Part shown: piece after piece, positions 1 through 64,000 of the stretch
How the letters are laid out: every line of letters begins with the position of its first letter
Position numbering within the stretch: the stretch's first letter is position 1
Origin: an uncultured Spirochaetales bacterium
Lineage (GTDB): Bacteria; Spirochaetota; Spirochaetia; Sphaerochaetales; Sphaerochaetaceae
DNA length: 64,000 nucleotides
Assembly (NCBI GenBank): GCA_949295125.1
Contig: CASFJV010000052.1
Location: forward strand, 5,686 to 69,685
Direction of reading: 5' to 3'
Notes under the pieces: model-generated
What the model saw: the letters and a program-made list of their open reading frames with translations, nothing else
Told to the model about the DNA's origin: nothing
Databases searched by the model: none
Position numbers and translations under genes: made by a program

Positions 1-1
1 T

Positions 2-154
2 CTTCTCCTTTCCTTTGCAGCCGGCGCAATGTTCTATGTGGTGGTAGAGGAACTGATCCCGGAGGCTTCTGAGGGAGAGCACTCAAACATAGGAACTGTC
101 GGAGCAGCATTTGGCTTTGCTGTAATGATGCTTCTTGACGGGATATTCGGATAA
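2..154 (+). CDS. ZIP-family (ZupT-like) metal transporter, C-terminal fragment cut by the window edge
   Basis: Open frame from the window edge to TAA at 152-154. It translates ...FAAGAMFYVVVEELIPEASEGEHSNIGTVGAAFGFAVMMLLDGIFG, which looks like the last TM helices of ZIP/ZupT proteins. Confidence 0.6.
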   Translation, partial: LLLSFAAGAMFYVVVEELIPEASEGEHSNIGTVGAAFGFAVMMLLDGIFG

Positions 155-179
155 TGCAAATCCCTTGTGATTTTGAGTA

Positions 180-216
180 TTGACATCATTATAACAATGT
201 TATATAACGCTGTTAT
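180..216 (+). promoter_or_regulatory. Candidate promoter plus two abutting ATAAC-N3-GTTAT operators for the tetR-family gene
   Basis: TTGACA at 180-185, a 17-nt spacer, then TATAAC at 203-208. Palindromes ATAACAATGTTAT (191-203) and ATAACGCTGTTAT (204-216) end one base before the ATG at 217. There is no Shine-Dalgarno sequence. Confidence 0.5.
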
Positions 217-828
217 ATGAGTGATACAGAGAGAATTATCCTTGAAAAGGCGAAAGAGGAATTCCTTGAAAGGGGGTTTAACGGAACCTCCATGAGGAGG
301 ATTGCCTCTCTTGCCGGTGTGACAACAGGAGCCCTTTACGGCTATTTCGCGTCAAAGGAGGAAATATTTGATGAGCTTGTAAAGGATGCCTATGATGCTG
401 TGATGGATGCATATAAGGGTGCCCATGAAAAGTTCAGGGCCCTGCCGTATGAACAGCAGGTTTCAGGCATGGGCAGCATTACGTCTCTCACGGTAGAGTG
501 GTGCATCGGGTATATTTATGATCATCTGGATGAGTTCCGCCTAATCCTTATGTGCTCTGAAGGCACGCGGTATTGCAATATGGTTGACGAGATGATGAAG
601 ATAGAGGAGGAAGCAACGGATGAATTCATGGCTCTCATGAGGACTAACGGGCAGGATATTCCGGATGTGGATCCACTTCTTGAGCATATGATCACATCAG
701 GATATTTCACATCCTTTTTTGAGATTGTAAGGCACTCTGTCCCACGGGATGAGGCATTCAGTTACATACGTGATCTCCAGGCTTTCTATAAGACTGGCTG
801 GGAGCGTCTTTTCGGAATGAGGCTGTAG
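217..828 (+). CDS. TetR/AcrR-family transcriptional regulator
   Basis: 203-aa ORF. The N-terminal HTH (RRIASLAGVTTGALYGYFASKEEIF) is typical of TetR family proteins. It lies directly upstream of two ABC exporter genes. Confidence 0.9.
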   Translation: MSDTERIILEKAKEEFLERGFNGTSMRRIASLAGVTTGALYGYFASKEEIFDELVKDAYDAVMDAYKGAHEKFRALPYEQQVSGMGSITSLTVEWCIGYIYDHLDEFRLILMCSEGTRYCNMVDEMMKIEEEATDEFMALMRTNGQDIPDVDPLLEHMITSGYFTSFFEIVRHSVPRDEAFSYIRDLQAFYKTGWERLFGMRL

Positions 829-854
829 AGTCTCTTTTTTTTATGCGAATTAAA

Positions 855-870
855 GTTAGATTAATCTAAC
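855..870. promoter_or_regulatory. Perfect 16-bp palindrome GTTAGATTAATCTAAC, candidate operator
   Basis: Self-complementary 16-mer located 14 nt upstream of the ABC gene ATG at 884. Near-identical copies occur at 5439-5454 and 5523-5538. Confidence 0.5.
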
Positions 871-883
871 TATGGAGGATAAA

Positions 884-2638
884 ATGAAACACAATTCGGA
901 TCTTGACCGCCTTCTGCGGTATGCGCTCAGATACAAGGTTCTTATATACCTTTCATGGGTATTGTCAGCGCTTTCTGCCATTATTGCGCTTCTTCCGTTC
1001 ATATGCATCTACCTGATAATCCGGTCTGTGCTGGCTGGGGAGGATGGTGAGATCACCACGCTTGGGCTGTATGCTGTCCTGCTGGCAATATTCTCAATGG
1101 CGTTGTACATAGCAGCTCTCATGTGCTCCCATGCCGCAGCATTCAGGGTTGCGGCAAATATGAGAAAGGATATGCTTTCCCATATTGTGAGGCTTCCGGT
1201 AGGCACAATAGACAAATTCGGAAGCGGCAGGCTGAGGAAGATAGTGAATGACTCGAGTGCAGCTACGGAGACTTACTTGGCTCATCAGCTTCCTGACAGG
1301 GCAGGGGCTATGGCAACTCCTGCAGCACTCATCATGATGCTGCTGTGGTTTGACTGGAGGCTTGGGCTCCTGTCTCTTCTTCCGGTTGCACTTGGTTTCC
1401 TGATCATGATGAGGATGACTGGAAAGAAGATGCAGGAGAAGATGACGCAGTACCAGGATGCTCTTGCCGACATGTCAAACCAGGCAGTGGAATATGTCAG
1501 GGGAATTCCTGTCGTGAAGACTTTCGGTCAGACTATCCATACATTCAAGCTGTTCAAAGGTTCGATAGACCGCTATGAGAAATGGGTAACAGCATACACA
1601 AGGGAGCTAATGAAGCCGATGGTGATCTATACGGGTGCAATTAACAGTTCGTTTGCTTTTATCGTTGCCGGGGCTTTCCTTCTCTCCTTTAGGACTATCA
1701 CGCCTGAGATCATACTGAATGTGATTTTCTATGTGATAATCACCCCGGTTATCTCCATCACGCTCACAAAAATCATGTTCAAGAGCGAAGAGGCGATGAT
1801 AGTCCACGATGCATTGATGAGAGTGGATTCTGTTATGGATGAAAAGCCGCTTGGCTCAGCCTATAATTCCCTCACCCCATCCGGCAGTTCAGTGGAAATA
1901 GAGCATGTCACATTCAGCTATGATGGGAAGAAAGATGCACTTTGTGATGTGTCGCTTGAGATAGGAAGCGGATCACTTGCTGCTTTTGTAGGTCCATCGG
2001 GCAGCGGTAAGACAACGCTTGCTTCCCTGATTGCACGATTTTTTGATCCCCAGAGCGGTGTCATAAGGATAGGTGGGGTTGATATAAGGGATATCCCGAA
2101 GCAGAGGCTCATGCAGTATGTTTCCTTCGTATTCCAGGACAGCCATCTGATAAAAGGGACCATCAGGGAAAATGTCAAGCTTGCGCGCCCTGATGCAAGT
2201 GATGAAGAGGTCATGGAAGCCCTCAGGAAGGCAGAGTGCATGGATATCATGGAAAAGCTGCCTGATGGACTGGATACAGAACTCGGAACGGGTGCCGTAT
2301 TCCTTTCCGGAGGAGAGAGGCAGAGAATAGCCATTGCAAGGACCATACTGAAGGACTCTCCTGTCATAATCCTCGATGAGGCTACAGCATTTGCCGATCC
2401 TGATAACGAGGTCAAGGTGCAGAAAGCCTTCTCTGCAATGCTCCAAGGGCGGACCGTCATAATGATTGCCCACCGCCTCTCTTCAATAACTGATGCAGAT
2501 AAGATATTCGTCATCTCGGATGGAAGCATTCAGGAAGAAGGGAATTTCAATGAGCTTATTGGGAATAATGGCATGTTCAGATCCATGTGGAATGACTATA
2601 TGTCATCAGTCCGCTGGAAAGTGGGAAAGGGGGCATAA
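884..2638 (+). CDS. ABC exporter, fused permease/ATPase half-transporter (multidrug/lipid type)
   Basis: N-terminal multi-TM domain followed by an NBD with Walker A GPSGSGKTT, signature LSGGERQR and Walker B IILDEATA. I prefer the ATG at 884 over 872 because GGAGGA lies at 875-880. Confidence 0.9.
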   Translation: MKHNSDLDRLLRYALRYKVLIYLSWVLSALSAIIALLPFICIYLIIRSVLAGEDGEITTLGLYAVLLAIFSMALYIAALMCSHAAAFRVAANMRKDMLSHIVRLPVGTIDKFGSGRLRKIVNDSSAATETYLAHQLPDRAGAMATPAALIMMLLWFDWRLGLLSLLPVALGFLIMMRMTGKKMQEKMTQYQDALADMSNQAVEYVRGIPVVKTFGQTIHTFKLFKGSIDRYEKWVTAYTRELMKPMVIYTGAINSSFAFIVAGAFLLSFRTITPEIILNVIFYVIITPVISITLTKIMFKSEEAMIVHDALMRVDSVMDEKPLGSAYNSLTPSGSSVEIEHVTFSYDGKKDALCDVSLEIGSGSLAAFVGPSGSGKTTLASLIARFFDPQSGVIRIGGVDIRDIPKQRLMQYVSFVFQDSHLIKGTIRENVKLARPDASDEEVMEALRKAECMDIMEKLPDGLDTELGTGAVFLSGGERQRIAIARTILKDSPVIILDEATAFADPDNEVKVQKAFSAMLQGRTVIMIAHRLSSITDADKIFVISDGSIQEEGNFNELIGNNGMFRSMWNDYMSSVRWKVGKGA

Positions 2639-4368
2639 TGATGTTGGAAAGGCTTGAAAAGGCATTTGCGCTCTCAGAAAAAGGAGCAAAGGATTCCGTA
2701 AAGGGATTTATCGCATGTGCAGTGCATAACCTTACGCTGTTCATTCCTGTTAGCATTCTCTACTGCCTTGTATCTGATCTCATGAACGGAACCCTTCATG
2801 GACACGGGCTATGGTATGCATTGTCTTCTGCCGCTGCGGTCATACTCATAATGCTCTCGTATGGCTGGGTGTACCGGGCAACATATTTCTCTACATATGT
2901 GGAAAGCGGGGTAAGGAGGATAAGCATTGCAGAGAGGCTGAGGAAAATTCCACTTTCGTATTTTGGGAAAAAGGATCTTGCAGATATAACAAGCACAATC
3001 ATGTCTGATGCTGCAACCCTTGAAACCGGACTTTCGCATTATGTTCCTGAGCTTATCGGGTCGATTATTTCAACAGCCATAGCAGCAGTCTCAATCCTTT
3101 TCATTGACTGGAGGATGGGACTCTCTGTCCTCTGGCCGCTTCCGGTTGCTGTCTTCATAGTGGTGTTTTCAAGGAAAATCCAGCAGGGCCTTGCAAGACG
3201 GTCAATGGATGCGAAGATGGAGACTGTTGACGGGATACAGGAGTGTATTGAAACGGTAAAGGACCTGAAGAGCTGCAATGCAGAGCAGGCATACCTTGAT
3301 GGATTGTTCTCAAAGATAGATAAGGTTGAAAAGAGGGCGATAATATCAGAAGCCGGTACAGCTGTCTTTGTGGTATCTGCTTCATTCATACTGAAAATCG
3401 GTATTGGCACTGCAGCCCTTGCTGGATCCATCCTTCTTTCCAGCGGGCAGATAAGCGTGATGGCATTCTTCCTTTACCTTCTCATAGCATCCAGGATATA
3501 TGATCCGCTTCAGAGTGCCCTCCAGAACCTCGCGGCAGTCATTTCCCTGAGGACGAATGTCGAGAGGATGGATGATATCCTCTTCCATCCTCTCCAGGAA
3601 GGAAGCCGGGAACTGACAAACAGTGGATATGACATAGAGTTCAAGGATGTCTCGTTCTCTTATGGAAATAATGAGCGGGTTCTCTCAGAAGTCTCGTTTA
3701 AGGCAAAACAGGGGGAAGTCACCGCCCTTGTCGGACCTTCCGGAGGGGGAAAGACGACTGTATCGAGGCTTGCAGCAAGGTTCTGGGATATAGATTCAGG
3801 GCAGATAACAGTAGGTGGAATGGATATAGGGAAAACTGATCCTGAAGCCCTCCTTTCCCTATACTCTATAGTGTTCCAGGATGTCACGCTTTTTGATAAC
3901 ACAATAATGGAAAACATAAGGATCGGCAGGCGTGGCGCAAGTGATGAAGAGGTCATAGAGGCCGGAAAAATGGCACAGTGCATGTCATTTGTAAATAAGC
4001 TTGAGGATGGATGGAACACGATGATCGGCGAGAATGGGCATGAGCTCTCCGGCGGAGAGAGGCAGCGCATATCCATTGCACGCGCATTCCTCAAGGATTC
4101 GCCAATAATCATCCTTGATGAGGCAACGGCATCACTGGATGCGGAAAATGAGACTGAGATACAGAAGGCTCTCTCAAAGCTAATAAGGAATAAGACCGTG
4201 CTTGTCATTGCCCACAGGATGAGGACTGTAGAGAATGCAGATAAGATCATAGTCCTCTCTGGTGGCCGTGTGATAGAGGAGGGAAGGCCTGAGGATCTTA
4301 TGGCCGGAAACGGCACTTTTGCCCATATGGTTGCCCTGCAGAAGGAAAGCAGTGAGTGGAGGCTCTGA
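2638..4368 (+). CDS. ABC exporter, fused permease/ATPase half-transporter (partner of the upstream gene)
   Basis: The start overlaps the upstream stop (ATAATG). Walker A GPSGGGKTT, LSGGERQR and IILDEATAS are present, after an N-terminal TM domain. Confidence 0.9.
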   Translation: MMLERLEKAFALSEKGAKDSVKGFIACAVHNLTLFIPVSILYCLVSDLMNGTLHGHGLWYALSSAAAVILIMLSYGWVYRATYFSTYVESGVRRISIAERLRKIPLSYFGKKDLADITSTIMSDAATLETGLSHYVPELIGSIISTAIAAVSILFIDWRMGLSVLWPLPVAVFIVVFSRKIQQGLARRSMDAKMETVDGIQECIETVKDLKSCNAEQAYLDGLFSKIDKVEKRAIISEAGTAVFVVSASFILKIGIGTAALAGSILLSSGQISVMAFFLYLLIASRIYDPLQSALQNLAAVISLRTNVERMDDILFHPLQEGSRELTNSGYDIEFKDVSFSYGNNERVLSEVSFKAKQGEVTALVGPSGGGKTTVSRLAARFWDIDSGQITVGGMDIGKTDPEALLSLYSIVFQDVTLFDNTIMENIRIGRRGASDEEVIEAGKMAQCMSFVNKLEDGWNTMIGENGHELSGGERQRISIARAFLKDSPIIILDEATASLDAENETEIQKALSKLIRNKTVLVIAHRMRTVENADKIIVLSGGRVIEEGRPEDLMAGNGTFAHMVALQKESSEWRL

Positions 4369-4389
4369 CTTCCAGGTATTCCAGTCAGC

Positions 4390-4423
4390 ATGCTGCCTTG
4401 CCATCTTACAGGCAGGGCAGCAT
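4390..4423. terminator. Long stem-loop between convergent operons (13-bp stem, no clear U-tract)
   Basis: ATGCTGCCTTGCC (4390-4402) pairs with GGCAGGGCAGCAT (4411-4423), allowing one G-U pair. It lies 22 nt after the ABC stop codon. Confidence 0.45.
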
Positions 4424-4434
4424 ACCATTAGAAA

Positions 4435-4452
4435 AGGCCGGTTTCCCGGCCT
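4435..4452 (-). terminator. Rho-independent terminator for the flavodoxin operon
   Basis: AGGCCGG / CCGGCCT stem with a 4-nt loop, followed on the minus strand by TTTT. It lies 13 nt beyond the flavodoxin stop. Confidence 0.55.
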
Positions 4453-4464
4453 GGAAGATATTCT

Positions 4465-4884
4465 TCATGAGATGAGCGAATTGGCAGCTTCTTTCAAGGA
4501 ATTGATTGCATCCTCATCCGGTGCTTCATTCGCGATCACAGGATCATGGGATAAGACTATTCCATCTGCCCTGCATCTTTCCTCCCAGTTCCTCATCCAG
4601 TCCCCATCTCCCCATCCATATGAGCCAAAGAGAATTGCCTTTTTCCCTGAAAGGGATCCTTCGACTGATGAGAACATAGGCTCAAACACATCCTCTTCAA
4701 GCACTTCAGCTCCCATAGCTGGGCAGCCGAACGCGAATGCATCGTAGCCTTCCACATCACCCGGCCCGAAAAGTGAAGGATCGATCGTATCGACTTCAGC
4801 TTTTCCCGATAGTTCTTCTGCTATGGCATTTGCCATTGCTTCCGTATTACCTGTACTGGAATAGTATACAAGTGCTACCTTCAT
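4465..4884 (-). CDS. Short-chain flavodoxin
   Basis: 139 aa. The MKVALVYYSSTGNTEAMA FMN-phosphate loop and acidic composition are typical of clostridial-type flavodoxins. Confidence 0.85.
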   Translation of the reverse strand: MKVALVYYSSTGNTEAMANAIAEELSGKAEVDTIDPSLFGPGDVEGYDAFAFGCPAMGAEVLEEDVFEPMFSSVEGSLSGKKAILFGSYGWGDGDWMRNWEERCRADGIVLSHDPVIANEAPDEDAINSLKEAANSLIS

Positions 4885-4893
4885 TGTTCCTCC

Positions 4894-5424
4894 TCAGGCT
4901 GTAACGCACAGCCTTGTTATTTCTGTTCCGCTAAGAAAGCATTCAATATACTTCCTGCGGCACTTTGTCCATTTCTGCAGTATTTCAAGGGCTCCTTCCT
5001 TGTCAGAATACACTTTCCATACCCCTGAAAAGATTGCATTTTCTCCCTTGTTCTCGATGAATCCCTGCACATCGCCTGGAGGATATCCGAGAAAAAATCC
5101 AACCTCATGGGGACAGTCAGTGATGAGGAATCTCCTGCTCAGCTGATCAAGCATCTCTTCAAGGGTTCCATGGTAGCCGAATGCGGAAAGGATATTCCTT
5201 GAAAGCGGATTCTGAAGCGCCTCTTCAAGTTTCTTCCTCCTGTAGATTAAAATGAGGCTGACACCTTTTGCCGTAGTGATTGGAAGGAATGACAGCCCTC
5301 TTTGCCTCAGTTTTTCCATGCATGATGTGCATGCCGGGAGATTTTTCAGTGAGATGAGGGATGAGGGTTTCATATTCGCAAGAGTGGGGGATGCATGCAT
5401 TACAAGCATTTGCTCAAAACTCAT
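4894..5424 (-). CDS. DUF3793-like protein
   Basis: 176-aa ORF, 9 nt upstream of the flavodoxin gene. It resembles the DUF3793 family, which often accompanies flavodoxin in anaerobes. This is recognised from memory only. Confidence 0.5.
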   Translation of the reverse strand: MSFEQMLVMHASPTLANMKPSSLISLKNLPACTSCMEKLRQRGLSFLPITTAKGVSLILIYRRKKLEEALQNPLSRNILSAFGYHGTLEEMLDQLSRRFLITDCPHEVGFFLGYPPGDVQGFIENKGENAIFSGVWKVYSDKEGALEILQKWTKCRRKYIECFLSGTEITRLCVTA

Positions 5425-5438
5425 TTTCTTCTCCGTTT

Positions 5439-5454
5439 GTTAGAATAGCCTAAC
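5439..5454. promoter_or_regulatory. GTTAGAATAGCCTAAC, operator-like dyad in front of the DUF3793-flavodoxin operon
   Basis: GTTAG-N6-CTAAC arms, 15 nt upstream (minus-strand sense) of the start at 5424 and just beyond its GGAG SD. Confidence 0.45.
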
Positions 5455-5522
5455 TTAATTTCCGAAATACTTGCCCCTCAATTCATGAAATCCAGGGGGA
5501 TAGAAGAATGATAGCATATTTT

Positions 5523-5538
5523 GTTAGATTATTCTAAC
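5523..5538. promoter_or_regulatory. GTTAGATTATTCTAAC, second operator-like dyad
   Basis: 15 of 16 positions are identical to the palindrome at 855-870. It lies about 100 bp upstream of the DUF3793 start. Confidence 0.45.
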
Positions 5539-5666
5539 TATTTTTTGCATGTTTTAGACATTTTTAATATTTTCATATAAAATAATGAATTAATGCTAAC
5601 TGTAAAGCGGCGGGGGAGTGCAGGGAGATGATGGGAAATGGCAAAATGCCTTTCATGAAGGAGGGA

Positions 5667-6137
5667 TTAGACAAGTTCTATCATTCCGCGTTCCTTTTTC
5701 AGCAGTCCCTTTTTCTCAAGGCTTTCAAGGCATCTTGATACAACTTCCCTCCTTGTGCCATTGTCAAGGGCAATCTCTTCATGGGTTGTAATGAGAGGCC
5801 CTCCATCTCCTATCTCCCTCAAGTATGAGAGTATCCTCTCTTCCATCGTAAAGAACGAGATGGCCTGGAGCTTGTTGATCATCAGCTCAAGGCGCTTTGC
5901 AAGTATCCTGTCTATGTCACGACAGAGTTCAGGATAATGCCTTATGAGAGCATTGGCCGCATCGTTTGGTATATGGATAAGTGTGGTTTCCATTGCGCTC
6001 CTGAACGAGACGTTGAGCCGCACATTTGAAAGGATAACAGGACTTGTGAGGTCAATGCAGTCCCCTCTGGGAATTGAATATACAAAGAGCTGCTTTCCTC
6101 CCTTGAAGGCATATGCCTTGATCTTTCCTTCCTTCAC
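5667..6137 (-). CDS. Crp/Fnr-family transcriptional regulator (the annotated part starts at the first GTG; the homologous frame continues upstream to about 6341)
   Basis: C-terminal HTH (TTHEEIALDNGTRREVVSRCLESLEKKGLL) and a cNMP-binding-like beta-roll (SLFLVKEGKIKAY). The frame stays open for 68 codons upstream with no ATG, GTG or TTG. Confidence 0.75.
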   Translation of the reverse strand: MKEGKIKAYAFKGGKQLFVYSIPRGDCIDLTSPVILSNVRLNVSFRSAMETTLIHIPNDAANALIRHYPELCRDIDRILAKRLELMINKLQAISFFTMEERILSYLREIGDGGPLITTHEEIALDNGTRREVVSRCLESLEKKGLLKKERGMIELV

Positions 6138-6551
6138 AAGGAAAAGACTCTTGTGTACTTCTACAACGCAAGTGAGAATGAGGACAGGACGCTTTTGACA
6201 AAGCTTGAACTCTTTAGCAGGGAAAAGGGCCTTGAGATGGCTGTAATTGACTGCTATAAGAGCGATAAGATAAGAAAGGTCCTTGGCGGTGGTGAGACAC
6301 CTAGCCTCTCTTATTAAGAGAATGGAGTGATGAAAGCTAAATCATGTTTGAGGGAGAATTCTGATGTCTCATTCCTTGATGGCTTAATCTGATTGCATTG
6401 ATGCCAATTTATAGAAGGGGCTGTCCAAAAAGTCTGATGACTTCTGCCGCAGCTCCTTTTCTGTTTTGAGACTGGAGAGTACCACATTCTGGAGCAGAAC
6501 AGTTTATTTTCTGTTAATCTTCTTCTGTTATCATATAAGAAGGAGAAGAGC

Positions 6552-8015
6552 GTGAATATAAGGAAGAAGCTGATTGTTTCCAACCTGATGATGATCATAA
6601 TACCTGTCATAGCATCTGCTGTTGCAGGGCTTTGTGCCATCGGAATCATATGGCATGTCATGCATCATGGATCTGGAGTCGGAGTTGATGATGCTGAGGA
6701 TTTCAGCCTGCTTTCGCGCATTGCCGCTTCTTATGTAAGCGATGTCCTTAAGAAGGAGATATCTCCGCATACGTCGGCTCTTTCAGAATTGATAGATGCC
6801 AATACGATGTATCTGCTGATTTCCCGCAATGGAAGGGAAATATATTCTTATGGAACCAGGGAGATGCGTGACAGCATCCTGATGGATGCCGCATCTTCCA
6901 TCCCCGGCAATGACATAATAATCTCGGAAGGCGGAAGGAATATGTATAGGACAATCATCACTCTGGAGGATGGAAACTATGAAGTTATACTTTTCGCAAC
7001 CACCAATGAAATGGAAACCAAGGCTTTCCGTATGGCAGCAAGAACTGCGTGGATCATACTGATTCTCACTATAGTGATCTCTGTTTCCCTTACCAACCAT
7101 TTCATTTCAAAGTCACTTTTCCGCCGCATTGTCACACCGCTCGATAAGCTTGCAAAGGGGGCAAGTGAACTCGGGGAGGGCAATCTGGATTACAGGATAA
7201 CGTATTCTAGGGATGATGAATTCCGGCCAATCTGCCTCCTTTTCAATAAGATGGCAGAAAAGCTGAAGGAGCTTGTGGAGAGGACGAGAAGCGATGATGA
7301 GAGCAGGAAGGAGCTTATAGCTGGAATATCGCACGACCTGAGATCCCCTCTTACTTCGATACAGGCCTATGTTGAAGGGCTGGAGGATGGTGTTGCGTCA
7401 ACTCCTGAGATGAGAAAGCGCTATCTCTCCGTAATAAACAGCAAGGTAAGGGATATCGACTCCCTTGTATCTGACCTCTTCCTTTTTTCAAAGCTCGATC
7501 TCAATGATTATCCGGTAGAGCTTGAAACAGCATCCATAGGGAATGCCATTGAAGCTTTCATAAGCCAGCATAATGCAGAATATGAGCAAAGGGGGCTGTC
7601 CATAAATTTCCCCCTGGTGGATTCAGGCATTGAGGCTGTCTTTGACAGGACCCTCTTAGCCAGGGTAATGCAGAATATCGCAGATAACAGCGCCAAATAT
7701 AAGAGCAATGAGCATGGAAACCTGTACATTGATGTGAAAGAGGGAAAAGATCATGTAACCATCGCATTCTCTGATGATGGAAGAGGTGTGGATGATGATG
7801 AGTATGAACGCCTTTTTGATGTGTTCTACCGAAGTGACGGGGCAAGGAAGAGGCCATCTGATGGAAGTGGCCTTGGCCTTGCGATATCAAGGAAAATGGT
7901 AAGCCGGATGAATGGACGGATCAGGGCGGAAAAAAGCGTGTACGGAGGGCTTGCCATAGTAATGGATCTTGAAAAAGGAGAAAAAGATGAAAAACATCCT
8001 GATAATAGAAGATGA
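6552..8015 (+). CDS. Sensor histidine kinase (2 TM, HAMP, HisKA, HATPase_c)
   Basis: GTG start after AAGGAGAAG. H-box ELIAGISHDLRSPLTSIQ, N-box NIADNSAKY, G-boxes DDGRGV and GSGLGLAIS. Confidence 0.9.
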   Translation: MNIRKKLIVSNLMMIIIPVIASAVAGLCAIGIIWHVMHHGSGVGVDDAEDFSLLSRIAASYVSDVLKKEISPHTSALSELIDANTMYLLISRNGREIYSYGTREMRDSILMDAASSIPGNDIIISEGGRNMYRTIITLEDGNYEVILFATTNEMETKAFRMAARTAWIILILTIVISVSLTNHFISKSLFRRIVTPLDKLAKGASELGEGNLDYRITYSRDDEFRPICLLFNKMAEKLKELVERTRSDDESRKELIAGISHDLRSPLTSIQAYVEGLEDGVASTPEMRKRYLSVINSKVRDIDSLVSDLFLFSKLDLNDYPVELETASIGNAIEAFISQHNAEYEQRGLSINFPLVDSGIEAVFDRTLLARVMQNIADNSAKYKSNEHGNLYIDVKEGKDHVTIAFSDDGRGVDDDEYERLFDVFYRSDGARKRPSDGSGLGLAISRKMVSRMNGRIRAEKSVYGGLAIVMDLEKGEKDEKHPDNRR

Positions 8016-8670
8016 TGAGGACATTGCAGCAATTGAGAGGGATTATCTGGAGATATCCGGATATAAAGTGACTATTGTTGCTGACGGAAGTGAAGGGCTT
8101 GAGGAAGGGAAAAGCCTCAAATATGACCTTATACTCCTTGATGCGATGCTTCCATCCCTTGATGGCTTTACAATATGCCGGGAGCTCAGGAAGAGGATAG
8201 ATATCCCAATTCTGATGGTAACTGCAAAAAGGGAGGATATTGATAAGATCAGAGGGCTGGGCCTTGGGGCTGATGACTATATTGAAAAACCGTTTTCCCC
8301 GTCTGTCCTGGTGGCAAGGGTACAGTCCCATCTTGCCCAGTATGAGCGCCTTAAGGGAGGGAAGGCAAAAGCTGAGATATGCATACGGGATGTGGTCCTC
8401 AATACGGAGACTCACAGATGCCATGTGAAGGGCAGGGAGATCAGCCTGAAGAACAAGGAGTATGAACTCCTCCTTTTCCTTATGATGAATGCAGACAGGG
8501 TTTTTACAAAGGAAGAACTCTACGGGAAAGTCTGGGGGCTTGATGCCATGGGGGACAATACCACGGTTGCAGTTCATGTAAACAGGCTCAGGGAGAAAAT
8601 GGAGGATGATCCCTCAGATCCTGAGTATATAAAGACTGTCTGGGGTGCAGGATACCGCTTCTGCGTTTAA
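7987..8670 (+). CDS. OmpR/PhoB-family response regulator
   Basis: MKNILIIEDDEDI receiver domain (the phospho-Asp lies in LILLDAMLP) plus a winged-helix C-terminus (TVWGAGYRF). The ATG at 7987 follows AAGGAG at 7975-7980. The gene overlaps the kinase gene end. Confidence 0.9.
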   Translation: MKNILIIEDDEDIAAIERDYLEISGYKVTIVADGSEGLEEGKSLKYDLILLDAMLPSLDGFTICRELRKRIDIPILMVTAKREDIDKIRGLGLGADDYIEKPFSPSVLVARVQSHLAQYERLKGGKAKAEICIRDVVLNTETHRCHVKGREISLKNKEYELLLFLMMNADRVFTKEELYGKVWGLDAMGDNTTVAVHVNRLREKMEDDPSDPEYIKTVWGAGYRFCV

Positions 8671-8737
8671 AATTAATTTAAATTCAGTTTCTTTATTCTT
8701 TACAATTGTTTGCCATCCTAAGGATAGGAGGCAATAA

Positions 8738-9298
8738 TTGAACTTCAAAAGCCATATAAAGCTTGCTGGATATCTTCATCCATTCCTCTCTGTAAGGAAG
8801 ATTGCATTCATCTTCGGTTCGGTTGAGCCGGATATCGCGGTATTTACATATCTAAAAGGGACGCTACATGGAAAGAAACTCCATGGGCATGACTGCCATA
8901 ACATGCGCATACGCATAGCTGCCATCACGAAAAAGATAATGGAAGATGGCTTTCTTGGAATCAGGCAGAGCTACAGGCTTGGCAAGCTTACCCATTATAT
9001 TGCCGATTCCTTCACTTTCCCCCATAACGATGCATTCAGGGGGACTATCAATGAACATATGGAATATGAGGATGAGCTTGAGATGGTCCTTGATGGAAGT
9101 TTTATCTGTGACTCAATATCTGTAAGGGCTTCTGATGTCCCTGCTTTCATTGAAAGGATGCATGATGAGTATGTAAAAGCTGAACCTTCTGCAGAAACTG
9201 ATGCCAGCTATATCGTGTCTGTCACATATGCCGCTGTATATGCTTTTGCCGGCCGCAGCTTAAGCATTTCAGCCATGCCGTCTGTGGAAATGCCATGA
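8738..9298 (+). CDS. Zinc-dependent phospholipase C-like family protein (small, cytoplasmic type)
   Basis: TTG start after AGGAGG. His/Asp-rich motifs are GSVEPD, HGHDCH and LTHYIADSFTFPHN. The assignment is tentative. Confidence 0.5.
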   Translation: MNFKSHIKLAGYLHPFLSVRKIAFIFGSVEPDIAVFTYLKGTLHGKKLHGHDCHNMRIRIAAITKKIMEDGFLGIRQSYRLGKLTHYIADSFTFPHNDAFRGTINEHMEYEDELEMVLDGSFICDSISVRASDVPAFIERMHDEYVKAEPSAETDASYIVSVTYAAVYAFAGRSLSISAMPSVEMP

Positions 9299-9864
9299 GA
9301 AAGCTGTTAATGATCATTGGGATCATCTTACTCTCTGCATTGTGCATTCTTGCCTACAGATCCGGAATCCTTACAGATAAGGATAAGATGGTGAGTTTTG
9401 TGAGCGGGGCAGGGATCTTTGGGCCAGCCCTTTTCATTCTCATTCAGGTAATCCAGGTTGTGATACCAATCTTTCCCGGAGGCGTGAGCTGCCTTGCCGG
9501 CGTCCTCCTCTTCGGATCAGTTCTTGGTTTCATCCTGAATTATGTGGGCATCTGCATAGGTTCGGTCATCCTGTTTTTTATCGCAAGGCGTTATGGCCGC
9601 CCTTTCATAGAAAGAACATTCAGCGCGGGCCTGATGGCAAAGTATGACAGGGTAATCTCTGAAAACAGGGGATTTGAGAGGTTTTTTGCTCTCGCTATTT
9701 TCTTCCCGTTTGCCCCGGATGATTTCCTCTGTGCACTTGCTGGCACTACTGATATGAGCATTTTTCACTTTGCCTTAATCATAATCCTTGGCAAGCCCCT
9801 TTCCATACTGCTTTACAGCTTATTTCTTGAAACAGGCTGGAAATTCATTTTTCAAGGAGCATAG
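9295..9864 (+). CDS. TVP38/TMEM64 (DedA-related) membrane protein
   Basis: 189 aa, multi-TM, with the characteristic VIPIFPGGVSCLAGVLLFG...ARRYGRPFIE segment. The start overlaps the upstream stop. Confidence 0.8.
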   Translation: MRKLLMIIGIILLSALCILAYRSGILTDKDKMVSFVSGAGIFGPALFILIQVIQVVIPIFPGGVSCLAGVLLFGSVLGFILNYVGICIGSVILFFIARRYGRPFIERTFSAGLMAKYDRVISENRGFERFFALAIFFPFAPDDFLCALAGTTDMSIFHFALIIILGKPLSILLYSLFLETGWKFIFQGA

Positions 9865-9865
9865 A

Positions 9866-10867
9866 ATGTCTGTATTCATATATCGTGGAGGCTTGAACCT
9901 CGTATTCAGAAGCGGGGTTGGCCAGGCTATCCTGCACCAGGAGAAAGCTCTTGGAAAGGCAGGAATTGACACAACAGCAAAACCGGATGGAAGCACTTCC
10001 ATAATACATATCAACACACTCTTCCCAGATTCCCTGGCCATGCTCCTGAGAGCCAGGATGCATAAGTGGAAGGTTGTATATTTTGCGCATTCGACGATGG
10101 AGGATTTCAAGAGGTCCTTTCCTCTTTCCACACTTCTTGCGCCATTATTCTGCCGTTACCTCAGATTCTGCCTGAACAGGGCGGACATAGTAATCACGCC
10201 GACAGGATATTCTAAAAGGCTTCTGCTGAAATACGGGGTGAAGAGGCCTGTCTATCCGCTTTCAAATGGTGTTGATACCTCCTTTTTCCAGAAAGACAGG
10301 GAAAAAGGTGAAGCATTCAGGAGGAAATACGGATTTGGAAAAGAAGATAAGGTTGTAATCTCTGTTGCACTCCCGATAGAAAGGAAGGGGATACTCGAAT
10401 TCATTGAAATTGCAAGGAAGATGGAAGACGTGCATTTCATCTGGTTTGGATCATTAAGCAGTTTCCTTATCCCGGCTAAAGTGAAAAAGGCCATGAGGAG
10501 AGCGCCGCAAAATGTCACCTTTGCAGGCTATGTGAGCCAGGATGAGCTCATAGGAGCGTATTCTGGAGCTGACTGTTTCCTTTTCATGAGCCATGAGGAA
10601 ACTGAAGGGATTGTTGTCCTTGAAGCCCTCTCTTCCGGAATTCCGGCAGTGCTGCGCAGCATTCCGGCATATTCCGCATTAAGCGAAGGGGAAAGGTATC
10701 CGTACTTCTTTTCAGATGGGAAGGAGTGCATGGACCTTTTGGAAAAGATCCTTTATGAAGGAAATCCCAATGATGCCTCATTTGAGGTTGATATCGCAAG
10801 AAAGAGGGATATCTCAGAGATCGGGAAGGCTTACAGGAAGATATATCAGGAATGCCAGTTTATCTGA
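9866..10867 (+). CDS. GT4-family glycosyltransferase (glycolipid synthase-like)
   Basis: ATG at 9866 after AAGGAG at 9853-9858. The C-terminal GT-B motif is SHEETEGIVVLEALSSGIP (E-X7-E). Confidence 0.8.
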   Translation: MSVFIYRGGLNLVFRSGVGQAILHQEKALGKAGIDTTAKPDGSTSIIHINTLFPDSLAMLLRARMHKWKVVYFAHSTMEDFKRSFPLSTLLAPLFCRYLRFCLNRADIVITPTGYSKRLLLKYGVKRPVYPLSNGVDTSFFQKDREKGEAFRRKYGFGKEDKVVISVALPIERKGILEFIEIARKMEDVHFIWFGSLSSFLIPAKVKKAMRRAPQNVTFAGYVSQDELIGAYSGADCFLFMSHEETEGIVVLEALSSGIPAVLRSIPAYSALSEGERYPYFFSDGKECMDLLEKILYEGNPNDASFEVDIARKRDISEIGKAYRKIYQECQFI

Positions 10868-10934
10868 TGTTTAAAGTTTTTATAAACACATTTAATTGCA
10901 AAGTGTGATCATAGGTGAAAGGAAAAGAATAGAT

Positions 10935-12101
10935 ATGAAGGTACTTATTACAACTGACTGGTTTTCTTCTGCTGTAAATGGTGTTGTTTCCTCCCTCCTG
11001 GCCCTTGAAAAAGGGCTTAAGGAGAGAGGGCATGAAGTAAGGATCCTTACACTGTCAGAAAATGGTGAATCATATATTGATGGCAATGTTTATTTCCAGG
11101 CATCACACAGCTGCAGCTTCATATATGCAAAAGCAAGGTATTCGGTAAGGCTTGACCGCTCAATCCTCAGTGACATAGTTTCATGGCATCCCGATGTCAT
11201 ACACTCACAGTGTGAGTTCAGCACCTTCAGGATGGCAAAGAAGATAGCAGGAAAGTGTTCATGCCCGATCGTGCATACCTTCCATACTGATTATGAGAGG
11301 TATGTGCGCTATTGCCATATCCCTGATTCCCTTTCGAAGATGATTTCCGGAATGCTTTTCAGGTATGCTTCATCCGGCTCTTCTCTCCTGATTGCCCCAT
11401 CGAAAAAGACAGCAGCGCAGGCAGAGGGGTATGCAATAGGGAAGACGTGCTTCATAATCCCGTCTGCAATCGATACTGAAAGGTTTTACGGATGCACCGA
11501 TTCTTCTGTAAGGGAGAAATATGGGATAAAAGAGGATGTCCGCCTCCTTCTGTTCCTGGGGCGGGTTGCAGAAGAGAAGAACATAGATGAGCTTCTCAGG
11601 TTCTCATCATCACTCCTAGGCAGCAATGTAAAGTTCATGATAGCAGGCGATGGCCCTGCCATGATGGAAGTCAGGGAGCTTGTCTCATCCCTTGGCATCG
11701 AGGATCATGTGATATTCACAGGCATGGTGAATCCTTCTGATGTTCCCAAATACTACCATGCAGCAGATGTCTTTCTCTCTGCATCCACAAGCGAGACACA
11801 GGGGCTTTGCGTTTATGAGGCTCTCTCATCATCACTGCCTGTAATATGCCGCAAGGATCCGGCGATGGATGGCGTGATTGAAGACGGATTTGATGGCTAT
11901 CAGTATGAAGATGAATCAGGATTCAGGAAAGCTCTTGCTGATGTGCTGCATGATTCAGGAAAACTTGACCGGATGAGGATGAACTGCCGTAATCTGTCAC
12001 TCAGGTTCTCTATCCCTGTTTTTGCAGAAAGGGCAGAGAAGGCCTATAAAACGGCCTTGAGAGGGCAGGATGGCATAAAGGGGATGGTTCATGCTTTATG
12101 A
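10935..12101 (+). CDS. GT4-family glycosyltransferase (diacylglycerol glycosyltransferase-like)
   Basis: Starts MKVLITTDWFSSAVNGVVSS. The E-X7-E region is ASTSETQGLCVYEALSSSLP. It sits second in a tandem GT4 pair. Confidence 0.8.
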   Translation: MKVLITTDWFSSAVNGVVSSLLALEKGLKERGHEVRILTLSENGESYIDGNVYFQASHSCSFIYAKARYSVRLDRSILSDIVSWHPDVIHSQCEFSTFRMAKKIAGKCSCPIVHTFHTDYERYVRYCHIPDSLSKMISGMLFRYASSGSSLLIAPSKKTAAQAEGYAIGKTCFIIPSAIDTERFYGCTDSSVREKYGIKEDVRLLLFLGRVAEEKNIDELLRFSSSLLGSNVKFMIAGDGPAMMEVRELVSSLGIEDHVIFTGMVNPSDVPKYYHAADVFLSASTSETQGLCVYEALSSSLPVICRKDPAMDGVIEDGFDGYQYEDESGFRKALADVLHDSGKLDRMRMNCRNLSLRFSIPVFAERAEKAYKTALRGQDGIKGMVHAL

Positions 12102-12633
12102 GCTGCGTTTCCTTGAGACGCTTCATTCCGCATTCTCATCCCCATTGCTTGACAGGATATTTGTTTTCATTTCGTTTCTCGGCAATGGCGGAATGGTATG
12201 GATCCTTTTAAGCATTGCGCTTCTCTCTTCCAGGAAGACACGGAGGATAGGCCTTGTCACGGCACTGTCACTGATTATTGAGGTCATCCTATGCTCCCTT
12301 TTAAAGATGGCATTTGCCCGTCCAAGGCCATTTGTCATAGACAGGTCGGTGCAATTGCTCATAGATCCTCCCCTGGATTACTCTTTCCCATCCGGCCACA
12401 GCGCATCATCTTTTGCTGCTCTATGGTCAGTGAGGAAAGGTGGGTGCAGGATATTCATTCCATCCCTTATACTGGCCTGCCTTATTGCCTTTTCACGCCT
12501 TTACCTTTTTGTGCACTATCCGAGTGATGTGGCAGCAGGAATCATTCTTGGCATATTATGTTCCCTTGCAGCAGAAGCATCTGTGGCATTCATTCTGCCC
12601 AGGATAGGGAGACTGAGGGACATAATGGACTGA
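12091..12633 (+). CDS. PAP2-family lipid phosphatase
   Basis: PAP2 motifs KMAFARPRP, PSGHS and SRLYLFVHYPSDV in a multi-TM protein. It overlaps the GT4 stop by 11 nt. Confidence 0.85.
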   Translation: MLYELRFLETLHSAFSSPLLDRIFVFISFLGNGGMVWILLSIALLSSRKTRRIGLVTALSLIIEVILCSLLKMAFARPRPFVIDRSVQLLIDPPLDYSFPSGHSASSFAALWSVRKGGCRIFIPSLILACLIAFSRLYLFVHYPSDVAAGIILGILCSLAAEASVAFILPRIGRLRDIMD

Positions 12634-12728
12634 AACTATGCCGTCAAAGGCCCTGCCATTTCTATTGACTGCTTTCTCTCAATATGATTTACCTATAGCT
12701 GGAAAATGACTTGGAAAGGAGATTTGAT

Positions 12729-13220
12729 ATGTTCCGGAAGATGAGAAGAAATGCGCAGATGATGAGTGATGAGGAAGCAAAGCTCGCACTGAGGAGAGCC
12801 AGTCATGGAACGCTTGCACTCTCAGGGGATGATGGATACCCGTATTCGCTTCCCATAAGCTATGTGTATTCAGAAGAGGATGGGGCAGTATATTTCCATT
12901 CAGCTCTTTCCGGGCATAAGATAGACGCAGTGAAGAATTCGGATAAGGCCTCTTTTTCCGTGGTTGCGATGGATGAGGTGCTTCCTGAAGAATACACTAC
13001 TGTATATAAGAGCGTGATAGTCTTTGGGAGAATATCAATTGTATCTGATGAGAGTGAAAAGCATCATGCCCTCATTGAGATAGCAAAACGCTATGCGCCA
13101 TCTGAGAGCAGAAAGAGCATGGAGAAGGCCGTAAGTGATTTCTGGCCTGCTGTGAATGTCCTGAAGCTCTCTGTGGAGCATATCAGCGGAAAGAAAGCAA
13201 AAGAGCTTATCGGGAAGTGA
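12729..13220 (+). CDS. Pyridoxamine 5'-phosphate oxidase-family (Nim-like) FMN-binding protein
   Basis: The ATG at 12729 follows AAGGAG. HGTLALSGDDGYPYSLPISYVY...VYFHSALSGHKIDAVK is the typical split-barrel pattern. Confidence 0.75.
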   Translation: MFRKMRRNAQMMSDEEAKLALRRASHGTLALSGDDGYPYSLPISYVYSEEDGAVYFHSALSGHKIDAVKNSDKASFSVVAMDEVLPEEYTTVYKSVIVFGRISIVSDESEKHHALIEIAKRYAPSESRKSMEKAVSDFWPAVNVLKLSVEHISGKKAKELIGK

Positions 13221-13223
13221 AAG

Positions 13224-13775
13224 CTAGATAAGAGGCGAGAGCAGTCCTAAGACACCTGCAGAGGCGATTATCAGGATGGGGCTTGGCCTGAATAGGCGCA
13301 GGACAATCAGGGCAACTGCCATGATTGCAAGGTTCAGGCAGTTCAGGTTCCCTTCCAGACCTTCACCATTGAAAAGGGCCATGTTGCCAAGGCTGATGCA
13401 TGCTGTTGCTATCATGGCAACGACTGCCGGACGGAGGGATTTCAGGATGCTGTCCACTGCTTTCAGCCCTTTATACCTGTAGTAGACGAATGCGAGCAGG
13501 GTAACGATGACTGATGATGGGATTATGCAGCCAAGCGTTGCTGCAAGCGCTCCACAGATTCCTCCGGTTTTCATTCCAACAAATGTGGCGCTGTTTATTG
13601 TAATAGGCCCCGGAGTCATTTCAGATATTGTCATTATGTCTGCAAATTCTTCCATGCTCAGCCATGAATGAACTTCAACTGCCTGATGCTCGATAAGAGG
13701 CATGGCAGCATAGCCTCCTCCGATAGAGAAGAGCCCTACCTGGATGAACGCCCATATGAGCTGAAGGTAAATCAT
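13224..13775 (-). CDS. Chromate transporter (ChrA) family protein, short form
   Basis: 183 aa, hydrophobic, with the FSIGGGYAAMPLI motif. It is translationally coupled to the upstream paralog. Confidence 0.8.
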   Translation of the reverse strand: MIYLQLIWAFIQVGLFSIGGGYAAMPLIEHQAVEVHSWLSMEEFADIMTISEMTPGPITINSATFVGMKTGGICGALAATLGCIIPSSVIVTLLAFVYYRYKGLKAVDSILKSLRPAVVAMIATACISLGNMALFNGEGLEGNLNCLNLAIMAVALIVLRLFRPSPILIIASAGVLGLLSPLI

Positions 13776-14338
13776 GCTCTTTCCCTCCTCTTGTCCATTT
13801 CATATTCTGCAAATCCAGTTAAGCCGGCAATGAGGACCAGCAGCATGATATTTATGTCAAAAACCTCAAGAAGGATGAATGATATGAAAAGCATCAGGAT
13901 TGGAAGCATCCTTTTCCTCTTCATGATATCCCAGGCCATGGAGATTACGACATCCAGGACTACTGCAGCAACGCCTGCAGACATTCCCTTCATGGCAAGG
14001 GCTACGTACCTGTTATCCCTGAATGCTTCATAGAACAGGGATATCACCGATATTATGGCAAAGGGCGGTATTATGGTTCCAAGTATGCTTATCAGCGCAC
14101 CTTTGATGCCTGCAACCTTGTATCCTGTCAGGATTGATGCGTTTACCGCAATCGCTCCGGGGGATGACTGCGCAATAGCAGTCAGGTCAAGCATTTCATT
14201 CTCATCTATCCATTTCAGCTTATTGACGAAAGTATCGCGCATCAGCGGTATTATTACGAAGCCTCCACCAAAAGTGAATGCGCTTATCTCAAGTGTTGTC
14301 AGGAAAAGCCTCAGCAGCTTATGTCGTTCATTATCCAT
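13772..14338 (-). CDS. Chromate transporter (ChrA) family protein, short form
   Basis: 188 aa with the FTFGGGFVIIPLM motif. It forms the usual two-gene short-ChrA pair. Confidence 0.8.
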   Translation of the reverse strand: MDNERHKLLRLFLTTLEISAFTFGGGFVIIPLMRDTFVNKLKWIDENEMLDLTAIAQSSPGAIAVNASILTGYKVAGIKGALISILGTIIPPFAIISVISLFYEAFRDNRYVALAMKGMSAGVAAVVLDVVISMAWDIMKRKRMLPILMLFISFILLEVFDINIMLLVLIAGLTGFAEYEMDKRRERA

Positions 14339-14427
14339 ATAAAGAGGGTATTACAATCAGGCATTCCATGTTAATAACAAAAAGCAGGAAGTTGCCCTGC
14401 CCTGATCCATTTCCTATAATTACAGCT

Positions 14428-15522
14428 ATGAGACTGCTAATAATTAATCCTGGTTCAACATCCACGAAGATCAGTGTTTTTGAAGATGAGAGGAACATAT
14501 TCACAGAGAGTGTCTTCCATGATGCTCCAGAGCTTCTTGCATTCCCTTCAACAAATGATCAGCTGCCAATGAGGAAGAGTGTGACGCTCTTTCTTCTAAA
14601 AAAATACGGAATTCCCGCAGATACCATCGACGTCTTTGTAGGAAGGGGAGGCTGTGCATACAGCCAGAGGGAAGGTGTGATGCCGATTGATGAGCGCCTC
14701 TACCAGGACACCAAAGATGATAAGGGCGGAAGTGATCACCCGGCAAAACTGGGAGTGATGATGGCATATGACTTTGCCCGTGAATTCAATAAGCCTGCAT
14801 TCACGCTTAACCCTACCAATGTTGATGAGTTCATAGATGAGGCCAGGATCACGGGCATCAAAGGGGTCTACAGGAGAGCACAGTCCCATGTCCTGAACCA
14901 GAAAGGGATTGCCAGGCTTCATGCTGCAAAGATCGGCAGGAAGTATGAAGAGTGCAGCTTCATAGTTTCCCACATTGATGGCGGAATCACAATCGCAGCC
15001 CATAAGAATGGCCGCATGATAGATGGAACGGAAGGGGCTGGGGGAGATGGGCCTTTCACTCCGACAAGGCTTGGAAGCATACCTCTCATGGAAACTGCTA
15101 AATTCCTGGAGAGTCATGAACCGGCAGAACTTGAGGCAATGTGCTCACGCTCCGGCGGTTTTGTGAGCCATTTTGGAACAAGCAACGCTGACATCATCCA
15201 TAAAATGGCAGAAGACGGGGATGAGCATGCATCCATTGTATGGCGAACCATGATTTACCAGATATCAAAATCAATTGGTGCAATGGCTGCAGTCCTGGAT
15301 GGAAAGGTTGATGGCATACTCCTTACTGGCGGCCTTGTCCGCTTTTCCAGTATAGTGGAAGGCATTAAGGGAAAATGCTCCTGGATTGCTCCGGTTTCTG
15401 TCTATAAGGGGGAAGTTGAGCAGGAGGAACTCTGCTTTGAGGTTCTGAAGGTCATGAGAGGGGAAAAGAAGGCAAATGCATATACTGGAGAGCCTGTTTT
15501 CAAAGGCTATCCATGGGATTAG
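14428..15522 (+). CDS. buk: Butyrate kinase
   Basis: Starts MRLLIINPGSTSTKISVFEDE. ASKHA-fold motifs HIDGGITIAAH and GILLTGGL are present. The 50 upstream ORF-track codons are antisense overlap with chrA. Confidence 0.85.
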   Translation: MRLLIINPGSTSTKISVFEDERNIFTESVFHDAPELLAFPSTNDQLPMRKSVTLFLLKKYGIPADTIDVFVGRGGCAYSQREGVMPIDERLYQDTKDDKGGSDHPAKLGVMMAYDFAREFNKPAFTLNPTNVDEFIDEARITGIKGVYRRAQSHVLNQKGIARLHAAKIGRKYEECSFIVSHIDGGITIAAHKNGRMIDGTEGAGGDGPFTPTRLGSIPLMETAKFLESHEPAELEAMCSRSGGFVSHFGTSNADIIHKMAEDGDEHASIVWRTMIYQISKSIGAMAAVLDGKVDGILLTGGLVRFSSIVEGIKGKCSWIAPVSVYKGEVEQEELCFEVLKVMRGEKKANAYTGEPVFKGYPWD

Positions 15523-15923
15523 CTTTCTTTTTTGAATATGAAAAGCCTTCCAGCAAGATAATTGCAGATGCCGACGGCAAGGTTTGAAATGAATTTCCAG
15601 AGTGTATGGTTAAGGCTGAGGACATCCACCGATACATACATGATGGCAACATCAAGCACTCCACTTAGAGCCCTGCAGAGATAGAAATAGAGCAGATGAT
15701 GGAATACTGAGTGACGGCTCTTCTTCCCTTTTTCCCTGAATACGATGCACTTGTTCGTGAAGAATGCGAATGTAACGGCCAAAAACCATGAGAGAGCAAC
15801 AGAAACCGTATTCACGATTCCAATGCGCACATAAAAGAGCTCATAGCTGAGCATGTTCACGCATGTAGCAAGAAAACCGAAGATGCAGTAGACAAGGAAA
15901 GATTTATGCCTGGCTAGATTCAT
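15519..15923 (-). CDS. GtrA-family membrane protein
   Basis: 134 aa, four TM segments, GtrA-like layout. Its stop overlaps the buk stop. Confidence 0.7.
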   Translation of the reverse strand: MNLARHKSFLVYCIFGFLATCVNMLSYELFYVRIGIVNTVSVALSWFLAVTFAFFTNKCIVFREKGKKSRHSVFHHLLYFYLCRALSGVLDVAIMYVSVDVLSLNHTLWKFISNLAVGICNYLAGRLFIFKKES

Positions 15924-16001
15924 TAGTAAATGATATCTCTTTCCCCAGTTTATGAACAGTTTATTTTTGAGCGCTATAGCGGTATCATAAGGACAGATAG
16001 T

Positions 16002-16871
16002 ATGTGGATAGTTTTTGCTCTGCTTTCATCAGTATTTGCAGGCCTTACCGCAATCCTTGCAAAAGCAGGTATAAAGAGGGCGGATTCGAATCTTGCAACT
16101 GCCATAAGGACCATAGTCGTACTTGCATTTTCATTTTTAATGTGCCTTGTCTCCGGATCCAAGCTGCCTGAAAATGGAATAGGGGGAATGACCCTTTTAT
16201 TCCTGATTCTTTCAGGGCTTTCTACGGGAGCCTCATGGCTATGCTATTTCAAAGCGCTTTCGATTGGGGATGCGGGAAAGGTTGCTGTCGTGGACAAGTC
16301 AAGCACGGTTATTGCCATGATCCTCTCTTTCATCATATTCAGCGAGCCCTTCACTGTATTGAGTGCCCTTGCTGTCATTGCTGTGGGTGCTGGCACCTAT
16401 CTTATGGTGGATAAGAAAGGAAAAGGGGAAAAAAGTGGCAGGTCATGGCTCATATATGCACTTCTCTCTGCACTGTTTGCAAGCCTCACAACAATACTTG
16501 GAAAGATCGGGGTCAGCGGGATTGACTCCAATATCGGGAGCACGGTAAGGACTGCCGTTGTCCTTGTAATGGCATGGCTTGTTGTTTTCATCCAGAAGAA
16601 AGAGAGCGGACTGAGGCAGATGGATAGGAGGGAGCTTCTGTTCATAATCATTTCAGGCATAGCCACTGGAGCTTCATGGCTCTGCTACTACAGGTCACTC
16701 AAGGACGGGCTTGCCAGTGTCGTGATATCAATAGACAGGCTCAGTGTGTTCTTCACCGTGCTTTTCTCTTATATCATCTTCAGGGAAAAGCAGAACAGGA
16801 GATCCCTCCTGGGGCTTCTATGCCTGGTGGCGGGCACCATCATGCTTCTTGTGCCGGTTGCCAAGGGCTAG
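16002..16871 (+). CDS. EamA/DMT-family transporter
   Basis: Ten predicted TM helices in two EamA repeats (GLTAILAKAGI and SLTTILGKIGV). I prefer the ATG at 16002. Confidence 0.8.
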   Translation: MWIVFALLSSVFAGLTAILAKAGIKRADSNLATAIRTIVVLAFSFLMCLVSGSKLPENGIGGMTLLFLILSGLSTGASWLCYFKALSIGDAGKVAVVDKSSTVIAMILSFIIFSEPFTVLSALAVIAVGAGTYLMVDKKGKGEKSGRSWLIYALLSALFASLTTILGKIGVSGIDSNIGSTVRTAVVLVMAWLVVFIQKKESGLRQMDRRELLFIIISGIATGASWLCYYRSLKDGLASVVISIDRLSVFFTVLFSYIIFREKQNRRSLLGLLCLVAGTIMLLVPVAKG

Positions 16872-17291
16872 CACTGTCATGTCCCTGATCACAATTCCAT
16901 CTTCTATGATGGGGTTGGGATAATTCAGGCTGAAGAAATCTTTAAGGGTCCGCTCATACCTGAAGCCGAACCTTTCATAGAACCTGATATTCCTCTCTCC
17001 TGAAGTTCCTACGGTTACCTTTTTGCCCTCAAGCAGGTTAAGGATATATTCCATCATCCTTGTGCCATAGCCTTTCCCCCTTTTTTCACTGAGCGTTGCT
17101 ATGTTCTTTATCTCGGCAGTTTCTTCATCAAGGGTGAGCACGACTGCAGCCGTGATGGCCACTCCGTCCTCAAAAAGAGCGTACATCGATCCTTTTTGAA
17201 GGTACTTAAGGATCATTGGAAGGTACTCATCCCCTTCAAGCAGTAGATGCATATACTTGTGTTTTTCCTCATCCGGTACAACAGTGATCAT
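16818..17291 (-). CDS. GNAT-family N-acetyltransferase
   Basis: Acetyl-CoA motif KRGKGYGTRMMEYIL followed by FYERFGF. I prefer the ATG at 17291 (MITVVPDEEK). The longer ORF-track form runs antisense into the methyltransferase gene. Confidence 0.75.
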   Translation of the reverse strand: MITVVPDEEKHKYMHLLLEGDEYLPMILKYLQKGSMYALFEDGVAITAAVVLTLDEETAEIKNIATLSEKRGKGYGTRMMEYILNLLEGKKVTVGTSGERNIRFYERFGFRYERTLKDFFSLNYPNPIIEDGIVIRDMTVLALGNRHKKHDGARHQA

Positions 17292-17312
17292 GAATCCATT
17301 ATAATCAGTATC

Positions 17313-18038
17313 ATGAATACTTACGATGACGAAAACTTCTTTTGCTCGTATATTGAGCTCAGGAGCGGGGCTAACTACAATGATCTTATCGAAACTCCGG
17401 CGATGCTGGATCTTATAGGTGATGTCAGAGGAAAGAGCATCCTTGATATCGGATGCGGCTTTGGCATGACTGATGAGAAGCTTGCAGGAATAGGAGCAGC
17501 ACATATTCTCGGGATTGACATTTCATCAAGAATGATAGCAAAGGCCATGAAGAAGCATAAGAGGGAAAATATAGAGTACAGGGTAATGGATGCTGATGAC
17601 ATTTCCTCCATACCCTCAAAGTTCGATCTTGTGATCTCATCCCTTGCATTCCATTACATTAAGGACCTTGATAAGCTTCTAAGGGATATCAGGGAGAGGC
17701 TGAATGAAAAGGGGCTGCTCATATTCTCCTCAGAGCACCCCCTTTCCACTGCAGACTATAATGGCTTCTACAGCCAGGATGCCGATGGAACTTGGAATGG
17801 CTATACGTTTTCCTCTTACGGAATGGAAGGAAAGAGGGATTCAGAATGGTTTGGAGCTGAAGTCACTACTTATCACAGGATGTTCTCAAGTATTGTAAAC
17901 GCCATTTCTGATTCAGGCTTTGTGCTGAAAAGGGTTGCCGAACCGCTTCCGGGAGAAGAAGAGGTGAAGGTGATTCCCCGCCTTTTGCGGGAACGCCATA
18001 AGCCATCGTTCATCATTTTCAAGACTGAGGCAGTATGA
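17313..18038 (+). CDS. Class I SAM-dependent methyltransferase
   Basis: Starts MNTYDDENFF. Motif I is ILDIGCGFG. Typical length (241 aa). Confidence 0.8.
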   Translation: MNTYDDENFFCSYIELRSGANYNDLIETPAMLDLIGDVRGKSILDIGCGFGMTDEKLAGIGAAHILGIDISSRMIAKAMKKHKRENIEYRVMDADDISSIPSKFDLVISSLAFHYIKDLDKLLRDIRERLNEKGLLIFSSEHPLSTADYNGFYSQDADGTWNGYTFSSYGMEGKRDSEWFGAEVTTYHRMFSSIVNAISDSGFVLKRVAEPLPGEEEVKVIPRLLRERHKPSFIIFKTEAV

Positions 18039-18191
18039 TAGCCCATTAAGAAGGCCTGAAATGCCTGTTTCTGATTAATTAAAAAGGGGCAAGGGCCGCA
18101 GTTCCTGCCATTTTTTTTCCACGTCACTAAAGGAGAGGCCGGAGCACATTACGCAATTGCACTAAGCAGTCCTTTGAGTTATCCTTAAGCC

Positions 18192-20153
18192 ATGTTTAAA
18201 AGGGCAATGATCATAGCAGCAGTATTTTTTTCTGTTTTTTCCATCTTTGCAGACAGTTCAGCTTTCACTGATGATTATCTGCTTGTCGGAGATATTCCAA
18301 TAACCTATGGAGATGAATCATTCAGAAACCGCATTCTGGAGCGGACTCATGGAGAACGTGACCCGATCGGGCTTGTCCTCTCGGGAGGAAGTGCCAGAGC
18401 CTTAGCCCATCTTGGTGTGCTTGAATACCTGGAAGAAAATGGAATTGTCCCTGATTTCATCATAAGCAATTCGATGGGATCGATTGTTGCACTTTTATAT
18501 GCTGCAGGACTTGAGCCGGACCAGATAATTGATTTTCTTGAAGTAGGTGAGCTTTCAAGCTATTTCAATATTTCCCTTCCTATAAGGGGAGGCATTTTAA
18601 GCGCTGGTGGCTTTGAAAGCCTTGTCTCTTCCGTAGTGGGACCGGATCTCAGGATAGAGGATCTTGAAATACCTGTAATGGTAATCTGCGATGACCTTGT
18701 GACAGAGAGGGAAGTGAGGATCGCAGAAGGCCCGTTCATTGATGTATTCATGGCTTCCTTTGCAATGCCTGTATATTTTTCTCCCGTAATTTATGAAGGG
18801 CATCTGCTTGTCGATGGCGGAGTGAAGTCCCTTGTGCCCATCAATGCGGCATATGACTATACAGATACCGTAATCGTATCCACCACATTCTATGATCTTG
18901 ATACCCTGAACCTTATAAATCCGATCACAATCCTCAATAGGACTTTCGATATCGGCAAGAGGCAGAGAGCATCTTACGAGACAAAGGGCAAGGATTTCAT
19001 ATGGATAAGGTGCGGAGTGGAGCAATTCTCCTTCATGGACTTTGGAGCCGCCGCTGAAATGAAGGAAATTGGATATCAGTCAGCAAAGGAAGAAGAGGAG
19101 AAACTTTCAAAGCTGTTCAAGACGGGCTCTGCCAATTTCAGCGAGAACAGGAAGAAGTATGCAGAGAGCATAAGCAAGGCAAGAAGGAACCTTTATTACT
19201 TTGGAAGGATAGAGGCCAGCACTCCAACCAATATACTGACAATCGGGGCAAAGAACCATCAGAGTAAGGATACATACCTTAATGAATCAACGCTCATTGG
19301 AATCCAGTATGAGTTCCTTTACAGCATGATAGATATAAATGCAACAGCTGGCTGGGCGTTCAACAGCCATACAGGAAGCTATTGCTATAATGCTCCTGCT
19401 GTTGATCTGGGCTTCAATTTCTATCCCCTCCATTCCCTTAAGTTCACGCTTGAGGCAAGTGCAGCATGGTATGGCTGGCAGTGGCTTCCCAATATCTATG
19501 CCCATCAAAGCCTTGAATGGAAAGCGTTTGCTGAGGATTTCCTCTCAATTTCTGTCTTTGAGAGTGTTGAGGGCAATTACAGCAGCACTGGAGAGTCCTA
19601 TCTGGTGGACTCAGGAGTGAAAGGGGAGTTTTCAAGCGGGATTTTCAATGGAAGGTTCAACCTTTCATATATGCTGATAAAATCGCTTAATGAGCTTAAT
19701 TTCGGCCATTTCATCAACCTAGCATCTGACAACAGGATTACCCTTCCTCTTTCGTTCTTCATTGATTTCGGCCTTACTGAGAGGGTAAGGGTTGACGGAA
19801 AGCGCAATGTTCCCCTTTATTTTGCAGACGGTTTTGAAAGCAGCTTCATTGATCCTGTCTATGGCTATGAGAATGGAGATAACTACACTACGTCTGTCAT
19901 ACGCATAAGCTCTGGCTACAGGTTTGCAGATGGAACGACAATAGGGGAGTTCCTGATCATAAACGACAGTGAGATATCTGCATATTTTGATATGCTGCTC
20001 TCAGATCTTGAATTCTATTATTCAACTGGAGTGGAGATGCAGACAAAACTGAGCCTTATAGGGCTTGTCGATCTTCCCCTGAGGCTGCGCTTGGGATATA
20101 ACAGCCTCTCAGGTACATTCACAGGATCCCTGCTGTTCTCGACTTCTTACTGA
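18192..20153 (+). CDS. Patatin-like phospholipase fused to a C-terminal outer-membrane beta-barrel (PlpD/FplA, type Vd-like architecture)
   Basis: Signal peptide, then the patatin motifs LSGGSARALAHLGVLE, SNSMGS and VDGG. The last ~300 residues have alternating aromatic/Gly beta-strand character and end in ...LLFSTSY. Confidence 0.7.
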   Translation: MFKRAMIIAAVFFSVFSIFADSSAFTDDYLLVGDIPITYGDESFRNRILERTHGERDPIGLVLSGGSARALAHLGVLEYLEENGIVPDFIISNSMGSIVALLYAAGLEPDQIIDFLEVGELSSYFNISLPIRGGILSAGGFESLVSSVVGPDLRIEDLEIPVMVICDDLVTEREVRIAEGPFIDVFMASFAMPVYFSPVIYEGHLLVDGGVKSLVPINAAYDYTDTVIVSTTFYDLDTLNLINPITILNRTFDIGKRQRASYETKGKDFIWIRCGVEQFSFMDFGAAAEMKEIGYQSAKEEEEKLSKLFKTGSANFSENRKKYAESISKARRNLYYFGRIEASTPTNILTIGAKNHQSKDTYLNESTLIGIQYEFLYSMIDINATAGWAFNSHTGSYCYNAPAVDLGFNFYPLHSLKFTLEASAAWYGWQWLPNIYAHQSLEWKAFAEDFLSISVFESVEGNYSSTGESYLVDSGVKGEFSSGIFNGRFNLSYMLIKSLNELNFGHFINLASDNRITLPLSFFIDFGLTERVRVDGKRNVPLYFADGFESSFIDPVYGYENGDNYTTSVIRISSGYRFADGTTIGEFLIINDSEISAYFDMLLSDLEFYYSTGVEMQTKLSLIGLVDLPLRLRLGYNSLSGTFTGSLLFSTSY

Positions 20154-21229
20154 TTGCTGTGCCTCTCAAGCCACTTCTCATCATCTTCGTTGAGCTCTGT
20201 ATCCACGTCATCAGGATCGTCGTGGACTTTCCTCTCTCCTTTCATGAAGGAATCGTCCCTGAAGTCAGGCAGGGCCTCAAAGCCTGGTAGGATATCAAGG
20301 CTGCACTCTTCTTTTTCTACTTTCCTGATCCTTGGAAGCCCCTTCTTTATCGACAGGGTCTTATCTGAGTTTACTGCTTCGACCCAGAGAAGCCTTGTCT
20401 TTGGATTGCTAAGCCCTTCAATTGCCGTTTCAATTTCTTCCTTTGTCAGCAGTGATGTGTTTGAAAAGGATGTATATGTTGCATCCCTGAGCTTTTTGAC
20501 TGCATCTGCGACATGGCCGTACTTAAGGTACACCATTGCATAGTGTATGTATGGCTCGGGGTATGTAGGCTCAACCTGGCTGAAGAGCTTTTCAAGAGTG
20601 ACGCCTGCTTTCTTATACTCATTGGAAAGGATGAAGAATATCGCCTGGATGTCTATTAGATTGAGGCTTGTTGCGTTGTAATGGAATGCTTCTGCAAGCG
20701 TTTTCCTGTAATTCCTCCTGTCGTTTGCCGCAAGGTAGTAAAGGCATAGGTTTGCATAAAGGTTTGCATTCTTTGCCTTTTCTGCTTTCGCTTCTTCTGA
20801 CAGCTTTATTGCCCTATCTATGTCTCCCTTCATGTAGCAGTACATTGAAAGGGATACCTTTGCGCTTGTGCGGATATTCTTTGAACCGCTTTTTATCATC
20901 TCCTCAAGGCTCTTATGGGCTTTCTCAATGTCTCCATGCTGGAGTACCAGGGTGGCTGCTATGACCGTATAGTTCTCTGAACATCCGAGATCAAGTGCCT
21001 TCTCCATCATCTTTATGCCTTTTTCCATCTCATATGGATTCCTTCTTCCAATGATCCTGGATGCTTTTGCATATACTGCGTTTCCCCGGCTCAGGACTGC
21101 AAGGATTACCAGTCCTATGACAAGTACGGAAAGCTTTGCCTGATTGGCATAATCCGTGAAGAATGTGAAGCTTATCATCAGGATGATGACCAGCAGGCAT
21201 GTCGCCATTTTATATTTTCTCATAATCAC
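20147..21229 (-). CDS. Membrane-anchored TPR-repeat protein
   Basis: Two N-terminal TM helices, then TPR-like repeats (for example AIKLSEEAKAEKAKNANLYANLCLYY) and an acidic C-terminal tail. Confidence 0.65.
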   Translation of the reverse strand: MIMRKYKMATCLLVIILMISFTFFTDYANQAKLSVLVIGLVILAVLSRGNAVYAKASRIIGRRNPYEMEKGIKMMEKALDLGCSENYTVIAATLVLQHGDIEKAHKSLEEMIKSGSKNIRTSAKVSLSMYCYMKGDIDRAIKLSEEAKAEKAKNANLYANLCLYYLAANDRRNYRKTLAEAFHYNATSLNLIDIQAIFFILSNEYKKAGVTLEKLFSQVEPTYPEPYIHYAMVYLKYGHVADAVKKLRDATYTSFSNTSLLTKEEIETAIEGLSNPKTRLLWVEAVNSDKTLSIKKGLPRIRKVEKEECSLDILPGFEALPDFRDDSFMKGERKVHDDPDDVDTELNEDDEKWLERHSNQ

Positions 21230-21265
21230 CTACTAATTATTATGAATTTATTTTATATTTAGCAT

Positions 21266-21820
21266 ATGCAAAATGGTGAAAAAATTCTACTTCATGTATG
21301 CTGCGGTCCATGCTCTACCAGCTCTATAGAGCGTCTTCTTTCCGAGGGCTGGGATCCTGTGCTGTATTTCTCCAACAGCAATATAGATACTGAAGAGGAA
21401 TTTGAGAAAAGGTATGCAGAGCTTCTGAAAGTTGCATCTTTAAATGGCCTTAAAGTGTATAAGGATGTGTATGACCATGATGCATGGCATAATGCCATAA
21501 AAGGATTTGAGAGGGAAAGGGAAGGGGGAGCGAGGTGCTCTCTCTGCTTTGACTACAGCCTCAGGAGAGCCTTTGAAAAGGCAAATGAACTTGGAATCAG
21601 GCATTTCTGCACAAGCCTTACGGTTTCAAGATTCAAGAACTCCCAGAGAATTTTCTCCATCGGTGAGAAGTATGAAGGATTTGAGAAGATAGACTTCAAG
21701 AAGAAGGATGGCTTTACTAGGTCAATAGTGCTTTCCCGTGCTATGGGGCTTTACAGGCAGAATTACTGCGGATGCGAATACTCCAGGAAAGAGAGGGAGA
21801 AGGATGAGAAAACTGTTTAA
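21266..21820 (+). CDS. queH: Epoxyqueuosine reductase QueH
   Basis: The DUF208/QueH cysteine pattern is present: LLHVCCGPC, CSLCFDYSL and YCGCEYS. Confidence 0.85.
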   Translation: MQNGEKILLHVCCGPCSTSSIERLLSEGWDPVLYFSNSNIDTEEEFEKRYAELLKVASLNGLKVYKDVYDHDAWHNAIKGFEREREGGARCSLCFDYSLRRAFEKANELGIRHFCTSLTVSRFKNSQRIFSIGEKYEGFEKIDFKKKDGFTRSIVLSRAMGLYRQNYCGCEYSRKEREKDEKTV

Positions 21821-23330
21821 GATAATTACATCCCGCCTTGTGTGGTCTGCTCTTCTGATCCTGTTTGAGTTCTGCATAATGGCTTACCTTGTGTTCTATG
21901 CCTCATATGTGCTCGGCTACTATATCTACTTCTACCTTCTCAGTGCGGTAGTGACCATTTTCGTGCTTACAAGAAAGGAAAACCCGTCGTATAAGGCTGT
22001 ATGGCTTGCTCTTGCATCCCTTTTCCCGACCCTGGGCGGAGTTCTTTACCTGATATTCGGAAACAAGAAAATAGGTCACAGGGCAGAAAAAAGGCTGAAA
22101 GATTATGTTAACAGCCACCTGACACTCTCAAAGGATACAAAGGAGATGAGGGAAGCCATATCCATGATGGAAAGCGATGAAGACAAAAGGATGGCTTCAT
22201 ACATTTACAACATGACGGGGCTTCCTGCCTATACGAATACGGAGGCTACATACTTTCCTACAGGTGAAGAGTTCTTCAGGGATCTCTACGGAGAGCTTGA
22301 TAAGGCAGAAAGGTACATATTCCTTGAATACTTCATAATCGGGCAGGGCGAGATATGGGATAAAACGCTTGAGATACTGAAGAGGAAAGTGAATGAAGGT
22401 GTCGATGTGCGCCTGCTCTATGATGATATGGGATCAATCAATGCAGTCCCTTTAGGCTATGACAGGTACCTCAGGCAGTTCGGGATAAAGGCCTATGCCT
22501 TCAACCCTGTGAAGATCCACCTCAATCCGCGCCTCAATTTCCGTGATCACAGGAAAATCCTTTCCATAGATGGCGAAGTCTGCTATACAGGAGGGCTCAA
22601 TCTTTCTGATGAATATGCGAACAGGACCATACGTTTTGGATACTGGAAGGACAATGCAATAAAGATAAGGGGGGATGCGTGCTTTTCCCTTACAAGGCTT
22701 TTCCTTGAGTCGTGGCTGACAATCACAAAGGAAAAAGGGGTGGATCTTGAGCAGTACAGGCCTCATGGCATGGTGAAGAATGACGGCCTTGTGCAGGTTT
22801 TCGGTGCAAATCCTTTCTTTCCTGTCCCAATGGGAGAGAATGCATACCTGAACATAATCAACAGCGCAAAACGCTATATCTGGATCACAACTCCATACCT
22901 GATCCCTGATGACAAGCTGCTGGATGCCCTTTGCATGGCAGCCGAGAGCGGGATAGATGTCAGGATAGTCACTCCAAATTATCCAGATAAGCCTCAGGTC
23001 CACGAAGTGACAAGGAGCAATTACGATGACCTGATTGAATCCGGAGTGAAGATCTATGAGTTCACCCCGGGCTTTGTGCATTCCAAGATGTTCCTCTCTG
23101 ATGATGAGAGGGCAATTGTCGGAACCACGAACCTGGATTACAGGTCTTTCTTCCTGCATTTTGAGCTTTCTGTAGCTTTTTATGGCTCTTCAATCCTTGA
23201 AAGCGTGAAGAAGGATTTCATCTCCATTTTCGATATTTCAAGGGAGATGAAGATAGGGGAAGACCGCAATATAAGCCTGGTGAGAAAAGCGTTCAGGTAT
23301 TTTTATAAGCTATTTTCCCCGGCTTTGTGA
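21804..23330 (+). CDS. cls: Cardiolipin synthase (PLD superfamily)
   Basis: Two N-terminal TM helices and two HKD motifs (RDHRKILSIDGEVCYTGGLN and FVHSKMFLSDDERAIVGTTN). The ATG at 21804 overlaps the queH end. Confidence 0.9.
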   Translation: MRKLFKIITSRLVWSALLILFEFCIMAYLVFYASYVLGYYIYFYLLSAVVTIFVLTRKENPSYKAVWLALASLFPTLGGVLYLIFGNKKIGHRAEKRLKDYVNSHLTLSKDTKEMREAISMMESDEDKRMASYIYNMTGLPAYTNTEATYFPTGEEFFRDLYGELDKAERYIFLEYFIIGQGEIWDKTLEILKRKVNEGVDVRLLYDDMGSINAVPLGYDRYLRQFGIKAYAFNPVKIHLNPRLNFRDHRKILSIDGEVCYTGGLNLSDEYANRTIRFGYWKDNAIKIRGDACFSLTRLFLESWLTITKEKGVDLEQYRPHGMVKNDGLVQVFGANPFFPVPMGENAYLNIINSAKRYIWITTPYLIPDDKLLDALCMAAESGIDVRIVTPNYPDKPQVHEVTRSNYDDLIESGVKIYEFTPGFVHSKMFLSDDERAIVGTTNLDYRSFFLHFELSVAFYGSSILESVKKDFISIFDISREMKIGEDRNISLVRKAFRYFYKLFSPAL

Positions 23331-23343
23331 TATACTTTTTCCT

Positions 23344-23664
23344 ATGAAACAGAACAATGTAATGCAGACAGATGAAGGACAAAGGGCACTTGAAGACATT
23401 CTGAACGTTGCTTGCCAGATAGATGATCCAAATGAAATGAGGTCCCTTTTTGAAGACCTGTTTACGGAAGCGGAGATTTCTGATTTCGTTCTCAGATGGC
23501 TTTTGATGGATGACCTGAAAAGGGGAAAAAGCCAGCGTGATATAGCAAAAAGCAGGAATATAAGCCTCTGTAAGATCACAAGGGGCTCACAGATGCTCAA
23601 AAAGAAGAACGGGTTCATGAGATCTCTCCTTTCTGAGCGTTACGATGATCACCTGCATCTTTAG
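23344..23664 (+). CDS. TrpR-like (YerC/YecD family) DNA-binding protein
   Basis: 106 aa. LFTEAEISDFVLRWLLMDDLKRGKSQRDIAKSRNISLCKITRGS matches the Trp-repressor-family HTH pattern. Confidence 0.7.
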   Translation: MKQNNVMQTDEGQRALEDILNVACQIDDPNEMRSLFEDLFTEAEISDFVLRWLLMDDLKRGKSQRDIAKSRNISLCKITRGSQMLKKKNGFMRSLLSERYDDHLHL

Positions 23665-23674
23665 ACATGAATAA

Positions 23675-23693
23675 AGGGGGCATGATGCCCCCT
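23675..23693. terminator. Bidirectional hairpin between convergent genes
   Basis: AGGGGGCAT-G-ATGCCCCCT is a near-perfect palindrome between the trpR-like stop (23664) and the helicase stop (23698). Confidence 0.55.
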
Positions 23694-23697
23694 GGTA

Positions 23698-25506
23698 CTA
23701 CCTTCTCTTTTTCTTGCTTTTTGTTTTCTCTTTCCTCTTTTTGTTTATGCTTGGCTTTGGAGAGCCATCGAGACGGAGATCCTGTCCATACGGCTGGTAC
23801 TCTTCCTTTCTCCTTCTCCTTTCACGCCTTCCCATTCTCCCTTCAGCTTTATCCGGCCTGCTGCTTTTCTCTTCCCTGTCAAGTTCGTCTTCATGGGCTT
23901 TCGTGATTATGGATCTGCCCTTGCTGTTTGAATAGTGCTTCAGTATTTTTTCTGCAGCAGCTTCGGGAGCATTTAAAAATGAGAAATTCTCCATGACCTC
24001 AATTCCAGTCAGATCCTCATCCTTCACTCCGCTTACTTCAGCGCATATGCCCTGGGCAAGGCTCTTCTTTGTCAGGCCGTCCCTTCTTCCACGCGCAACA
24101 AACAGCCTTACAAGGGAACTTCCTTCCGCTTCTTTTGCCTTCTCTTTCCTTCCTTTTGACCTTTCCCCCTTTTCTGATGGGCTTGATATCTTCTTATACT
24201 GGCTCTTGTCAAGTTCATCCTTGTAGATTGATCCGATAAGTGCAGCAAATGCCCTCAGCGGATCCTTTTCTTCCTTCAGAAGTGAATATGCAATGGCTAC
24301 ATAGTCTTCCTTAGGATCAGCAGAGATCTTCTCCTTCAGGTCTGACATGATCTTCACGCGCTTTGCTGCAATAACTTCTTCAGGAGTTGGAACCTCTTGC
24401 TTCTCTATCTCACTGGATGTGACTTTCCTTATGAAGCTGAATCTTCTCTGCTCCCTTGGAGTTATGAACGTGATTGCAGTTCCCTCCTTTCCGGCTCTTC
24501 CTGTGCGCCCGACGCGGTGGATATATACCTCCGGATCTTCTGGAATGGAGTAGTTGATGACATGCGTAAGCTCATGGATGTCGAGACCGCGGGAAGCAAC
24601 ATCTGTCGCAACCAGGATTGAAAGGTGCTTTTCCTTCATTCTCTTTATTACTACTTCCCTTTCCCTCTGAGAGAGGTCTCCATGCAGGGCCTGAGCGTCA
24701 TAGCCGCGGCTGATAAGCTTGTTTGCAATCTCTTCGCACTGCACCTTTGTGCGGCAGAAGATCACTCCGTAGAAACCAACTTCCCTGTCAATTATCCTCG
24801 TAAGGGCTTCAAGCTTGTCAGACTCCCTTACCTCGAAATAGATCTGATGGGTATTCCTGCTTGAGATGTCTTTCAGTTCCGTTCTCACAAGCTGGTAGTC
24901 ATGCATGAAGCGTTCTGCAATGGAGAGCACGGGCTTTGGCATTGTGGCTGAGAACATGAGCATCCTCTTATTTTCCGGTGTCTCGCTCAATATTGCTTCT
25001 ATATCTTCAATGAAACCCATGTCGAGCATCTCATCAGCCTCATCAAGGACTGCGAATTTCAGATTTCCAAGCTTCAGTGTCCCTCTCTTTATGTGGTCCA
25101 GTACACGCCCTGGAGTTCCTACAACTACGTCAACTCCTTTCTTAAGGGCTTTAAGCTGAGTCTCCATGCTTGCCCCGCCGTATACTGTGAGAACTTCTAT
25201 TTCCTTGCTGCCCTTAAGGCTCTTGATCTCATCTGCAACCTGAAGTGCCAGTTCCCTGGTCGGGCAGAGTATCAGAGCTTCCGGCAGCTTTGCCTTTCCT
25301 TCAATAGTCTCAATGATGGGAAGTGCAAATGCAGCTGTCTTTCCTGTTCCTGTCTGAGCCTGTCCTATTACCTCCGTATTATCCTGCAGAAGCAGTGGTA
25401 TGCAGAGGCGCTGTATCTCTGTCGGCTCTGTAAATCCCTTTGCCTTTAGGGCCTCAATGGTCTTGTCGCTTAGACCTAGGTTCTTAAACTCTTCTAAATT
25501 ATTCAT
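23698..25506 (-). CDS. DEAD-box ATP-dependent RNA helicase (DeaD/CsdA-like) with a DbpA-type RNA-binding domain and a basic tail
   Basis: Q-motif GFTEPTEIQ, AQTGTGKT, DEAD (VLDEADEM), SAT and HRVGRTGRAG. The C-terminal part has a DbpA-like segment and a K/R-rich tail. Confidence 0.9.
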   Translation of the reverse strand: MNNLEEFKNLGLSDKTIEALKAKGFTEPTEIQRLCIPLLLQDNTEVIGQAQTGTGKTAAFALPIIETIEGKAKLPEALILCPTRELALQVADEIKSLKGSKEIEVLTVYGGASMETQLKALKKGVDVVVGTPGRVLDHIKRGTLKLGNLKFAVLDEADEMLDMGFIEDIEAILSETPENKRMLMFSATMPKPVLSIAERFMHDYQLVRTELKDISSRNTHQIYFEVRESDKLEALTRIIDREVGFYGVIFCRTKVQCEEIANKLISRGYDAQALHGDLSQREREVVIKRMKEKHLSILVATDVASRGLDIHELTHVINYSIPEDPEVYIHRVGRTGRAGKEGTAITFITPREQRRFSFIRKVTSSEIEKQEVPTPEEVIAAKRVKIMSDLKEKISADPKEDYVAIAYSLLKEEKDPLRAFAALIGSIYKDELDKSQYKKISSPSEKGERSKGRKEKAKEAEGSSLVRLFVARGRRDGLTKKSLAQGICAEVSGVKDEDLTGIEVMENFSFLNAPEAAAEKILKHYSNSKGRSIITKAHEDELDREEKSSRPDKAEGRMGRRERRRRKEEYQPYGQDLRLDGSPKPSINKKRKEKTKSKKKRR

Positions 25507-25515
25507 AGCGCATGA

Positions 25516-25544
25516 AGTCTATAGTATAAAATAACTTATTGCAA
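25516..25544 (-). promoter_or_regulatory. Candidate promoter of the helicase gene, implying a leaderless or near-leaderless mRNA
   Basis: On the minus strand, TTGCAA (25544-25539), a 17-nt spacer, then TAGACT (25521-25516). The ATG ends at 25504-25506, and there is no SD in between. Confidence 0.35.
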
Positions 25545-25790
25545 TATCTATTTTTAAGAAAAATCAACAGGAAAGCTGGTTTTAGAGGATGAAAAAGAGG
25601 CATTCAGGGCAGGATTGCCTTATGACATGCCATTTCAGTTTCCAGTCAAGTCAGATCCTGTTATCTGTAGTAATCAGCCAGTTTGGGGAAGATTCAAGGC
25701 TTTTCTGCTTTTGCAATGTTCTGAAAAACCATACTGCCAGGGGAAAATTCATTAATGATAAGTGCCAAAACCGGAGCTAAACTGAAATAA

Positions 25791-25806
25791 AGGCATTTTA
25801 ATGCCT
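25791..25806 (+). terminator. Weak hairpin plus T-rich tract with no annotated gene upstream
   Basis: AGGCA...TGCCT stem followed by GTTTAAGTTTTCTTTT. It lies 11 nt after the stop of the unsupported 63-aa ORF 25589-25780. Confidence 0.3.
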
Positions 25807-25824
25807 GTTTAAGTTTTCTTTTAA

Positions 25825-25854
25825 TTGACTAGCGTCATTTCTTGTTGATAAACT
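25825..25854 (+). promoter_or_regulatory. Candidate promoter for the LPP20-fold locus
   Basis: TTGACT (25825-25830), an 18-nt spacer ending in TG, then TAAACT (25849-25854). It lies about 40 nt upstream of the ATG at 25892. Confidence 0.3.
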
Positions 25855-25891
25855 AATTTTCGACATCTAATTTTGTTTCTCGGGGTTATGG

Positions 25892-28084
25892 ATGAAAAAG
25901 TTCGTTTCATTGCTTTTAGTGTATTTTATGTTGCTTCCGATCACATTTGCTCAGGATGTGACGGGAAATGGAATTGGAAGTACAGAAGAGGAAGCTTTAC
26001 GTTTTGCGCGAGAAGATGTAATCAGCCGTTTTTCAATCAATGTCTCTTCTCTGACATATACAGCAGATACAGACGATGGTGCATCAAATACATCATCTTC
26101 GATGTCCTCATACAGCCTTCAGTCCACATCATTCAATCTGTTGGGAAGTGTAGAGGATGTTAAGCAGGGAAAAGATGGCTACGTTGCTACATGTACGATA
26201 CCTGAAACATCAGCTCCGCTTTATGAAGCACAGCTGAATAACCTTTACAGCACAATCAATGCATTGAACAACCAGGTTGAAAGAGGAGATGCCCCAAGAA
26301 GCACTTACCTCAGGCTTATTACAGCCTTAAGGGATTATGAGCTTTACCAGACTGTTGTACTGACGCTCAATCCTTCAAGTTCTGTTGCAATGAGGAGCCT
26401 TCCCACTACCAGATCTGTAATTGAGAATGAATACCAGGCGATGCTCATCAGGGAAAACAACAATACCCAGATCACCGTTACAAACCTTCAGCAGCAGTCA
26501 GAAATGGGAATCCTCTCATTAGAGGGCAGGAGTGAGCTTAATGCAGCACTTGCCGCTCTGGAGGAGAACAGGAGGCAGCAGGAAGAGCTTAATATCCTTG
26601 CCCAGAGTGACTATGAACTGCAGAGGGAAGCATTCCAGCAGGAGATGGCAGCAACAGCACAGATGCTGCATGAAAACCTCTCATCCTATTTCACTGCGGA
26701 AGCAGCAGGCGGAGAGATGAATTATGCTCAGCTCATTAACCAGATAGAGGCTAACAGAGCTACCCTCCAGGCTATTAAGGACACACTCAACGACAGCCTT
26801 GGAAGCATCATGGATTCTTATGATGAGGAAGTTAAGAGGAGCAGGGAAGAAATCCTTCACTCCCCATACTCCCAGGATGAGCTTTATAACGGGCAGCCGA
26901 CGATGAGTGCCGTCAATTACAGGAATCAGAGGGCAGATGAAGCAGAAAAAGAGATAAGGGAGCGCTATAGTGCCCAGGCTGATTTGATATACAAGGAAGC
27001 ATTTGACAGGATGTCTGCCCTGACGGATTACACCCTCTCATATGTAGATGAGCTCAATGGAAAGACATTCAGGGTGAATTCATTTGATCCCGAAGTCTCT
27101 GCAGCTGTAGACAGGTTTGTTGAAAATGCAGGGCTCTTCAGCGGAATTGCAACAATCACAATTGGAAACTCATCAATTGACCTTATTTTCAGGATTCCTT
27201 ACGAAGCCTGGACAGGTGAGAAGGCTGCATCATCTTCTGATTTTGCAGCATTCACTCAGTACAGGGATACAGGAAATGACTGGCTTGATATCTTCACTAA
27301 GTTCCCGGAAATCTTCACGATTGAGTTTACATTCACTGTCAATAATGACCTCAGCTCTGAATATGAGATCACATTTGAAAGCTATACAATCACCAGGAAT
27401 GATACAGGGGAAGAGGTGTTCAGTGACAGCATCAGCCAGAACGACACCTTACGCTATCCTTCAAGGACGAGCCTGACAGATTTCACGGTATCAAATGGTG
27501 AACTGGTTGATTATGGAAAATACGTATATTCCAGAGAAAAAGTTGATCTTGGAATAACGGTATCTGATGAAGTTGAGAAGGAAGAAACGGCCGAGAGTTC
27601 AGCATCAGAAGTAAAGGAGGAAAAGGGCAGAAGCAGAACTCCTTTAAAGTCCTTCATGGATGATGAGCTTATGATAGAAGTCTATGGCAATGGGCTTTGG
27701 AACAGCACAGGATTTGATACCATGTCTATCGGCTTGAAGTTTGTTCCGACAACAAGGACTTTCACTTACGGCTTTGATGCAGAGTGGCTTTTCAGGCTGG
27801 ATCAGCCTGCAACTGTAAGCAAGGGATATATCGGGGTAGGACTCAACACTTTCTTCCCTGTTGCATCCTTTATGAATATCTATGTTGATGCCTCTGTCGG
27901 TGTTGGATCATGGTTTGGAGAAGGAATTGATCTTGCAGAAAGTGTTTTCTTCGGAGCTGTAGGAAGAGCCGGGTTCTATTTCGATCTTGGAAGCCTGTTT
28001 GCTCTGGATGTAGGAGGAACTGTTTCCTGGATGGACAGCACTCTCTACTATGGTGCACATCTTGGAGTTGTTTTCCACATATAA
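25892..28084 (+). CDS. Large secreted protein: LPP20-like N-domain, coiled-coil, beta-rich middle, beta-barrel-like C-terminus (paralog of 32114-34564)
   Basis: Signal peptide ...LLPITFA/QD. GNGIGSTEEEALRFAREDVISRFS resembles the LPP20 core. A long Q/E-rich helical region follows. The last ~130 aa are Gly/aromatic with alternating pattern. Blocks can be aligned by eye with the 816-aa protein. Confidence 0.6.
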   Translation: MKKFVSLLLVYFMLLPITFAQDVTGNGIGSTEEEALRFAREDVISRFSINVSSLTYTADTDDGASNTSSSMSSYSLQSTSFNLLGSVEDVKQGKDGYVATCTIPETSAPLYEAQLNNLYSTINALNNQVERGDAPRSTYLRLITALRDYELYQTVVLTLNPSSSVAMRSLPTTRSVIENEYQAMLIRENNNTQITVTNLQQQSEMGILSLEGRSELNAALAALEENRRQQEELNILAQSDYELQREAFQQEMAATAQMLHENLSSYFTAEAAGGEMNYAQLINQIEANRATLQAIKDTLNDSLGSIMDSYDEEVKRSREEILHSPYSQDELYNGQPTMSAVNYRNQRADEAEKEIRERYSAQADLIYKEAFDRMSALTDYTLSYVDELNGKTFRVNSFDPEVSAAVDRFVENAGLFSGIATITIGNSSIDLIFRIPYEAWTGEKAASSSDFAAFTQYRDTGNDWLDIFTKFPEIFTIEFTFTVNNDLSSEYEITFESYTITRNDTGEEVFSDSISQNDTLRYPSRTSLTDFTVSNGELVDYGKYVYSREKVDLGITVSDEVEKEETAESSASEVKEEKGRSRTPLKSFMDDELMIEVYGNGLWNSTGFDTMSIGLKFVPTTRTFTYGFDAEWLFRLDQPATVSKGYIGVGLNTFFPVASFMNIYVDASVGVGSWFGEGIDLAESVFFGAVGRAGFYFDLGSLFALDVGGTVSWMDSTLYYGAHLGVVFHI

Positions 28085-28142
28085 ATGGAAATTGCCTGGC
28101 AGGTTTGCCAGGAGGAAATAGTTAGTTTCTGGGAGAAAAAGG

Positions 28143-28586
28143 ATGAAGAAAAAAACGTGTTTGATTTTCCTTATGGTGTTTGTTCTGATCTCTATATTGA
28201 GTGCAGAATCAGTGAATCCATACAGGGTTATTGCGTGGGATGAGATAAAGGCTACAGATCCTGTGAACATGGCAGGGGATGCCTATACAAATGGATATGT
28301 GAATAATGGAATGTCTGATTCTACGCTTTTATACAATCTGAGAAATCAGTACAGGACCATGACATGTACTGTAGGGCCTACAGAGAAGGCAAATATAGAT
28401 AGGACCTATTCTGTAGAATTCTATGTGGATAACAACCTTGCAAAGACAGTTACATTTACAGGCATGGATTTCCCTGTTGAGGTGGAGGTTGACCTGAATT
28501 ATGCCAGACAGCTCAGGGTTTTCCTGGATTATTCTGTTTCCAGAATGAATGATGTTGTCGCAATAACAGATATTGATTTCAGGTAA
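28143..28586 (+). CDS. Small secreted beta-sandwich protein, NPCBM-like
   Basis: Signal peptide. The pattern AGDAYTNG...LLYNL...YRTMTCTVG...YSVEFYVDN...VEVEVDLNYARQLRVFLD...VVAITDIDF resembles NPCBM/NEW2-type domains. Confidence 0.5.
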   Translation: MKKKTCLIFLMVFVLISILSAESVNPYRVIAWDEIKATDPVNMAGDAYTNGYVNNGMSDSTLLYNLRNQYRTMTCTVGPTEKANIDRTYSVEFYVDNNLAKTVTFTGMDFPVEVEVDLNYARQLRVFLDYSVSRMNDVVAITDIDFR

Positions 28587-28604
28587 TATATGGAGGGGAA
28601 AAGT

Positions 28605-29906
28605 ATGGCTAGGAAAATAAGGACAATAGCTCTGCTCTTGATTGCTGCTGCAGTGCTCTCATCATGTTCCATCCTATTTGGTTCATTCGGGGGCAATACT
28701 GCAACATCCTATTATGCAAATGTAACTACTGATGAAAGCCTCTATGTCTATAATCCGGAGCTTGGAATCAGTGTTAACCGTTATGATGTCTTCTGTCTTG
28801 GTGTTGACTATAGTGAGGATAACCCATTCTATCGCGTTGTAACATATGATCCTGATGAGGTTATCCTGCTTACACATGATTACTCATCAATCAATGAAGA
28901 GGAACTTGCCGCTAATGATTTTGCTGAAGATGAGGAAGTAAACGTAGCTGTTGTAACAGGAAGCGATCCAATTTACTTCGTGCCATGTGCAGATGAAAGT
29001 GCATCTACTACGGTCACAGTTGAGCCTGTAAGTGATGATTTCAGCCGCAACTATGAGAAGTTCGGTTTTACAGTTAATATAACTGTTCCTGAGACAGTGG
29101 AAATGGCAGATACTGCTTCTACAAGGCTTTACGGCCTTGATTTCTCTGGTTCCCTTATCAATGAGACACTCGACGGGGTGGAGCTCAGGGGAGTCAGGTA
29201 TTTCAGCACCAACAGGGTTGAAGTCAGGTACAGTTCAATGACTGCTTCCCTTCATGATTATGTTGCAACCGTAACTTCTGAGGGCGCATATCCAAATGAT
29301 CAGGTTAAGGTCTTCTTTAATTCTGAGATGACTGAAGCAACCCATAAATACAGTACAAGCAGTTCCAGCTACTCTCTGTCATTCTATGTTACATTGAGTC
29401 CGGATCTTGAATCAGAGGCTTATAAGAATAAGGAAGATCTGACGCTGAGGCTCAATATCTATGATAAAACCGACGGGGTTGCCTATACAGACACATTCTC
29501 AATACCAATCACGACACTGGATGATTCCATGTCTGAGATCACAGGATTTGCTGCTTCAACAAATGGTGTTGCTGGAGCTCCTGCAATGGTTGATACCCGT
29601 GTTGCCGTAGATGCTTCATTTGAAGCATTCTCAGAGTTCGACAGGTTCAGGACGGTAAGGATGGTAGTAAGGGATCCTAATTCTGAGGATGTCATGGATC
29701 ACAGAGGCTCAGTCTGGCCGAACGGCAGTGCCACAGTTGGAACTGCTGCAGGCGGATGGGGTGAGACTGAACTCTTTGCAGATGGCAAATATTTCGCCTC
29801 ATTCATTCCTAAGGAAGCTGGCACATACAAAGTCAATGTCTATGGATATGACGATGATGGATACAATTTCTGCGCAAAGACTTTTGAGTTTGAGGTCGTC
29901 AGGTAA
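28605..29906 (+). CDS. Lipoprotein of unknown function with an Ig-like C-terminal domain
   Basis: Lipobox LSSC. The ATG at 28605 follows GGAGGGG. The C-terminus (GKYFASFIPKEAGTYKVNVYGYDDDGYNFCAKTFEFEVV) looks like an Ig/FN3-type sandwich. Confidence 0.6.
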   Translation: MARKIRTIALLLIAAAVLSSCSILFGSFGGNTATSYYANVTTDESLYVYNPELGISVNRYDVFCLGVDYSEDNPFYRVVTYDPDEVILLTHDYSSINEEELAANDFAEDEEVNVAVVTGSDPIYFVPCADESASTTVTVEPVSDDFSRNYEKFGFTVNITVPETVEMADTASTRLYGLDFSGSLINETLDGVELRGVRYFSTNRVEVRYSSMTASLHDYVATVTSEGAYPNDQVKVFFNSEMTEATHKYSTSSSSYSLSFYVTLSPDLESEAYKNKEDLTLRLNIYDKTDGVAYTDTFSIPITTLDDSMSEITGFAASTNGVAGAPAMVDTRVAVDASFEAFSEFDRFRTVRMVVRDPNSEDVMDHRGSVWPNGSATVGTAAGGWGETELFADGKYFASFIPKEAGTYKVNVYGYDDDGYNFCAKTFEFEVVR

Positions 29907-29919
29907 TTGATTCCTGTTT

Positions 29920-29943
29920 ATTGGGCTGAGAATTCAGCCCAAT
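29920..29943 (+). other. Intercistronic stem-loop (10-bp stem)
   Basis: ATTGGGCTGA-GAAT-TCAGCCCAAT lies between the stop at 29906 and the likely GTG start at 29960. No U-tract follows. Confidence 0.5.
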
Positions 29944-29959
29944 GCTAGAGGAATTAATT

Positions 29960-30685
29960 GTGAAGAAGGCTTTATTTATACTTCTGGCAGTCATTATGGC
30001 CGTTTTCTCATCCTGTGCAACGTCAGGGGAGGGGAAGATGTCTTCAGATGATGAGTTTGCCAATGAGATAAATTCTGTATTCGAGCAGTACAGCAATCTT
30101 GGAGAGCAGGTTTTCTATGGCTTTTCAGGTCCATATACAAGTAAGGAAAAGGGAATCATGGCGGCAACAGAGAATGCTTACATGATGGCTCTGCTTTATG
30201 AAGACCTTGCGATGAAGGTTGATGTCAGCATTGATGTGGATACTGCCCGCAACCGTGACAGTTTCAAGACATATACGGACGCATTATACGATCAGTCAAG
30301 GCTTTCAGAGATTGCATCAAGGCTTGAGATCATCGACATCAAGTGGCTTGGAGGGGATATCGGGGCTGCGGTTGTCGCAACTTATATCAATCCAGCTTCT
30401 TCAAGGCCTGACTCTGATTACGTTTATGACAGCGGTACGATCTTCAGGTATTTCTATGTCCAGGATTCGATGTTTGCAGCCGCATACAGCGCAGCTGTGA
30501 ATCTTGCGCTCAACAATCCGGAGCTCAGCGCGGTTGTATCAAATACTGAGCTGGATAATGATGAGATGACTGAGCAGTCCTACCAGATACATCTTTCGAG
30601 GCTGGATGGCTTCGAGATCTTATCATATTCCTATAATCCTGAAACAAAGGAGTACACATGCACAGCCCGTGCATTGAAACATTAA
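29960..30685 (+). CDS. Lipoprotein, LPP20-like fold (divergent)
   Basis: A GTG at 29960 gives (M)KKALFILLAVIMAVFSSC with a lipobox. FYGFSGPYTSKEKGIMAATENAYMMALLYEDLAMKV resembles the LPP20 core motif. Confidence 0.55.
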   Translation: MKKALFILLAVIMAVFSSCATSGEGKMSSDDEFANEINSVFEQYSNLGEQVFYGFSGPYTSKEKGIMAATENAYMMALLYEDLAMKVDVSIDVDTARNRDSFKTYTDALYDQSRLSEIASRLEIIDIKWLGGDIGAAVVATYINPASSRPDSDYVYDSGTIFRYFYVQDSMFAAAYSAAVNLALNNPELSAVVSNTELDNDEMTEQSYQIHLSRLDGFEILSYSYNPETKEYTCTARALKH

Positions 30686-30726
30686 ACTAAGGCAGGTATG
30701 GCCTAGAAAAATATTAGGAGGAATAA

Positions 30727-31302
30727 ATGAAAAAAGCTTTATTCATTATTTCAATGGTAGCACTTTTAGTATTCGCTAGCTGTGCATCAACAGAGACAGC
30801 AGAGGCAGCAGATCCTAATGCAATGCCTGAATGGGTTATGACACTCGGTGAATCAGAGAACACTCAGGATATGCACTACTCAGTAGGTGCTGCAAAGATG
30901 TCAAACCAGATGAACTCTCTCAAGAGGGCTCAGGCTGAGGCAAGGAATGCAATGGCAGAATGGATCAATGTATCTGTTGAAGAGATCATCATGACATATA
31001 CAAATGATGCAGGAAGCGATGCAAACCGCCAGGCAATGGATGCATTTGAGACACTCTCAAAGCAGGAAGCAAATGCAATTCTTTCAGGTTCTTCACAGGC
31101 TGCTATGTGGATTGCACCAGATGGAACAGTATATGTTCTTATGGGCATCCCTGTAGAGAACGTTGCATCACAGATGGCTGGCTATGTTGACGAAGTCACA
31201 TCAAATGAGACATTCGTAAAGAACGAGGCAGCAGCAGAAGCAAACAACATGATGAGAAATGCAATCAACACATATTTTGGTGTTAATGGAGTTGCAGAGT
31301 AA
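30727..31302 (+). CDS. LPP20-family lipoprotein
   Basis: Lipobox FASC. MPEWV...YSVGAAKM...SLKRAQAEARNAMAEWINVSV and ...WIAPDGTVYVLMGI match the H. pylori Lpp20-type pattern. The gene has its own terminator. Confidence 0.7.
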   Translation: MKKALFIISMVALLVFASCASTETAEAADPNAMPEWVMTLGESENTQDMHYSVGAAKMSNQMNSLKRAQAEARNAMAEWINVSVEEIIMTYTNDAGSDANRQAMDAFETLSKQEANAILSGSSQAAMWIAPDGTVYVLMGIPVENVASQMAGYVDEVTSNETFVKNEAAAEANNMMRNAINTYFGVNGVAE

Positions 31303-31315
31303 TCAGTCAGTTCAG

Positions 31316-31340
31316 AGGCAGGGAATTCCCTGCCTTTTTT
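31316..31340 (+). terminator. Rho-independent terminator
   Basis: AGGCAGGG-AATT-CCCTGCCT followed by TTTTTT, 14 nt after the stop at 31302. Confidence 0.8.
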
Positions 31341-31351
31341 AAGGGGTAGAG

Positions 31352-32023
31352 ATGAAGAAATTAATTCTTATCCTCCTATCCATTATCCTGATAGTATCCT
31401 GTGCAAGCACAGATACGGATATCAAAGCTGTTAATGAGGATGGATCTCCTATCTGGACTACAGAGGTTCCTCAGAGTAAGAAATTATTCTACGGGGTAGG
31501 AAGGGCAAAGCTCTCCAATGAGGCTAACAGCCAGAACTCTGCAGATGCAAATGCAAGGGCAGATCTGGCAAGGAAACTTCAGTCAACAATTAACGAGGCA
31601 ACGGTAAACTATACCAATGATGCAGAGGGAAGCCTGCTTAACGCCTATGAGCAGCTTACGATGCAGGTAGTTAACTTTACCATGCAGGGAGTTAAGACTG
31701 AGCAGCACTGGACTGCTCCAGATGGAACAGTCTGGTCATTGGTATCTATCGAGGCCAAGAAAGTGGATGACCTTTATGAGCTGGCTGCCAACGACTATCT
31801 TGTGCAGATAGAAGAGAAGAAAGCTGAGACAGACAGCAAGCTCAATGCACTTTTGGCAGAGCTTGCCAAGATAGAAGGGGATACATCCGCAGCTGAGGCT
31901 GAGGCAAGGCGTGTGGCAGAAAGCCAGATCAGGGAATTTAATGGAACCCTTGAGGGCATTGATGCCAAGGCACTGGCAACAGCTATTGATGCTTACACTA
32001 CGCAGCTTGGATATGAGGAATAA
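31352..32023 (+). CDS. LPP20-family lipoprotein with a C-terminal helical extension
   Basis: Lipobox VSC. SPIWT...FYGVGRAKL...SADANARADLARKLQSTINE and HWTAPDGTVWSLVSI are present, followed by a coiled-coil tail. Confidence 0.7.
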   Translation: MKKLILILLSIILIVSCASTDTDIKAVNEDGSPIWTTEVPQSKKLFYGVGRAKLSNEANSQNSADANARADLARKLQSTINEATVNYTNDAEGSLLNAYEQLTMQVVNFTMQGVKTEQHWTAPDGTVWSLVSIEAKKVDDLYELAANDYLVQIEEKKAETDSKLNALLAELAKIEGDTSAAEAEARRVAESQIREFNGTLEGIDAKALATAIDAYTTQLGYEE

Positions 32024-32030
32024 AATCATG

Positions 32031-32057
32031 GGCTCTCTCCTTCAGAGGGCCTTTTTT
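32031..32057 (+). terminator. Rho-independent terminator
   Basis: GGCTCTC / GAGGGCC stem (one G-U pair), a 7-nt loop, then TTTTTT at 32052-32057. Confidence 0.65.
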
Positions 32058-32113
32058 GCTTTCAGGAGCTAAAGTTCCTGAAGAGAGCAGATAGCAGTAA
32101 AAATGGGAAAACT

Positions 32114-34564
32114 ATGAAAAAGGCATTAGGCATATTTGTACTGATTTTTATATTTGCTTTGCCTTTATGGGCAGCAGATTTATCAGCAACGGGATATGGA
32201 AGGACGCTGGATGAGGCACGCACAGATGCAAAGATCCAGCTGGCAGGAAGCATTTCCACGCATGTTTCCAATATAGTTTCAGTGCAGACGGAGGAAGACA
32301 GCACTGGCAGATCCTTTTTTGAGTCCTTTTTCTCAAGCAGCGTGCATGAGTCTGAATTTGAACTGAAAGGCACAATTGAAAGCAATCCGCAGAATGTGGA
32401 TAACACATGGCAGATCACACTGACTCTTCCATCATCTGCAGCCCCGGTATACTATGATGACCTCATCCGCCTGAACAGGGATATCACTCAGCTCTATGGG
32501 AGGCTTGGAAACCTCGAGGATTACAGGGCGGTAACAGATAAGCAGTATGAGCAGCTGCTTAACCTTCTTGAGGCATATGAGGCAACAAGGCTTGTTGCAA
32601 TACAGCTTGATCCATCAAAAGCTGCAGACATTGCAGAGCTTCCTGTATCACTGACGGTTGTAGAGACTCAGTATGATGCCAAGAAACAGGAAGAGCTGAA
32701 TGCGCTGATGATTGAATACGCATCATTTGATGAGCTGATGGAATTAGGCCTTATCAGCGAAGAGCAGATGAGCAATTATGACGATCTAAGGGATATGATC
32801 GCTGAAAGAAAAAAGAGTGATGAGGAGCGCATCAGGGAGCAGCAGGAAAAGACTGCAGAGATGCTCAGGGAGGCCCAGGCTGCATTCAGCAATGATGCAA
32901 ATATCGACTATGAAGCACTGCTGAGTGAAAGCGGATCCAAATCCCTGACAGACATCATCAATTCAGTTGAATCCAGGAGAAGATCGTTCAAGCAGGTCAA
33001 AGGCATAATGGATCAGCGTCTTGGTACCATCTATAATTCCATGCAGCAGGATTGCAGGGATTTCTATGATGCGAGGATGAGTGAGCCATATGCAGCCATA
33101 GATATGGAGAAGAAGGGGTTCATCTTCAAGAGGGAACGTCCTACTGATGAGGCTGTGGAAACGAGGAAGAAGGGTGTCAATGCCTATATAGAAGACAATA
33201 TAATGCCGCAGTACGTGAATGCCGCAAGCGATGAGTATAAGCTTTATGTCCAGAGGCTTTCCACCATTACCCGTGCGGCAATGAATGACCTGGCAGAACT
33301 GAATGGCACGGAGTACACCTACAACACTTACCAGAACCAGATGGCAGTTGCAATTTCAGGCTATAACAGGAACACAAATGCATTTACAGGCTATGTGAGC
33401 CTTACGATAGGAAGCCAGAGCGCACGCTTTGATTTTGAAATCCCTTACAAGGTATGGTTCGGGAAAGAGATGCCTGAAGCCGAGGATGATATCTTTGAAT
33501 ATGAGAATGCAAGAATAGTCGCCAGCGATTGGATGAATAGGCTCATGTCAGATACCTCAATCCTTCTTGTTGAAGTGAAATTCACGGTTAAAGGCTACCT
33601 TGACGGCTCTAAGTATGATATTGCCTTCAAGTCATTCAACATTGCCCGCCTGGATACCGGGGATGTCATAATCCGCGATAAAGCGGTAGGAAAGAAGGTA
33701 ACTGTTAACCTCTGGTCTGAAGATTCAACAGACCTTTCATCGTATGCTCCGGAAGAAGATGATGCAAAAGCAATGATTTCATATATGGATGCCTCTTCAA
33801 TTGAGGATGAGGTGCTGAAGGTTGCAGGGATCACGGATGATGACATTGCTAAGCTCAAGTATGGCTATGTTCCGCCTAAGAAAGAGGAGCAGGCACTTGC
33901 TAAGAGCTCTTCAGTGATGGAAAGATCCCAAAATGCAGCAGGTAATTCAGGGGTAGCTGCAAGGAGCATGAAAAGCACTTTTGAATCTGTCCATGAGACT
34001 GGAAGTGAGATGATAGAAAGGAATAAGGCGGCAGCATCGGCAATCCAGAGTGAACCGGCTGAGATAAAAGATCCGGTTGATCTTGTATTTTCATTCGGGC
34101 TTGGAAGCAGCATGATGTTTGAGATTAATGATGCAGAGGGCACTTTCTACTCTTTTGGTGCGGATATGGCATTCAGGATGGGCATGAAGGATTTATTTGC
34201 GGAGAACAATGATCTTGTATTCAATGCAGGCTTTGAAATGAATGGTATTTACTATTCTGCAGATTCATCATATCCATCATATGAGGCGGTAAGCGGTTTC
34301 ATTGGAGTGGAACTGCTTGGAAGGCTTGGCCTTGGATACTATTACTCCAATCCATCTGGCATGTCCGGAGGTTTTGACCTCAATGGAACACTTTCGTTCA
34401 GGGAGCATGTGAATGACATTTTAGTGGCAGTGGAGGCAGATGCATATCTGGGGCTTCAGGAGATGATGACTTTCGGCCTGCGTTTCAGAATTGACTGCTA
34501 TGATCCCTCATATGCCAGCATTGGGGAGCTTGCAACCGGAGTATTCTTCAGGTATTACTTCTAG
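32114..34564 (+). CDS. Large secreted protein, paralog of 25892-28084 (LPP20-like N-domain, coiled-coil, beta-rich middle, beta-barrel-like C-terminus)
   Basis: Signal peptide ...LPLWA/AD and ATGYGRTLDEARTDAKIQLAGSIS. Blocks shared with the 730-aa protein: TLPSSAAPVYY/TIPETSAPLYE, SLTIGSQSARFDFEIPYKVWFG/ITIGNSSIDLIFRIPYEAWTG, and KFTVKGYLDGSKYDIAFKSFNIARLDTGD/TFTVNNDLSSEYEITFESYTITRNDTGE. It ends ...GVFFRYYF. Confidence 0.6.
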   Translation: MKKALGIFVLIFIFALPLWAADLSATGYGRTLDEARTDAKIQLAGSISTHVSNIVSVQTEEDSTGRSFFESFFSSSVHESEFELKGTIESNPQNVDNTWQITLTLPSSAAPVYYDDLIRLNRDITQLYGRLGNLEDYRAVTDKQYEQLLNLLEAYEATRLVAIQLDPSKAADIAELPVSLTVVETQYDAKKQEELNALMIEYASFDELMELGLISEEQMSNYDDLRDMIAERKKSDEERIREQQEKTAEMLREAQAAFSNDANIDYEALLSESGSKSLTDIINSVESRRRSFKQVKGIMDQRLGTIYNSMQQDCRDFYDARMSEPYAAIDMEKKGFIFKRERPTDEAVETRKKGVNAYIEDNIMPQYVNAASDEYKLYVQRLSTITRAAMNDLAELNGTEYTYNTYQNQMAVAISGYNRNTNAFTGYVSLTIGSQSARFDFEIPYKVWFGKEMPEAEDDIFEYENARIVASDWMNRLMSDTSILLVEVKFTVKGYLDGSKYDIAFKSFNIARLDTGDVIIRDKAVGKKVTVNLWSEDSTDLSSYAPEEDDAKAMISYMDASSIEDEVLKVAGITDDDIAKLKYGYVPPKKEEQALAKSSSVMERSQNAAGNSGVAARSMKSTFESVHETGSEMIERNKAAASAIQSEPAEIKDPVDLVFSFGLGSSMMFEINDAEGTFYSFGADMAFRMGMKDLFAENNDLVFNAGFEMNGIYYSADSSYPSYEAVSGFIGVELLGRLGLGYYYSNPSGMSGGFDLNGTLSFREHVNDILVAVEADAYLGLQEMMTFGLRFRIDCYDPSYASIGELATGVFFRYYF

Positions 34565-34959
34565 TCCTCTTCCTTTTCTGCTCTGAGGCTTATCCCGGCA
34601 ATGACTACGATAGCGCCCATAGCAAGGAGGAAGATGGAGTAGAACCTGTCCAAAAATGCCCTGGAACCGTTTTCCACATAGCTATCAGAGAGGTACACTC
34701 TTGTGTATACAGCATTGATGTCTGATGGCTTAAGGCTCAGCGCCTTCTCTTTTTCTATGACATAAACTCCATCGCTGAAAAGCTCTTCAAATGCCTTTTC
34801 CGTCTTCTCCTCATTCAGCGTATATGCATATATGGAAATGCTCTCCCTCCCGTCCTGGCTTGAAAAGCCGAACATATGGCACTTGAGAAGGAAAGAAAAG
34901 AGCATGATCAAGCAACCAAATGCAATAATGGCATTCCCGACTGTCTTTCTTACTTTCAT
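34561..34959 (-). CDS. Small bitopic membrane protein (2 TM), unknown function
   Basis: 132 aa with hydrophobic segments at both ends. It is the last gene of a four-gene minus-strand operon. Its stop overlaps the stop of the 816-aa gene (CTAG). Confidence 0.5.
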   Translation of the reverse strand: MKVRKTVGNAIIAFGCLIMLFSFLLKCHMFGFSSQDGRESISIYAYTLNEEKTEKAFEELFSDGVYVIEKEKALSLKPSDINAVYTRVYLSDSYVENGSRAFLDRFYSIFLLAMGAIVVIAGISLRAEKEED

Positions 34960-34989
34960 GAGAGTTAAAATATTAGCAGAATTTGTATT

Positions 34990-35931
34990 TTAGATCGAGA
35001 GAGAGCGTTGTTTATCTGGAGCAGAGATGTCTGGATCGGTGTTGTCTATCTGGAAAGACAGGATCCTCAGCCTGCCTGTCTTCTCATTCAGCTCCGCAAT
35101 ATGGTAGTATCCTTCACTCTCAAGCCCCCAGAGAAGGTCCTTCTTGTGGTAAGCTGGAAAAACATATTCCTTGAATGACTCTGAATAGCTGTTGAGAACA
35201 TCCCCGATATGGTGGTGCGCTGCAAAATAGAGCGCTCTTTTATCATGGAGGATGGAAATAAGCTCATTTCTCTCATTCACATCTGAAAGAACGAACTGGA
35301 AATGGCTCTGTATGGCTCCAGAGAGGCTCATCGGTACATGGGAGAGGACGATGCTGTACTTTGCGTCACTTTTTTCAATTGCTTCCTCTAGGTATTTAAG
35401 CTGATCCCTTCCAAGGATTCTCTTTGCACTGTCTATCTTATAGATTGCAGTATCTGAGATCCTGTATGCTCCGATTGTTGACGGGCACTTATCGTAGCCT
35501 TCAAGTATCTTCTCATAATCTTCCTTATCGATTGAATTGTAATCATGGTTGCCAGCAATGGATATCAGGGGGAAATCCTTTACTGCTTTTATCCTGTCAA
35601 GCAGAGCCCTGAAAACTTCCGCATCTTCCTCTGAGCCTTCATCCATCATGTCGCCAAGAAGGAGAACGGCGTCAATCTCATCCTTATGCTTAGAGAGGAA
35701 AGAGAGCATGTTTTCATCATTCCTATGGACTCCGCTGTCCCTGAGTTCCCTGTTCAGGTGTGCATCTGAAAGGACCAGGAAACGCAGGCTGTCTCCTACT
35801 GTGACTCTCTCTATATCCAGTGGATCTGAAAATGGATTTTCCTCAAGCTGCAGCCTGTCATAGAACTGGATTTCACATGATAATGCCATAAGCATTACGG
35901 CAATGACTGTAAAAATAATCTTCCTTTTCAT
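34990..35931 (-). CDS. Calcineurin-like metallophosphoesterase lipoprotein
   Basis: Lipobox LSC. Phosphoesterase motifs are LSDAHL, LLGDMMDEG, AGNHD and a later HH. Confidence 0.75.
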   Translation of the reverse strand: MKRKIIFTVIAVMLMALSCEIQFYDRLQLEENPFSDPLDIERVTVGDSLRFLVLSDAHLNRELRDSGVHRNDENMLSFLSKHKDEIDAVLLLGDMMDEGSEEDAEVFRALLDRIKAVKDFPLISIAGNHDYNSIDKEDYEKILEGYDKCPSTIGAYRISDTAIYKIDSAKRILGRDQLKYLEEAIEKSDAKYSIVLSHVPMSLSGAIQSHFQFVLSDVNERNELISILHDKRALYFAAHHHIGDVLNSYSESFKEYVFPAYHKKDLLWGLESEGYYHIAELNEKTGRLRILSFQIDNTDPDISAPDKQRSLSI

Positions 35932-36584
35932 ATTCTAATCTCAAAACCGATGCGTGCCTTTATGTCCTTGACTATTATCGGAGCCTCATCAAGATAATCC
36001 CCGTAGATAGCGTATATGTCGAATGTCACAGCATTCCCGTTTATATCCAGGTGGCTCCTGAATCCTGTTATCAGGAGAGCCTGGAATGCTGTTTCAAAGA
36101 ATGAGTAGGAGGAGGAATATACATATACTGATATGTCTTCTGAGATGTCTGCTCCAAGCTCAAGAAGGAAATTTGGCGTGATGCTGAAATATACATCATC
36201 AGAATAGATTGAATAGTCAAGGCCGCCGATGATGCCGATACGGTAATTGAAGTGGAACCATGATGCGCTTATATCCTGCCCGAAATTTATTGCAGCATGA
36301 GCCATGCCTCCTTTGCTTTCAAAGCTGTGATAGAAGGATGAGAAAAGATCAAGGCTCATGGAGTGGGAAAAGCGGAAATCATATTCCCCTGAAAGCCTTA
36401 TATCATAAGGGACCGTAGAGGCAAGGCCAACCTTATAGCTGTCATCATGGAAGTAGGCGCTCAGGGAGAAAGACGGGCCGTAGAATGATGAGAGTCCATA
36501 CCCGCCAGATCCTCCTATATAGGCTGCACTGAGGCTGGAGGCAATTGAAAGTGAGATTAAGATGGCGGCTATTTTCCTTTTCAC
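35928..36584 (-). CDS. Small outer-membrane beta-barrel protein, unknown function
   Basis: Signal peptide ...SLSA/AY. It is rich in Tyr/Gly/Ser with alternating hydrophobic pattern and ends ...RIGFEIRI. It shares a 4-nt overlap with each neighbour. Confidence 0.55.
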   Translation of the reverse strand: MKRKIAAILISLSIASSLSAAYIGGSGGYGLSSFYGPSFSLSAYFHDDSYKVGLASTVPYDIRLSGEYDFRFSHSMSLDLFSSFYHSFESKGGMAHAAINFGQDISASWFHFNYRIGIIGGLDYSIYSDDVYFSITPNFLLELGADISEDISVYVYSSSYSFFETAFQALLITGFRSHLDINGNAVTFDIYAIYGDYLDEAPIIVKDIKARIGFEIRI

Positions 36585-37858
36585 AGCAGGCTGCTCCTTA
36601 TCCTATCTGTATCGATGTCCCTGTATTTCTCATTTCCTGAGTGGTCTATCCAGCTCAGGATGTGGTCAAGGCGGTTGCGCATGCTTGGATGTGGATCATT
36701 AAAGCCTCCGGAAGGAACATCTATAAAGCCTGCCATAAAGCGCATGATACCCTTTGCTTCTCCGATTTTGACTGCGAACTTATCTGCCGCATACTCGCTT
36801 TTCTTTCCTCCAATGAGGTAGCAGACATAGTGTATGCTGTTCATGATCTTCTGTATGGCTGTCAGGAGGACCATGAACACTATCCATATGAGGTAGGTGA
36901 AGACATTCACCTTCTCTCCCTCCTTAGGCCCGATTGCTGCTATGAAATAGCCTGGGATCATGATGAAAGAGAATATGAGATTGAAATTTGCAATTGCTAT
37001 TGTGTTTGCTGTCACATCAAGATGTGCAATATGTCCTAGCTCATGCGCTATGACGCCCCTGATCAGCTCTTCATCAGAGCCTTCCAGGGCACCCTTGTTC
37101 AATGCAATTTTGTTATGTGCGAACGCATATGCATTGAAAGAGTCGCTGTAGTCGATATAGAACCTGACCCTGTGGGGGATTCCCCATGATTTCCTTTTCC
37201 CTTCCTTCACCACTTCCTCTGCAATCCTGAGTGCATCTGAGTCCAGGATATAATCCATCTTCCTGGAGTATTTGAGCCATACAGTAAGCCTTGAAAACAG
37301 CCATAGCGATATAAAGTAGGCGAATGCAAACTGGAGGTTAAAGTATTCTATAAAAGCCAGTGCTGATATAAGCGATGCCCCTGCGTCTGGAAAAATAAGT
37401 GAAAGGAGCCCGAGCGCGGAAGAAAGCGGGATAAGGAAAAACGCATTCAGCTCAAAGTATGACGTAATGAAATAAAAGACAGCAAAGCCTATTATTGTGG
37501 TAATGACCATGTAAGGCCGTGCTATGAGCTTCCAGTAGCATCTGAATATAAGCTTGAATAATGCATAGATAATGAAGAGCAGGGCAATTAGGCCTGGAGC
37601 ATAAAGCCTTATTAAGGAGCCTGCCTCTGTGTATAGAAGGAAGCCATGGACTTTTGATGCAATATATGAAATAGGCATTCCGATTGCCATTGTGATATGG
37701 CCAATGGCATTCAGCAGCCAGCTGTAGCCTAATGCATCGAGTATAAGGGCTATTATGAGCAGGGCGGCAAATATGAAGAACAGCACAAGAATGAAAGAAA
37801 AGATACGTGAAAGTGCTTTGCTGAGCCTGTTTCCACCCGCTTTATATGAAATTGCCAT
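36581..37858 (-). CDS. M48-family (HtpX-like) zinc metalloprotease with an extended N-terminal multi-TM domain
   Basis: HELGH zinc motif (VIAHELGHIAHLD) with a downstream EYAAD. About 6 TM helices precede the protease domain and 2 lie within it. Confidence 0.8.
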   Translation of the reverse strand: MAISYKAGGNRLSKALSRIFSFILVLFFIFAALLIIALILDALGYSWLLNAIGHITMAIGMPISYIASKVHGFLLYTEAGSLIRLYAPGLIALLFIIYALFKLIFRCYWKLIARPYMVITTIIGFAVFYFITSYFELNAFFLIPLSSALGLLSLIFPDAGASLISALAFIEYFNLQFAFAYFISLWLFSRLTVWLKYSRKMDYILDSDALRIAEEVVKEGKRKSWGIPHRVRFYIDYSDSFNAYAFAHNKIALNKGALEGSDEELIRGVIAHELGHIAHLDVTANTIAIANFNLIFSFIMIPGYFIAAIGPKEGEKVNVFTYLIWIVFMVLLTAIQKIMNSIHYVCYLIGGKKSEYAADKFAVKIGEAKGIMRFMAGFIDVPSGGFNDPHPSMRNRLDHILSWIDHSGNEKYRDIDTDRIRSSLL

Positions 37859-37863
37859 AAATA

Positions 37864-37887
37864 AATCTCTCCCAGACAGGAGAGATT
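37864..37887 (-). terminator. Perfect 9-bp hairpin after the SSS gene whose 3' arm contains the SD of the M48 gene
   Basis: Minus strand reads AATCTCTCC-TGTCTG-GGAGAGATT-TATTT-ATG. It lies 50 nt after the SSS stop and 5 nt before the M48 ATG. Confidence 0.5.
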
Positions 37888-37937
37888 ATAATTGATAATG
37901 CCATTATGAGAAAGCCCCTTGAAAAGAGGCCTTACAG

Positions 37938-39374
37938 TTACTTCTCTTCAGTATATGCACTTGGTGCCGGAGCAATTCCCATCTTCCATTCAATCAGGTT
38001 TACGATGAAGAATGTGACCGTTCCAACTGCACAGCCGAATACTACAGGAAGTATGCCGAGGTAGAAGTCTCCACCTGAAAGGATCTGCCAGACGATTACT
38101 CCGATTGTTCCTGTTATGATGGATATCTGGCCTGAGTGCTTTGTGGCTCTTGGGACCACCATGCCAAGCCCGTATGCTGCAAAAGGACCTGCACACCTTA
38201 TGGCAAAGGCAAAAGTATTCATAGTAACGATGTCTATTCCAAAGAGGCTTATAAGCATTGCCACCACGCAGAATATGACATTGCATGTCCTTGTATAGAA
38301 TATGATCTGTTTGTCAGAAAGGTTTTTTCCCTTTTCTGTATATTTGAGATAGATGTCATTCATGAACATCGTGGACATGCAGAGCAGGTTTGAATCAGCG
38401 CTGGACATTGTTGCACTTATGATTGCTGCACTGATTACTCCCGTTATGATTGCCGGTGCAAAATGGTTTGTAACCATCATCATCGAGCTGTTTGCATCCA
38501 TGCCAGGAATCTCTTCTGCCATAGCAAGTGCTGTCAGGCCGAGAAGGGTTGGGAATATTGCCATTGCCGCCATCAGCACTGCAGAAAGAAGGGATGCATA
38601 CTTTGCTGTCTTTTCATCCTTTGCACTCTCAAAGCGGCTTATCATCTCAGGGCCAGAGAGGAATGTGCAGAAGTAGTTGAAGATATATCCGATTATCACA
38701 ACCCAGCCGATCTTGTCTATTGAAAGCTGCTCTCCTGGAAGCTTTGCTGCAACGCTCTGCCATCCTCCTGCTCCGTGTATTACTATAGGAGTTGCAACTG
38801 CAAGTCCGACAAGGATTATTATGAACTGCACTAGGTCAGATACCTGGTCTGCAATCATGCCGCCAAGTGTCGTGTATATAATAATTACCAGTCCTGCCAC
38901 TACAAGGCATACATTCAGTGGAATTCCAGTCAGTGAATAGATGACGGTTCCTGATGCTGCCACCTGGCTGCTTGTCAGGCAGAAGAGTGCAAGAATGTTC
39001 AATACTGCAGAGAACACGCTGCTTGTCTTGCCAAAGCGCCTGTTTATGACTTCCGGAATCGTCAGTGCCATCGTCTTCCTGATCTTAGGAGCAAACCAGG
39101 CAAGAGGAATCATGGCTATGGATGCTGCCAGGACATACCAGACCGCGCTCATTCCCCAGGTGCCAAAAGCCTTGCTTGCAAGCCCTGTTGTGCTTCCTCC
39201 TCCAATGTTGTTTGCTGAAAGGCTGAAAGCCACCATGAAAAGCCCCATTCTCCTTCCTGCAACCATATAGTCTTCGCTGTTCTTTATCTTCAGCTTTCCG
39301 ACCAGGTATCCGACCAGCAGCATTCCGATCAGGTATGCTCCAGTGATTATTAATGCGCCTATGTTAATAGTCAT
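37938..39374 (-). CDS. Sodium:solute symporter (SSS) family transporter
   Basis: About 13 TM helices. The N-terminus MTINIGALIITGAYLIGMLLVGY...EDYMVAGRRMG is typical of SSS proteins. The ATG at 39374 follows GAGGGAGGAA. Confidence 0.85.
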   Translation of the reverse strand: MTINIGALIITGAYLIGMLLVGYLVGKLKIKNSEDYMVAGRRMGLFMVAFSLSANNIGGGSTTGLASKAFGTWGMSAVWYVLAASIAMIPLAWFAPKIRKTMALTIPEVINRRFGKTSSVFSAVLNILALFCLTSSQVAASGTVIYSLTGIPLNVCLVVAGLVIIIYTTLGGMIADQVSDLVQFIIILVGLAVATPIVIHGAGGWQSVAAKLPGEQLSIDKIGWVVIIGYIFNYFCTFLSGPEMISRFESAKDEKTAKYASLLSAVLMAAMAIFPTLLGLTALAMAEEIPGMDANSSMMMVTNHFAPAIITGVISAAIISATMSSADSNLLCMSTMFMNDIYLKYTEKGKNLSDKQIIFYTRTCNVIFCVVAMLISLFGIDIVTMNTFAFAIRCAGPFAAYGLGMVVPRATKHSGQISIITGTIGVIVWQILSGGDFYLGILPVVFGCAVGTVTFFIVNLIEWKMGIAPAPSAYTEEK

Positions 39375-39430
39375 AGATAAATTCCTCCCTCGCGTTTCTA
39401 TCAGTCTAAATGACTTGAAAAGAGAACGCA

Positions 39431-39472
39431 AATAAAAAAGGACAGGCAGCCGAAATAGACCACTCTGTCCTT
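39431..39472 (-). terminator. Rho-independent terminator downstream of the orphan trkH tail
   Basis: Minus strand reads AAGGACAG-N19-CTGTCCTT followed by TTTTTATTT, about 60 nt after the TAA of the trkH fragment. Confidence 0.6.
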
Positions 39473-39532
39473 GATACGGTTTTTATGGCCCTTTCTGGCA
39501 TTTTCTGTCTAGGGCGGGAAAACCAATTATGC

Positions 39533-39646
39533 TTATTTTGTCCAGAATTTCTTTGTAAGAAGTGAGAATGCAGTAAAGAGCTCAAGCCTTCCATGCAGCA
39601 TCAGAGAAGAAAGAAGCCACTGAGAGGGACTGGAAAATCCGGTTTT
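39533..39646 (-). pseudogene. trkH: Orphan 3' fragment of a trkH gene (last 37 codons plus stop)
   Basis: Translates KTGFSSPSQWLLSSLMLHGRLELFTAFSLLTKKFWTK*. The intact TrkH at 41179 ends DFAAPYQWILSVLMLLGRLELFTAFSLLTKKFWTK*. An in-frame TGA lies immediately upstream. Confidence 0.8.
39537..39604. repeat. Left copy of a 68-bp direct repeat (trkH 3' end)
   Basis: By-eye alignment gives 66 of 68 identical positions to 41183-41250. Similarity drops to roughly 60 percent over the next ~25 nt. Confidence 0.85.
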
Positions 39647-41182
39647 TCAGCAGGGGATCCCATTTTTCCTTGTAGAGTTGTAAAATCAAGATCATCTGCT
39701 CTAAAATCTCTCAATTTTCTGCTTTTGATAGCAATTATTTTCAAAAATAAAAAGTTTATGCTATTGATAGCAAAAAAAATTGCATTTTTCTGAGTTTGTG
39801 CTATGTTTAGATAAGAGGAGAAATGAGCCATGATCAGGACACACGAACTTAAGAGACGTGATTTGTATTTGAGAAAGCTGATCGGCTTTCAGGATACGGA
39901 GCCTGTAAAAGTCATCACCGGAATCCGCCGCTGCGGTAAATCAAGCCTGCTTAAGCTGATGATCCGGCATCTGAAGGAAAACGGTATCCGGGATGATCAG
40001 ATCATAGATATTAATTTTGAATCCTACGGTTTTAGGAGCATGACTAAGGACGATCTATACCATTATGTCAGAGATCGGGTTGTTTCAGGAAAGCGGATGT
40101 ATCTTTTTTTTGATGAGCTGCAGCGGATAGATGCCTGGGAAGATGCGGTCAATTCCTTCCGGGTGGATCTGGACTGTGACATCTACATTACAGGATCCAA
40201 CGCCTATCTGCTGTCCTCTGAGTACTCAACTTATCTTTCTGGCAGGTACGTGGAAATAAAAATGCTGCCGCTCTCTTTTAGGGAGTTCCTGGATTTCTAT
40301 GGCTTTGAGGTTAGGAAAACCAGCAGTGCCCTTGGCAGAGCACGACGCCAGATATTCGACAAAAACGGAGAGCGGTACGAGGAGATGGAGGTGTTTGACG
40401 CCTACATGCGCTTTGGCGGAATGCCGGGCATTGCAGATATCGGTCTGGATCAGGAAAAAGCTTTATCAGTTCTTGATGGCATTTACTCCACTGTTGTTGT
40501 AAGGGATATCCTGGAGAGGGAAAAACGGCGTGGTGAGCGGCAGATTACCGATGCTGCGCTCCTGCGTAAGATTGTGCTGTTTCTTGCGGACAATATTGGC
40601 AGCACCGTTTCTGCATCCTCCATTGGCAAAGCTCTGATGAGTGCGGGGCTGCTGGAAAATCAAAAAAGCAGGGGAATCCCCAGTGCCCATACGGTGCAGG
40701 CATATATCAGCGCGCTTATGGAAAGCTATTTCTTCTATGAGATCAAGCGTTTTGACATCAAGGGCAGAGAGTACCTCTCTACACTTGGTAAATACTATAT
40801 CGTTGACATCGGGCTTAGGAACTATCTGCTTGGATTCAGAAACAGGGACAGAGGATATGCAATTGAGAATGTGGTCTACTTTGAGTTGCTGCGCCGCGGA
40901 TATGATGTTGCGATCGGAAAGATCGACAGTCAGGAGGTAGACTTCATCGCAACAACTGCTGACGGAAAGCTTTATATCCAGGTGACTGAATCCATGCAGA
41001 GTGAGGACGTCCGCAGGCGGGAACTATCCCCACTGGAGAAGATCCGGGACAACTATGAAAAGATTGTGCTCTCTCTTGATCCTGGGCTTGATGGGTCCTA
41101 TGAAGGCATCAAGTCAAAAAATCTCATCAGCTGGCTGCTTGAGAACTGAAGAGCGCTTCAAGCGGTTTGGTGAGCCAGCTAC
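39605..41182. mobile_element. Putative ~1.6-kb insertion cassette carrying only the AAA_14/DUF4143 ATPase gene
   Basis: Bounded by the duplicated trkH tail. The AT-rich left part contains TTGATAGCAA twice (39725-39734 and 39764-39773). No integrase or transposase is present. Confidence 0.45.
39830..41149 (+). CDS. AAA_14-type ATPase with a DUF4143 / PD-(D/E)xK-like C-terminal domain
   Basis: Walker A GIRRCGKSS, Walker B LFFDELQ. The C-terminus (ENVVYFELLRRGYDVAIGKIDSQEVDFIATTADGKLYIQVTES) is typical of the restriction-endonuclease-like fold in this widespread family. Confidence 0.8.
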   Translation: MIRTHELKRRDLYLRKLIGFQDTEPVKVITGIRRCGKSSLLKLMIRHLKENGIRDDQIIDINFESYGFRSMTKDDLYHYVRDRVVSGKRMYLFFDELQRIDAWEDAVNSFRVDLDCDIYITGSNAYLLSSEYSTYLSGRYVEIKMLPLSFREFLDFYGFEVRKTSSALGRARRQIFDKNGERYEEMEVFDAYMRFGGMPGIADIGLDQEKALSVLDGIYSTVVVRDILEREKRRGERQITDAALLRKIVLFLADNIGSTVSASSIGKALMSAGLLENQKSRGIPSAHTVQAYISALMESYFFYEIKRFDIKGREYLSTLGKYYIVDIGLRNYLLGFRNRDRGYAIENVVYFELLRRGYDVAIGKIDSQEVDFIATTADGKLYIQVTESMQSEDVRRRELSPLEKIRDNYEKIVLSLDPGLDGSYEGIKSKNLISWLLEN

Positions 41183-42630
41183 TTTGTCCAGAATTTCTTT
41201 GTAAGGAGTGAGAATGCAGTAAAGAGCTCAAGCCTTCCAAGCAGCATCAGGACAGAAAGTATCCACTGGTAAGGTGCTGCAAAATCATGGAATGATGTCC
41301 TGACGCCCATACCTCCAAGGGAAAATCCGATGTTTCCTATTGCCTGGAGGACACTTGTAAGGCATGTGATGAAATCCATATCAGAGAGGCTTATGAGGAC
41401 TGTTCCTATAAGTGCTGTCATTAAGTAGAAGCCTACAAACCCGGCTATGGAAAGGCATGTGTTCTCATCATATGTGTCATCACCGATCCTGACGTTCGTA
41501 ACAGCATTCGGATGCGAGCGCCTTATCATGGCATTCGTTCCAAGCTTGAACATGACGCGCACCCTTATGACCTTAAGGCCGCCTCCTGTGGAACCTGCAC
41601 ATCCCCCTATGAACATCATCAGGAACATCAGCATCTGGGCAAACATCGGCCAGTAATTGAAGTCAGTGCTGTAAAAACCTGTTGTAGTGATTACCGAGAC
41701 TATCTGGAAGAATGCATGCCTGATGCTGTCTGAAAAGCTGAAAAAGCCTTTGAAGAAAAGGTTGAGCCCTGCAAGGAGGCCGGAGATTAATACGATTGCG
41801 AAATACAGCCTGAGCTCCCCATCCCTTGCAACTCTCCTGAATTTCCTCTTTAAAAGCTTGTAATAGAGTGCGAAGTTGCCTCCGGCTATGAACATGAAAA
41901 TGATGCAGATCCACTCAACGTATGCGCTTTGATAGCTCATGACTGACTGGTTTGATGCCGTAAATCCCGCAGCTCCCATAGTACCGAACATGAGGGTAAG
42001 CGAGTCATAGAATGTAAGCCCTCCGATATATAGCAGGATCACTTCAACTGCACTTATGCCGAGATAGATCAGCCAGAGGGATTTTGCCGTTCCCCTGATG
42101 GACGGTGTCAGCTTGTCTTTTGTAGGCCCCACGGATTCTGCCCCGAAGAGTGCTGTGCCTTTCACTCCGAACTTTGGGAATACGGCCACAAACAGGACAA
42201 CAATGCCCATTCCTCCAAGCCAGTTGGTAAGGCATCGCCAGAATATTACAGAGCGCGGATGGTCTGTCACTGTTGGAATGGCAGAGGCTCCAGTAGTTGT
42301 GAAGCCGCTCATGATTTCAAAGAATGATTCAGAAAAACCGACAGTAGTTCCTGTGAAGTAGAGCGGGAGGCATCCGAATAAGGTTGCGACGATCCATGTC
42401 AGTGTCACAAAGATGTAGCTGTCCTTCGTTGTGATATCCCGGATCTTGCTTTTATGCGTTATGAGGATAGTCAGTCCTGCAAAAAGTGCAATCAGCAGTT
42501 CTGTCTCTATGAATGCCTTTGATGCGCTGCTCTCATCAAAATAGAATGACATAGCAAGAGGGATCAACATTATCCCACCGATGAATATCATAAGGTATGC
42601 CAGCAGTTTGAAATCCGATTTCAAGTTCAT
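41179..42630 (-). CDS. trkH: Trk-type potassium uptake protein TrkH
   Basis: 483 aa, multi-TM, with repeated selectivity-filter-like segments (GFTTTGAS and ITTTGF). It lies downstream of trkA. Confidence 0.9.
   Translation of the reverse strand: MNLKSDFKLLAYLMIFIGGIMLIPLAMSFYFDESSASKAFIETELLIALFAGLTILITHKSKIRDITTKDSYIFVTLTWIVATLFGCLPLYFTGTTVGFSESFFEIMSGFTTTGASAIPTVTDHPRSVIFWRCLTNWLGGMGIVVLFVAVFPKFGVKGTALFGAESVGPTKDKLTPSIRGTAKSLWLIYLGISAVEVILLYIGGLTFYDSLTLMFGTMGAAGFTASNQSVMSYQSAYVEWICIIFMFIAGGNFALYYKLLKRKFRRVARDGELRLYFAIVLISGLLAGLNLFFKGFFSFSDSIRHAFFQIVSVITTTGFYSTDFNYWPMFAQMLMFLMMFIGGCAGSTGGGLKVIRVRVMFKLGTNAMIRRSHPNAVTNVRIGDDTYDENTCLSIAGFVGFYLMTALIGTVLISLSDMDFITCLTSVLQAIGNIGFSLGGMGVRTSFHDFAAPYQWILSVLMLLGRLELFTAFSLLTKKFWTK
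41183..41250. repeat. Right copy of the 68-bp direct repeat (functional trkH 3' end)
   Basis: See 39537-39604. This copy completes the intact trkH reading frame. Confidence 0.85.
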
Positions 42631-42642
42631 ATTCTCTCCCCT

Positions 42643-44097
42643 CTAATTAGCCCAGAATCTCCTCGTGAAAAGTGAATATACAGTAAAAAGCTCAAGCCTT
42701 CCCGCGAGCATCAGGAACGAGAAGGCCCAGAGATAGAACGATGAGAACTGGTCAAAACATTCCGTTGTTCCAAGCGTGCCTATTCCAACTCCATTATTTC
42801 CAAGTGTCAATAATACTCCTGTAAAGCATGTGAGGAAATCCCTTCCTGAGAGGCTTATGACAAGGGTTCCGATGAAGATCGTAACCAGGTAGAGCCCTAT
42901 GAAGCCTGCAATGGAAGAGCATGTCTCCTCGCTTATTATGCTGTCTCCGACCTTCACATTTGTCACAGCATTCGGATGTATGCGCTTGAGTGTGGCATTT
43001 GTTCCCATCTGGTAAAGCACCTTTACCCTTATGACCTTAATGCCGCCTCCCGCACTTCCGGCACAGCCCCCGATGAAAAGAAGCACGAAAAGCACTATCT
43101 GTGAGAACATGGGCCATGATGAATAGTTTGCTGAGGCAAAGCCGGTTGTCGTTATGAAAGATATCACATGGAAAAAGCCAAGGCGTATTGAGTCCATTAT
43201 CCCTGCGACACTGTTTGTGTAAAGGTTGATTGAGACCAGGATGGAAAATACAAGGATAAGCTTTATGTAGAGCCTGAATTCACCATCGTGTGCGACTCTT
43301 TTGAACTTTCCCTGAAAAAGCTTGAAGAAAAGCGCGAAATTAGTTCCTGACAAAAACATGAAGATGGTGCATACCCATTCAACATAATGCGAACTGTAGG
43401 CTGCAATTGAGCCTTCCCTTGGGGCAAAACCGGCAGCTGCTATGGTGCCGAATGCAACAGCTGAGGCATCAAATATGCTGAGCCCTCCCAAAAGGAGCAG
43501 TATCGTCTGTGCCACAGTGAGTGCAAGGTATATGAGCCAGAGAGCCATTGCCGTACTCTGGATCTGTGGTGTGAGCTTGTCTTTTGTAGGGCCGACCGTC
43601 TCTGCTCCCACAAGGGCTGTTCCCCGCACTCCGACAGCCGGAAGAAGGGCAACAAAGAGAACTATGATTCCCATTCCTCCTATCCAGTTTGTCATATTGC
43701 GCCAGAACAGTATTGACTCAGGCTTCTCGTTTATATTCGGTATTGCAGTCGCTCCTGTTGTAGTGAAACCGCTCATGGTCTCAAAGAAGGACTCGGCAAA
43801 ACTCATGGTGGCTTCCGTCATGTAGTACGGTATTGATCCGAAGAATGTTACAGTAAGCCATGTAAGGGTTACGAAGACATAGCTGTCCTTTATTGAAAGC
43901 TCCTTTGCCGCATCTTCCCCGCGCAGGTAGAGGAGTATCAGGATGGCAGAGAATAGCAGAAGGCACTCTGTTGTCAAAAATGCCATATAAGCTTCCTCTT
44001 CCCCGTTAAAATGTGCAATGAGAAGGGGAATGACCATAAATAATGCCATTACAAGCATTACATATGACAGGAGCTTTATGACAGTTTTGGGGTTCAT
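42643..44097 (-). CDS. trkH: Trk-type potassium uptake protein TrkH (second paralog)
   Basis: 484 aa, colinear with the downstream TrkH (for example SGFTTTGATAIP and ITTTGFASANY). The two are divergent at the nucleotide level. Confidence 0.9.
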   Translation of the reverse strand: MNPKTVIKLLSYVMLVMALFMVIPLLIAHFNGEEEAYMAFLTTECLLLFSAILILLYLRGEDAAKELSIKDSYVFVTLTWLTVTFFGSIPYYMTEATMSFAESFFETMSGFTTTGATAIPNINEKPESILFWRNMTNWIGGMGIIVLFVALLPAVGVRGTALVGAETVGPTKDKLTPQIQSTAMALWLIYLALTVAQTILLLLGGLSIFDASAVAFGTIAAAGFAPREGSIAAYSSHYVEWVCTIFMFLSGTNFALFFKLFQGKFKRVAHDGEFRLYIKLILVFSILVSINLYTNSVAGIMDSIRLGFFHVISFITTTGFASANYSSWPMFSQIVLFVLLFIGGCAGSAGGGIKVIRVKVLYQMGTNATLKRIHPNAVTNVKVGDSIISEETCSSIAGFIGLYLVTIFIGTLVISLSGRDFLTCFTGVLLTLGNNGVGIGTLGTTECFDQFSSFYLWAFSFLMLAGRLELFTVYSLFTRRFWAN

Positions 44098-45461
44098 ATG
44101 AGGCTTGCTCCGAAAATATCCTGTATGAAACCCTGGTCCTTATGTGCCGCTGCCACTATTACAGTGTCATTAAGGGTGAATGCATAGTTTCCCCCTGGAA
44201 TGAAATTCTCTCCATCTGCTCTCTTTATGCCGGCAATGATTGCCTTGCCACGGAGATTTACATCCTTAAGTGCCTTATTTAGGTACCTGAAGTCCTCTGC
44301 AATTAAGAATTCATATACCTCAAGCGATCCGTCAAAGAGGGTATGGAGCGTTTCTATCGTCCTTCCCCTTAGATGCCTGACCAGGGTGTCTACTGTGGCA
44401 TTTGTCGTTGAAATAGCCGCATCGATATCAAGATGGGAGGCAAGGGAGATGTAATTGTTGTTCGTCTTTATTGATGATATTACCCTCTTTGCTCCAAGAC
44501 GTTTTGCATATAGTGATGATATGATATTAAGCTCATCATTTTCCGTGACGCTTATGACAAGATCCGTATTGTAAAGCTTCTCATCCTCCCAGGTCGCCTC
44601 ATCTGTCACGCTTGCGTTGATTATCAGGATGTCAGGGAAAATATCCAGGAATTCGCGTGCTATCTTCTCATCCTTTTCTATGAGTGTGACTTTCTTCCTC
44701 TCCTGTGGAGTGAAGGCGGATAGCAGGTAACGCGTTATCCTTGTTGCTCCAATCATGAGGATCTTCCTTATCGTGGAATCATCTACAGGCCCTGAGAGCT
44801 CAGTGAATATGTCCTTGCTCTCCTCTTCATCCACGATGATTGCTATCTCATCACCGGATTTTATTATTGTGTCACCGTAAGGGGTGAAGACCTTGTTCTT
44901 CCTCCTTATTCCTGCAATCACGTACTGTCCGGGAATCTTTTTCCTTGCCTCTATGAGAGTCTTGTCCTTGAACGGGCTGTCCTTGCCTATGGTTGTGGCA
45001 AAGAGCATGAAGTGCGCATCCGGAAATGATATCACATCCTTATATAGTCCGCTCCTGATAATCCCGAGAATCCTGTTTGCTGCCTCCTGGTCCGGGTTCA
45101 CTATGTATGAAATTCCAAGAATCGGGTGATGTGATTCTCCGCCCAGGTAGCTTATGCTCCTGATTGCTGCAATTGTGGTTTTCACCTGCGGAAATTCTGA
45201 TGCGACTATGCCGCAGCTTACAAGGTTTGTTTCATCATTGTCAGTTACTGCGATTACTGCATCTGCATTGCTTACCTGTGCCTCTATAAGCTTATCTACA
45301 TTTGTGGCACTTCCGCAAACGGCCATGCAGTCCAGTTTTGAGACTGCCTGCTGGCATCTTTCAGAGCTGGCATCCAGGAAGATTACGTTCTTGTTTTCCT
45401 CTATCAGGTGCTTGCCAAGACGTAAGCCCCTCCTTCCTGCGCCTATTATCAAAACGTTCAT
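44094..45461 (-). CDS. trkA: Trk system NAD-binding subunit TrkA
   Basis: Two RCK/TrkA-N Rossmann units (MNVLIIGAGRRG and ILMIGATRI), each followed by a TrkA-C segment. 455 aa. Confidence 0.9.
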   Translation of the reverse strand: MNVLIIGAGRRGLRLGKHLIEENKNVIFLDASSERCQQAVSKLDCMAVCGSATNVDKLIEAQVSNADAVIAVTDNDETNLVSCGIVASEFPQVKTTIAAIRSISYLGGESHHPILGISYIVNPDQEAANRILGIIRSGLYKDVISFPDAHFMLFATTIGKDSPFKDKTLIEARKKIPGQYVIAGIRRKNKVFTPYGDTIIKSGDEIAIIVDEEESKDIFTELSGPVDDSTIRKILMIGATRITRYLLSAFTPQERKKVTLIEKDEKIAREFLDIFPDILIINASVTDEATWEDEKLYNTDLVISVTENDELNIISSLYAKRLGAKRVISSIKTNNNYISLASHLDIDAAISTTNATVDTLVRHLRGRTIETLHTLFDGSLEVYEFLIAEDFRYLNKALKDVNLRGKAIIAGIKRADGENFIPGGNYAFTLNDTVIVAAAHKDQGFIQDIFGASLI

Positions 45462-45568
45462 GGCTGATAATTATAATGACTATATAGATGCAGTTCAAGG
45501 TGAGGTATTGTCTGCTATATCTTTTAATAAAAATAAATCATTACATTATAAGCAATTAATTATGAAAG

Positions 45569-45586
45569 TGTATCATAATGACACAT
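45569..45586. promoter_or_regulatory. Dyad repeat TGTATCATAATGACACAT, copy 1 (candidate enhancer/UAS)
   Basis: Exact 18-mer repeated at 45654-45671. Internal dyad TGTnTCAT-A-ATGAnACA. Confidence 0.55.
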
Positions 45587-45653
45587 TCTGGATTTCAGAG
45601 GGGAACTGCTAATGGGGAAAAATGCCCCATTATATGATGGCTGGTTGCACCTC

Positions 45654-45671
45654 TGTATCATAATGACACAT
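45654..45671. promoter_or_regulatory. Dyad repeat TGTATCATAATGACACAT, copy 2 (candidate enhancer/UAS)
   Basis: Identical to copy 1 and 85 bp downstream of it. Its centre lies about 74 bp upstream of the -24 element. Confidence 0.55.
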
Positions 45672-45734
45672 ACAGTAAATGGTATTAAAGATTAAAATTA
45701 TTTAATTTATTATATTATAAAGAAATATAAAAGT

Positions 45735-45750
45735 TGGCACGTCTCTTGCT
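45735..45750 (+). promoter_or_regulatory. Sigma-54 (-24/-12) promoter for the tandem hsp20 genes
   Basis: TGGCACGTCTCTTGCT matches TGGCAC-N5-TTGCW with correct GG-to-GC spacing. It lies about 50 nt upstream of the ATG at 45801 (SD AAGGAGG at 45787-45793). Confidence 0.7.
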
Positions 45751-45800
45751 TATATAAAGGTGTAAGCAAAATTACAAAAGTAAATTAAGGAGGCCCTAAA

Positions 45801-46202
45801 ATGGCAATTATGAAATATCAGAGAAACTACAATGACTTGGACAGTCTTATCGATTCCATCTTTACAGGAGTCAAGATGCCACCAGTGGATGTGAAAGAGT
45901 CAAAAACCGGCTATTCCATCTCTGCTGAGATCCCAGGATACAAGGAAAGCGATATAAGCCTTTATGTTGAGAACCATGTTCTTACAATTGAGGGAAAGAA
46001 AGAAGAGAAGGAAGATGAGAAGAATGGAAAGAAATACCTGATCAAGGAAAGGGTAAGCAGGAACTTCAAGAGAAGCTTCACTCTTCCTGAGGATGCAGAT
46101 GAAGATGGCATCAGCGCAACATTCAAGAACGGTGTTCTTGAGATAGACCTTCCAAGGACTGCAAAGGCAGAGCCGAAGAAGATTGAAGTTAAGGTTAACT
46201 GA
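45801..46202 (+). CDS. Hsp20/alpha-crystallin family small heat-shock protein
   Basis: 133 aa. Alpha-crystallin domain: PPVDVKESKTGYSISAEIPGYKESDISLYVENHVLTIEGKK...FKRSFTLPEDAD...ATFKNGVLEIDLP. Confidence 0.9.
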   Translation: MAIMKYQRNYNDLDSLIDSIFTGVKMPPVDVKESKTGYSISAEIPGYKESDISLYVENHVLTIEGKKEEKEDEKNGKKYLIKERVSRNFKRSFTLPEDADEDGISATFKNGVLEIDLPRTAKAEPKKIEVKVN

Positions 46203-46220
46203 TTTTTAGGAGGAACAGAC

Positions 46221-46622
46221 ATGAGATACTATATAGACAGGACATTCCCGAGCTTAATCGATTTCGATAATTTCTTTAATGACTTCTTTGAATCCAGCAG
46301 CGACAGGTTCCCGCCTGTTGATGTGTTCGAGACAGATGATGCATACGTGATTGAGGCAGAGGTCCCCGGATATAACGAAAGCGATATAAAGATCTACTGC
46401 AAGAACAAGACGGTCACGATTGCTTCTGACAGGGTGGAGAAGGAAAAGGCAAAGTACCATATCAATGAGATTGCACTTCCTGAATTCTCGAGGGGATTCA
46501 CACTGCCTGAAGATGCAGATGAAGACAGCGTCGAGGCATCAAGTGAGAACGGTATTCTCACAATTACAATAAAGAAGAAAGCAAAAGCTGAGCCGAAGAG
46601 GATCGAAGTTAAGATCAACTGA
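46221..46622 (+). CDS. Hsp20/alpha-crystallin family small heat-shock protein (tandem paralog)
   Basis: 133 aa with the same domain layout (PPVDVFETDDAYVIEAEVPGYNESDIKIY...FSRGFTLPEDAD...ENGILTITI). SD TAGGAGG. Confidence 0.9.
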   Translation: MRYYIDRTFPSLIDFDNFFNDFFESSSDRFPPVDVFETDDAYVIEAEVPGYNESDIKIYCKNKTVTIASDRVEKEKAKYHINEIALPEFSRGFTLPEDADEDSVEASSENGILTITIKKKAKAEPKRIEVKIN

Positions 46623-46647
46623 GGCAGATAAGCATCACACACATAAA

Positions 46648-46680
46648 GGGTTCTGAGCAGTGCTCAGGGCTCTTTTTTTT
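46648..46680 (+). terminator. Rho-independent terminator after the hsp20 pair
   Basis: GGGTTCTGAGCA-G-TGCTCAGGGCTC stem followed by T9. Confidence 0.8.
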
Positions 46681-46757
46681 CCCTATTTTCCGCTCTTCTC
46701 TTTTATCTTTTTACAATATCCGCTAAATTGTATTCGTTTTAAGAAGGATCAGGACTT

Positions 46758-47606
46758 ATGTATAGGATATTGAAAAAGGAAAAGCTGTCAAAGGAAGTGT
46801 TCCGATTCACTCTCGATGCTCCCATGATTGCCCGCGAAAGGAAGGCAGGACAGTTCGTAGTAGTGCAGAAGGGTGGAGATTTTGAAGAGAGGATTCCTCT
46901 GACGATTGCTGATGCAGACAGTAAGAATGGAACAATACAGATTGTGTTCCAGGCAATAGGGGAAGGAACCCACAGGCTTGCAATGATGGAGGAAGGGGAG
47001 TGCATTGAAAATGTCCTCGGGCCTCTTGGAAGGCCTACTCATATCGAGAAGTTTGGAAAGTGCGTATGCGTCGGAGGGGGAATCGGAGTTGCTCCGCTCT
47101 ATCCTATAGCCAAGGCCCTCAAAGAGGCTGGAAATGAGATCAGGATAATAATCGGCGCAAGGAATGAGAGCCTCCTGATTGAAGAGGATGAGATGAGAGC
47201 ACTCGATCCTGATCTGATTGTAGTGACAGATGATGGATCAAGGGGCAGGAAAGGTGTTGTCACAGAGCCTCTGAAGGAACTCTGCGAATCATGGAAGCCG
47301 GATTTCGTTGTAACAATAGGACCGACAGTCATGATGAAGTTCTGCGCACTGACAACAGAACCATATGGAATAAAGACAATAGCATCACTGAATACGATCA
47401 TGATTGACGGGACCGGAATGTGCGGCGGCTGCCGTGTCTCTGTCGGAGGAGAGACGAAGTTCGTCTGTGTTGACGGACCTGAGTTTGATGCCCATGAGGT
47501 TGACTGGGCAAACATGATGATGAGGCAGAGGACTTATTCTGACTATGAGAAAGAAGCGCATCACAGGTGCCATCTTGAAAGCGGAATAAAGGAAGGAGAG
47601 GCTTGA
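46758..47606 (+). CDS. nfnA: NfnA-type subunit (sulfide/dihydroorotate dehydrogenase-like FAD/NAD-binding, 2Fe-2S)
   Basis: Colinear by eye with Thermotoga NfnA: AGQFVVV, RIPLTIAD, GGGIGVAPLYP, and MIDGTGMCGGCRV...FVCVDGPEF. Confidence 0.8.
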   Translation: MYRILKKEKLSKEVFRFTLDAPMIARERKAGQFVVVQKGGDFEERIPLTIADADSKNGTIQIVFQAIGEGTHRLAMMEEGECIENVLGPLGRPTHIEKFGKCVCVGGGIGVAPLYPIAKALKEAGNEIRIIIGARNESLLIEEDEMRALDPDLIVVTDDGSRGRKGVVTEPLKELCESWKPDFVVTIGPTVMMKFCALTTEPYGIKTIASLNTIMIDGTGMCGGCRVSVGGETKFVCVDGPEFDAHEVDWANMMMRQRTYSDYEKEAHHRCHLESGIKEGEA

Positions 47607-47607
47607 T

Positions 47608-49080
47608 ATGACACGGGAAGAACTCGATAGGAAAGCAAAAGAAGAGCTGGGAAGGCTTCCGGAGAAACTCAGTGTGAAGGACAGGATGGCAATTGAGCAT
47701 CAGCAGATGCCGAGCCAGGATGCAAAAGAGAGGATCCACAATATGGATGAGGTTGCTCTTGGCTATACGGAAGATATTGCAGTCCTTGAGGCAAACAGGT
47801 GCCTTAACTGCAAGAATAAGCCATGCATGCAGGGCTGTCCCGTATCAATTGACATTCCTGCATTCATTGAAAGGATACAGCAGAGGGATTTCAAGGGTGC
47901 CCTTGAGGTAATCCAGAGGGAAAGCATACTGCCAAGCATCTGCGGACGTGTCTGTCCTCAGGAATCACAGTGCCAGAAGTACTGCACAGTTGGAAAGGCC
48001 TTAAAGGATGTTGACAAGGCTGTTGCCATCGGACGCCTTGAGCGTTTCGTAGCTGACTGGAATGCAGATGATGAGACTCTTCCTGAGATAAAGCCGGAGA
48101 CAGGCAAGAAAGTGGCTGTTGTCGGATCAGGGCCAGCTTCCATTGCATGTGCCGCTGACGTAAGGAGGGAGGGGCATGCTGTAGTGATGTACGAGGCCCT
48201 CCATAAGACAGGTGGCGTGCTCAGCTATGGAATTCCTGAATTCCGCCTTCCAAAGCATCTTGTTGACAGGGAAATTGCAAAGCTTGAGAAGATGGGCGTT
48301 GACATAGAGAAGAACGTACTTGTCGGAAGGACAAGGACTATCAGGGAACTCAGGGAAGAGGATGGTTTTGATGCCATTTTCATCGGAACCGGTGCCGGGC
48401 TTCCGAAGTTCATGAATATCCCGGGAGAGAACTATGTAGGAGTGCTTTCTGCAAACGAATACCTTACAAGAAGCAACCTGATGAAAGCTTTTGACAAGGC
48501 TCACAGCCATACTCCGGAGTATGTTGGACGCCGTGTTGCAGTGCTTGGCGGGGGAAACGTTGCAATGGATGCGGCACGCACAGCCCTGCGCTTAGGTGCA
48601 GAGACCGTCGATATCGTATACAGGCGAACTAGGTCTGAGATGCCTGCAAGGAAGGAAGAGATCGAGCATGCAGTCGAGGAGGGATGCAACATAAGGATGC
48701 TCAGCCAGCCGGTTGAGATAAAGGCCGATGAGAATGGCAAGGTAAAATCCCTCGTGATAAGGAAGTGTGAGCTTGGACCTGTGGATCAGAGCGGAAGAAG
48801 GAGCCCTGTGGAAATTCCCGGCTCTGATGAGGAAGTCCCGTATGATGAGATCATCGTCGCAATCGGAAATGCCTCCAATCCTCTCATAAAGCTGACAACG
48901 CCTGAAATTGAGGTCAACAGGAGGGGCAACTTCATTGTTAATGAAGAGACGAATGAGACAAGCATTGAAGGGGTCTATGCCGGCGGTGACATCGTTCTTG
49001 GAGCTGCCACTGTAATCCTTGCAATGGGACAGGGCAGGAAAGCTGCAAAGGCTATCAACGAATACCTGAAGAAAAAATGA
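47608..49080 (+). CDS. nfnB: NfnB-type subunit (glutamate synthase small-chain-like, 2x[4Fe-4S], FAD/NADPH)
   Basis: RCLNCKNKPC and CGRVCPQESQCQKYC clusters, plus VAVVGSGPASIACA and VAVLGGGNVAMDAA dinucleotide folds. Confidence 0.8.
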   Translation: MTREELDRKAKEELGRLPEKLSVKDRMAIEHQQMPSQDAKERIHNMDEVALGYTEDIAVLEANRCLNCKNKPCMQGCPVSIDIPAFIERIQQRDFKGALEVIQRESILPSICGRVCPQESQCQKYCTVGKALKDVDKAVAIGRLERFVADWNADDETLPEIKPETGKKVAVVGSGPASIACAADVRREGHAVVMYEALHKTGGVLSYGIPEFRLPKHLVDREIAKLEKMGVDIEKNVLVGRTRTIRELREEDGFDAIFIGTGAGLPKFMNIPGENYVGVLSANEYLTRSNLMKAFDKAHSHTPEYVGRRVAVLGGGNVAMDAARTALRLGAETVDIVYRRTRSEMPARKEEIEHAVEEGCNIRMLSQPVEIKADENGKVKSLVIRKCELGPVDQSGRRSPVEIPGSDEEVPYDEIIVAIGNASNPLIKLTTPEIEVNRRGNFIVNEETNETSIEGVYAGGDIVLGAATVILAMGQGRKAAKAINEYLKKK

Positions 49081-49547
49081 GAAGTGATCTTAAGAGGGTG
49101 TACTGCACCCTCTCAAGCACTGAGAAATTCAGTGCAATAGATGAGGTTATAGGCAAGTGCACGGTATTTGATGAGCTTGACGATAAGGAGAAGTTCATAA
49201 AGGCAGTGCACAGGAGGGAAAAGATCCAGTCCACCGGAATCGGGCATGGAGTTGCAATTGCGCACGGAAAGCTTTCCCATCTTGAGCATTGCCATATTGC
49301 CCTTGGCTATTCAGAGGATGGCATCGTTTTTGATGAGAACTATCCGGAGCCCGTATCCCTTGTCTTTGTGATCGCATCAAGCCTGAGCCGCCAGGCTGAA
49401 TATATCCATGCGGTATCGAACATCCTTTCATGGGTGCATGATGAGTCATTCAGGAATGACTTAAAAACGGGAGCAAGGTCAAAGCAGGTAAAAGCCTTCT
49501 TTGATATGCTCAAAAAGCAGGAATTCTCTCCCCGCCCGATAAGATAA
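49077..49547 (+). CDS. PTS EIIA type-2 (Fru/Ntr, PtsN-like) domain protein
   Basis: 156 aa. STGIGHGVAIAHGKL contains the conserved phosphorylatable His context. It is coupled to nfnB by an ATGA overlap. Confidence 0.7.
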   Translation: MRSDLKRVYCTLSSTEKFSAIDEVIGKCTVFDELDDKEKFIKAVHRREKIQSTGIGHGVAIAHGKLSHLEHCHIALGYSEDGIVFDENYPEPVSLVFVIASSLSRQAEYIHAVSNILSWVHDESFRNDLKTGARSKQVKAFFDMLKKQEFSPRPIR

Positions 49548-50034
49548 GATCAGGCTTTTCATCCCAGCTGTCATGGGGTAAACAATCAAATAGCTGCACA
49601 GAATAGCATATTCCAACTGAAAATAACTTGTTCCTGTGTGTTTTAAGGTACCGGTCATAGTATCCCATACCACGTCCGATCCGGTATGAATCCTTTGAGA
49701 AGGCCCTTCCTGGAATAAGTATTACTGCCTCTTCATACTCAAAGGGAACCCTTTCTTCTGGCTCCATTATCCCGAATGCACCCCTTTTAAGCGGAGATGG
49801 TGCAAAATGCATTAAGGAGCCATCAACATAGGGAAAGAGGAATGTCTTTCCATCCTCATAGAGCTTTTCAAGATTAACTTCATCCTGAAGGGATGCATAA
49901 GAGAGTACAACACGGCTTTTTTTATATTCATCAAGGCTCCTTAGCATTTCTATGATGGCACTCTCTTCCTCCTCCTTGCCATCAAATGCTTCAAGCCGCT
50001 CCTTCACAAGTTTTCTTATATAAGCCTTGTCCAT
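49510..50034 (-). CDS. 5-formyltetrahydrofolate cyclo-ligase
   Basis: 174 aa. The characteristic C-terminal motifs GIMEP and IGRGMGYYDRYL are present. Confidence 0.8.
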   Translation of the reverse strand: MDKAYIRKLVKERLEAFDGKEEEESAIIEMLRSLDEYKKSRVVLSYASLQDEVNLEKLYEDGKTFLFPYVDGSLMHFAPSPLKRGAFGIMEPEERVPFEYEEAVILIPGRAFSKDSYRIGRGMGYYDRYLKTHRNKLFSVGICYSVQLFDCLPHDSWDEKPDLILSGGERIPAF

Positions 50035-50723
50035 ACGCTTACTGTAACTGAAAGGGCTATTATTGCATAGTCTGAAAGCCTGTAGCTGGCCCTTAGGCGG
50101 GGCATATTCTCATCAAAGAGCCTTGAGGAGAGTGCATCATAATAGGCTGAGATATCATCAAAAACTGAATAGAAAAGGGATGTCACATACTCACTGGCAC
50201 TTTTTAGCGGACTCCTCCAGAATGAGCCAAGGCGCGCTTTACGTGCATCCATAAGATTTGACGAGAGGATGAAGAGGCGGGAGATGAAAGATATTGATAG
50301 CATTACCATTGCGGAAAAGCGCCATGCATATTTGCCTGCCAGGTGGGATGAGACACCTCCTAGTGAGGCAGCTATCTCAGATGGAGTTGTGGAGTCAAGA
50401 AGCAGGGAAGAAAGGATTATGAGGGAAAGGAATTTACCTCCTTCATAGAGGGAGGAGGCAATTTCATGGCTTGCTATGAGTTCTGTGATAAATATGAGGA
50501 ATGTGAGAAAGAGCAGGGCCTTGCTCTTTCTCAGGTATGTTAAGACAGGAAGCCTTACTAAGAGGCAGAGGAAAAGAATAAATACTGCTGATATAGCAAA
50601 ATGAATGGGATTTGGGCTTGTTATGGCGAAAGAGATGGCAATCAGGGCAGAAAGCTTTGCAAATGGATTGATGGAGCAAAGCACGGTTTTCCGAGACCTC
50701 TTTGAAAAGATCATCAAAGCCAT
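50016..50723 (-). CDS. ECF transporter T component (EcfT/CbiQ family)
   Basis: 235 aa, about 5-6 TM. Its position immediately after an EcfA/CbiO-like ATPase with overlapping ends supports the call. Confidence 0.65.
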   Translation of the reverse strand: MALMIFSKRSRKTVLCSINPFAKLSALIAISFAITSPNPIHFAISAVFILFLCLLVRLPVLTYLRKSKALLFLTFLIFITELIASHEIASSLYEGGKFLSLIILSSLLLDSTTPSEIAASLGGVSSHLAGKYAWRFSAMVMLSISFISRLFILSSNLMDARKARLGSFWRSPLKSASEYVTSLFYSVFDDISAYYDALSSRLFDENMPRLRASYRLSDYAIIALSVTVSVWTRLI

Positions 50724-51442
50724 GACAGCTCCTCAAACGGAAGGTTTGGAATGTAGATGCTGTTTTTCCTGAGATCATCAAGCGAATCCATGCTTTTCCT
50801 ATCGGATACAATTTCCCCGTTTTTGAGTATTACAGTTCTCTCTACATGCTTAAGGAGCTTTTCAGCTTCATGGGATACCAGTATTACAGTCTTTCCCATT
50901 TCCTTAAGCTGGCAGATTGTTTTTATGACAAGCACTGTAGATGGATAATCCAGTGAGGAAAGCGGTTCATCAAGCAGTATGATTTCAGGCCCCATTGCAA
51001 GGACAGAAGCAATTGCGACTTTCCTTTTTTCCCCACCTGAGAGCACTCTAGGATTCATATCCTCAAGGCTCTTGAGTCCAAAGAGGCCAAGGTATTCCTC
51101 CACTTTTGCCTCTATCTCATCCTTATCCATTCCCTGGTTTTCAAGGCCGAATGCAATATCCTCCCTCACGCTCTCTCCGACAATCTCAAGGCTTGAATCC
51201 TGGAATACGAGCGCAATCTTCCTCATCCTGTCCCTTGCTTTCACCCTTTTCCCGTCTATAAGGATCTCTCCGCTGCTTTCCTTCTCAAGCCCCTTTATTG
51301 TTTTCAGGAGCATTGATTTTCCGGATCCATTGAGTCCTGCAATCAGCAGGCATTCACCGCTTTCAGCGGAAAATGAGATATCTTTGAGGATCTCTTTCTT
51401 TTCTATGACCTTTCCAAGGTGTTTCACTTCAAGGATATGCAT
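50714..51442 (-). CDS. ECF/ABC transporter ATP-binding protein (EcfA/CbiO-like)
   Basis: Walker A GLNGSGKS, signature LSGGEKRKVAIA, Walker B ILLDEPLS. Confidence 0.85.
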   Translation of the reverse strand: MHILEVKHLGKVIEKKEILKDISFSAESGECLLIAGLNGSGKSMLLKTIKGLEKESSGEILIDGKRVKARDRMRKIALVFQDSSLEIVGESVREDIAFGLENQGMDKDEIEAKVEEYLGLFGLKSLEDMNPRVLSGGEKRKVAIASVLAMGPEIILLDEPLSSLDYPSTVLVIKTICQLKEMGKTVILVSHEAEKLLKHVERTVILKNGEIVSDRKSMDSLDDLRKNSIYIPNLPFEELSWL

Positions 51443-51571
51443 GCTGAGATTATATTGTTAAGTAAACTTTCTATCAAGATGCAAGTTTACAAAAAGAATG
51501 CCTGCTGCTTGAAAATGACATGTATTTTTTATCTAATCAGCAGTTGCCATCATCTTTTTAATAATGGAAAG

Positions 51572-51619
51572 GAGCCTTCCCCCTGCCTGGCGGCCTGCCG
51601 TATAGCAGATGGAAGGCTC
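51572..51619 (-). terminator. Long hairpin downstream of asnB
   Basis: GAGCCTTCC (51572-51580) pairs with GGAAGGCTC (51611-51619) around a GC-rich interior. The U-tract is poor, so function is uncertain. Confidence 0.35.
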
Positions 51620-51644
51620 ATGGCAGAAGGAGAAAACAGCTTTA

Positions 51645-53234
51645 TCACTTTCCGCTGTCGCCATAGTTTGAAAGCACCCTTGCAGATGGGTCATCCACAT
51701 CACATCCCGGCCATGCTCTATTAGGCATCCAGAATCCTGGAATCATGTCTGCCTGCCCTTTGTAGTACTTTTCAAAGATTGTCCTGTAAAGAAGGCTCTC
51801 CGGGGTAAACGGCCTTCCTTTCTCCGGATACTGCATGCATAGCTTTTTCCAGTCTGTATCCCTGTAGAGATCCTCTGCATACTCCTTTATGTCATTTACA
51901 AGACTGTGCCCCACTGCATCCGAGAAAGCTGCTTTCTGCCTCCATAGGATATCCTCGGGCAGGTATGTGCCATCATCAAAGGCTTTCCTCAAAAGGTATT
52001 TTCCCATATTGTATGTATTCATCTTCATCTCAGGATCTATTGACATCACGTAATCAACGAATTCAAGATCCCCGAAAGGAACCCTGGCCTCAATTGAGTT
52101 ATCTGCAATGCACCTGTCTGCCCTGAGCACGTCATATGCATAGAGCTCCCTCATTCTCTTCTCAGCTTCCCTCTGGAAGGCCTCAGCACTCGGTGCGAAA
52201 TCCGTATACTTATAGCCGAAGAGCTCATCAGATACCTCTCCCGTAAGAAGCACCCTTATATCAGTGGTCTCATGTATCTTCTTGCATATGAGGTACATTC
52301 CCATGCTTGCCCTTATTGTCGTTATATCATAAGTGGCAAGGGAATATATGACCTCTTCAAGGTGTGAGATCACATCATCCCTTGTTATGATCACTTCAGT
52401 ATGGTCTGCTTTCAGGAAATCAGCCACTTTTTTTGCATACTTCAAGTCAATTGCATCCTTTTCCATTCCGATTGCGAATGTCCTGATCCTCTTTGGCATA
52501 AGGCGGCTTGCTATTGAGCATACAAGGGAACTGTCAAGGCCGCCAGAGAGGAGGAAGCCGAGGGGGGCATCGCTGTCAAGCCTTTTTTCAACACCTTTTA
52601 CCAGGCGTTCCCTGATTCCTCCAGCAATTTCCTCCACGCTTCCCTTTATCTTCCTATCCGTCAGGCCGACATCATGGTATTTTATGAATCTGCCATCCTC
52701 GTAATAGCATCCGGGAGGAAATGGCATGATCTTATCACAGAGGCCAAGAAGAAGCCTTGCCTCAGAAGCGAATGCGATTTTCCATTCACTGTCATAGCCA
52801 TAGAAGAGTGGCCTTATTCCGATCGGATCCCTTGCAGCTATGAAGTCATCCTTTCCTGCATCATATATGACAGTGGCATATTCAGCATCAAGCATAGAGA
52901 ACATACTGACTCCATATTTCTCATAAAGGGGAAGGATTACCTCACAGTCAGAGTTTGATGAAAAAGCATATCCTTCGCTCTCCAGTTCAGCCTTTATCTT
53001 CCTAAATCCGTAAATCTCACCATTGGTTGCAGCATAGCATCCATTCCTTTCAAACGGCTGCATGCCGCTCTCATCAAGGCCCATTATCGCAAGGCGCTGG
53101 AATGCAATTACGCGGCCTCTGGAAAGTTCTACAGTCCTCATCTCATCAGGACCTCTCATTACTGTGCGCTTAAGGTATGAGCGCACATCATCCAGGGATA
53201 GCTGCCTTCCTGAATATGCAAATACTGTACACAT
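51645..53234 (-). CDS. asnB: Asparagine synthase (glutamine-hydrolysing)
   Basis: N-terminal MCTVFAY (Cys2 nucleophile of Ntn amidotransferases) and the PP-loop LSGGLDSS. 529 aa. Confidence 0.9.
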   Translation of the reverse strand: MCTVFAYSGRQLSLDDVRSYLKRTVMRGPDEMRTVELSRGRVIAFQRLAIMGLDESGMQPFERNGCYAATNGEIYGFRKIKAELESEGYAFSSNSDCEVILPLYEKYGVSMFSMLDAEYATVIYDAGKDDFIAARDPIGIRPLFYGYDSEWKIAFASEARLLLGLCDKIMPFPPGCYYEDGRFIKYHDVGLTDRKIKGSVEEIAGGIRERLVKGVEKRLDSDAPLGFLLSGGLDSSLVCSIASRLMPKRIRTFAIGMEKDAIDLKYAKKVADFLKADHTEVIITRDDVISHLEEVIYSLATYDITTIRASMGMYLICKKIHETTDIRVLLTGEVSDELFGYKYTDFAPSAEAFQREAEKRMRELYAYDVLRADRCIADNSIEARVPFGDLEFVDYVMSIDPEMKMNTYNMGKYLLRKAFDDGTYLPEDILWRQKAAFSDAVGHSLVNDIKEYAEDLYRDTDWKKLCMQYPEKGRPFTPESLLYRTIFEKYYKGQADMIPGFWMPNRAWPGCDVDDPSARVLSNYGDSGK

Positions 53235-53244
53235 ACATCCTCCT

Positions 53245-53297
53245 AAAAAAAAGACGCCCTAAGATCTGGAGAGTGTATCCCCACACCTTAGGACGCC
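53245..53297 (-). terminator. Leader terminator/attenuator immediately upstream of the asnB SD
   Basis: Minus strand reads GGCGTCCTAAG-N23-CTTAGGGCGTC (9 of 11 pairs) followed by T8, then AGGAGG and the ATG at 53234. Confidence 0.6.
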
Positions 53298-53472
53298 TTT
53301 GTCCTCATCCTGAAAATATGTATGCAAATTTACAAAAAAAGGGAAAATATGTCACGCTCAAAAGAGGCAAAAAAGCAAAAAATAATGGAGAATTTACGTG
53401 GACAAATCCATAATTGTTTGCTTTCTAACGAAATATTTTTTGAATTTCTGATCACATTTCAGTCCAGCAATC

Positions 53473-53501
53473 TTGACTTAGCATGCCTTTCTGGCTATAA
53501 C
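53473..53501 (+). promoter_or_regulatory. Candidate sigma-70-type promoter for pyrG
   Basis: TTGACT (53473-53478), a 17-nt spacer, then TATAAC (53496-53501). Confidence 0.5.
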
Positions 53502-53520
53502 AACACCATTAATGAACGAA

Positions 53521-53556
53521 GGCGTTCACCATCAGGTGGGCGCCTTTTCTCTTTTT
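53521..53556 (+). terminator. Leader terminator/attenuator between the pyrG promoter and the pyrG SD
   Basis: GGCGTTCACC-ATCA-GGTGGGCGCC forms a 10-bp stem (two G-U pairs) followed by TTTTCTCTTTTT. The ATG lies at 53570. Confidence 0.65.
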
Positions 53557-53569
53557 ACGGGGGAAAAGG

Positions 53570-55171
53570 ATGAGTAAACACATATTTGTGACAGGCGGAG
53601 TCGTATCAGGACTTGGAAAGGGAATAACAGCTGCAAGCCTTGGACGTCTCCTGAAGGCAAGAGGGATTAAAGTCGCAGCCCAGAAGCTTGATCCATATGT
53701 CAATGTGGATCCCGGAACGATGAGCCCTTACCAGCATGGGGAAGTATTCGTTACGGATGACGGGGCCGAGACTGACTTGGATCTTGGACACTATGAGAGG
53801 TTCATTGATGAGAACCTCAACAGGCTTTCCAACCTTACAAGCGGGAAAGTGTACTGGAATGTCCTTCATAAGGAAAGGAAAGGGGAATACCTTGGAGCAA
53901 CAGTGCAGATAATCCCACACGTAACCAACGAGATAAAGAAATTCATATATGATCTTGGAACGCTTACAAATGCTGATGTTGTCATAACAGAGATCGGAGG
54001 AACGATCGGAGATATAGAATCCCAGCCGTTTCTTGAAGCTGTGAGGCAGATTCGAAGCGAAATCGGAAGGGAAAATACAATGTTTATACATGTAGTTCTC
54101 GTCCCTTACCTCAAGTGTTCTGGTGAGCATAAGACAAAGCCTGCCCAGCACAGCGTCCACGAGCTGCAGGGAATGGGAATAATGCCGGACTGCATTATCG
54201 CAAGATCGGATGAGCCGCTGGAGGCCGGAATACTTGAAAAGATTGCAGCGTTCTGCAACACCGAGAGGGAAGCTGTTATTGAGAACCAGAGCCTTGGAAG
54301 CCTTTATGAGGTTCCCCTAATGCTCCATGAGAGGGGGCTTGATGGTTATGTGCTCCGCCGCCTTGGCCTTTCTTCAGGCCCGATTGACCTATCCGGATGG
54401 AAAGAGATGGTTGAAAAGCAGAGGAAGGCTGAGGGCAGGGTTGAGATTGCAGTCTGCGGCAAATACACGCAGCTGCACGATGCGTACCTTTCAATCATAG
54501 AAGCGCTGAACCATGCAGGAATTGAGAACGGGGTAAAGGTTGCAATACGGTGGGTTGACAGTGAGCTTGTAGAAAAGGATGGACCGGAAGTCCATCTTGA
54601 GAAAGCCGATGGAATACTTGTTCCCGGAGGCTTTGGAGAGCGTGGAATAGAGGGGATGATCATGGCATGCCGCTATGCAAGGCAGAATGATATCCCATAC
54701 CTTGGAATATGCCTTGGAATGCAGATTGCCGTTATAGAGGCAGCGCGTAACATGGCCGGCCTTGAGGGGGCAAACTCAAGGGAATTCAGCCAGGATAACC
54801 CGTTTGCGGTTATTGACCTCATGGAAGACCAGAAGAGCCTTGATGAAAAGGGGGGTACAATGAGGCTTGGCGCATACCCATGCCACGTGAAGAGCGGTAC
54901 GCTGCTTTACAGGATCTATGGGGAAAGCAACATCAGTGAGCGCCACAGGCACAGGTATGAAGTCTCAAATGAATTCAGGAAAGTCCTTGAGGACTCTGGT
55001 GTTGTCTTTTCCGGCCTCAGCCCAAGCGGAACTCTTGTGGAGGCGATGGAGAATCCGGCAAACAGGTTCTTTCTGGGTGTGCAGTTCCATCCGGAGTTTA
55101 AGAGCAGGCCTAACAGATGCCATCCTGTCTTTGCCTTTTTTGTAGCATCTGCGATAAAAAAGGGTTTATAA
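53570..55171 (+). CDS. pyrG: CTP synthase
   Basis: Starts [25 protein letters not shown]. The C-terminal GATase has the GICLGMQ Cys and the HRHRYE motif. Confidence 0.95.
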
Positions 55172-55178
55172 TTGGCTG

Positions 55179-56102
55179 ATGGAAAAAATGCTAGTCACGG
55201 GAGGAGCCGGTTTCATGGGCTCCTCTTTTGCCAATTATATTATGAAAAGGGATGATGTATGCATTGTGGTCCTTGATGACCTTACATATGCCTCAGACCT
55301 ATCCCGCCTTGATTGGACTGGAAAGATCACTTTTGTTAAAGGTGATATCTCTGATGAGGATCTCGTTGAAAGGCTTTTCAGGGAGAATGCCTTTGACTAT
55401 GTGGTCAATTTCGCAGCTGAGACTCATGTTGATAGGTCAATAATGGACTCAAGGAAATTCCTTAAGAGCAATGTCATCGGGGTAGGTGTGCTGCTCGATG
55501 CTGTGAGGAGGCACAGTGTAAAGCGGTTCCATCAGATATCAACAGATGAAGTATATGGGGATACGGATTTCAGCTCAGAAGAATCATTTGATGAGATGAG
55601 CCCACTCAGGCCAAGCAATCCGTACTCAGCAAGCAAGGCAGCTGCAGATATGCTCTGCCTCTCATATTACAGGACATATGGCATTCCTGTCACAATAAGC
55701 CGATCTGTGAATAACTATGGATCAAAGCAGAACAGCGAGAAGTTCATACCAAAGGCCATTGAGTGCATAAAGAGCGGAAGGGCGGTACCAGTATATGGAA
55801 GCGGGGAGAACATAAGGTCATGGATCCATACATCTGACCACAGCAGGGCCGTTGACCTCATATTGAGGAAAGGGAAAGTGGGAGAAGTGTACAACATATC
55901 TGCAGGATTTGAGATCAGGAATATAGATGTAGTGAGGAAACTGCTTGAGATCCTTGGAGCTGATGAGAGCCTTATAGAGTATGTTGAAGACAGGCCCGGG
56001 CATGACAGGAGATACAGCCTGGACTGCAGCAAGATAAGCAAGCTCGGATTTTCAGCAATGATCAGTTTTGATGAAGGGCTGAGGGCGCTTGCTCTGTCAT
56101 GA
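55179..56102 (+). CDS. rfbB: dTDP-glucose 4,6-dehydratase-like NAD-dependent epimerase/dehydratase
   Basis: GGAGFMGS Rossmann motif, ISTDEVYG, YSASKAA (YxxxK) and RPGHDRRY. It is slightly short at the C-terminus. Confidence 0.75.
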   Translation: MEKMLVTGGAGFMGSSFANYIMKRDDVCIVVLDDLTYASDLSRLDWTGKITFVKGDISDEDLVERLFRENAFDYVVNFAAETHVDRSIMDSRKFLKSNVIGVGVLLDAVRRHSVKRFHQISTDEVYGDTDFSSEESFDEMSPLRPSNPYSASKAAADMLCLSYYRTYGIPVTISRSVNNYGSKQNSEKFIPKAIECIKSGRAVPVYGSGENIRSWIHTSDHSRAVDLILRKGKVGEVYNISAGFEIRNIDVVRKLLEILGADESLIEYVEDRPGHDRRYSLDCSKISKLGFSAMISFDEGLRALALS

Positions 56103-56199
56103 TGCACTGAAACTGCTTTTTTTGCCACAATAAATGGCAATATTCAGTTAGGTTTTACCTGATGCATATGGTAAGATGTAATCAGTATGGAGGTCTTCT

Positions 56200-56877
56200 A
56201 TGTTGCATCTTTTCCTGGATACTGCGGATATTGATGAGATCAGGGATGCCTACAGCCTTATAAGGCTTGATGGCGTTACCACGAATCCAAGCATACTGGC
56301 AGGAGCCAAGAATAAGTACGGCTCTCCGGTGCTTGAGCTGAAGGTGATATACAAATTCCTTGAGGAGCATGGCGGACAGCTTCACATCCAGCCGGTAGCA
56401 TCGCTTTATGATGAGATTCTGAAAGATGCCTACTATATCCTTGAGGAAGTTGGGGAGAATGTCTGGATAAAGATACCGGTTACTGAAGACGGGCTTGCCG
56501 CAATAAGCAGGCTTTCTGCTGAAGGGATAAAAGTTACAGCTGCCTCTGTCTTCACATTCACCCAGGGAATGCTTGCCTACAAAGCCGGTGCAGATACTGT
56601 ATCTGTGTACTGCAACAGGGCTGAGGAGAAAGGTATAGAGTATGCCCATGTGATAGAAAGCCTCAAGAATGCTTTCCCTGACAGGGTTCTGCTTGCGGCA
56701 TCCTTCAGGACAACGGATCAGATAGAGAGGGCATCTTTTGCCGGTGCAGACAGCCTTACAATCAAGCCAAAACTGCTTTTCCAGGACCTGAAGACGGATT
56801 TGATGCGCGATACTGTTGCCAATTTCCAGTTTTCATGGGAAAGTGCATTTAAAAGCAGGAACTTAAGGAGAGAATAG
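56200..56877 (+). CDS. Transaldolase-family protein / fructose-6-phosphate aldolase type
   Basis: LFLDTADIDEI, GVTTNPSIL and WIKIPVT (Schiff-base Lys context). About 220 aa, the short Tal/Fsa class. Confidence 0.8.
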   Translation: MLHLFLDTADIDEIRDAYSLIRLDGVTTNPSILAGAKNKYGSPVLELKVIYKFLEEHGGQLHIQPVASLYDEILKDAYYILEEVGENVWIKIPVTEDGLAAISRLSAEGIKVTAASVFTFTQGMLAYKAGADTVSVYCNRAEEKGIEYAHVIESLKNAFPDRVLLAASFRTTDQIERASFAGADSLTIKPKLLFQDLKTDLMRDTVANFQFSWESAFKSRNLRRE

Positions 56878-56878
56878 T

Positions 56879-58033
56879 ATGCATAGTGTCAAGATAAAGG
56901 GAGTGATAAAGGATTACGCATGGGGAAATGACTATTTCCTCCCATCCCTCCTGGGAGTCAGGAATGATGGCCCGAAGGCTGAGTACTGGATGGGAACACA
57001 CAGCTCTGGGGATGCAGTGCTTGAAAACGGGGAGAAATTCAGTTCCTATATATCATCAGATCTTGAAAGTGCGATAGGAAAAGAAGGGAAATGCAAATTC
57101 GGTAAGTTCCCTCTCCTTTTCAAGATACTGGCAATTGAGAAGCCGCTTTCGCTGCAGTGCCATCCGAATCTTGAACAGGCAAAGGATGGATGGAAGAGGG
57201 AAGAGGAGCTGAGAAAGGAAGGCAGGGACCATAATTACCAGGATGATAATGAGAAAGCAGAGATAATCTATGCCCTTACGCCGATAACTGCCATGTGCGG
57301 ATTCAGGAGCGTGGATCAGATTGAGAGTAATTTCAGCAAATACATCCCATCATCCTTTATGAGGATCTTTTCTGGAAAGATAGACAGTATAGAGAAAATG
57401 TTCTTCAGCCTCTACAGCCTGCCTATGGATGATAGGATAAGCGTGCTGGATGAACTGGGAAAGAGCATCAGCAGAAACGGTGAGAAGGAAAAGGATGGAG
57501 AGTTCCTGACCCTTTCAGGGATTGTCTGCGAATGCCTGAGGGAATATCCTGCAGATATCGGAACCCTTGCTCCCCTTTTCATGAATATCGTGCATCTTGA
57601 GCCCGGAGAGGCGCTGTACCTGAAACCTGATACCCTTCATGCATATGTCCTTGGCAATGGCGTTGAGCTGATGAGCGCATCTGACAATGTCCTCAGGGGT
57701 GGGCTGACAAAGAAAAGGGTGGATCTTGATGAGCTTAAGAGGATCATGGAATTCTCCTCTCTTGATGTTGAGAAGGTGAAGTGTGAGAAAGATGGGCAGA
57801 ACAGGATCCACATGAAGACGGAAAGCTCTGCTTTTGAGCTTTTAAGAATGGACAGCGGACGCTATGAACAGTCAGCCCAGGCTGGCATCCTGATAGTTAT
57901 AAGCGGAACCATGAGGATAGAAGATGGGGATGAAAAGCTTGAGCTTGATAAAGGCGAGGCGGCATTCATACCGTACTCCTCATCTGTCAGGATTTCACTT
58001 GAAGGCCTAGCTTTTGAGGCTATTGTCCCTTAG
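56879..58033 (+). CDS. manA: Mannose-6-phosphate isomerase, class I
   Basis: YAWGN..., EYWMGTH, LSLQCHPN and later LHAY...GVELMSASDNVLRGGLT are typical type I PMI motifs. Confidence 0.85.
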   Translation: MHSVKIKGVIKDYAWGNDYFLPSLLGVRNDGPKAEYWMGTHSSGDAVLENGEKFSSYISSDLESAIGKEGKCKFGKFPLLFKILAIEKPLSLQCHPNLEQAKDGWKREEELRKEGRDHNYQDDNEKAEIIYALTPITAMCGFRSVDQIESNFSKYIPSSFMRIFSGKIDSIEKMFFSLYSLPMDDRISVLDELGKSISRNGEKEKDGEFLTLSGIVCECLREYPADIGTLAPLFMNIVHLEPGEALYLKPDTLHAYVLGNGVELMSASDNVLRGGLTKKRVDLDELKRIMEFSSLDVEKVKCEKDGQNRIHMKTESSAFELLRMDSGRYEQSAQAGILIVISGTMRIEDGDEKLELDKGEAAFIPYSSSVRISLEGLAFEAIVP

Positions 58034-58042
58034 GAGATTTTT

Positions 58043-58957
58043 ATGGATATAAAGGAAAAAGAGGTGAAGGCAGTCTCCGGCTATCCAGTGCTGTCAATCA
58101 TAATAGCATCAGCATTTATCATCATTGCTCTCTTCATTTACTGCATTGCTTTTTCCATCTCTTCTACTGCTGTGATTGTTTCCTCTGTGCTTTTTGTCCT
58201 CTTTGCACTCATCCTTCCCGTCATTTCAATGGGATTCAGGATCCTTAAGCCGAACCAGGCTTATGTATTCACTTTGTTTGGAAAGTACCATGGGACGCTG
58301 AAAAGGGAAGGGTTTTACTTTGTAAATCCATTTGCTGTCGCTTCCAATGGCAGTGGAGAGAGGAAAGCAGTGTCGCTGAGGGTTCAGAGCCTTGTGAATG
58401 CAGTGCAGAAAGTGAATGACAGGATGGGCAATCCCATCATGGTCGGTGCTGTAGTCATCTGGAAGGTTGAGGATCCGACAAAGGCGGTCTTCGTCGTTGA
58501 TAATTATAATCAGTTCCTTTCAAACCAGGCGGACAGCATCATCAGGAATGTTGCAAGGCTCTATCCGTATGACAGCCTGAGCGACAGTGATGAGAATGAG
58601 GAGCTTACTCTCAGGGGCTCATCAGAGGAGATTGCAGAAAGGATGCAGAAAGAGCTCGAAGAGAGTGTGATGGAGGCAGGACTGAAGATCATGGAAGTGA
58701 GGATCAACCAGCTCTCCTATGCGGAAGAGATAGCGCAGGCGATGCTGCAGAGGCAGCAGGCTGCAGCAATAATAGCTGCCAGGAGAAAGATAGTTGAGGG
58801 GGCTGTCTCAATGGTTGACATGGCCCTCAGTGAGCTTAAGAAAGGGCAGGTGGTCGAGCTTGATGAGGAGCATAAGGCCCAGATGGTTTCAAATCTCTTA
58901 GTCGTCCTATGCGGCAGCAAGGATGCACAGCCAATTGTGAACAGCGGGGCACTATGA
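58043..58957 (+). CDS. SPFH/Band 7 (stomatin-like) membrane protein
   Basis: Two N-terminal TM helices, then an SPFH core (NQAYVFTLFGKYHGT...VNDRMGNPIMVGAVVIWKV) and a helical AEEIAQAMLQRQQAAAIIAAR region. Confidence 0.8.
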   Translation: MDIKEKEVKAVSGYPVLSIIIASAFIIIALFIYCIAFSISSTAVIVSSVLFVLFALILPVISMGFRILKPNQAYVFTLFGKYHGTLKREGFYFVNPFAVASNGSGERKAVSLRVQSLVNAVQKVNDRMGNPIMVGAVVIWKVEDPTKAVFVVDNYNQFLSNQADSIIRNVARLYPYDSLSDSDENEELTLRGSSEEIAERMQKELEESVMEAGLKIMEVRINQLSYAEEIAQAMLQRQQAAAIIAARRKIVEGAVSMVDMALSELKKGQVVELDEEHKAQMVSNLLVVLCGSKDAQPIVNSGAL

Positions 58958-60402
58958 ATAAAAAGATAATGTTTTCCGCCCTGCTGCTTTTTTCCCTCTC
59001 CAGTGTTCCTGCCTTGACACTTGATGAGATAATCAATGCAGCAAACAGCGTCAGCTATGAGGTGAAGAATGCAGAGCTCAGCCATGCAAACAGCCTTCTC
59101 CAGATTGAAGAGTCAGACATTGATGACGAGGCTCTATGGTCTGTTGAGGCAGCAGTTACTCCGCTCTCATCCAATGACCTTTCTTCGGACAGTTTTGATA
59201 TCGGGACTCTCAATGCCTCCGTTACCCTCCCAAATGATGGAAAGACGGCAATCTCTGTCTCTTCGCCGCTTGCATTCGGCTATGACGGCGCCTTCTCCAT
59301 CTCTCCAGGTGTCAGGGCATCGCATACATTCGATTTCAATTACTTTGATGAAGACAGGATAACAGATCTCAGCAATGCACGCTCCAGGATAAGCACAGAG
59401 CGTGTCTACTACAGTGCTCTTTACAGTTTCAACCAGTCTGTAATTGCAATGGTTTCCAATATCCTTACAGTTGAGCGTGGAATTAAGAGCTATGAGCACA
59501 GCATAAGGAATGCAGAGCGTGAGATAAGCAACATGCTCTCTCTCAGGAGTGCAACAGAAGAGAGCATCTCTTATAAGAGGGCAAAGCTTGAAGCGGATAA
59601 CCTGAAGCGTTCGCTTGAGAACTACCAGGACCAGTATGAGAAGGCAAAGGAGCAGTTCAAGGCTGCTACCGGACTGGACTGGGATGGACTTGAGCCGTTT
59701 GATCTCCCATCCCTGAATCTCTCTGTAATGGAAAACGGGAATTCTGAGGTGATGGAGTACAGCCTTGACTCTGAAATTGCACGGCTGAGTGTCGAAGAGA
59801 AAGAAAAGGCAATGGATCCCATGTCCCTCCTAGTGGGCGGAGGGCTTGGTATGGGCATAAAAAATGAAAAAGGGAAGGCAAGATACGATTCGGGCCTTGA
59901 AGGGGCACTGAAGAAATGGGAGGATACCATCTCTGCAGATCTTTCTGCTGACCTTTCTCTCTCCAACTGGAGCCTTGGGGCATCCTTCAGCGCATCAAGC
60001 CCGCTTGATAGTCTTGAGCTGACACCTAAGCTTACAATCAGTGGATCATGGAAGAACAATACGGCGCTGGAAGCAGACAGGCTGGAGCTTGAGAGGCTGA
60101 GGAACAGCGCAGTGGGTGCAGAAAATGATTACCTTGATTCCCTCACCAGCTACAATATTGAGGGAAGGACACTTGAGAACAGGATCCTGGATTTCAATTT
60201 CAGGATGCTTAATGCCACACAGAATGAAGAGTACTTGAGATCTGTGCTTGAGAGTGAGAAAGAGTATTATGGAAAGGGGCTTATAAGGATTGAGGATGTG
60301 GAGGATGCGGAATTTAACCTCTCTGATGCGGAGTATGAGACGCTTATCACATCCCTTGATGGCCTTTCGCTATACTATGATCTGCTGATCTATTCACTTT
60401 GA
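58954..60402 (+). CDS. TolC-family outer-membrane efflux protein
   Basis: The ATG at 58954 overlaps the SPFH stop (ATGA). Signal peptide MNKKIMFSALLLFSLSSVPA, then two repeats of long helical/beta segments typical of OEP proteins. Confidence 0.7.
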   Translation: MNKKIMFSALLLFSLSSVPALTLDEIINAANSVSYEVKNAELSHANSLLQIEESDIDDEALWSVEAAVTPLSSNDLSSDSFDIGTLNASVTLPNDGKTAISVSSPLAFGYDGAFSISPGVRASHTFDFNYFDEDRITDLSNARSRISTERVYYSALYSFNQSVIAMVSNILTVERGIKSYEHSIRNAEREISNMLSLRSATEESISYKRAKLEADNLKRSLENYQDQYEKAKEQFKAATGLDWDGLEPFDLPSLNLSVMENGNSEVMEYSLDSEIARLSVEEKEKAMDPMSLLVGGGLGMGIKNEKGKARYDSGLEGALKKWEDTISADLSADLSLSNWSLGASFSASSPLDSLELTPKLTISGSWKNNTALEADRLELERLRNSAVGAENDYLDSLTSYNIEGRTLENRILDFNFRMLNATQNEEYLRSVLESEKEYYGKGLIRIEDVEDAEFNLSDAEYETLITSLDGLSLYYDLLIYSL

Positions 60403-60412
60403 GGAATTGACT

Positions 60413-61522
60413 ATGGATAGTAAAGAGAACAGTAAGAGGGATCCCGAGAGCCTCTCAGAAGTGGAAGAGAGGAAGCTCAGGGCAGCATATGCGAGGAAAA
60501 AGAGGAATAAAAGGATCAGGACAATAGTGCTCTGGGCACTTGTCGCTGCAACAGTTGCCACGCTTTATATGATGTATACGCAATACCAGAAGGACAGGGC
60601 AGAGAGTGCGGCAGCAATTGAGATGAGCGTCTATGCCGAGACTAGGGTGCAGAAGCAGAGCTACAGGATGAGCATAGACCTTTCCGGCTATATAGAACCT
60701 TATGATATCCAGGAAGCAAAGTTCAGGACGACGGGCACTGTCACTGGCGTATATGTTAAGGAGGGGGACCAGGTAAAAGCCGGACAGCTTCTTGCCTCCA
60801 TAGACAGCACCTCACAGATGGCGAATCTCGAGAGCATAAGGAACCAGATAGAAGAAGCGGAGCTCGCAGGATCGGAAAGGGATCTTGAGCTTTTAAGGCT
60901 TCAGCAGAAGGCTGCTGAGAATACGCTTGACTATACGAATATCTACGCAAACTTTGATGGCGTGGTTACCAGTGTGGATGTTGATCAGGGTGACTATTTT
61001 GAAGCCGGAGACCTTACGGTGCTCACTCTTGTTGACATCTCCAAGCTGAAGGCGACTGTAGAAATAGATGAGATAGACATGAAGTATGTGAAAGAGGGAA
61101 TGACTGCCTATCTCACCTTCGACAGCATGCCTGGTGAGACTGTTGAATCCTATGTTTCATATATCCCGATGCTTGGCCGCTATTCAGACAGCGGAATCGG
61201 AGTTGTCGATGTTGAGCTGACCATAGATGATCCTCCGTCCTCCATAATTCCAGGCTACTCCTTTGAAGGGATAATAAATGTTGAGGATGACGTTGAGATG
61301 CTGATCGTACCTCAGGCTGCCGTAAGCGTTGGGCGGGGCGGGGTGGCAACAGTCAACAGGAAACTTGATGACGGATCAACTGAGACTCTGCAGGTTCAGG
61401 TGCAGTACCTTGGAGAGAACCTGGTCCAGATCCTTTCAAGCAATATAAGTGAAGGGGATGTGCTTGTCTACCAGACAAGAAGCACATCGGATCCTATGAT
61501 GAGAATGATGGGCAGGCGTTAG
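60413..61522 (+). CDS. Periplasmic adaptor (HlyD/MacA-type membrane fusion protein)
   Basis: N-terminal TM, a lipoyl-like hairpin (GTVTGVYVKEGDQVKAGQLLASID ... ANFDGVVTSVDVDQGDY) and a coiled-coil insert. Confidence 0.85.
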   Translation: MDSKENSKRDPESLSEVEERKLRAAYARKKRNKRIRTIVLWALVAATVATLYMMYTQYQKDRAESAAAIEMSVYAETRVQKQSYRMSIDLSGYIEPYDIQEAKFRTTGTVTGVYVKEGDQVKAGQLLASIDSTSQMANLESIRNQIEEAELAGSERDLELLRLQQKAAENTLDYTNIYANFDGVVTSVDVDQGDYFEAGDLTVLTLVDISKLKATVEIDEIDMKYVKEGMTAYLTFDSMPGETVESYVSYIPMLGRYSDSGIGVVDVELTIDDPPSSIIPGYSFEGIINVEDDVEMLIVPQAAVSVGRGGVATVNRKLDDGSTETLQVQVQYLGENLVQILSSNISEGDVLVYQTRSTSDPMMRMMGRR

Positions 61523-62223
61523 TGGAAGAGTTCGTAATCAACATAGTGGACCTCAGGAAATTCTATCTTGTCGGAGATTTCGTCGTCCGGGCCCTCGACG
61601 GGGTGAATCTCAGGATAAGAAGGGGTGACTTTACGGCCATCATGGGCCCCTCCGGCTCTGGAAAGAGCACTCTGATGAACATGATAGGATGCCTGGACAG
61701 CCCCACAAGCGGCCTTGTTTCGATAGATGGGGAGATAATAAACGCAATGGATGAGGCAGAGCTTGCAGATGTGAGGAACAGGAAAGTAGGCTTTGTCTTC
61801 CAGCAGTTCAACCTGCTGCCAAAGCTTACAGCGCTTGACAATGTCATCACGCCGCTGCTTTATTCCCAGAACGGGATGAACTCAAAAGAGAGGAGGGAGA
61901 GGGCCGAATACCTGCTTGAGCGCGTATCGCTTAAGGACAGGATGAAACACAGGCCATCTGAGCTTTCCGGAGGGCAGAAACAGAGGGTCGCAATTGCGCG
62001 TGCCCTGGTGAACAACCCTGCAATACTGCTTGCTGATGAACCGACGGGAGCGCTGGATTCCAGGACCGGTGACCAGATAATGAGCCTTTTCATGGATCTG
62101 AATGAAGAGGGCAGGACTATCGTATTTGTTACCCATGACAGGAGCCTTGGCATGAAATGCAGGAGCCAGGTTTATATCAGGGATGGAAAGATTGTAGAAA
62201 GAGATGTTGAGAGAGAATATTAA
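61522..62223 (+). CDS. MacB/LolD-type ABC ATP-binding protein
   Basis: Walker A GPSGSGKST, NRKVGFVFQQFNLLP, LSGGQKQRVAIARAL and LLADEPTGALD. Confidence 0.9.
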   Translation: MEEFVINIVDLRKFYLVGDFVVRALDGVNLRIRRGDFTAIMGPSGSGKSTLMNMIGCLDSPTSGLVSIDGEIINAMDEAELADVRNRKVGFVFQQFNLLPKLTALDNVITPLLYSQNGMNSKERRERAEYLLERVSLKDRMKHRPSELSGGQKQRVAIARALVNNPAILLADEPTGALDSRTGDQIMSLFMDLNEEGRTIVFVTHDRSLGMKCRSQVYIRDGKIVERDVEREY

Positions 62224-63388
62224 GCTAGCCCTGTTCAGCATGGCGGCAAACAAGATAAGAACGCTGCTCAGCCTTCTTGGCATCATGATAGGAGTGGCGA
62301 GCGTAGTTGCCATCATGACCCTTGGCCAGAGTGCGACAGACAGCATAAACGAATCCCTGGAAATCGGGGGAATAGACATGGTGACTGTCATGCCGATGGG
62401 CTCTGCCAGGGAACTTGAGATATTTGATGAGACTTTTGGAAACACGCTGATGCAGAATGTCTCCGGAATAGATACAGTCCTTCCTTCTGCCCAGACAAGC
62501 GTCAACCTGAGAAACGGGCAGGAGATAGTGAGGGCAAGCGTCAGTGGCGTTTATTCCTCATACTTTGATGTGAATAGCCTCGAGCTTGAGGATGGAGAGT
62601 TCTTTGGAGCTGAGGATAATATAAACAGGCGGCAGGTGGTTGTCCTTGGCTCCCAGCTTGCAGAGGATCTCTTTCCTGCAGGATCCGCAGTCGGCGAATA
62701 CATTTCGGTATTCAGGCAGCAGTCCAAAAGATACCAGGTGATAGGGGTGCTCTCAGAAAAGAGCGAGACGCTTGGCAACACTTACGATAATTCTGCTTTC
62801 GTACCATACAACACCTATGACCAGAGGCTGAGGAGGATAACGATGCCATCATCCTATTCCATCCTTGTCGCTGATGGATTCAGTGCCGTGGATGTTGCTG
62901 ATGATACGGAAACATTCCTCTTCCAGATGCTTGGCGATGATGACTACTACATGGTATATTCTCCTGCAACCCTTGTTGAGATGAGCAATGAGATAATGGC
63001 GACGTTCACCCTTTTCCTCTCATGCATTGCCGGCATCTCCCTTTTAGTCGGCGGAATCGGGATAATGAATATCATGCTTGTTTCAGTCATTGAAAGGACA
63101 AGGGAGATAGGAATCAGGAAGGCTCTTGGAGCTTCTCCCAAAACCATACAGTCCCAGTTCCTTGTGGAGTCCATAACCATAACGCTCTTTGGTGGAATAA
63201 TTGGGATAGCAATTGGAATGACGCTTAGCTATTTTACAGCCGATTATGCCGGATGGAGCATGTCAGTCAGCTACAGTGCAATACTCTTTGCCCTGGCATT
63301 TTCCACGCTTGTCGGGGTATTCTTCGGCTGGTATCCTGCAAAGAAGGCCGCAGCCCTTGATCCTATAGAATCGCTGAGCTATGAGTAA
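62204..63388 (+). CDS. MacB-type ABC permease (MacB_PCD + FtsX domain)
   Basis: An N-terminal TM, a periplasmic domain, then FtsX helices with the conserved RTREIGIRKALGA loop. Confidence 0.9.
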   Translation: MLRENIKLALFSMAANKIRTLLSLLGIMIGVASVVAIMTLGQSATDSINESLEIGGIDMVTVMPMGSARELEIFDETFGNTLMQNVSGIDTVLPSAQTSVNLRNGQEIVRASVSGVYSSYFDVNSLELEDGEFFGAEDNINRRQVVVLGSQLAEDLFPAGSAVGEYISVFRQQSKRYQVIGVLSEKSETLGNTYDNSAFVPYNTYDQRLRRITMPSSYSILVADGFSAVDVADDTETFLFQMLGDDDYYMVYSPATLVEMSNEIMATFTLFLSCIAGISLLVGGIGIMNIMLVSVIERTREIGIRKALGASPKTIQSQFLVESITITLFGGIIGIAIGMTLSYFTADYAGWSMSVSYSAILFALAFSTLVGVFFGWYPAKKAAALDPIESLSYE

Positions 63389-63397
63389 AGGTGAGCT

Positions 63398-64000
63398 ATG
63401 AAGAAAGAGAGGAAGAAGAGGAAGATATTTTCCTTCCTGGAAAAAAGGAGCCGTCATATTGCACTTCTGATTGAAGTGCTCATAACAGTTTTCTTCATTG
63501 CCCTCATCGTGCTTCTCTCATTCCTTTCCTTTTCAATGGTGCGCCTGGCAGAGCTTGAGCTTGAAAACAGCACAGAGCGTGCGTTCAATGCTGTGATAAT
63601 GGCCCTCAGGGATAATGACATCAATATGAATGACGTGATGTCATCCTATGGCATCAACGGCGTAGGAATATATTCTGCATCAGGAAACCTGCTTTACTCT
63701 GAAGGAAGCGTATACCAGCGCCTTCCGATAAGCCTCTTCAGGGAGAGTGAGCGCAACAGCCTCACATCATCCCGGCTTTCCTTTGACGCAAGGCGGAATA
63801 TCGTTGAGTACATCAGGGCATCAAGCCAGGCTGTGATTCCCCAGAACGGGAGCCTCCTTCTTCCAATAAATGAAATAAGCCTGAGCTACCCGAACATAAT
63901 ATACATAAATCTTGATGCCTCCGGTTTTGGAGAGGAGCTGATGCACCTTAGGGTTCTTTTCATCGCCCTTATCATCCTTTCCCTCGTTCTTTATATAATC
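63398..64000 (+). CDS. Membrane sensor protein, N-terminal part (probable histidine kinase), runs off the window
   Basis: ATG at 63398. The frame is open to the window end. A basic N-terminus, a TM helix, about 150 aa of extracytoplasmic domain, then a second TM (LRVLFIALIILSLVLYII). The kinase domain is not visible. Confidence 0.45.
   Translation, partial: MKKERKKRKIFSFLEKRSRHIALLIEVLITVFFIALIVLLSFLSFSMVRLAELELENSTERAFNAVIMALRDNDINMNDVMSSYGINGVGIYSASGNLLYSEGSVYQRLPISLFRESERNSLTSSRLSFDARRNIVEYIRASSQAVIPQNGSLLLPINEISLSYPNIIYINLDASGFGEELMHLRVLFIALIILSLVLYII

Follow-up and report, generated by a model that had tools for sequence, protein, structure and literature searches.

A conserved six-gene envelope module of gut-associated Spirochaetota that joins LPP20-fold lipoproteins to a giant protein with a predicted outer-membrane barrel

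The locus described here, from an uncultured Spirochaetales bacterium, is a conserved six-gene envelope module of gut-associated Spirochaetota, adjoined by a giant gene of a type that otherwise occurs alone. It lies in the window, that is, in the whole 64-kb stretch of DNA that was analysed. Seven plus-strand ORFs with intergenic gaps of 18-90 nt occupy positions 25892-34564, and an N-terminal signal peptide was read by eye from the translations of 7/7 products, which bears out the initial annotation of seven consecutive same-strand genes for exported proteins. The features of the locus are listed below.

25825..25854, + strand: sigma-70-like promoter match ahead of giant A (TTGACT and TAAACT at a spacing of 18 nt, TG extension), from a consensus scan
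25892..28084, + strand: gene 1, giant A, 730 aa (ORF), founding member of an unannotated family
25952..26203, + strand: predicted LPP20/SHS2-like N-domain of giant A (beta 23-29, helix 32-47, insert 49-80, beta 87-93, beta 96-103)
27668..28078, + strand: predicted C-terminal 8-stranded beta-barrel of giant A, outer-membrane anchor (AlphaFold2 and Foldseek)
28143..28586, + strand: gene 2, small secreted NPCBM/CBM51-like beta-sandwich protein, 147 aa (PF08305)
28605..29906, + strand: gene 3, 433-aa lipoprotein, lipobox LSSC (ORF)
29960..30685, + strand: gene 4, 241-aa lipoprotein, lipobox FSSC (GTG at 29960 taken as start codon, with an ATG at 29942 as alternative)
30727..31302, + strand: gene 5, LPP20a lipoprotein, 191 aa, lipobox FASC (PF02169)
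31352..32023, + strand: gene 6, LPP20b lipoprotein, 223 aa, lipobox IVSC (PF02169; C-terminal extension of ~85 aa)
32030..32062, + strand: terminator-like hairpin at the 3' end of the six-gene unit (stem of 9 bp, 5 of them G-C, followed by a T-run)
32114..34564, + strand: gene 7, giant B, 816 aa, paralogous to giant A but of another subfamily

Three of the products, giant A (TFA-QD), the NPCBM-like protein (LSA-ES) and giant B (LWA-AD), carry signals of the signal-peptidase-I type, and the other four carry the lipoboxes given above, likewise read by eye; in genes 5 and 6 the lipobox is preceded by a K-rich, hydrophobic leader. The sigma-70-like site is a weak pattern match, and such matches are more numerous in shuffled sequence than in the real region. 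The hairpin is the top-scoring terminator-like site within 25400-35100. Searches against Pfam and NCBIfam found no enzyme, ATPase or transporter domain inside the locus, as had been stated initially; the statement does not extend to distant versions of the cluster, which carry an exported transglutaminase-core protein. The further claim that the locus matches no known envelope system also stood, since searches for a Pfam or NCBIfam family, a sequence match in the PDB or a paper describing the giants, gene 4 or the cluster as a whole found none.

The family founded by giant A comprised 196 clusters at E<=1e-3 in an exhaustive profile search (clusters at 50% identity), and the giants gave no significant Pfam, NCBIfam or PDB sequence match. 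The AlphaFold2 model of giant A (pLDDT 84.2, pTM 0.65) predicts a signal peptide (aa 1-20), an LPP20/SHS2-like domain (21-104), a helical region (105-388), a beta domain (392-521), a disordered linker (522-590) and an 8-stranded outer-membrane barrel (593-729). The helical region contains seven helices of 11-51 residues (~280 helical residues), and the eight barrel strands were modelled with pLDDT 82-96. When the model was searched with Foldseek, the barrel matched the solved outer-membrane proteins NspA, OmpA-TM, OmpX, Ail and OmpW at E 9e-6 to 1e-4, with TM-scores on target of 0.6-0.73 (NspA 1p4t, 0.69 at E 9e-6; OmpA-TM 1qjp, 0.71; OprF-N 4rlc, 0.73), whereas the N-terminal 570 residues gave no match below E 0.01 in PDB or BFVD. 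Among PDB profiles, the giant profile reached OmpX at E 0.025; Pfam OMP_b-brl gave no significant match to the proteins of the window. A classical autotransporter (type Va), with a 12-stranded barrel and a helical linker in the pore, was considered and rejected, as the model has eight strands and a disordered linker and autotransporter barrels scored low in Foldseek (TM-score 0.2-0.3). In the model, residues 593-729 share the fold of OmpX, NspA, Ail, OmpW and the N-domains of OmpA and OprF. As in OmpA, a barrel is combined with a periplasmic domain, but the order is reversed, with the periplasmic part first and the barrel last, and the OmpA_C peptidoglycan-binding domain is lacking. The treponemal Tpr/MOSP family is also bipartite, with a periplasmic N-domain and a C-terminal barrel, and giant A shares this spirochaete design; however, the two have no sequence or Pfam relationship, and giant A has a far smaller barrel, of 8 strands, and N-terminal domains of another kind.

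The claim that the giants start with an LPP20-like motif gained some support from profile comparison. With the signal peptide removed, the giant N-domain aligned to the LPP20 pair of genes 5 and 6 with an hhalign probability of 90% (E 1.6e-6), and its best PDB profile match was 4kzs, annotated as 'LPP20 lipofamily protein' (E 0.01). The giant profile reached LPP20a/b proteins at 1e-6 to 1e-8, and sub-threshold PF02169 matches were present in 10/86 giant family members (5/46 and 5/40), although giants A and B themselves had none in Pfam. These comparisons suggest that the giant N-domains are homologous to LPP20 at the domain level, yet the giants are not lipoproteins, because their signals are of the signal-peptidase-I type. 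In the model, the N-domain has the order beta-alpha-[insert]-beta-beta. The insert (aa 49-80) is Ser/Thr-rich, with an alternating pattern around a central DDG turn; it is gap-free, of constant length and fully occupied in the alignment across the family, but was modelled with a pLDDT of only 32-39.

Giant B is a paralog of giant A, as proposed for the 730-aa and 816-aa products: BLASTP aligned the two with 26% identity over 530 aa (E 1e-46). A word-indexed homolog search with giant B returned itself only. Its C-terminus has a barrel-like composition, contains ~8 dyad-repeat segments and ends in ...FFRYYF. A first barrel HMM match was partly circular, as giant B was in the template, and a re-run without the giant-B-like rows gave a weak match (hmmsearch 9.4 bits, against a maximum of 6.2 in 200 shuffles; hhalign 44%). 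From these features we infer a candidate C-terminal barrel in giant B; of the barrel-like C-termini initially assigned to both giants, that of giant A was matched by model and fold search. The barrel profile of the giants gave no match to the convergent 218-aa Gly/aromatic protein encoded downstream. The giant B gene sits 3' of the terminator-like hairpin, is missing in the closest relative, L002, between gene 6 and a convergent 132-aa gene, and belongs to a subfamily whose other loci (L015-L017) have no NPCBM, LPP20 or gene-4 homologs. Therefore, the conserved module consists of six genes (25892-32023) and excludes giant B, whose gene probably forms a transcription unit of its own. Numerous giants, among them the giant B and P0047 subfamilies, occur without any partner gene, so that a giant can work alone; many giants stand by themselves among housekeeping genes. 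A JGI metagenome scan with the P0047 subfamily found solo giants only, and one with the close giant subfamily found no locus.

Genes 5 and 6 were recognised from the start as LPP20 lipoproteins, and rightly so. In addition to carrying a lipobox, both exceed the PF02169 gathering threshold of 25.9 bits (gene 5, 32.1 bits, E 1.6e-7, positions 1-95 of 97; gene 6, 36.2 bits, E 8.5e-9, positions 1-96 of 97). They share 37% identity, and the profile of the pair matched H. pylori Lpp20 (5ok8) in the PDB at E 7e-7. Orthologs of gene 6 were found in L002, L003, L004, L014, L018 and L019. Gene 4, by contrast with its initial reading as a divergent LPP20-like lipoprotein, failed every test of that relationship. 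The first hhalign probability of 90% fell to 0.5% without the signal peptide and was a signal-peptide/lipobox artefact; Pfam gave no match, the profile found nothing in a PDB copy that includes Lpp20 (5ok8) and 4kzs, and the AlphaFold2 model (pLDDT 78, pTM 0.70; two tandem alpha/beta units) had no Foldseek PDB match below E 0.01. The number of LPP20-like domains at the locus, originally put at five, is reduced to four. Gene 4 instead represents a second unannotated family, of 32 homolog clusters, none of which is named or has a Pfam domain.

The assignment of gene 2 as an NPCBM-like beta-sandwich protein was upheld by a PF08305 match of 33.2 bits against a gathering threshold of 23.9 (E 5.9e-8; profile positions 16-120 of 137), and its family profile weakly matched the CBM51 structures 2vmh/2vmg in the PDB (E 0.005). 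An NPCBM-like gene directly follows a giant in L002, L003 (twice), L004, L005, L007, L010, L011 and L019, which amounts to at least 9 gene pairs, with a 4-nt gene overlap in L003 and L005. Gene 3 was correctly called a lipoprotein, but the Ig-like C-terminus ascribed to it has its support in Pfam matches that are all below threshold (CBM9_1, E 2.4e-4; Y_Y_Y; Filamin), and its profile had no match in the PDB; the protein may contain beta-sandwich domains. Homologs occupy the corresponding position in L002, L003/L007, L004 and L019 (595 aa).

A gene-neighbourhood search showed that giants co-occur with LPP20 lipoproteins in related loci, many other giants being solo. The gene set recurs, wholly or partly, beside a giant in L002, L003/L007/L008, L004, L005, L010, L011, L013, L014, L018 and L019, loci that span 26% to 55% G+C and contain inversions and re-orderings. 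Genes 1-6 are fully collinear in L002 and, except for one extra LPP20-like gene, also in the distant L019 (39% G+C), whereas in L003 and L004 the genes stand in another order or orientation. Gene 4 lies directly before LPP20a-LPP20b at this locus and in L002 and L003/L007, and directly between the two LPP20 types in L004, L014, L018 and L019; in L014 and L018 the set of LPP20a, gene 4 and LPP20b adjoins giants. A reciprocal search from distant gene-4 homologs led back to the giants. Three distant cluster versions carry the exported transglutaminase-core protein (Transglut_core, 51 bits), and two of these also carry an LpoB/CsgG-like protein (L018 and L019; LpoB 30.4 bits against a threshold of 22.3, CsgG borderline at 20.4 against 20.8); neither gene is present anywhere in the 64-kb window. 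The initial view that the locus is more than a set of unrelated lipoproteins is thus upheld by the recurrence of the gene set, for a conserved unit of six genes and not of seven.

Taking sequences and models together, we tentatively interpret the six-gene module as an outer-membrane-tethered periplasmic structural scaffold, a reading that we place somewhat short of an even chance. Its proteins may assemble into a single oligomeric structure at the outer membrane, on the periplasmic side. Because both termini of 8-stranded barrels face the periplasm, the 570-residue body of giant A would hang into this compartment on a flexible linker of ~70 residues, resembling FlgP and LpoB, which hang from a lipid anchor; LpoB spans the periplasm on a long flexible linker. 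The LPP20-like head of the giant may oligomerise there with the LPP20 lipoproteins, and its conserved Ser/Thr-rich insert would take the topological position of the ring-forming hairpin of FlgP, a likeness by topology alone, H. pylori Lpp20 being helical in that region. The NPCBM-like and 433-aa proteins would add beta-sandwich modules of a sugar-binding type, which could hold peptidoglycan or another envelope glycan. The outcome would be a non-enzymatic structural scaffold, or a tether that links the outer membrane with the layers beneath, to which the transglutaminase-core and LpoB/CsgG-like proteins of distant versions may be optional accessories. Several points run against a scaffold. The NPCBM/CBM51 fold normally binds extracellular host-type galactose-containing glycans, for which a surface role fits better, and the lipoproteins of spirochaetes often lie on the cell surface. 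No fold relatives were recognised for gene 4 or for the 433-aa protein, and many giants lack partners.

The precedent for such a structure comes from solved LPP20/SHS2-fold relatives, which build rings under the outer membrane, examples being the basal disk of FlgP and, in the flagellar motor, FlgT (PMC12222027, PMC11756786). FlgP, FlgT and FlgQ of Campylobacter, Helicobacter and Vibrio have the SHS2/LPP20-type fold that is predicted for the N-domain of the giants, and in FlgP a long unstructured segment forms the outer-membrane tether, and concentric rings are built below the membrane through a segment inserted after the SHS2 helix and before strand 2 (PMC12222027). The giants differ from FlgP in their anchor (a predicted C-terminal 8-stranded barrel instead of an N-terminal lipid), in carrying ~420 extra residues that make up helical and beta domains, and in the absence of a flagellar gene context; nor do they match FlgP significantly in sequence. 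The H. pylori lpp20 operon (HP1454, HP1456 = Lpp20, HP1457) is similar to the locus in that it encodes several exported LPP20-fold proteins, lipoprotein as well as secreted, and no enzyme, and no function is assigned to this operon, Lpp20 included (PMC11756786). It differs in lacking a giant barrel-anchored protein, an NPCBM-like protein and the gene-4 family.

Other readings of the locus have to be weighed against the periplasmic scaffold. That the genes are a chance run of unrelated exported proteins is scarcely credible: other giant subfamilies do occur alone and giant B lies outside the conserved unit, but five partner families recur with giants across loci differing in G+C (26-55%), order and orientation, and the search from gene 4 returns to the giants, so that for genes 1-6 this reading is refuted by the synteny data. 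A surface complex for glycan binding, adhesion or nutrient capture, in which the giant is anchored by its barrel, the lipoproteins are flipped outward and the CBM51/NPCBM- and CBM9-like modules bind host or dietary gut glycans, seems unlikely to us while having several observations on its side. The NPCBM match lies above the Pfam threshold and is joined by the weak CBM51 match in the PDB and by the sub-threshold CBM9 and Ig-like matches of the 433-aa lipoprotein. The named source genomes are all uncultured Spirochaetota, and two of the names (Ornithospirochaeta avicola, Aphodenecus pullistercoris) suggest bird gut or faeces. Furthermore, distant proteins have the giants' N-terminal module fused to BspA-type LRR, Lcl_C or chitobiase-C/Fn3-associated domains, which are typical of surface proteins, and one such fusion protein is encoded directly upstream of the cluster in L019. 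However, an 8-stranded barrel of the OmpA/OmpX/NspA class has periplasmic termini and a pore too narrow to export a 570-residue passenger, the NPCBM-like protein has a signal-peptidase-I signal and no anchor, and in no locus examined was a TonB-dependent receptor, glycoside hydrolase or ABC sugar transporter linked to the cluster.

The fold itself raises the question of a periplasmic flagellar accessory, a FlgP/FlgT-like disk or bushing under the outer membrane. Where a structural role is known for a protein of the LPP20/SHS2 fold, it is a flagellar one (FlgP and FlgT; FlgQ resembles a double FlgP), and H. pylori Lpp20 and HP1454 interact and co-purify with flagellar FlgP and FapH (PMC12222027, PMC11756786). 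Spirochaetes, moreover, possess periplasmic flagella. Such a context is not seen at this locus: neither the 64-kb window, in which the larger ORFs were scanned, nor the fetched loci with gene calls yielded a flagellar gene, so that the genomic association with motor genes that marks FlgP/FlgT disk proteins was not observed. The LPP20 pair profile matched the 52-copy 'Lipoprotein' chain of 9yec only at E 0.41, and Ornithospirochaeta and Aphodenecus are placed near Sphaerochaeta, which we take to be a non-motile lineage without flagellar genes. We consider a flagellar role quite improbable. We would give a similarly small place to a CsgG/LpoB-type device for export or assembly of an extracellular or periplasmic polymer, with an oligomeric beta-pore formed by the amphipathic Ser/Thr-rich hairpin of the giant or by the LPP20 proteins, and with the transglutaminase-core protein of relatives processing or cross-linking the substrate. 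The LpoB/CsgG-like and Transglut_core proteins, as part of the extended cluster in distant versions, and the insert, alternating around its DDG turn and unmodelled in the monomer, would fit this device. Against it, both accessory genes are absent from the window, the cluster contains no candidate substrate gene (repeat-rich, amyloid-like), and the giant already owns a conventional barrel anchor. LpoB and CsgG are outer-membrane lipoproteins that the initial annotation related to the LPP20 fold. The locus shows no connection with curli genes or with the activation of PBP1B, and the CsgG curli secretion channel was rejected as a candidate, since no window protein matched PF03783.

A more specific form of the scaffold, which we regard as improbable but worth stating, is a hitherto unseen supramolecular layer, or array of rings, that would be specific to spirochaetes and lie beneath the outer membrane. 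In it, LPP20-fold oligomers hung from barrels, with CBM-like subunits gripping the cell wall, would replace tethers of the Lpp/OmpA/Pal type, which are not known from these bacteria. If true, it would mean that the FlgP-type ring-building principle also operates beyond flagella.

The envelope of spirochaetes is still poorly understood: it is not known to contain a classical Braun lipoprotein tether, and there is little information on how the outer membrane is held to the wall, particularly in gut lineages that have not been cultured. Two protein families that lacked annotation emerge from the present analysis, the giants with ~196 clusters at 50% identity and the gene-4 family with 32, together with a recurrent module in which an OmpA-like anchor is combined with LPP20-fold domains. 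For this fold, a structural role is otherwise known only from flagellar motors (FlgP basal disk, FlgT). Whichever reading applies, its basis is computational and comes from uncultured organisms. As a surface complex for glycan binding, the module would be a gut-colonisation factor of a new type; as a structural scaffold, it would carry the FlgP-type building principle over to the general envelope, and the LPP20 family would gain a testable role.

All seven genes that the initial annotation had placed consecutively on one strand were present in the ORF listing, and their positions and the flanking transcription signals are given below.

Genes of the locus (ORF listing) and its transcription signals
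25825–25854: match to the promoter consensus (consensus scan)
25892–28084, +: gene 1, giant A (730 aa)
28143–28586, +: gene 2, NPCBM-like 147-aa protein
28605–29906, +: gene 3, 433-aa lipoprotein
29960–30685, +: gene 4, 241-aa lipoprotein
30727–31302, +: gene 5, LPP20a
31352–32023, +: gene 6, LPP20b
32030–32052: terminator-like hairpin (9-bp stem plus T-run) between gene 6 and giant B, the best in the region
32114–34564, +: gene 7, giant B (816 aa)

The intergenic gaps, from gene 1 to gene 7, were 58, 18, 53, 41, 49 and 90 nt. Direct inspection of the translations showed a basic and then hydrophobic leader on all seven products, as expected if all are exported. Signal-peptidase-I-type leaders were recognized by inspection in giant A (…TFA↓QD), gene 2 (…LSA↓ES) and giant B (…LWA↓AD), and lipoboxes in genes 3 (LSSC), 4 (FSSC), 5 (FASC) and 6 (IVSC). 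The starts of genes 3 and 4 were both ambiguous, also when homologs were aligned: gene 3 has an alternative start at 28590, 15 nt upstream of 28605 (MEGKSMARK…), and the gene 4 start at 29960 is a GTG, with an in-frame ATG 18 nt upstream (29942) that gives a canonical MKKALF… leader. No catalytic domain was found in this locus, in agreement with the view that it contains no enzyme.

Genes 5 and 6, described previously as two clear LPP20 lipoproteins, exceeded the Pfam LPP20 gathering threshold, and the NPCBM-like assignment of gene 2 was likewise borne out by a score above the Pfam NPCBM gathering threshold. LPP20a and LPP20b share 37% identity, and the profile of the pair matched Helicobacter pylori Lpp20 (5ok8, E 7e-7). 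The gene 2 family profile weakly matched the CBM51 structures 2vmh/2vmg (E 0.005). Gene 3 gave sub-threshold Pfam matches to CBM9, Y_Y_Y and Filamin, and its profile had no match in the PDB. Searches of Pfam, NCBIfam and PDB sequences gave nothing significant for gene 4, whose family consists of 32 clusters, none of them named or assigned a Pfam domain. Its predicted structure contains two tandem alpha/beta units (pLDDT 78, pTM 0.70), for which Foldseek returned no match below E 0.01; Lpp20 and 4kzs were present in the sequence-searched PDB copy. An LPP20-like relationship of gene 4 was suggested at first by a profile–profile probability of 90%, which fell to 0.5% after the leader and lipobox were trimmed. 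The description of gene 4 as divergent LPP20-like was therefore unsupported, and of the five LPP20-like domains originally counted the other four stood.

Giants A and B are paralogs that align at 26% identity over 530 aa (E 1e-46), with the similarity confined to the first ~520 residues. Neither giant matched Pfam, NCBIfam or PDB sequences significantly. When 1.84 billion representatives were searched exhaustively by profile, 196 clusters were retrieved at E ≤ 1e-3, 44 of them at E ≤ 1e-30; none was named or had a significant Pfam domain. The members are mostly 700–850 aa, and the homology spans approximately positions 1–550. Sub-threshold LPP20 matches were seen in 10 of the 86 members scanned, and a weak OMP_b-brl match in one. 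The AlphaFold2 model of giant A, built on a 46-sequence alignment, was confident (pLDDT 84.2, pTM 0.65) and comprised the following parts.

Parts of the giant A model
N-terminus: signal helix
Residues 23–103: beta-alpha-[insert]-beta-beta domain
Residues 105–388: seven helices
Residues 392–521: beta-rich domain plus two helices
Residues 522–590: disordered linker
Residues 593–729: eight long strands

In Foldseek searches of the PDB, residues 593–729 alone gave matches, namely to NspA, OmpA-TM, OmpX, Ail, OmpW and OprF-N (E 9e-6 to 1e-4, TM-score on target 0.6–0.73), and no match below E 0.01 was obtained for residues 105–590. The same picture emerged from a BFVD search with this model. These matches identify the C-terminal segment of giant A as a predicted 8-stranded outer-membrane barrel. 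The barrel-like C-termini proposed for both giants were thus confirmed by structure comparison for giant A, and for giant B the barrel is inferred from a weak sequence match: against a giant-A-type barrel profile from which giant-B-like rows had been taken out, its C-terminus scored 9.4 bits (maximum of 6.2 in 200 shuffles; hhalign, 44%). The giant B C-terminus further contains approximately eight dyad-repeat segments, with …FFRYYF as its final residues. In L017, a stand-alone gene (1703–2386) directly upstream of a giant-B-like gene encodes a 227-aa protein that has a signal peptide and matched the giants' barrel profile at E 6e-13, indicating that the barrel exists as a separate gene too.

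At the opposite end, alignment of the giants' N-terminal domain to the LPP20 pair, with the signal peptide removed, had a probability of 90% (E 1.6e-6). In the PDB, the giant family profile ranked 4kzs, an "LPP20 lipofamily protein", first (E 0.01) and OmpX, matched by the barrel, second (E 0.025). The insert in this domain (residues 49–80) is gap-free, constant in length and Ser/Thr-rich, with a conserved central DDG; it is about as conserved as the structured parts of the giant, yet unmodelled (pLDDT 32–39), unlike the other low-confidence segments, which are gappy and poorly conserved. The N-terminal module (approximately residues 1–170, comprising two helices in addition to the LPP20-like domain) is found on its own in proteins of ~180 aa and, in the alignment of homologs P0055–P0143, fused to unrelated domains, namely DUF4384 (7/40), Lcl_C, BspA-type LRR, FGE-sulfatase, chitobiase-C/Fn3-associated, caspase and RCC1. 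These occurrences suggest a portable anchoring or oligomerization module.

Close relatives were encoded in five GTDB species genomes, all uncultured Spirochaetota assemblies, including Ca. Ornithospirochaeta avicola and Ca. Aphodenecus pullistercoris. Further related contigs were obtained by exact-protein look-ups, and L018 and L019 were reached from distant gene 4 homologs.

Gene content of related loci (percent identity refers to the giant)
L002 (61%): genes 1–6 in the window's order, then directly a convergent 132-aa gene
L003/L007/L008 (47%): giant and NPCBM, then giant, NPCBM and gene 3; also an inverted LPP20b-LPP20a-gene 4 block and a third giant-like gene
L004 (38%): gene order 1-2-3-5-4-6
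L005, L011: giant and NPCBM
L010 (26% G+C): giant, NPCBM and two lipoproteins, one LPP20-like
L013: LPP20a and giant
L014: two tandem giants beside LPP20a-gene 4-LPP20b and a transglutaminase-core gene
L018: giant; LPP20a-gene 4-LPP20b-transglutaminase-LPP20 lipoprotein-LpoB/CsgG-like
L019 (39% G+C): giant-NPCBM-gene 3-LPP20-LPP20a-gene 4-LPP20b-transglutaminase; divergent LpoB-like gene and LPP20 lipoprotein

In L003 and L005, the giant gene shares a 4-nt overlap with the NPCBM gene. These recurrent neighbourhoods provide strong evidence that genes 1–6 (the module) are functionally linked; the proposal of one multi-gene system holds for these six, and giant B falls outside the conserved set. 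The L010 contig is a very AT-rich, near-complete genome contig of 2.05 Mb, and its composition indicates that the giant family spans organisms of 26% to 60% G+C. An exported transglutaminase-core protein is added in three distant loci, L014:7499–8563 (−), L018:11451–14661 and L019:11302–14536, the latter two of which further carry an LPP20 lipoprotein (331–335 aa) and an LpoB/CsgG-like protein (370 aa).

Giant B is absent from L002, where gene 6 lies 5 nt from the same convergent 132-aa gene whose 3′ end the giant B stop codon overlaps by 4 nt in the window (34561–34564). The same two neighbours with and without giant B imply an exact insertion in the window or an exact deletion in L002. None of the module's partner genes accompanied giant-B-type genes (L015–L017) or giants of the P0047 subfamily (L012, L020–L025), which lie among housekeeping genes where the contig extends far enough. 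The giant family therefore extends beyond the module, and we interpret giant B as a neighbouring paralog of the solo type.

The remainder of the window is unremarkable chromosomal sequence, with genes for cardiolipin synthase, TrpR, a DEAD-box helicase, Trk potassium transport, CTP synthase and ABC/MacB transporters. The helicase directly upstream (23698–25506, −) carries a long C-terminal extension (~150 aa), highly basic and rich in Lys, Arg and Glu, and appears unrelated to the locus. Downstream, a convergent − strand cluster (34561–37858) comprises genes for the 132-aa membrane protein, a lipoprotein of the metallophosphoesterase family (PF00149), a 218-aa protein and an M48 peptidase; L002 has the first three in synteny, immediately following gene 6. 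The 218-aa protein, Gly/aromatic-rich and exported by a predicted signal peptide, may form a small outer-membrane barrel; it matched neither Pfam nor the giants' barrel profile. An AAA_14/DUF4143 ATPase gene (39830–41149, ~5 kb downstream of giant B) has a counterpart of the same architecture directly after the extended cluster in L018 (14711–15982), probably by coincidence because such genes are common.

All products carry export signals, giant A combines an OmpA-class barrel, a flexible linker and an LPP20-homologous head, the lipoprotein set is fixed, and the NPCBM-like gene is a recurrent, occasionally overlapping partner. Both termini of 8-stranded barrels are periplasmic, and the 570-residue body of giant A would therefore be periplasmic and tethered to the outer membrane by its C-terminal barrel. 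We tentatively favour, largely by analogy, a periplasmic scaffold that is tethered to the outer membrane and has no enzymatic activity; its LPP20-fold domains would oligomerize under the outer membrane and its CBM-like subunits would bind an envelope glycan. The analogy is with FlgP, which hangs from a long, unstructured segment and assembles into rings beneath the outer membrane through an insert that separates the SHS2 helix from strand 2; FlgT, a component of the flagellar motor, has the same fold (PMC12222027, PMC11756786). The insert of the giants occupies the same position as the ring-forming insert of FlgP.

A surface glycan-binding or adhesion complex would also accommodate the CBM-like subunits; with the giant A body predicted to be periplasmic, we regard it as unlikely. 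A flagellar accessory, to which the FlgP likeness might point, seems improbable, and no flagellar genes were found among the larger ORFs scanned in the window. We give similarly little credence to a CsgG/LpoB-type assembly device; LpoB-like proteins occur in distant loci, and the window contains no homologs of these, of the transglutaminase-core proteins or of the 335-aa proteins. Chance co-location, the least credible explanation, is effectively refuted for genes 1–6 by their recurrence.

Among known systems, the H. pylori lpp20 operon, which also encodes several LPP20-fold exported proteins and is of unknown function, is the nearest analogue, and the FlgP/FlgT disk offers the closest mechanistic model. 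The anchor of giant A belongs to the OmpA/OmpX/NspA fold class. Identification of the giants as autotransporters (8 strands, not 12), CsgG or lipoproteins was rejected. No paper naming LPP20 together with NPCBM was found in the library searched, and among the papers retrieved on LPP20 with spirochaetes or with DUF4384, none described the cluster. Envelope clusters lacking annotation are frequent in metagenome-assembled genomes. The module, from uncultured hosts and with a wholly inferred function, is real, conserved and undescribed, and we consider the locus a putative LPP20-fold envelope assembly, new in its barrel-anchored giant subunit and in two protein families.

What the first reader, a model, noticed from the sequence alone, without database searches (positions are those of the whole stretch)
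39533..41250. Single-gene ATPase cassette inserted in the 3' end of trkH, with the gene tail duplicated on both sides
What the sequence shows:
- The last 68 nt of the intact trkH (41183-41250) recur at 39537-39604 with two mismatches.
- The left copy still encodes a TrkH C-terminus (...QWLLSSLMLHGRLELFTAFSLLTKKFWTK*).
- That copy is cut off by an in-frame stop upstream and is followed by a good terminator (39431-39472).
- Similarity persists but decays for about 40 more nt on the gene-internal side (GFSSPSQW versus DFAAPYQW).

Interpretation:
- This is the pattern expected if an element carrying a surrogate trkH tail recombined into the gene. The native tail and terminator would then be displaced about 1.6 kb away.
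- The only cargo is an AAA_14/DUF4143 ATPase. No integrase, transposase or inverted terminal repeats are visible.
- The mechanism of mobility is therefore unexplained. Candidates are a remnant of a larger element, in-trans mobilisation, or a nuclease-driven homing-like event.
Basis: partly seen in the sequence, partly recalled or inferred. Interest (0 to 1): 0.65.

Follow-up and report, generated by a model that had tools for sequence, protein, structure and literature searches.

The report
Foreign defence-candidate gene splitting trkH tail
A single horizontally acquired gene (a candidate anti-phage ATPase-nuclease of the PDC-S01 family) sits in the last 110 bases of a spirochaete potassium-transporter gene, which stays intact only because its tail is present twice; this resembles how some prophages insert into genes, but here no recombinase is present.

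Summary
The last 72 nt of trkH1 (41179-41250, stop codon included) recur at 39533-39604 with 4 mismatches. A further ~35 nt of decayed similarity follows, then a strong terminator and the SSS gene.

The 1.65 kb between the copies holds one intact gene, an AAA_14/DUF4143 ATPase. It matches PADLOC candidate defence family PDC-S01 (E 2e-150).

Five related species (TrkH1 77-81% aa) have trkH1 followed directly by SSS or the next gene. None of them has the ATPase, and none of 78 related trkH loci has an orphan trkH tail.

The closest ATPase homologues (84-85% aa) are in Firmicutes. They lie between terL and portal in prophages, in a mobilisable element, in an island, and at the 3' end of ppk. All share the same unit: about 100 nt of promoter plus the ORF. 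None of those copies has flanking repeats, and in phages the gene co-diverges with its flanks.

The two tails share a perfect 33-nt core. Outside it they differ only at three synonymous third positions. Inside it the orphan copy is degenerate. This is the e14/icd-icdC pattern of a surrogate gene end.

Best reading: Campbell-type recombination of cassette DNA carrying a trkH tail. The enzyme is unknown. No recombinase is in the window and no same-species empty site was found. Interest is moderate.

The parts
41179..42630 (-). trkH1, intact 483-aa TrkH potassium-uptake subunit. It is the last gene of the trkA-trkH2-trkH1 operon.
   Evidence: Pfam TrkH 1e-60. Orthologues at 77-81% aa occupy the same operon position in L001-L004 and L009.
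41179..41250 (-). Right (R) tail copy: the last 23 codons plus the stop of the functional trkH1. Inferred to be the surrogate tail that arrived with the cassette.
   Evidence: 68/72 identical to 39533-39604. It directly abuts the cassette's 3' flank.
41150..41178 (.). 29-nt spacer between the convergent stop codons of the ATPase and trkH1. It forms a weak hairpin with the ATPase 3' end (41129-41179). It may be a trimmed remnant of the cassette's own terminator, because it shares the 8-mer TGAAGAGC with the phage and IME copies.
   Evidence: Fold -22 kcal/mol, z about -1 to -2. Alignments A3 and A6. The terminator-remnant idea is weak inference.
39830..41149 (+). 439-aa AAA_14 ATPase plus DUF4143 (PD-(D/E)XK-clan) protein. 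It is a member of PADLOC candidate defence family PDC-S01, is intact and is under purifying selection.
   Evidence: Pfam. PADLOC PDLC04787, E 2.4e-150. dN/dS about 0.07 against Firmicute copies. Walker A GIRRCGKSS and Walker B LFFDE are invariant.
39731..39829 (+). Cassette-borne promoter/operator region conserved with copies in four unrelated Firmicute contexts. Features: -35 TTGCAT 39780-39785, -10 TATGTT 39802-39807, palindrome TGCTATTGATAGCA 39759-39772, RBS AGAGGAG.
   Evidence: Nucleotide homology to L087, L096 and the viral loci starts at 39731-39744. Alignments A2 and A5. Promoter hexamers were read from the sequence.
39644..39730 (.). 87-nt AT-rich junction segment of unknown origin between the orphan tail and the conserved cassette. 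It contains a degenerate second copy of the operator-like motif (39713-39734).
   Evidence: No homologue in any fetched locus. Repeat D6. 31% G+C over 39644-39829.
39605..39643 (-). Degenerate inner part of the orphan trkH tail: about 63% identity to trkH1, a net 1-nt indel, and an in-frame stop just upstream. Inferred to be the old, never-translated arm of the incoming DNA.
   Evidence: 29/46 identity to R. It is equally far (51-58%) from all orthologues and from trkH2, whereas the R inner part is 75-82% identical to orthologues. Collinear local alignment.
39533..39604 (-). Left (L) orphan tail copy: the last 23 codons plus the stop of a trkH, with no gene body. Inferred to be the displaced native tail.
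   Evidence: It continues directly into the terminator and SSS, as trkH1 does in L002 and L009.
39561..39593 (.). 33-nt stretch perfectly identical in both copies (also 41207-41239). It encodes GRLELFTAFS, the most conserved part of TrkH tails. It is the candidate crossover region.
   Evidence: Mismatch map. Conservation across orthologues and the paralogue.
39431..39472 (-). Rho-independent terminator, inferred to be the native terminator of the trk operon. It is now separated from trkH1 by the cassette.
   Evidence: Hairpin -19.6 kcal/mol, z -4.2, followed by a U run. Partial hit in the consensus scan.
37938..39374 (-). Sodium:solute symporter (SSS) gene. In L002 and L009 it is the direct downstream neighbour of trkH1.
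   Evidence: Pfam SSF 1e-39. 91-92% aa and 80% nt identity to L002 and L009, where it lies 92-100 nt after trkH1.
42643..45461 (-). trkH2 (42643-44097) and trkA (44094-45461), the upstream genes of the operon.
   Evidence: Pfam. Synteny with relatives.

Best explanation
What it is (shown):
- A chromosomal trkA-trkH2-trkH1 operon of a chicken-gut spirochaete near Candidatus Ornithospirochaeta has a 1.65-kb foreign insert in the last 110 nt of trkH1.
- The insert carries one self-contained unit: its own promoter/operator, a 439-aa AAA_14 ATPase fused to a DUF4143 PD-(D/E)XK-type domain, and a weak terminator. The protein belongs to PDC-S01, an abundant but unvalidated single-gene anti-phage defence candidate.
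- trkH1 stays intact because its last 72 nt are present on both sides of the insert.

How it got there (inferred):
- The cassette had resided in a related spirochaete long enough to acquire host-like G+C.
- It was on a DNA molecule that also carried a trkH 3' end.
- A single reciprocal (Campbell-type) crossover took place within the conserved 33-72-nt GRLELFTAFS... stretch.
- That crossover joined the resident trkH1 body to the incoming, synonymous 'surrogate' tail (R, 41179-41250).
- It left the resident tail (L, 39533-39604) attached to its own terminator and SSS on the far side.
- The degenerate 39605-39643 piece is the incoming molecule's old, never-translated trkH arm.

The catalyst is not identified. 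Host homologous recombination on about 70 nt of identity is the most economical candidate. A site-specific recombinase acting in trans would make this a CIME-like element.

What it does now (inferred):
- The ATPase is expressed from its own promoter as an accessory gene, probably for defence.
- The direct repeats allow precise loss by recombination.
- trk transcription now runs antisense into the ATPase, because the operon has lost its terminator.
For: Foreign insertion:
- Five related species have trkH1 followed within about 90-190 nt by SSS (L002, L009) or by the next gene (L001, L003, L004). None has the ATPase.
- The nearest ATPase homologues, at 84-85% aa, are all in Firmicute prophages, mobile elements or chromosomes.
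- The conserved unit has the same limits in five unrelated contexts.

Surrogate-tail geometry:
- The repeat ends exactly at the stop codon.
- There is a perfect 33-nt core. The three differences outside it (39533, 39536, 39560) are all third-position synonymous, P about 0.007-0.015 under random mutation. This suggests both tails evolved as coding sequence before they were brought together.
- The orphan copy's inner part is as far from trkH1 as a paralogue, with an indel, while its core is 94% identical. This fits an old element arm next to a recombining core.
- Both tails share the lineage-specific TAFSLL state, which points to a closely related donor.

Donor and age:
- ATPase G+C is 47.7% and GC3 56%, matching the host. 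dS to Firmicute copies is above 1. The immediate donor was therefore not a Firmicute.

Precedent:
- Prophage e14 is flanked by icd, whose end it supplies, and by the icdC C-terminal pseudogene. The two differ mostly by synonymous changes (PMC13626634).
Against: - No recombinase, transposase or inverted repeats in the 64-kb window.
- No circular form or same-species empty site was seen. All three samples with this trkH1 carry the cassette.
- No other copy of the cassette examined has flanking repeats.
- None of 78 related trkH loci has an orphan tail or an island at this site. There is thus no sign that the trkH tail is a recurrent attachment site.
- The synonymous-only argument rests on three sites, and the partition was chosen after seeing the data. 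For the whole 72-nt block, P(>=3 of 4 synonymous) is only about 0.04-0.06.
- About 70 nt is near the lower limit for efficient RecA-dependent crossover (general knowledge).
Confidence: 0.5

Rival explanations
1. In-situ illegitimate insertion with a long target duplication. The cassette was joined into the chromosome just after the trkH1 stop codon by a break-repair or replication-based event that duplicated the preceding ~110 nt. The orphan copy then decayed neutrally. Its last 72 nt were recently re-homogenised with trkH1 by gene conversion.
For: - The ATPase looks long-resident: host-like G+C and dS above 1 to all known relatives.
- The inner 35-40 nt of the orphan copy look like an old pseudogene, with 63% identity and an indel.
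- No recombinase is present.
- Other insertions of this cassette look illegitimate. One overlaps the last 13 codons of ppk in L087. Another abuts a 5'-truncated serine recombinase gene in L213.
Against: - It needs two phases plus a conversion tract that happens to stop near the conserved motif.
- It does not explain why the duplication ends exactly at the stop codon.
- It does not explain why the three outer differences are all synonymous.
- Long target duplications of about 100 nt are rare in bacteria (general knowledge).
Confidence: 0.25
2. Remnant of a larger integrative element. A prophage or island with its own integrase used the trkH 3' end as attB and supplied the surrogate tail. Deletions later removed everything except the ATPase. 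What remains is a CIME-like stump bounded by attL and attR.
For: - The closest homologues of the gene are typical cargo of prophages (terL-portal hotspot) and of an IME with a relaxase.
- The attL/attR-like geometry equals that of e14/icd.
- CIMEs are defined as elements that kept attL and attR but lost their integration and transfer genes (PMC6323972).
Against: - The 87-nt and 29-nt flanks show no phage or island homology.
- Two deletions hugging a 1.42-kb cassette are needed.
- None of 78 related trkH loci shows any element or orphan tail at this site.
- In the phages the gene lies mid-genome between terL and portal, far from a typical int-att module.
Confidence: 0.12
3. Nuclease-driven homing. 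The ATPase's own PD-(D/E)XK-like domain cuts the conserved trkH tail motif in cassette-free genomes. Repair then copies in the cassette together with an immune, synonymously altered tail.
For: - DUF4143 is classified in the PD-(D/E)XK superfamily (PMC3424549).
- The gene shows presence/absence polymorphism between two conserved phage genes, as free-standing homing endonuclease genes do.
- The R tail differs from L only synonymously.
Against: - In phages the gene co-diverges with terL and portal over 76-99.98% identity, so there is no sign of independent spread.
- The same terL-portal site holds many other inserts.
- The 33-nt core is intact in both copies, so a cutter of that motif would re-cleave its own locus.
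- The other chromosomal copies have different neighbours and no duplications.
- The conserved C-terminal motif reads EVDF...IQVTE rather than a canonical (D/E)xK, so nuclease activity is unverified.
Confidence: 0.04
4. The left repeat is the last trace of a decayed third trkH paralogue and has nothing to do with the ATPase gene.
For: - trkH is already tandemly duplicated here (trkH2-trkH1).
- The inner part of the orphan copy is as divergent as a paralogue.
Against: - The core is 94% identical to trkH1 at the nucleotide level, including lineage-specific states, against 71% for trkH2.
- No relative has a third copy or any remnant.
- The remnant and the intact tail bracket the only foreign DNA at the locus.
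Confidence: 0.02

Closest known systems
e14 (and phage 21) integration into the 3' end of icd in E. coli, leaving the icdC pseudogene
   Same: - The element sits inside the 3' end of a housekeeping gene.
- The functional gene ends in element-supplied sequence.
- The displaced native C-terminal fragment lies at the far end of the element as a pseudogene.
- The two tails differ mainly by synonymous changes, and recombination between them restores a single gene (PMC13626634).
   Different: - e14 is about 15 kb and encodes its own integrase/excisionase, and it excises on SOS induction.
- The insert here is 1.65 kb with one cargo gene and no recombinase.
- Excision has not been observed here.
CIMEs (cis-mobilizable elements), e.g. 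those at the 3' end of fda next to ICESt1/ICESt3 in Streptococcus thermophilus
   Same: - Small non-autonomous elements bounded by direct att repeats derived from a gene's 3' end.
- They lack integration and transfer genes (definition in PMC6323972; the fda example is from my own knowledge).
   Different: - A CIME is recognised by a cognate ICE or integrase that uses the same att site.
- No such element or integrase was found in the window or in 78 related trkH loci.
PDC-S01, PADLOC 'phage defence candidate' single-gene system (AAA_14 ATPase + DUF4143; COG1373)
   Same: - Full-length HMM match, E 2.4e-150.
- Same two-domain architecture.
- Carried on phages, plasmids and IMEs like other members.
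- Described as an ATPase fused to a PD-(D/E)XK domain, the fourth most common 'defence' in prokaryotes, and unvalidated (PMC12988326).
   Different: - Here it is not embedded in a defence island. It lies between transporter genes.
- Its insertion has duplicated a host gene tail, which was not seen in the other copies examined.
Phage morons / accessory-gene hotspots between conserved phage genes
   Same: - The closest homologues are a self-contained promoter-ORF-terminator unit at a variable terL-portal hotspot.
- In related phages that hotspot is empty (about 20 nt) or holds other inserts.
   Different: The window copy is in a bacterial chromosome with no phage genes nearby.

Membership tests
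PDC-S01 (PADLOC candidate defence system) | Significant full-length match to a PDC-S01 profile HMM | tested here: met
   PDLC04787, E 2.4e-150, residues 6-438 against profile positions 9-408 of 412. Six further PDC-S01 models also hit.
PDC-S01 (PADLOC candidate defence system) | AAA_14 ATPase N-terminal domain plus DUF4143 (PD-(D/E)XK clan) C-terminal domain in one protein | tested here: met
   Pfam AAA_14 at 24-154 (1.3e-33) and DUF4143 at 238-383 (2.8e-15). Walker A and B are conserved.
PDC-S01 (PADLOC candidate defence system) | Protects against phage infection | not testable with these tools
   [quoted passage not shown] One strain (L084) carries a frameshifting 70-nt deletion, so the gene is dispensable.
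PDC-S01 (PADLOC candidate defence system) | Catalytically competent PD-(D/E)XK nuclease motif | tested here: inconclusive
   The invariant residues are E346, E352, D371 (EVDF) and Q384-V-T386-E387, not an obvious (D/E)xK. The AF2 model was too poor to place them, with pLDDT 45. No PDB homologue by sequence.
Integrative element with a surrogate gene end (e14/icd type) | Direct repeats made of the target gene's 3' end bracket the element, and the target gene remains intact | tested here: met
   68/72 identity between the two tail copies. trkH1 is a full-length 483-aa ORF with an orthologue-like tail.
Integrative element with a surrogate gene end (e14/icd type) | Empty sites in related genomes | tested here: met
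   L001-L004 and L009 lack the insert. This holds only at between-species distance. No same-species empty site was found.
Integrative element with a surrogate gene end (e14/icd type) | Element-encoded integrase/excisionase next to an att site | tested here: not met
   The ATPase is the only real ORF between the repeats. No recombinase among 46 Pfam-scanned ORFs of the window.
Integrative element with a surrogate gene end (e14/icd type) | Excision to a circle and restoration of a single tail | not testable with these tools
   Needs PCR or long reads on the organism. A pattern search for the predicted pop-out junction found nothing, but the species is absent from that collection.
CIME (cis-mobilizable element) | Retains attL/attR but lacks integration and transfer genes | tested here: inconclusive
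   Direct repeats are present and there are no mobility genes. That the repeats are att sites of any recombinase is not shown.
CIME (cis-mobilizable element) | A cognate ICE or integrase uses the same attachment site in related genomes | tested here: not met
   No orphan tail or island at trkH ends in 78 related loci.
Free-standing homing endonuclease gene | Spreads independently of its flanks into a cognate site; the carrier allele is immune | tested here: not met
   It co-diverges with terL and portal in phages. The 33-nt core is intact in both copies. The other chromosomal sites are unrelated.
IS element / transposon | Transposase, terminal inverted repeats, short fixed-length target duplication | tested here: not met
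   No transposase domain. No terminal inverted repeats. The duplication is 72-110 nt and is absent at other copies.
Integron gene cassette | attC recombination site on the cassette and an IntI/attI platform | tested here: not met
   No integrase in the window. The cassette carries its own promoter. No attC-like imperfect palindrome was seen at either end. No dedicated attC model was run.

The most novel reading that the evidence does not exclude
PDC-S01 genes may not be, or not only be, defence genes. On this reading they are minimal single-gene integrative cassettes. A promoter-ORF unit would use its own ATPase-nuclease, or host recombination on a captured gene end, to enter the 3' ends of conserved genes while repairing them with a surrogate tail. 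That would help explain why this family is among the most abundant 'defence' genes in prokaryotes, and why it turns up at gene ends: trkH here, ppk in Limivivens, and a truncated recombinase gene in an IME.
Probability: 0.06. Interest if true: 0.85.

Novelty: new variant of a known kind. Interest (0 to 1): 0.4.

Why it matters
- If the surrogate-tail reading is right, a single accessory or defence-candidate gene can be carried into an essential-type gene without an element-encoded recombinase. About 70 nt of captured gene end would serve both as the recombination site and as the repair patch.
- That would be a minimal route for moving defence genes between related bacteria. It also gives a ready-made way to lose them, by recombination between the repeats.
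- The locus is a concrete place to test whether PDC-S01, very abundant yet unvalidated, is a defence gene, a selfish passenger, or both.
- If instead the structure is a one-off illegitimate insertion, it is an ordinary scar of horizontal gene transfer.

Tried and rejected
1. Flanking direct repeats around other copies of the cassette (L087, L096, L098, L103, L104): none.
2. Orphan trkH tails in L001-L009 and in all 78 related loci: only paralogue-to-paralogue matches.
3. Extending the orphan remnant beyond about 39643: MAFFT hinted at similarity up to about 39700. A local alignment that excluded the core supported only the collinear 33-nt piece, with 7 of 300 shuffles reaching its score when position is unconstrained. 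Longer remnant rejected.
4. Recent HGT of the SSS gene together with the orphan tail: SSS is 80% nt identical to L002 and L009, against 72-77% for the trk genes. It is simply more conserved. Rejected.
5. Independent mobility of the ATPase among phages: phages carrying the identical protein are 95-99.98% identical across terL-ATPase-portal, and more distant ones co-diverge. Rejected.
6. Same-species empty site: exact-protein look-ups for TrkH1, SSS and the ATPase found only cassette-bearing contigs. Two metagenome pattern scans found nothing, and the second showed the species is not in that collection.
7. Structure: AF2 on a shallow alignment gave pLDDT 45, so no fold search was run. Sequence and profile searches of the PDB found no homologue.
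8. Rfam and tRNA scans of the locus: nothing.
9. Polarity of the three synonymous differences using orthologues: uninformative.
10. The 66-aa ORF at 39593-39793, called by the source annotation. Its ATG is created by the 39594 mismatch. It has no convincing RBS and lies in AT-rich promoter DNA, so I treated it as spurious.

Full report
**Observation**

The repeat is real and is far beyond chance.
- The repeat finder reports 39534-39622 versus 41180-41268 at 91% over 89 nt. It is the strongest non-paralogue repeat in the whole window.
- Base by base, 39537-39604 versus 41183-41250 differ at two positions, 39560 and 39594.
- With the last Lys codon and the stop codon included, 39533-39604 versus 41179-41250 is 68/72.
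- The repeat stops exactly at the stop codon (TAA in the left copy, TAG in trkH1). The sequences beyond it are unrelated.
- Inward of 39604, identity falls abruptly to about 63% with a net 1-nt indel, and fades by about 39643. An in-frame TGA lies just upstream.
- This inner piece is collinear with the core. Taken alone and with position unconstrained, 7 of 300 shuffles reach its score.
- The hairpin at 39431-39472 on the minus strand is a good terminator: -19.6 kcal/mol, z = -4.2, followed by a U run.

**Layout**

Reading along the minus strand, the order is:
1. trkA (44094-45461), trkH2 (42643-44097) and trkH1 (41179-42630).
2. A 29-nt spacer.
3. The convergent ATPase gene (39830-41149, plus strand).
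4. Its 99-nt conserved promoter region (39731-39829).
5. 87 nt of AT-rich DNA of unknown origin (39644-39730).
6. The orphan trkH tail (39533-39643).
7. The terminator.
8. The SSS symporter (37938-39374), an M48 peptidase gene, an unannotated 218-aa ORF (no Pfam hit) and a metallophosphoesterase gene.

None of 46 ORFs across the 64 kb scanned with Pfam is an integrase or transposase. There is no tRNA or Rfam feature at the locus.

**The insert is foreign**

- The organism is a spirochaete near Candidatus Ornithospirochaeta.
- Five related species have TrkH1 at 77-81% aa. In L002 and L009, trkH1 is followed after about 90-100 nt by SSS. In L001, L003 and L004 it is followed after about 170-190 nt by the 218-aa ORF.
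- None of the five has the ATPase or an orphan tail.
- A scan of all 78 related trkH loci found only paralogue-to-paralogue tail matches.
- Three independent samples that encode exactly this TrkH1 all carry the ATPase next to it. No same-species empty site is known. The species is absent from the JGI metagenome collection.

**What the cargo is**

- The protein has AAA_14 and DUF4143 domains.
- It matches PADLOC's PDC-S01 model over its full length, E 2.4e-150.
- PDC-S01 is a 'phage defence candidate' found by guilt-by-embedding. It is an ATPase fused to a PD-(D/E)XK domain, is among the most abundant 'defence' genes in prokaryotes, and is still unvalidated (PMC12988326; PMC13356809; PMC3424549).
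- No solved structure is detectable by sequence. My AF2 model was unusable, with pLDDT 45.
- Walker A and B motifs are invariant. The conserved C-terminal residues read EVDF...IQVTE rather than a textbook (D/E)xK, so nuclease competence is open.
- The gene is under purifying selection: dN/dS about 0.07 against Firmicute copies, with dS above 1.
- Its G+C (47.7%) and GC3 match its spirochaete neighbours.

**Where else the cassette occurs**

Thousands of proteins of the same length are 84-85% identical. I examined these contexts:
- Candidatus Limivivens chromosome: between a sugar-binding protein gene and ppk. The last 13 codons of ppk overlap the cassette's 3' end.
- Firmicute prophages: between terL and portal.
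- A mobilisable element: between a relaxase gene and a 5'-truncated serine recombinase gene.
- An island: beside a second AAA_14/DUF4143 gene and a Schlafen-like gene.
- More distant relatives occur on 233 plasmids, annotated only as 'ATP-binding protein'.

In all five contexts the shared nucleotide unit starts about 100-115 nt upstream of the ATG. It includes a palindrome TGCTAT..ATAGCA and a TG-extended -10. It ends at the stop codon or up to 65 nt after it, at a terminator. It is therefore a discrete promoter-ORF unit of the 'moron' type.

It shows no sign of autonomous movement:
- None of the other copies examined has flanking direct repeats.
- In phages the gene co-diverges with terL and portal over 76-99.98% identity.
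- The same terL-portal junction in related phages is either empty (about 20 nt) or holds other inserts of 0.4-2 kb.

**Reading the two tails**

- Both copies share the lineage-specific TAFSLL state that orthologues lack. They are therefore recent relatives of each other, not old paralogues. trkH2 is 71% identical.
- The differences are structured:
  - A perfect 33-nt stretch (39561-39593) covers the GRLELFTAFS motif, the most conserved part of all TrkH tails.
  - Outward of it there are three differences: CTT/CTC, AAA/AAG and TAA/TAG. All are at third positions and synonymous, P about 0.007-0.015 for random mutations. The test is small and post hoc. For the whole 72-nt block, P(>=3 of 4 synonymous) is about 0.05.
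  - Inward of it there is one non-synonymous difference (CAT/CTT, His for a conserved Leu/Val), then a degenerate stretch.
- The orphan copy's inner part is equally far (51-58%) from every orthologue and from trkH2. The same part of trkH1 is 75-82% identical to orthologues.

This is what attL/attR look like when an element supplies a surrogate gene end: an exchange core, two tails that each evolved as coding sequence, and an element arm that was never translated. The textbook case is e14 in icd. There icd ends in prophage-supplied sequence, and the native C-terminal fragment survives as icdC at the far end. The two differ mostly by synonymous changes (PMC13626634).

**Most likely history (inference)**

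1. The cassette had lived in a related spirochaete long enough to be ameliorated.
2. It was on a molecule that also carried a trkH 3' end.
3. One reciprocal crossover in the 33-72-nt core placed it in trkH1. R became the new functional tail. L, with its terminator and SSS, became the displaced native end.

What catalysed the exchange is unknown. Host homologous recombination is the simplest candidate. A recombinase in trans would make this a CIME-like element (definition: PMC6323972), but nothing in the window or in relatives supports that.

The main rival is an in-situ insertion just after the stop codon with a ~110-nt duplication, followed by decay and later gene conversion of the last 72 nt. 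It explains the old-looking inner part and the ameliorated gene. It does not explain the stop-codon boundary or the synonymous-only differences.

Less likely are a decayed larger island or prophage, nuclease-driven homing, and an unrelated third paralogue. Reasons are given under the rivals.

**Consequences at the locus (inference)**

- trkH1 keeps an unchanged protein tail.
- The trk operon has lost its terminator and now converges on the ATPase gene across a weak hairpin. Antisense transcription into the ATPase is therefore likely.
- The direct repeats permit precise loss of the cassette.
- The cargo is dispensable. One strain (L084) carries a 70-nt frameshifting deletion (40986-41055) flanked by a TGA microhomology.

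**Verdict**

- The ATPase is a known family (PDC-S01), and the insertion geometry is a known kind (surrogate gene end).
- What is unusual is that the unit is minimal, recombinase-free and single-gene.
- Interest is moderate (0.4).

Noticed in passing
window 40986-41055; locus L084 (ENA ERZ16268250): A contig from another sample is identical to the window except for a 70-nt deletion inside the ATPase gene. The deletion is bounded by a TGA microhomology. It shifts the frame right after the conserved IQV motif. The cargo gene is therefore being lost in at least one strain, unless this is a scaffold error.
   Followed up: partly
window 36581-39374 versus L001-L004, L009: The DNA downstream of trkH1 is variable among related species. 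SSS is present in L002 and L009 but absent in L001, L003 and L004. The M48 peptidase gene (36581-37858) is present only in the window. trkH2 is present only in the window, L001 and L009. The ATPase is thus one of several gains or losses at this spot.
   Followed up: partly
window 39759-39772 and 39713-39734; same position in L087, L096, L213, L219: A palindrome TGCTAT(N2)ATAGCA lies between the -35 region and upstream DNA of the cassette promoter. It is conserved in all five contexts. The window has a second, degenerate copy 39 nt upstream. It looks like an operator for an unknown, possibly auto-regulatory, DNA-binding protein.
   Followed up: no
L132-L211 (IMG/VR phages related by TerL): The terL-portal junction of this Firmicute phage group is a cargo hotspot. 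About half of the 80 loci have about 20 nt between the two genes. The others carry inserts of about 0.4-2 kb. Across L106-L131, PDC-S01 variants of 66-96% aa identity to the phage query copy (P0066) occupy the same slot, and two of the TerL-related loci, L168 and L178, carry a 51% variant.
   Followed up: partly
L213-L218, about 5320-6113: In a mobilisable element (LPD25, NikA-like, relaxase) the cassette and its terminator are followed at once by a 244-aa ORF. That ORF starts inside the zinc-ribbon domain of a large serine recombinase. The recombinase gene has lost its catalytic N-terminal half at the cassette junction.
   Followed up: partly
L086-L095, 6280-6320: In Candidatus Limivivens merdigallinarum, ppk reads 40 nt into the antisense of the ATPase 3' end. 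The last 13 PPK residues (ISRPAASPQGSGT) are therefore encoded by cassette DNA. This is an insertion at a gene's extreme 3' end without duplication.
   Followed up: partly
window 39593-39793 (+): The single non-synonymous mismatch in the orphan tail (39594, T versus A) creates an ATG on the plus strand. That ATG opens a 66-aa ORF running to 37 nt before the ATPase start. The source annotation calls it a gene. It has no clear RBS and is probably spurious.
   Followed up: no
ATPase residues 346-387 (window about 40865-40990): The residues conserved across variants of 53-100% identity in the DUF4143 domain are E346, E352, EVD371F and IQ384-V-T386-E. There is no lysine in the usual (D/E)xK position. 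The nuclease may be non-canonical or inactive.
   Followed up: partly
L027 13223-14368; L010 18491-19756: Two other Sphaerochaetaceae-type loci carry distant AAA_14/DUF4143 homologues (26-30% aa) within 0.4-4 kb of their trk genes. Given how common the family is, this may be coincidence.
   Followed up: no
P0127, P0128, P0129: Three database TrkH1 relatives have unrelated or divergent N-terminal parts. P0127, for example, starts with a biotin-carboxylase-like segment. All three then join near-identical C-terminal two-thirds. They are probably chimeric metagenome assemblies.
   Followed up: no

Follow-up and report, generated by a model that had tools for sequence, protein, structure and literature searches.

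The tandem small heat-shock genes of this uncultured Spirochaetales bacterium, a gut-type spirochaete, hsp20A and hsp20B (hsp20AB), lie behind a sigma-54 enhancer-promoter—a -24/-12 promoter with dyad repeats at fixed distances upstream—which comparative sequence analysis confirms as real and conserved across the spirochaete class. We consider it probable that the whole unit works as a sigma-54 operon with a three-dyad enhancer and an enhancer-binding protein (EBP) encoded on contig C47 as its activator. What was an intergenic repeat becomes a regulatory unit with defined parts and a candidate for its activator that can be named, belonging to a putative two-operon regulon in this genome (hsp20AB and an alternative sigma factor) and supplying a candidate DNA motif for the Rrp2 family. 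The window—i.e., the whole stretch of 64,000 nucleotides that was analyzed—is contig C52:5686-69685 of an assembly (G000) that is 83% complete and has a GC content of 45%. For one protein of this genome, the closest named relatives come from an uncultured Spirochaetaceae bacterium (87%) and a Sphaerochaeta sp. (66%).

The hsp20 Genes and Their Sigma-54 Promoter

Which promoter serves the hsp20 genes? The features of the locus, in window coordinates, are listed below.

45470..45498, - strand: sigma-70-like promoter of trkA-trkH-trkH, TTGAAC-17-TATAAT (10/12 matches)
45569..45586, no strand: UAS-1, distal putative activator site, exact 18-mer TGTATCATAATGACACAT (matrix score 22.7 bits)
45613..45629, no strand: UAS-2, weak middle putative site, palindrome TGGGGAAAAATGCCCCA (9.0 bits, rank 45 of 1.96 M positions)
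45654..45671, no strand: UAS-3, proximal putative activator site, identical to UAS-1 (TGTATCATAATGACACAT; 22.7 bits)
45697..45733, + strand: conserved A/T-rich element between enhancer and promoter (two conservation alignments)
45735..45750, + strand: sigma-54 (-24/-12) promoter, TGGCACG-N4-TTGCT, TGGCACGTCTCTTGCT (exact to TGGCAC-N5-TTGCW)
45801..46202, + strand: hsp20A, 133-aa small heat-shock protein (Pfam HSP20, E = 1.3e-26)
46221..46622, + strand: hsp20B, 133-aa paralogue (Pfam HSP20, E = 3.3e-24)
46645..46685, + strand: intrinsic terminator closing the hsp20AB unit (14-pair stem, then a T run)

The second gene begins 18 nt downstream of the first, the tandem pair recurs in relatives, and the two are presumably co-transcribed; a separate nfnAB-EIIA unit lies beyond the terminator. 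The promoter TGGCACGTCTCTTGCT, with its GG at 45736-37 and its GC at 45748-49 (10 nt apart), is the single exact match to TGGCAC-N5-TTGCW in the whole window. Its predicted +1 is at ~45761, 40 nt 5' of the hsp20 ATG (45801), and the SD of hsp20A is AAGGAGG (45787-93). The first-pass annotation had placed a -24/-12 element at 45735-45750, and both its sequence and its coordinates are correct.

With one mismatch allowed, the promoter pattern occurs three times in the window against 2.8 expected, which is chance level, so the promoter call stands on conservation and not on the match alone. The conservation sample comprised 30 hsp20 loci and 30 loci of a sigma gene (described below) from 40 relatives—24 genomes of the genus plus 16 other families. 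An equivalent -24/-12 element was present 5' of hsp20 in 29 of the 29 usable loci, across 17 families, which bears out the sigma-54 reading first given to this promoter. Wherever there was usable upstream DNA, at hsp20 and at the sigma gene alike, the element lay 40-70 nt ahead of the start codon. Conservation extends upstream of the promoter as well: counted from the TGG, columns ~-35 to -2 show it over 56 hsp20 and sigma promoters, and also in an alignment of five species. This A/T-rich element (45697..45733) probably acts as a bend or binds a protein of the HU/IHF type; one protein of the HU/IHF family is encoded in the genome.

Control by HrcA/CIRCE, by HspR/HAIR, by an RNA thermometer, or by a known leader RNA family was considered and dropped, as no matching element or fold was found. 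Near hsp20 there is no match to CIRCE or HAIR, and the best CIRCE-like sequence in the assembly has 4 mismatches and lies elsewhere. No RNA thermometer of the ROSE or fourU type was recognized in the predicted leader (45759-45812), which folds at -5.5 kcal/mol (z = 0.47) with the SD unpaired, and an Rfam search of 45400-46800 gave zero matches. No sigma-70-type promoter was found on the hsp20 strand at the locus. Across the whole assembly, no CIRCE element better than 4 mismatches was seen; the organism may therefore lack the classical HrcA route or have a divergent form of it.

Dyad Repeats Upstream of the Promoter

The 18-mer TGTATCATAATGACACAT had been annotated at 45569 and 45654, 85 bp apart, and exact copies do stand at both coordinates. 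They are the only exact copies in the 1.96-Mb, 78-contig assembly; the next-best match in the window has 3 mismatches, and 0.12 matches at ≤3 mismatches would be expected there. The symmetry noted within each copy also stands, although the form given for it, TGTnTCAT-A-ATGAnACA, is better read as TGTGTCA-N3-TGACACA, a 17-bp consensus from which the UAS-1 dyad (TGTATCA-TAA-TGACACA) departs by 1 mismatch. Among the dyad positions, G2, C6, G12, and C16 are conserved. The NtrC site, TGCACCA-N3-TGGTGCA, has the same 7-3-7 layout.

How are the sites arranged? Measured from the -24 TGG, the centre of UAS-1 is 158 nt upstream and that of UAS-3 is 73 nt upstream (~-184 and ~-99, respectively, counted from the predicted start), in agreement with the enhancer-like distances of ~74 and 159 bp proposed earlier. 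Counted upstream from the TGG, the dyad centres of relatives fall into fixed slots of 73-78, 113-118, and 154-159 nt, with a period of ~41 bp. The first-pass annotation was right about both repeats but had not noticed the weak third palindrome between them, TGGGGAAAAATGCCCCA at 45613-45629; its centre, 114 nt upstream of the TGG, fits the 113-118 nt slot that is filled by a dyad in most relatives, and four sister species show partial conservation of the block. The three sites are ~41 bp apart, or roughly four helical turns, and UAS-3 is the most strongly conserved block of the five-species alignment. Just 5' of the distal dyad lies an A/T-rich block, ATTACATTATAAGCAATTAATTATG (45540-45566). 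Four sister species conserve it, among them those with a neighbor other than trkA.

A genome scan for the dyad, suggested in the first-pass annotation as a way to define a regulon, located dyads at hsp20AB and at an alternative sigma gene. At ≤2 mismatches, TGTGTCA-N3-TGACACA occurs at five positions in the genome, four of which precede the sigma-54 promoters of hsp20 and the sigma gene. A scoring matrix built from 91 sites in relatives, with G000 left out, ranked the two hsp20 dyads and two sigma-gene dyads as the top four genome-wide (22.7, 22.7, 22.3, and 19.6 bits; the next scored 14.7), UAS-1 being tied for first among 1.96 M positions. In the conservation sample, the density of dyads at ≤3 mismatches in the 260 nt upstream was 5.6 per kb for hsp20 and 7.0 per kb for the sigma gene, whereas the remainder of these loci held 0.02-0.04 per kb, i.e., an enrichment of >100-fold at fixed distances from the promoters.

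A Probable Second Target: An Alternative Sigma Gene

The second dyad-bearing target encodes a sigma-70-family factor and lies on contig C47, 3 kb downstream of the kinase, EBP, and dinG genes, with a sigma-54 promoter and dyads of its own. In relatives, the sigma-54 promoter was found at 30 of 30 sigma loci. An ORF of 129 aa (L006:3896-4285, - strand; G000 C47) sits between dinG and the sigma gene. It has no family match and overlaps two of the sigma gene's three dyads, which fall within its 3' end or span its stop codon; on this pattern, it may not be a real gene.

Is this sigma factor RpoS? That identification was rejected, as the tree places the C47 sigma in a paralogous clade. Borrelia-like RpoS and the "B-type" sigma factors group together with support of 100/99, while the C47 sigma falls outside the B-type group, among "A-type" genes that are unresolved among themselves. 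The B-type sigma is absent from this genus. Elsewhere, B-type genes (L201-L210, from other Spirochaetia families) encode proteins of 284-297 aa and all have sigma-54 promoters, with a single conserved palindrome of the GTATA-N6-TATAC type ~100-125 nt upstream—a second type of enhancer. No TGTGTCA dyad was found at these B-type loci. The B-type RpoS orthologues had been considered as a tie between the dyad and Rrp2, and were dropped because they carry this different palindrome.

Sigma-54 Machinery and the Candidate Activator

Does the genome encode what such a promoter requires? The first-pass annotation was correct that neither rpoN nor an EBP gene lies within the 64-kb window—the nearest EBP begins ~700 bp beyond its end—and had advised looking for both elsewhere in the genome, where rpoN and three EBPs were found. 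The rpoN gene on contig C12 is intact (Sigma54_DBD at 151.6 bits in an open frame of 475 aa). The three EBPs, all outside the window, are as follows.

Contig C47: C47-type EBP, REC-AAA+-HTH_8, 455 aa, with a 389-aa histidine kinase adjacent
C52:70390-71700: C52-type EBP, REC-AAA+-HTH_8, 443 aa, with a kinase and an ABC transporter adjacent
Contig C51: PspF-like EBP, 359 aa, beside pspA

The activator, called unknown on the strength of a window lacking any EBP, now has a candidate in the Hk2/Rrp2-type two-component EBP on C47. One clear orthologue of this protein (at least 53% identity) was present in all 41 genomes of a first sample, and orthologues were detected in 196 of 201 genomes of the class. 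Most genomes have its gene and the dyad-bearing sigma gene on one strand, with the EBP 3-8 kb upstream. The five misses yielded no clean negative set for a co-loss comparison. Among them, G073 and G158 have truncated copies, each in a fragmented assembly, and G115 has a diverged copy just under threshold. The remaining two, G193 and G221, are fragmented assemblies; four other genomes of their genus do have the C47-type EBP. The recognition helix of the HTH, GRKTLHRK, is conserved among C47-type orthologues and different in the C52-type paralogue (RTLISK vs. KTLHRK). Synteny, universality, and elimination together lead us to assign the hsp20 dyads, with reasonable confidence, to the C47-type EBP. 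The main weakness of this assignment is that the one experimentally known Rrp2 target does not carry the motif: the B-type RpoS orthologues have the other palindrome in place of a TGTGTCA dyad.

The best-surviving alternative, to which we give a small but real chance, is that promoter and enhancer are genuine but another EBP binds the dyads—either the C52-type or one missing from the assembly. The C52-type protein has the same REC-AAA+-HTH_8 architecture and is encoded on the same contig as hsp20, ~700 bp past the end of the window and ~20 kb downstream of the hsp20 locus. At 83% completeness, the assembly could be missing another EBP, and in G193 and G221 both promoter and dyads are present at hsp20 while the C47-type orthologue went undetected in these fragmented assemblies. 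Against the C52-type protein, however, stands its absence from five genomes of the genus (G004, G005, G014, G021, and G024), at least four of which keep dyads at hsp20 (L022 in G005, L025 in G014, L031 in G004, and L034 in G024); the hsp20 locus of G021 (L024) carries promoter and dyads as well. In G024, which is 94% complete, the EBPs are the C47-type and the PspF-like only, and dyads are found at both hsp20 (L034) and the sigma gene (L126). The C52-type recognition helix differs at the residues given above, no TGTGTCA dyad was found near the C52-type operon, and it is the C47-type gene that is syntenic with the second dyad-bearing target in most genomes.

Other Readings of the Dyads

Could the dyads bind something other than an EBP? 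A stress repressor, or a co-activator working beside an EBP that acts from solution, seems improbable to us, somewhat more so than a different EBP. The precedent for it is rpoS of Borrelia, which requires a second DNA-binding factor (cf. BosR) and no enhancer (PMC3037356, PMC1976401). At hsp20, however, the sites lie at -99 to -184 and do not overlap the promoter, the dyads in G000 are confined to positions upstream of sigma-54 promoters, and CIRCE and HAIR are absent. Moreover, three copies phased at ~41 bp, each with a 7-3-7 layout, form the pattern of dimers of an EBP with a Fis-type HTH, as at NtrC sites.

The repeats might instead regulate the divergent upstream neighbor of hsp20, the potassium-uptake operon trkA-trkH-trkH; they stand 116 and 201 bp ahead of its trkA ATG (45461), and the first-pass annotation had suggested that they could serve it too. 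This is very unlikely. A sigma-70-like promoter stands 9-37 nt before that ATG, at least 71 bp from the nearest dyad, and trkA is the divergent neighbor in only 2 of 30 loci (G000 and its nearest species, G016). The other 28 have a different upstream neighbor, yet their dyads keep their distance to the hsp20 promoter; since trkA is rarely the neighbor and the dyads stay, the dyads belong to hsp20. Chance similarity—an A/T-rich intergenic repeat of no regulatory role—can be practically dismissed, for although the one-mismatch promoter pattern is no more frequent in the window than expected by chance, the 18-mer occurs at this locus only and the dyads are enriched >100-fold at fixed positions over 17 families.

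A Proposed Stress Circuit

What would the hsp20 enhancer-promoter do with the C47 EBP as its activator? The circuit we infer, from transcription start and acting EBP to binding, hexamer assembly on three dimers, and inducing signal, builds on the observed sequence elements, their conservation, phasing, and genome-wide exclusivity, and the presence of rpoN and EBP genes. Its principle (EBP, enhancer, and sigma-54 promoter) is textbook: sigma-54 promoters stay closed until an AAA+ EBP remodels the holoenzyme. Here, hsp20A and hsp20B would be a two-gene operon transcribed from the promoter at 45735-45750, and the enhancer would consist of three 17-bp dyads, two strong and one weak, centred ~73, 114, and 158 nt ahead of the -24 box, with the conserved A/T-rich segment serving as a bendable stretch between dyads and promoter. 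The activator would be the 455-aa NtrC-class response regulator on C47 (REC-AAA+-Fis-type HTH), with its own histidine kinase. Once phosphorylated, the protein would occupy the three dyads as three dimers, which would come together in an active hexamer and loop onto the promoter. It would also switch on the alternative sigma-70-family gene through the same kind of promoter and dyads, making the circuit a putative stress response that couples small chaperones to a second sigma factor. Across the class, small heat-shock genes would be expressed through a conserved sigma-54 route, and not through a system of the sigma-32 or HrcA type. Our literature search found no paper on the dyad motif, on a link between RpoN/sigma-54 and small heat-shock proteins in spirochaetes, or on sigma-54 in Sphaerochaeta.

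Comparison with Known Systems

How does this circuit compare with sigma-54 systems already described? PspF and pspA, likewise a sigma-54 stress operon with a dedicated EBP, are also encoded in G000; unlike the C47 protein, PspF-type EBPs have no receiver domain. The pspA sigma-54 promoters (C51:1694, L008; and C24:8696) carry other palindromes and no TGTGTCA dyad. There are two pspA paralogues, of which the C51 copy adjoins the 359-aa PspF-like EBP and is followed by a gene with a PspC domain; the palindrome upstream of pspA, TAACCA-N4-TGGTTA, is unlike the hsp20 dyad.

Sigma-54 promoters of another kind are found in G000 just upstream of an rlmE/ftsJ-like gene, at a locus that occurs twice in the assembly (C31:45392-45700 and C71:1-330; L199 and L200). 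Two such promoters stand in tandem there, each before a unit of ~75-100 nt with an intrinsic terminator, and the promoters are preceded, at 45-60 nt, by TGTGA-N6-TCACA-like palindromes. A 5' block with CACCTCC (anti-SD-like) is common to the units, which have no Rfam match. They are possibly sigma-54-dependent small RNAs, by analogy with Qrr or GlmY, of which they are reminiscent.

NtrC at the glnAp2 promoter of enteric bacteria offers the closest layout among activators: it, too, is a REC-AAA+-Fis-type HTH protein that binds 17-bp 7-3-7 dyads. At glnAp2, NtrC has several sites on the same face of the helix, 80-200 bp upstream, and these promote oligomerization and looping onto the sigma-54 closed complex. 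The spirochaete system differs in its half-site (TGTGTCA vs. TGCACCA), in its three evenly spaced sites, and in its targets, which are chaperones and a sigma factor instead of nitrogen assimilation genes.

A precedent for sigma-54 control of an Hsp20-family gene had been claimed for ibpB of Escherichia coli, and it is real: PMC2831329, citing Kuczynska-Wisnik 2001, describes ibpB as transcribed by the sigma-54 holoenzyme. The E. coli sigma-54 promoter is located within ibpAB, where it works alongside a sigma-32 promoter and has no defined activator or enhancer (PMC2831329), whereas here one sigma-54 promoter stands ahead of both hsp20 genes and has a putative enhancer.

The Hk2-Rrp2-RpoN-RpoS cascade of Borrelia burgdorferi (PMC1976401, PMC3037356, PMC12472547) is similar in pairing an NtrC-class EBP with an adjacent kinase, and the C47 EBP, like Rrp2, appears to drive a sigma-70-family gene through a sigma-54 promoter a few kilobases away. 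In Borrelia, Rrp2 is essential, central to virulence-gene control, and apparently enhancer-free (PMC1976401, PMC12472547); it neither binds nor needs the DNA upstream of rpoS (PMC1976401). The present system differs in its putative enhancer of three dyads, Borrelia Rrp2 being enhancer-independent (PMC1976401), in having hsp20 as a predicted direct target, and in using a sigma factor from a different clade than Borrelia RpoS.

Are the two EBPs the same protein? Genus g33 of our dataset ("Borrelia-like", an inferred label) has 25-29% GC, a main contig of 0.9 Mb, and a single EBP, which is the genome profile of Borrelia. That EBP and the C47 EBP are reciprocal best matches over their full length at 51.6% identity (40% for the paralogue), and the C47 EBP is most likely the Rrp2 orthologue, g33 presumably being Borrelia. 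The g33 rpoS gene has a sigma-54 promoter and no dyad within 300 nt, which fits the enhancer independence of Rrp2 (PMC1976401). The recognition helix of the g33 EBP (L174-L177) reads KTLHNK where all other orthologues have KTLHRK, a change that coincides with the dyad-less rpoS and sets HNK in the Borrelia-like helix against HRK in the others.

To our knowledge, a binding site for Rrp2 has never been found in Borrelia, and no DNA-binding specificity has been described for the Rrp2 family. We regard it as an even question whether the Rrp2 family had TGTGTCA-N3-TGACACA as its ancestral enhancer, in which case the original job of Rrp2 would have been the response to proteotoxic or heat stress, through small heat-shock proteins and an alternative sigma factor, and Borrelia would represent a derived state. 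On this scenario, the Borrelia lineage would have lost both its hsp20-type targets and the enhancer, exchanged Arg for Asn in the recognition helix, and re-used Rrp2 from solution at rpoS. Such a history would explain both the absence of an Rrp2 binding site and the persistence of the DNA-binding domain.
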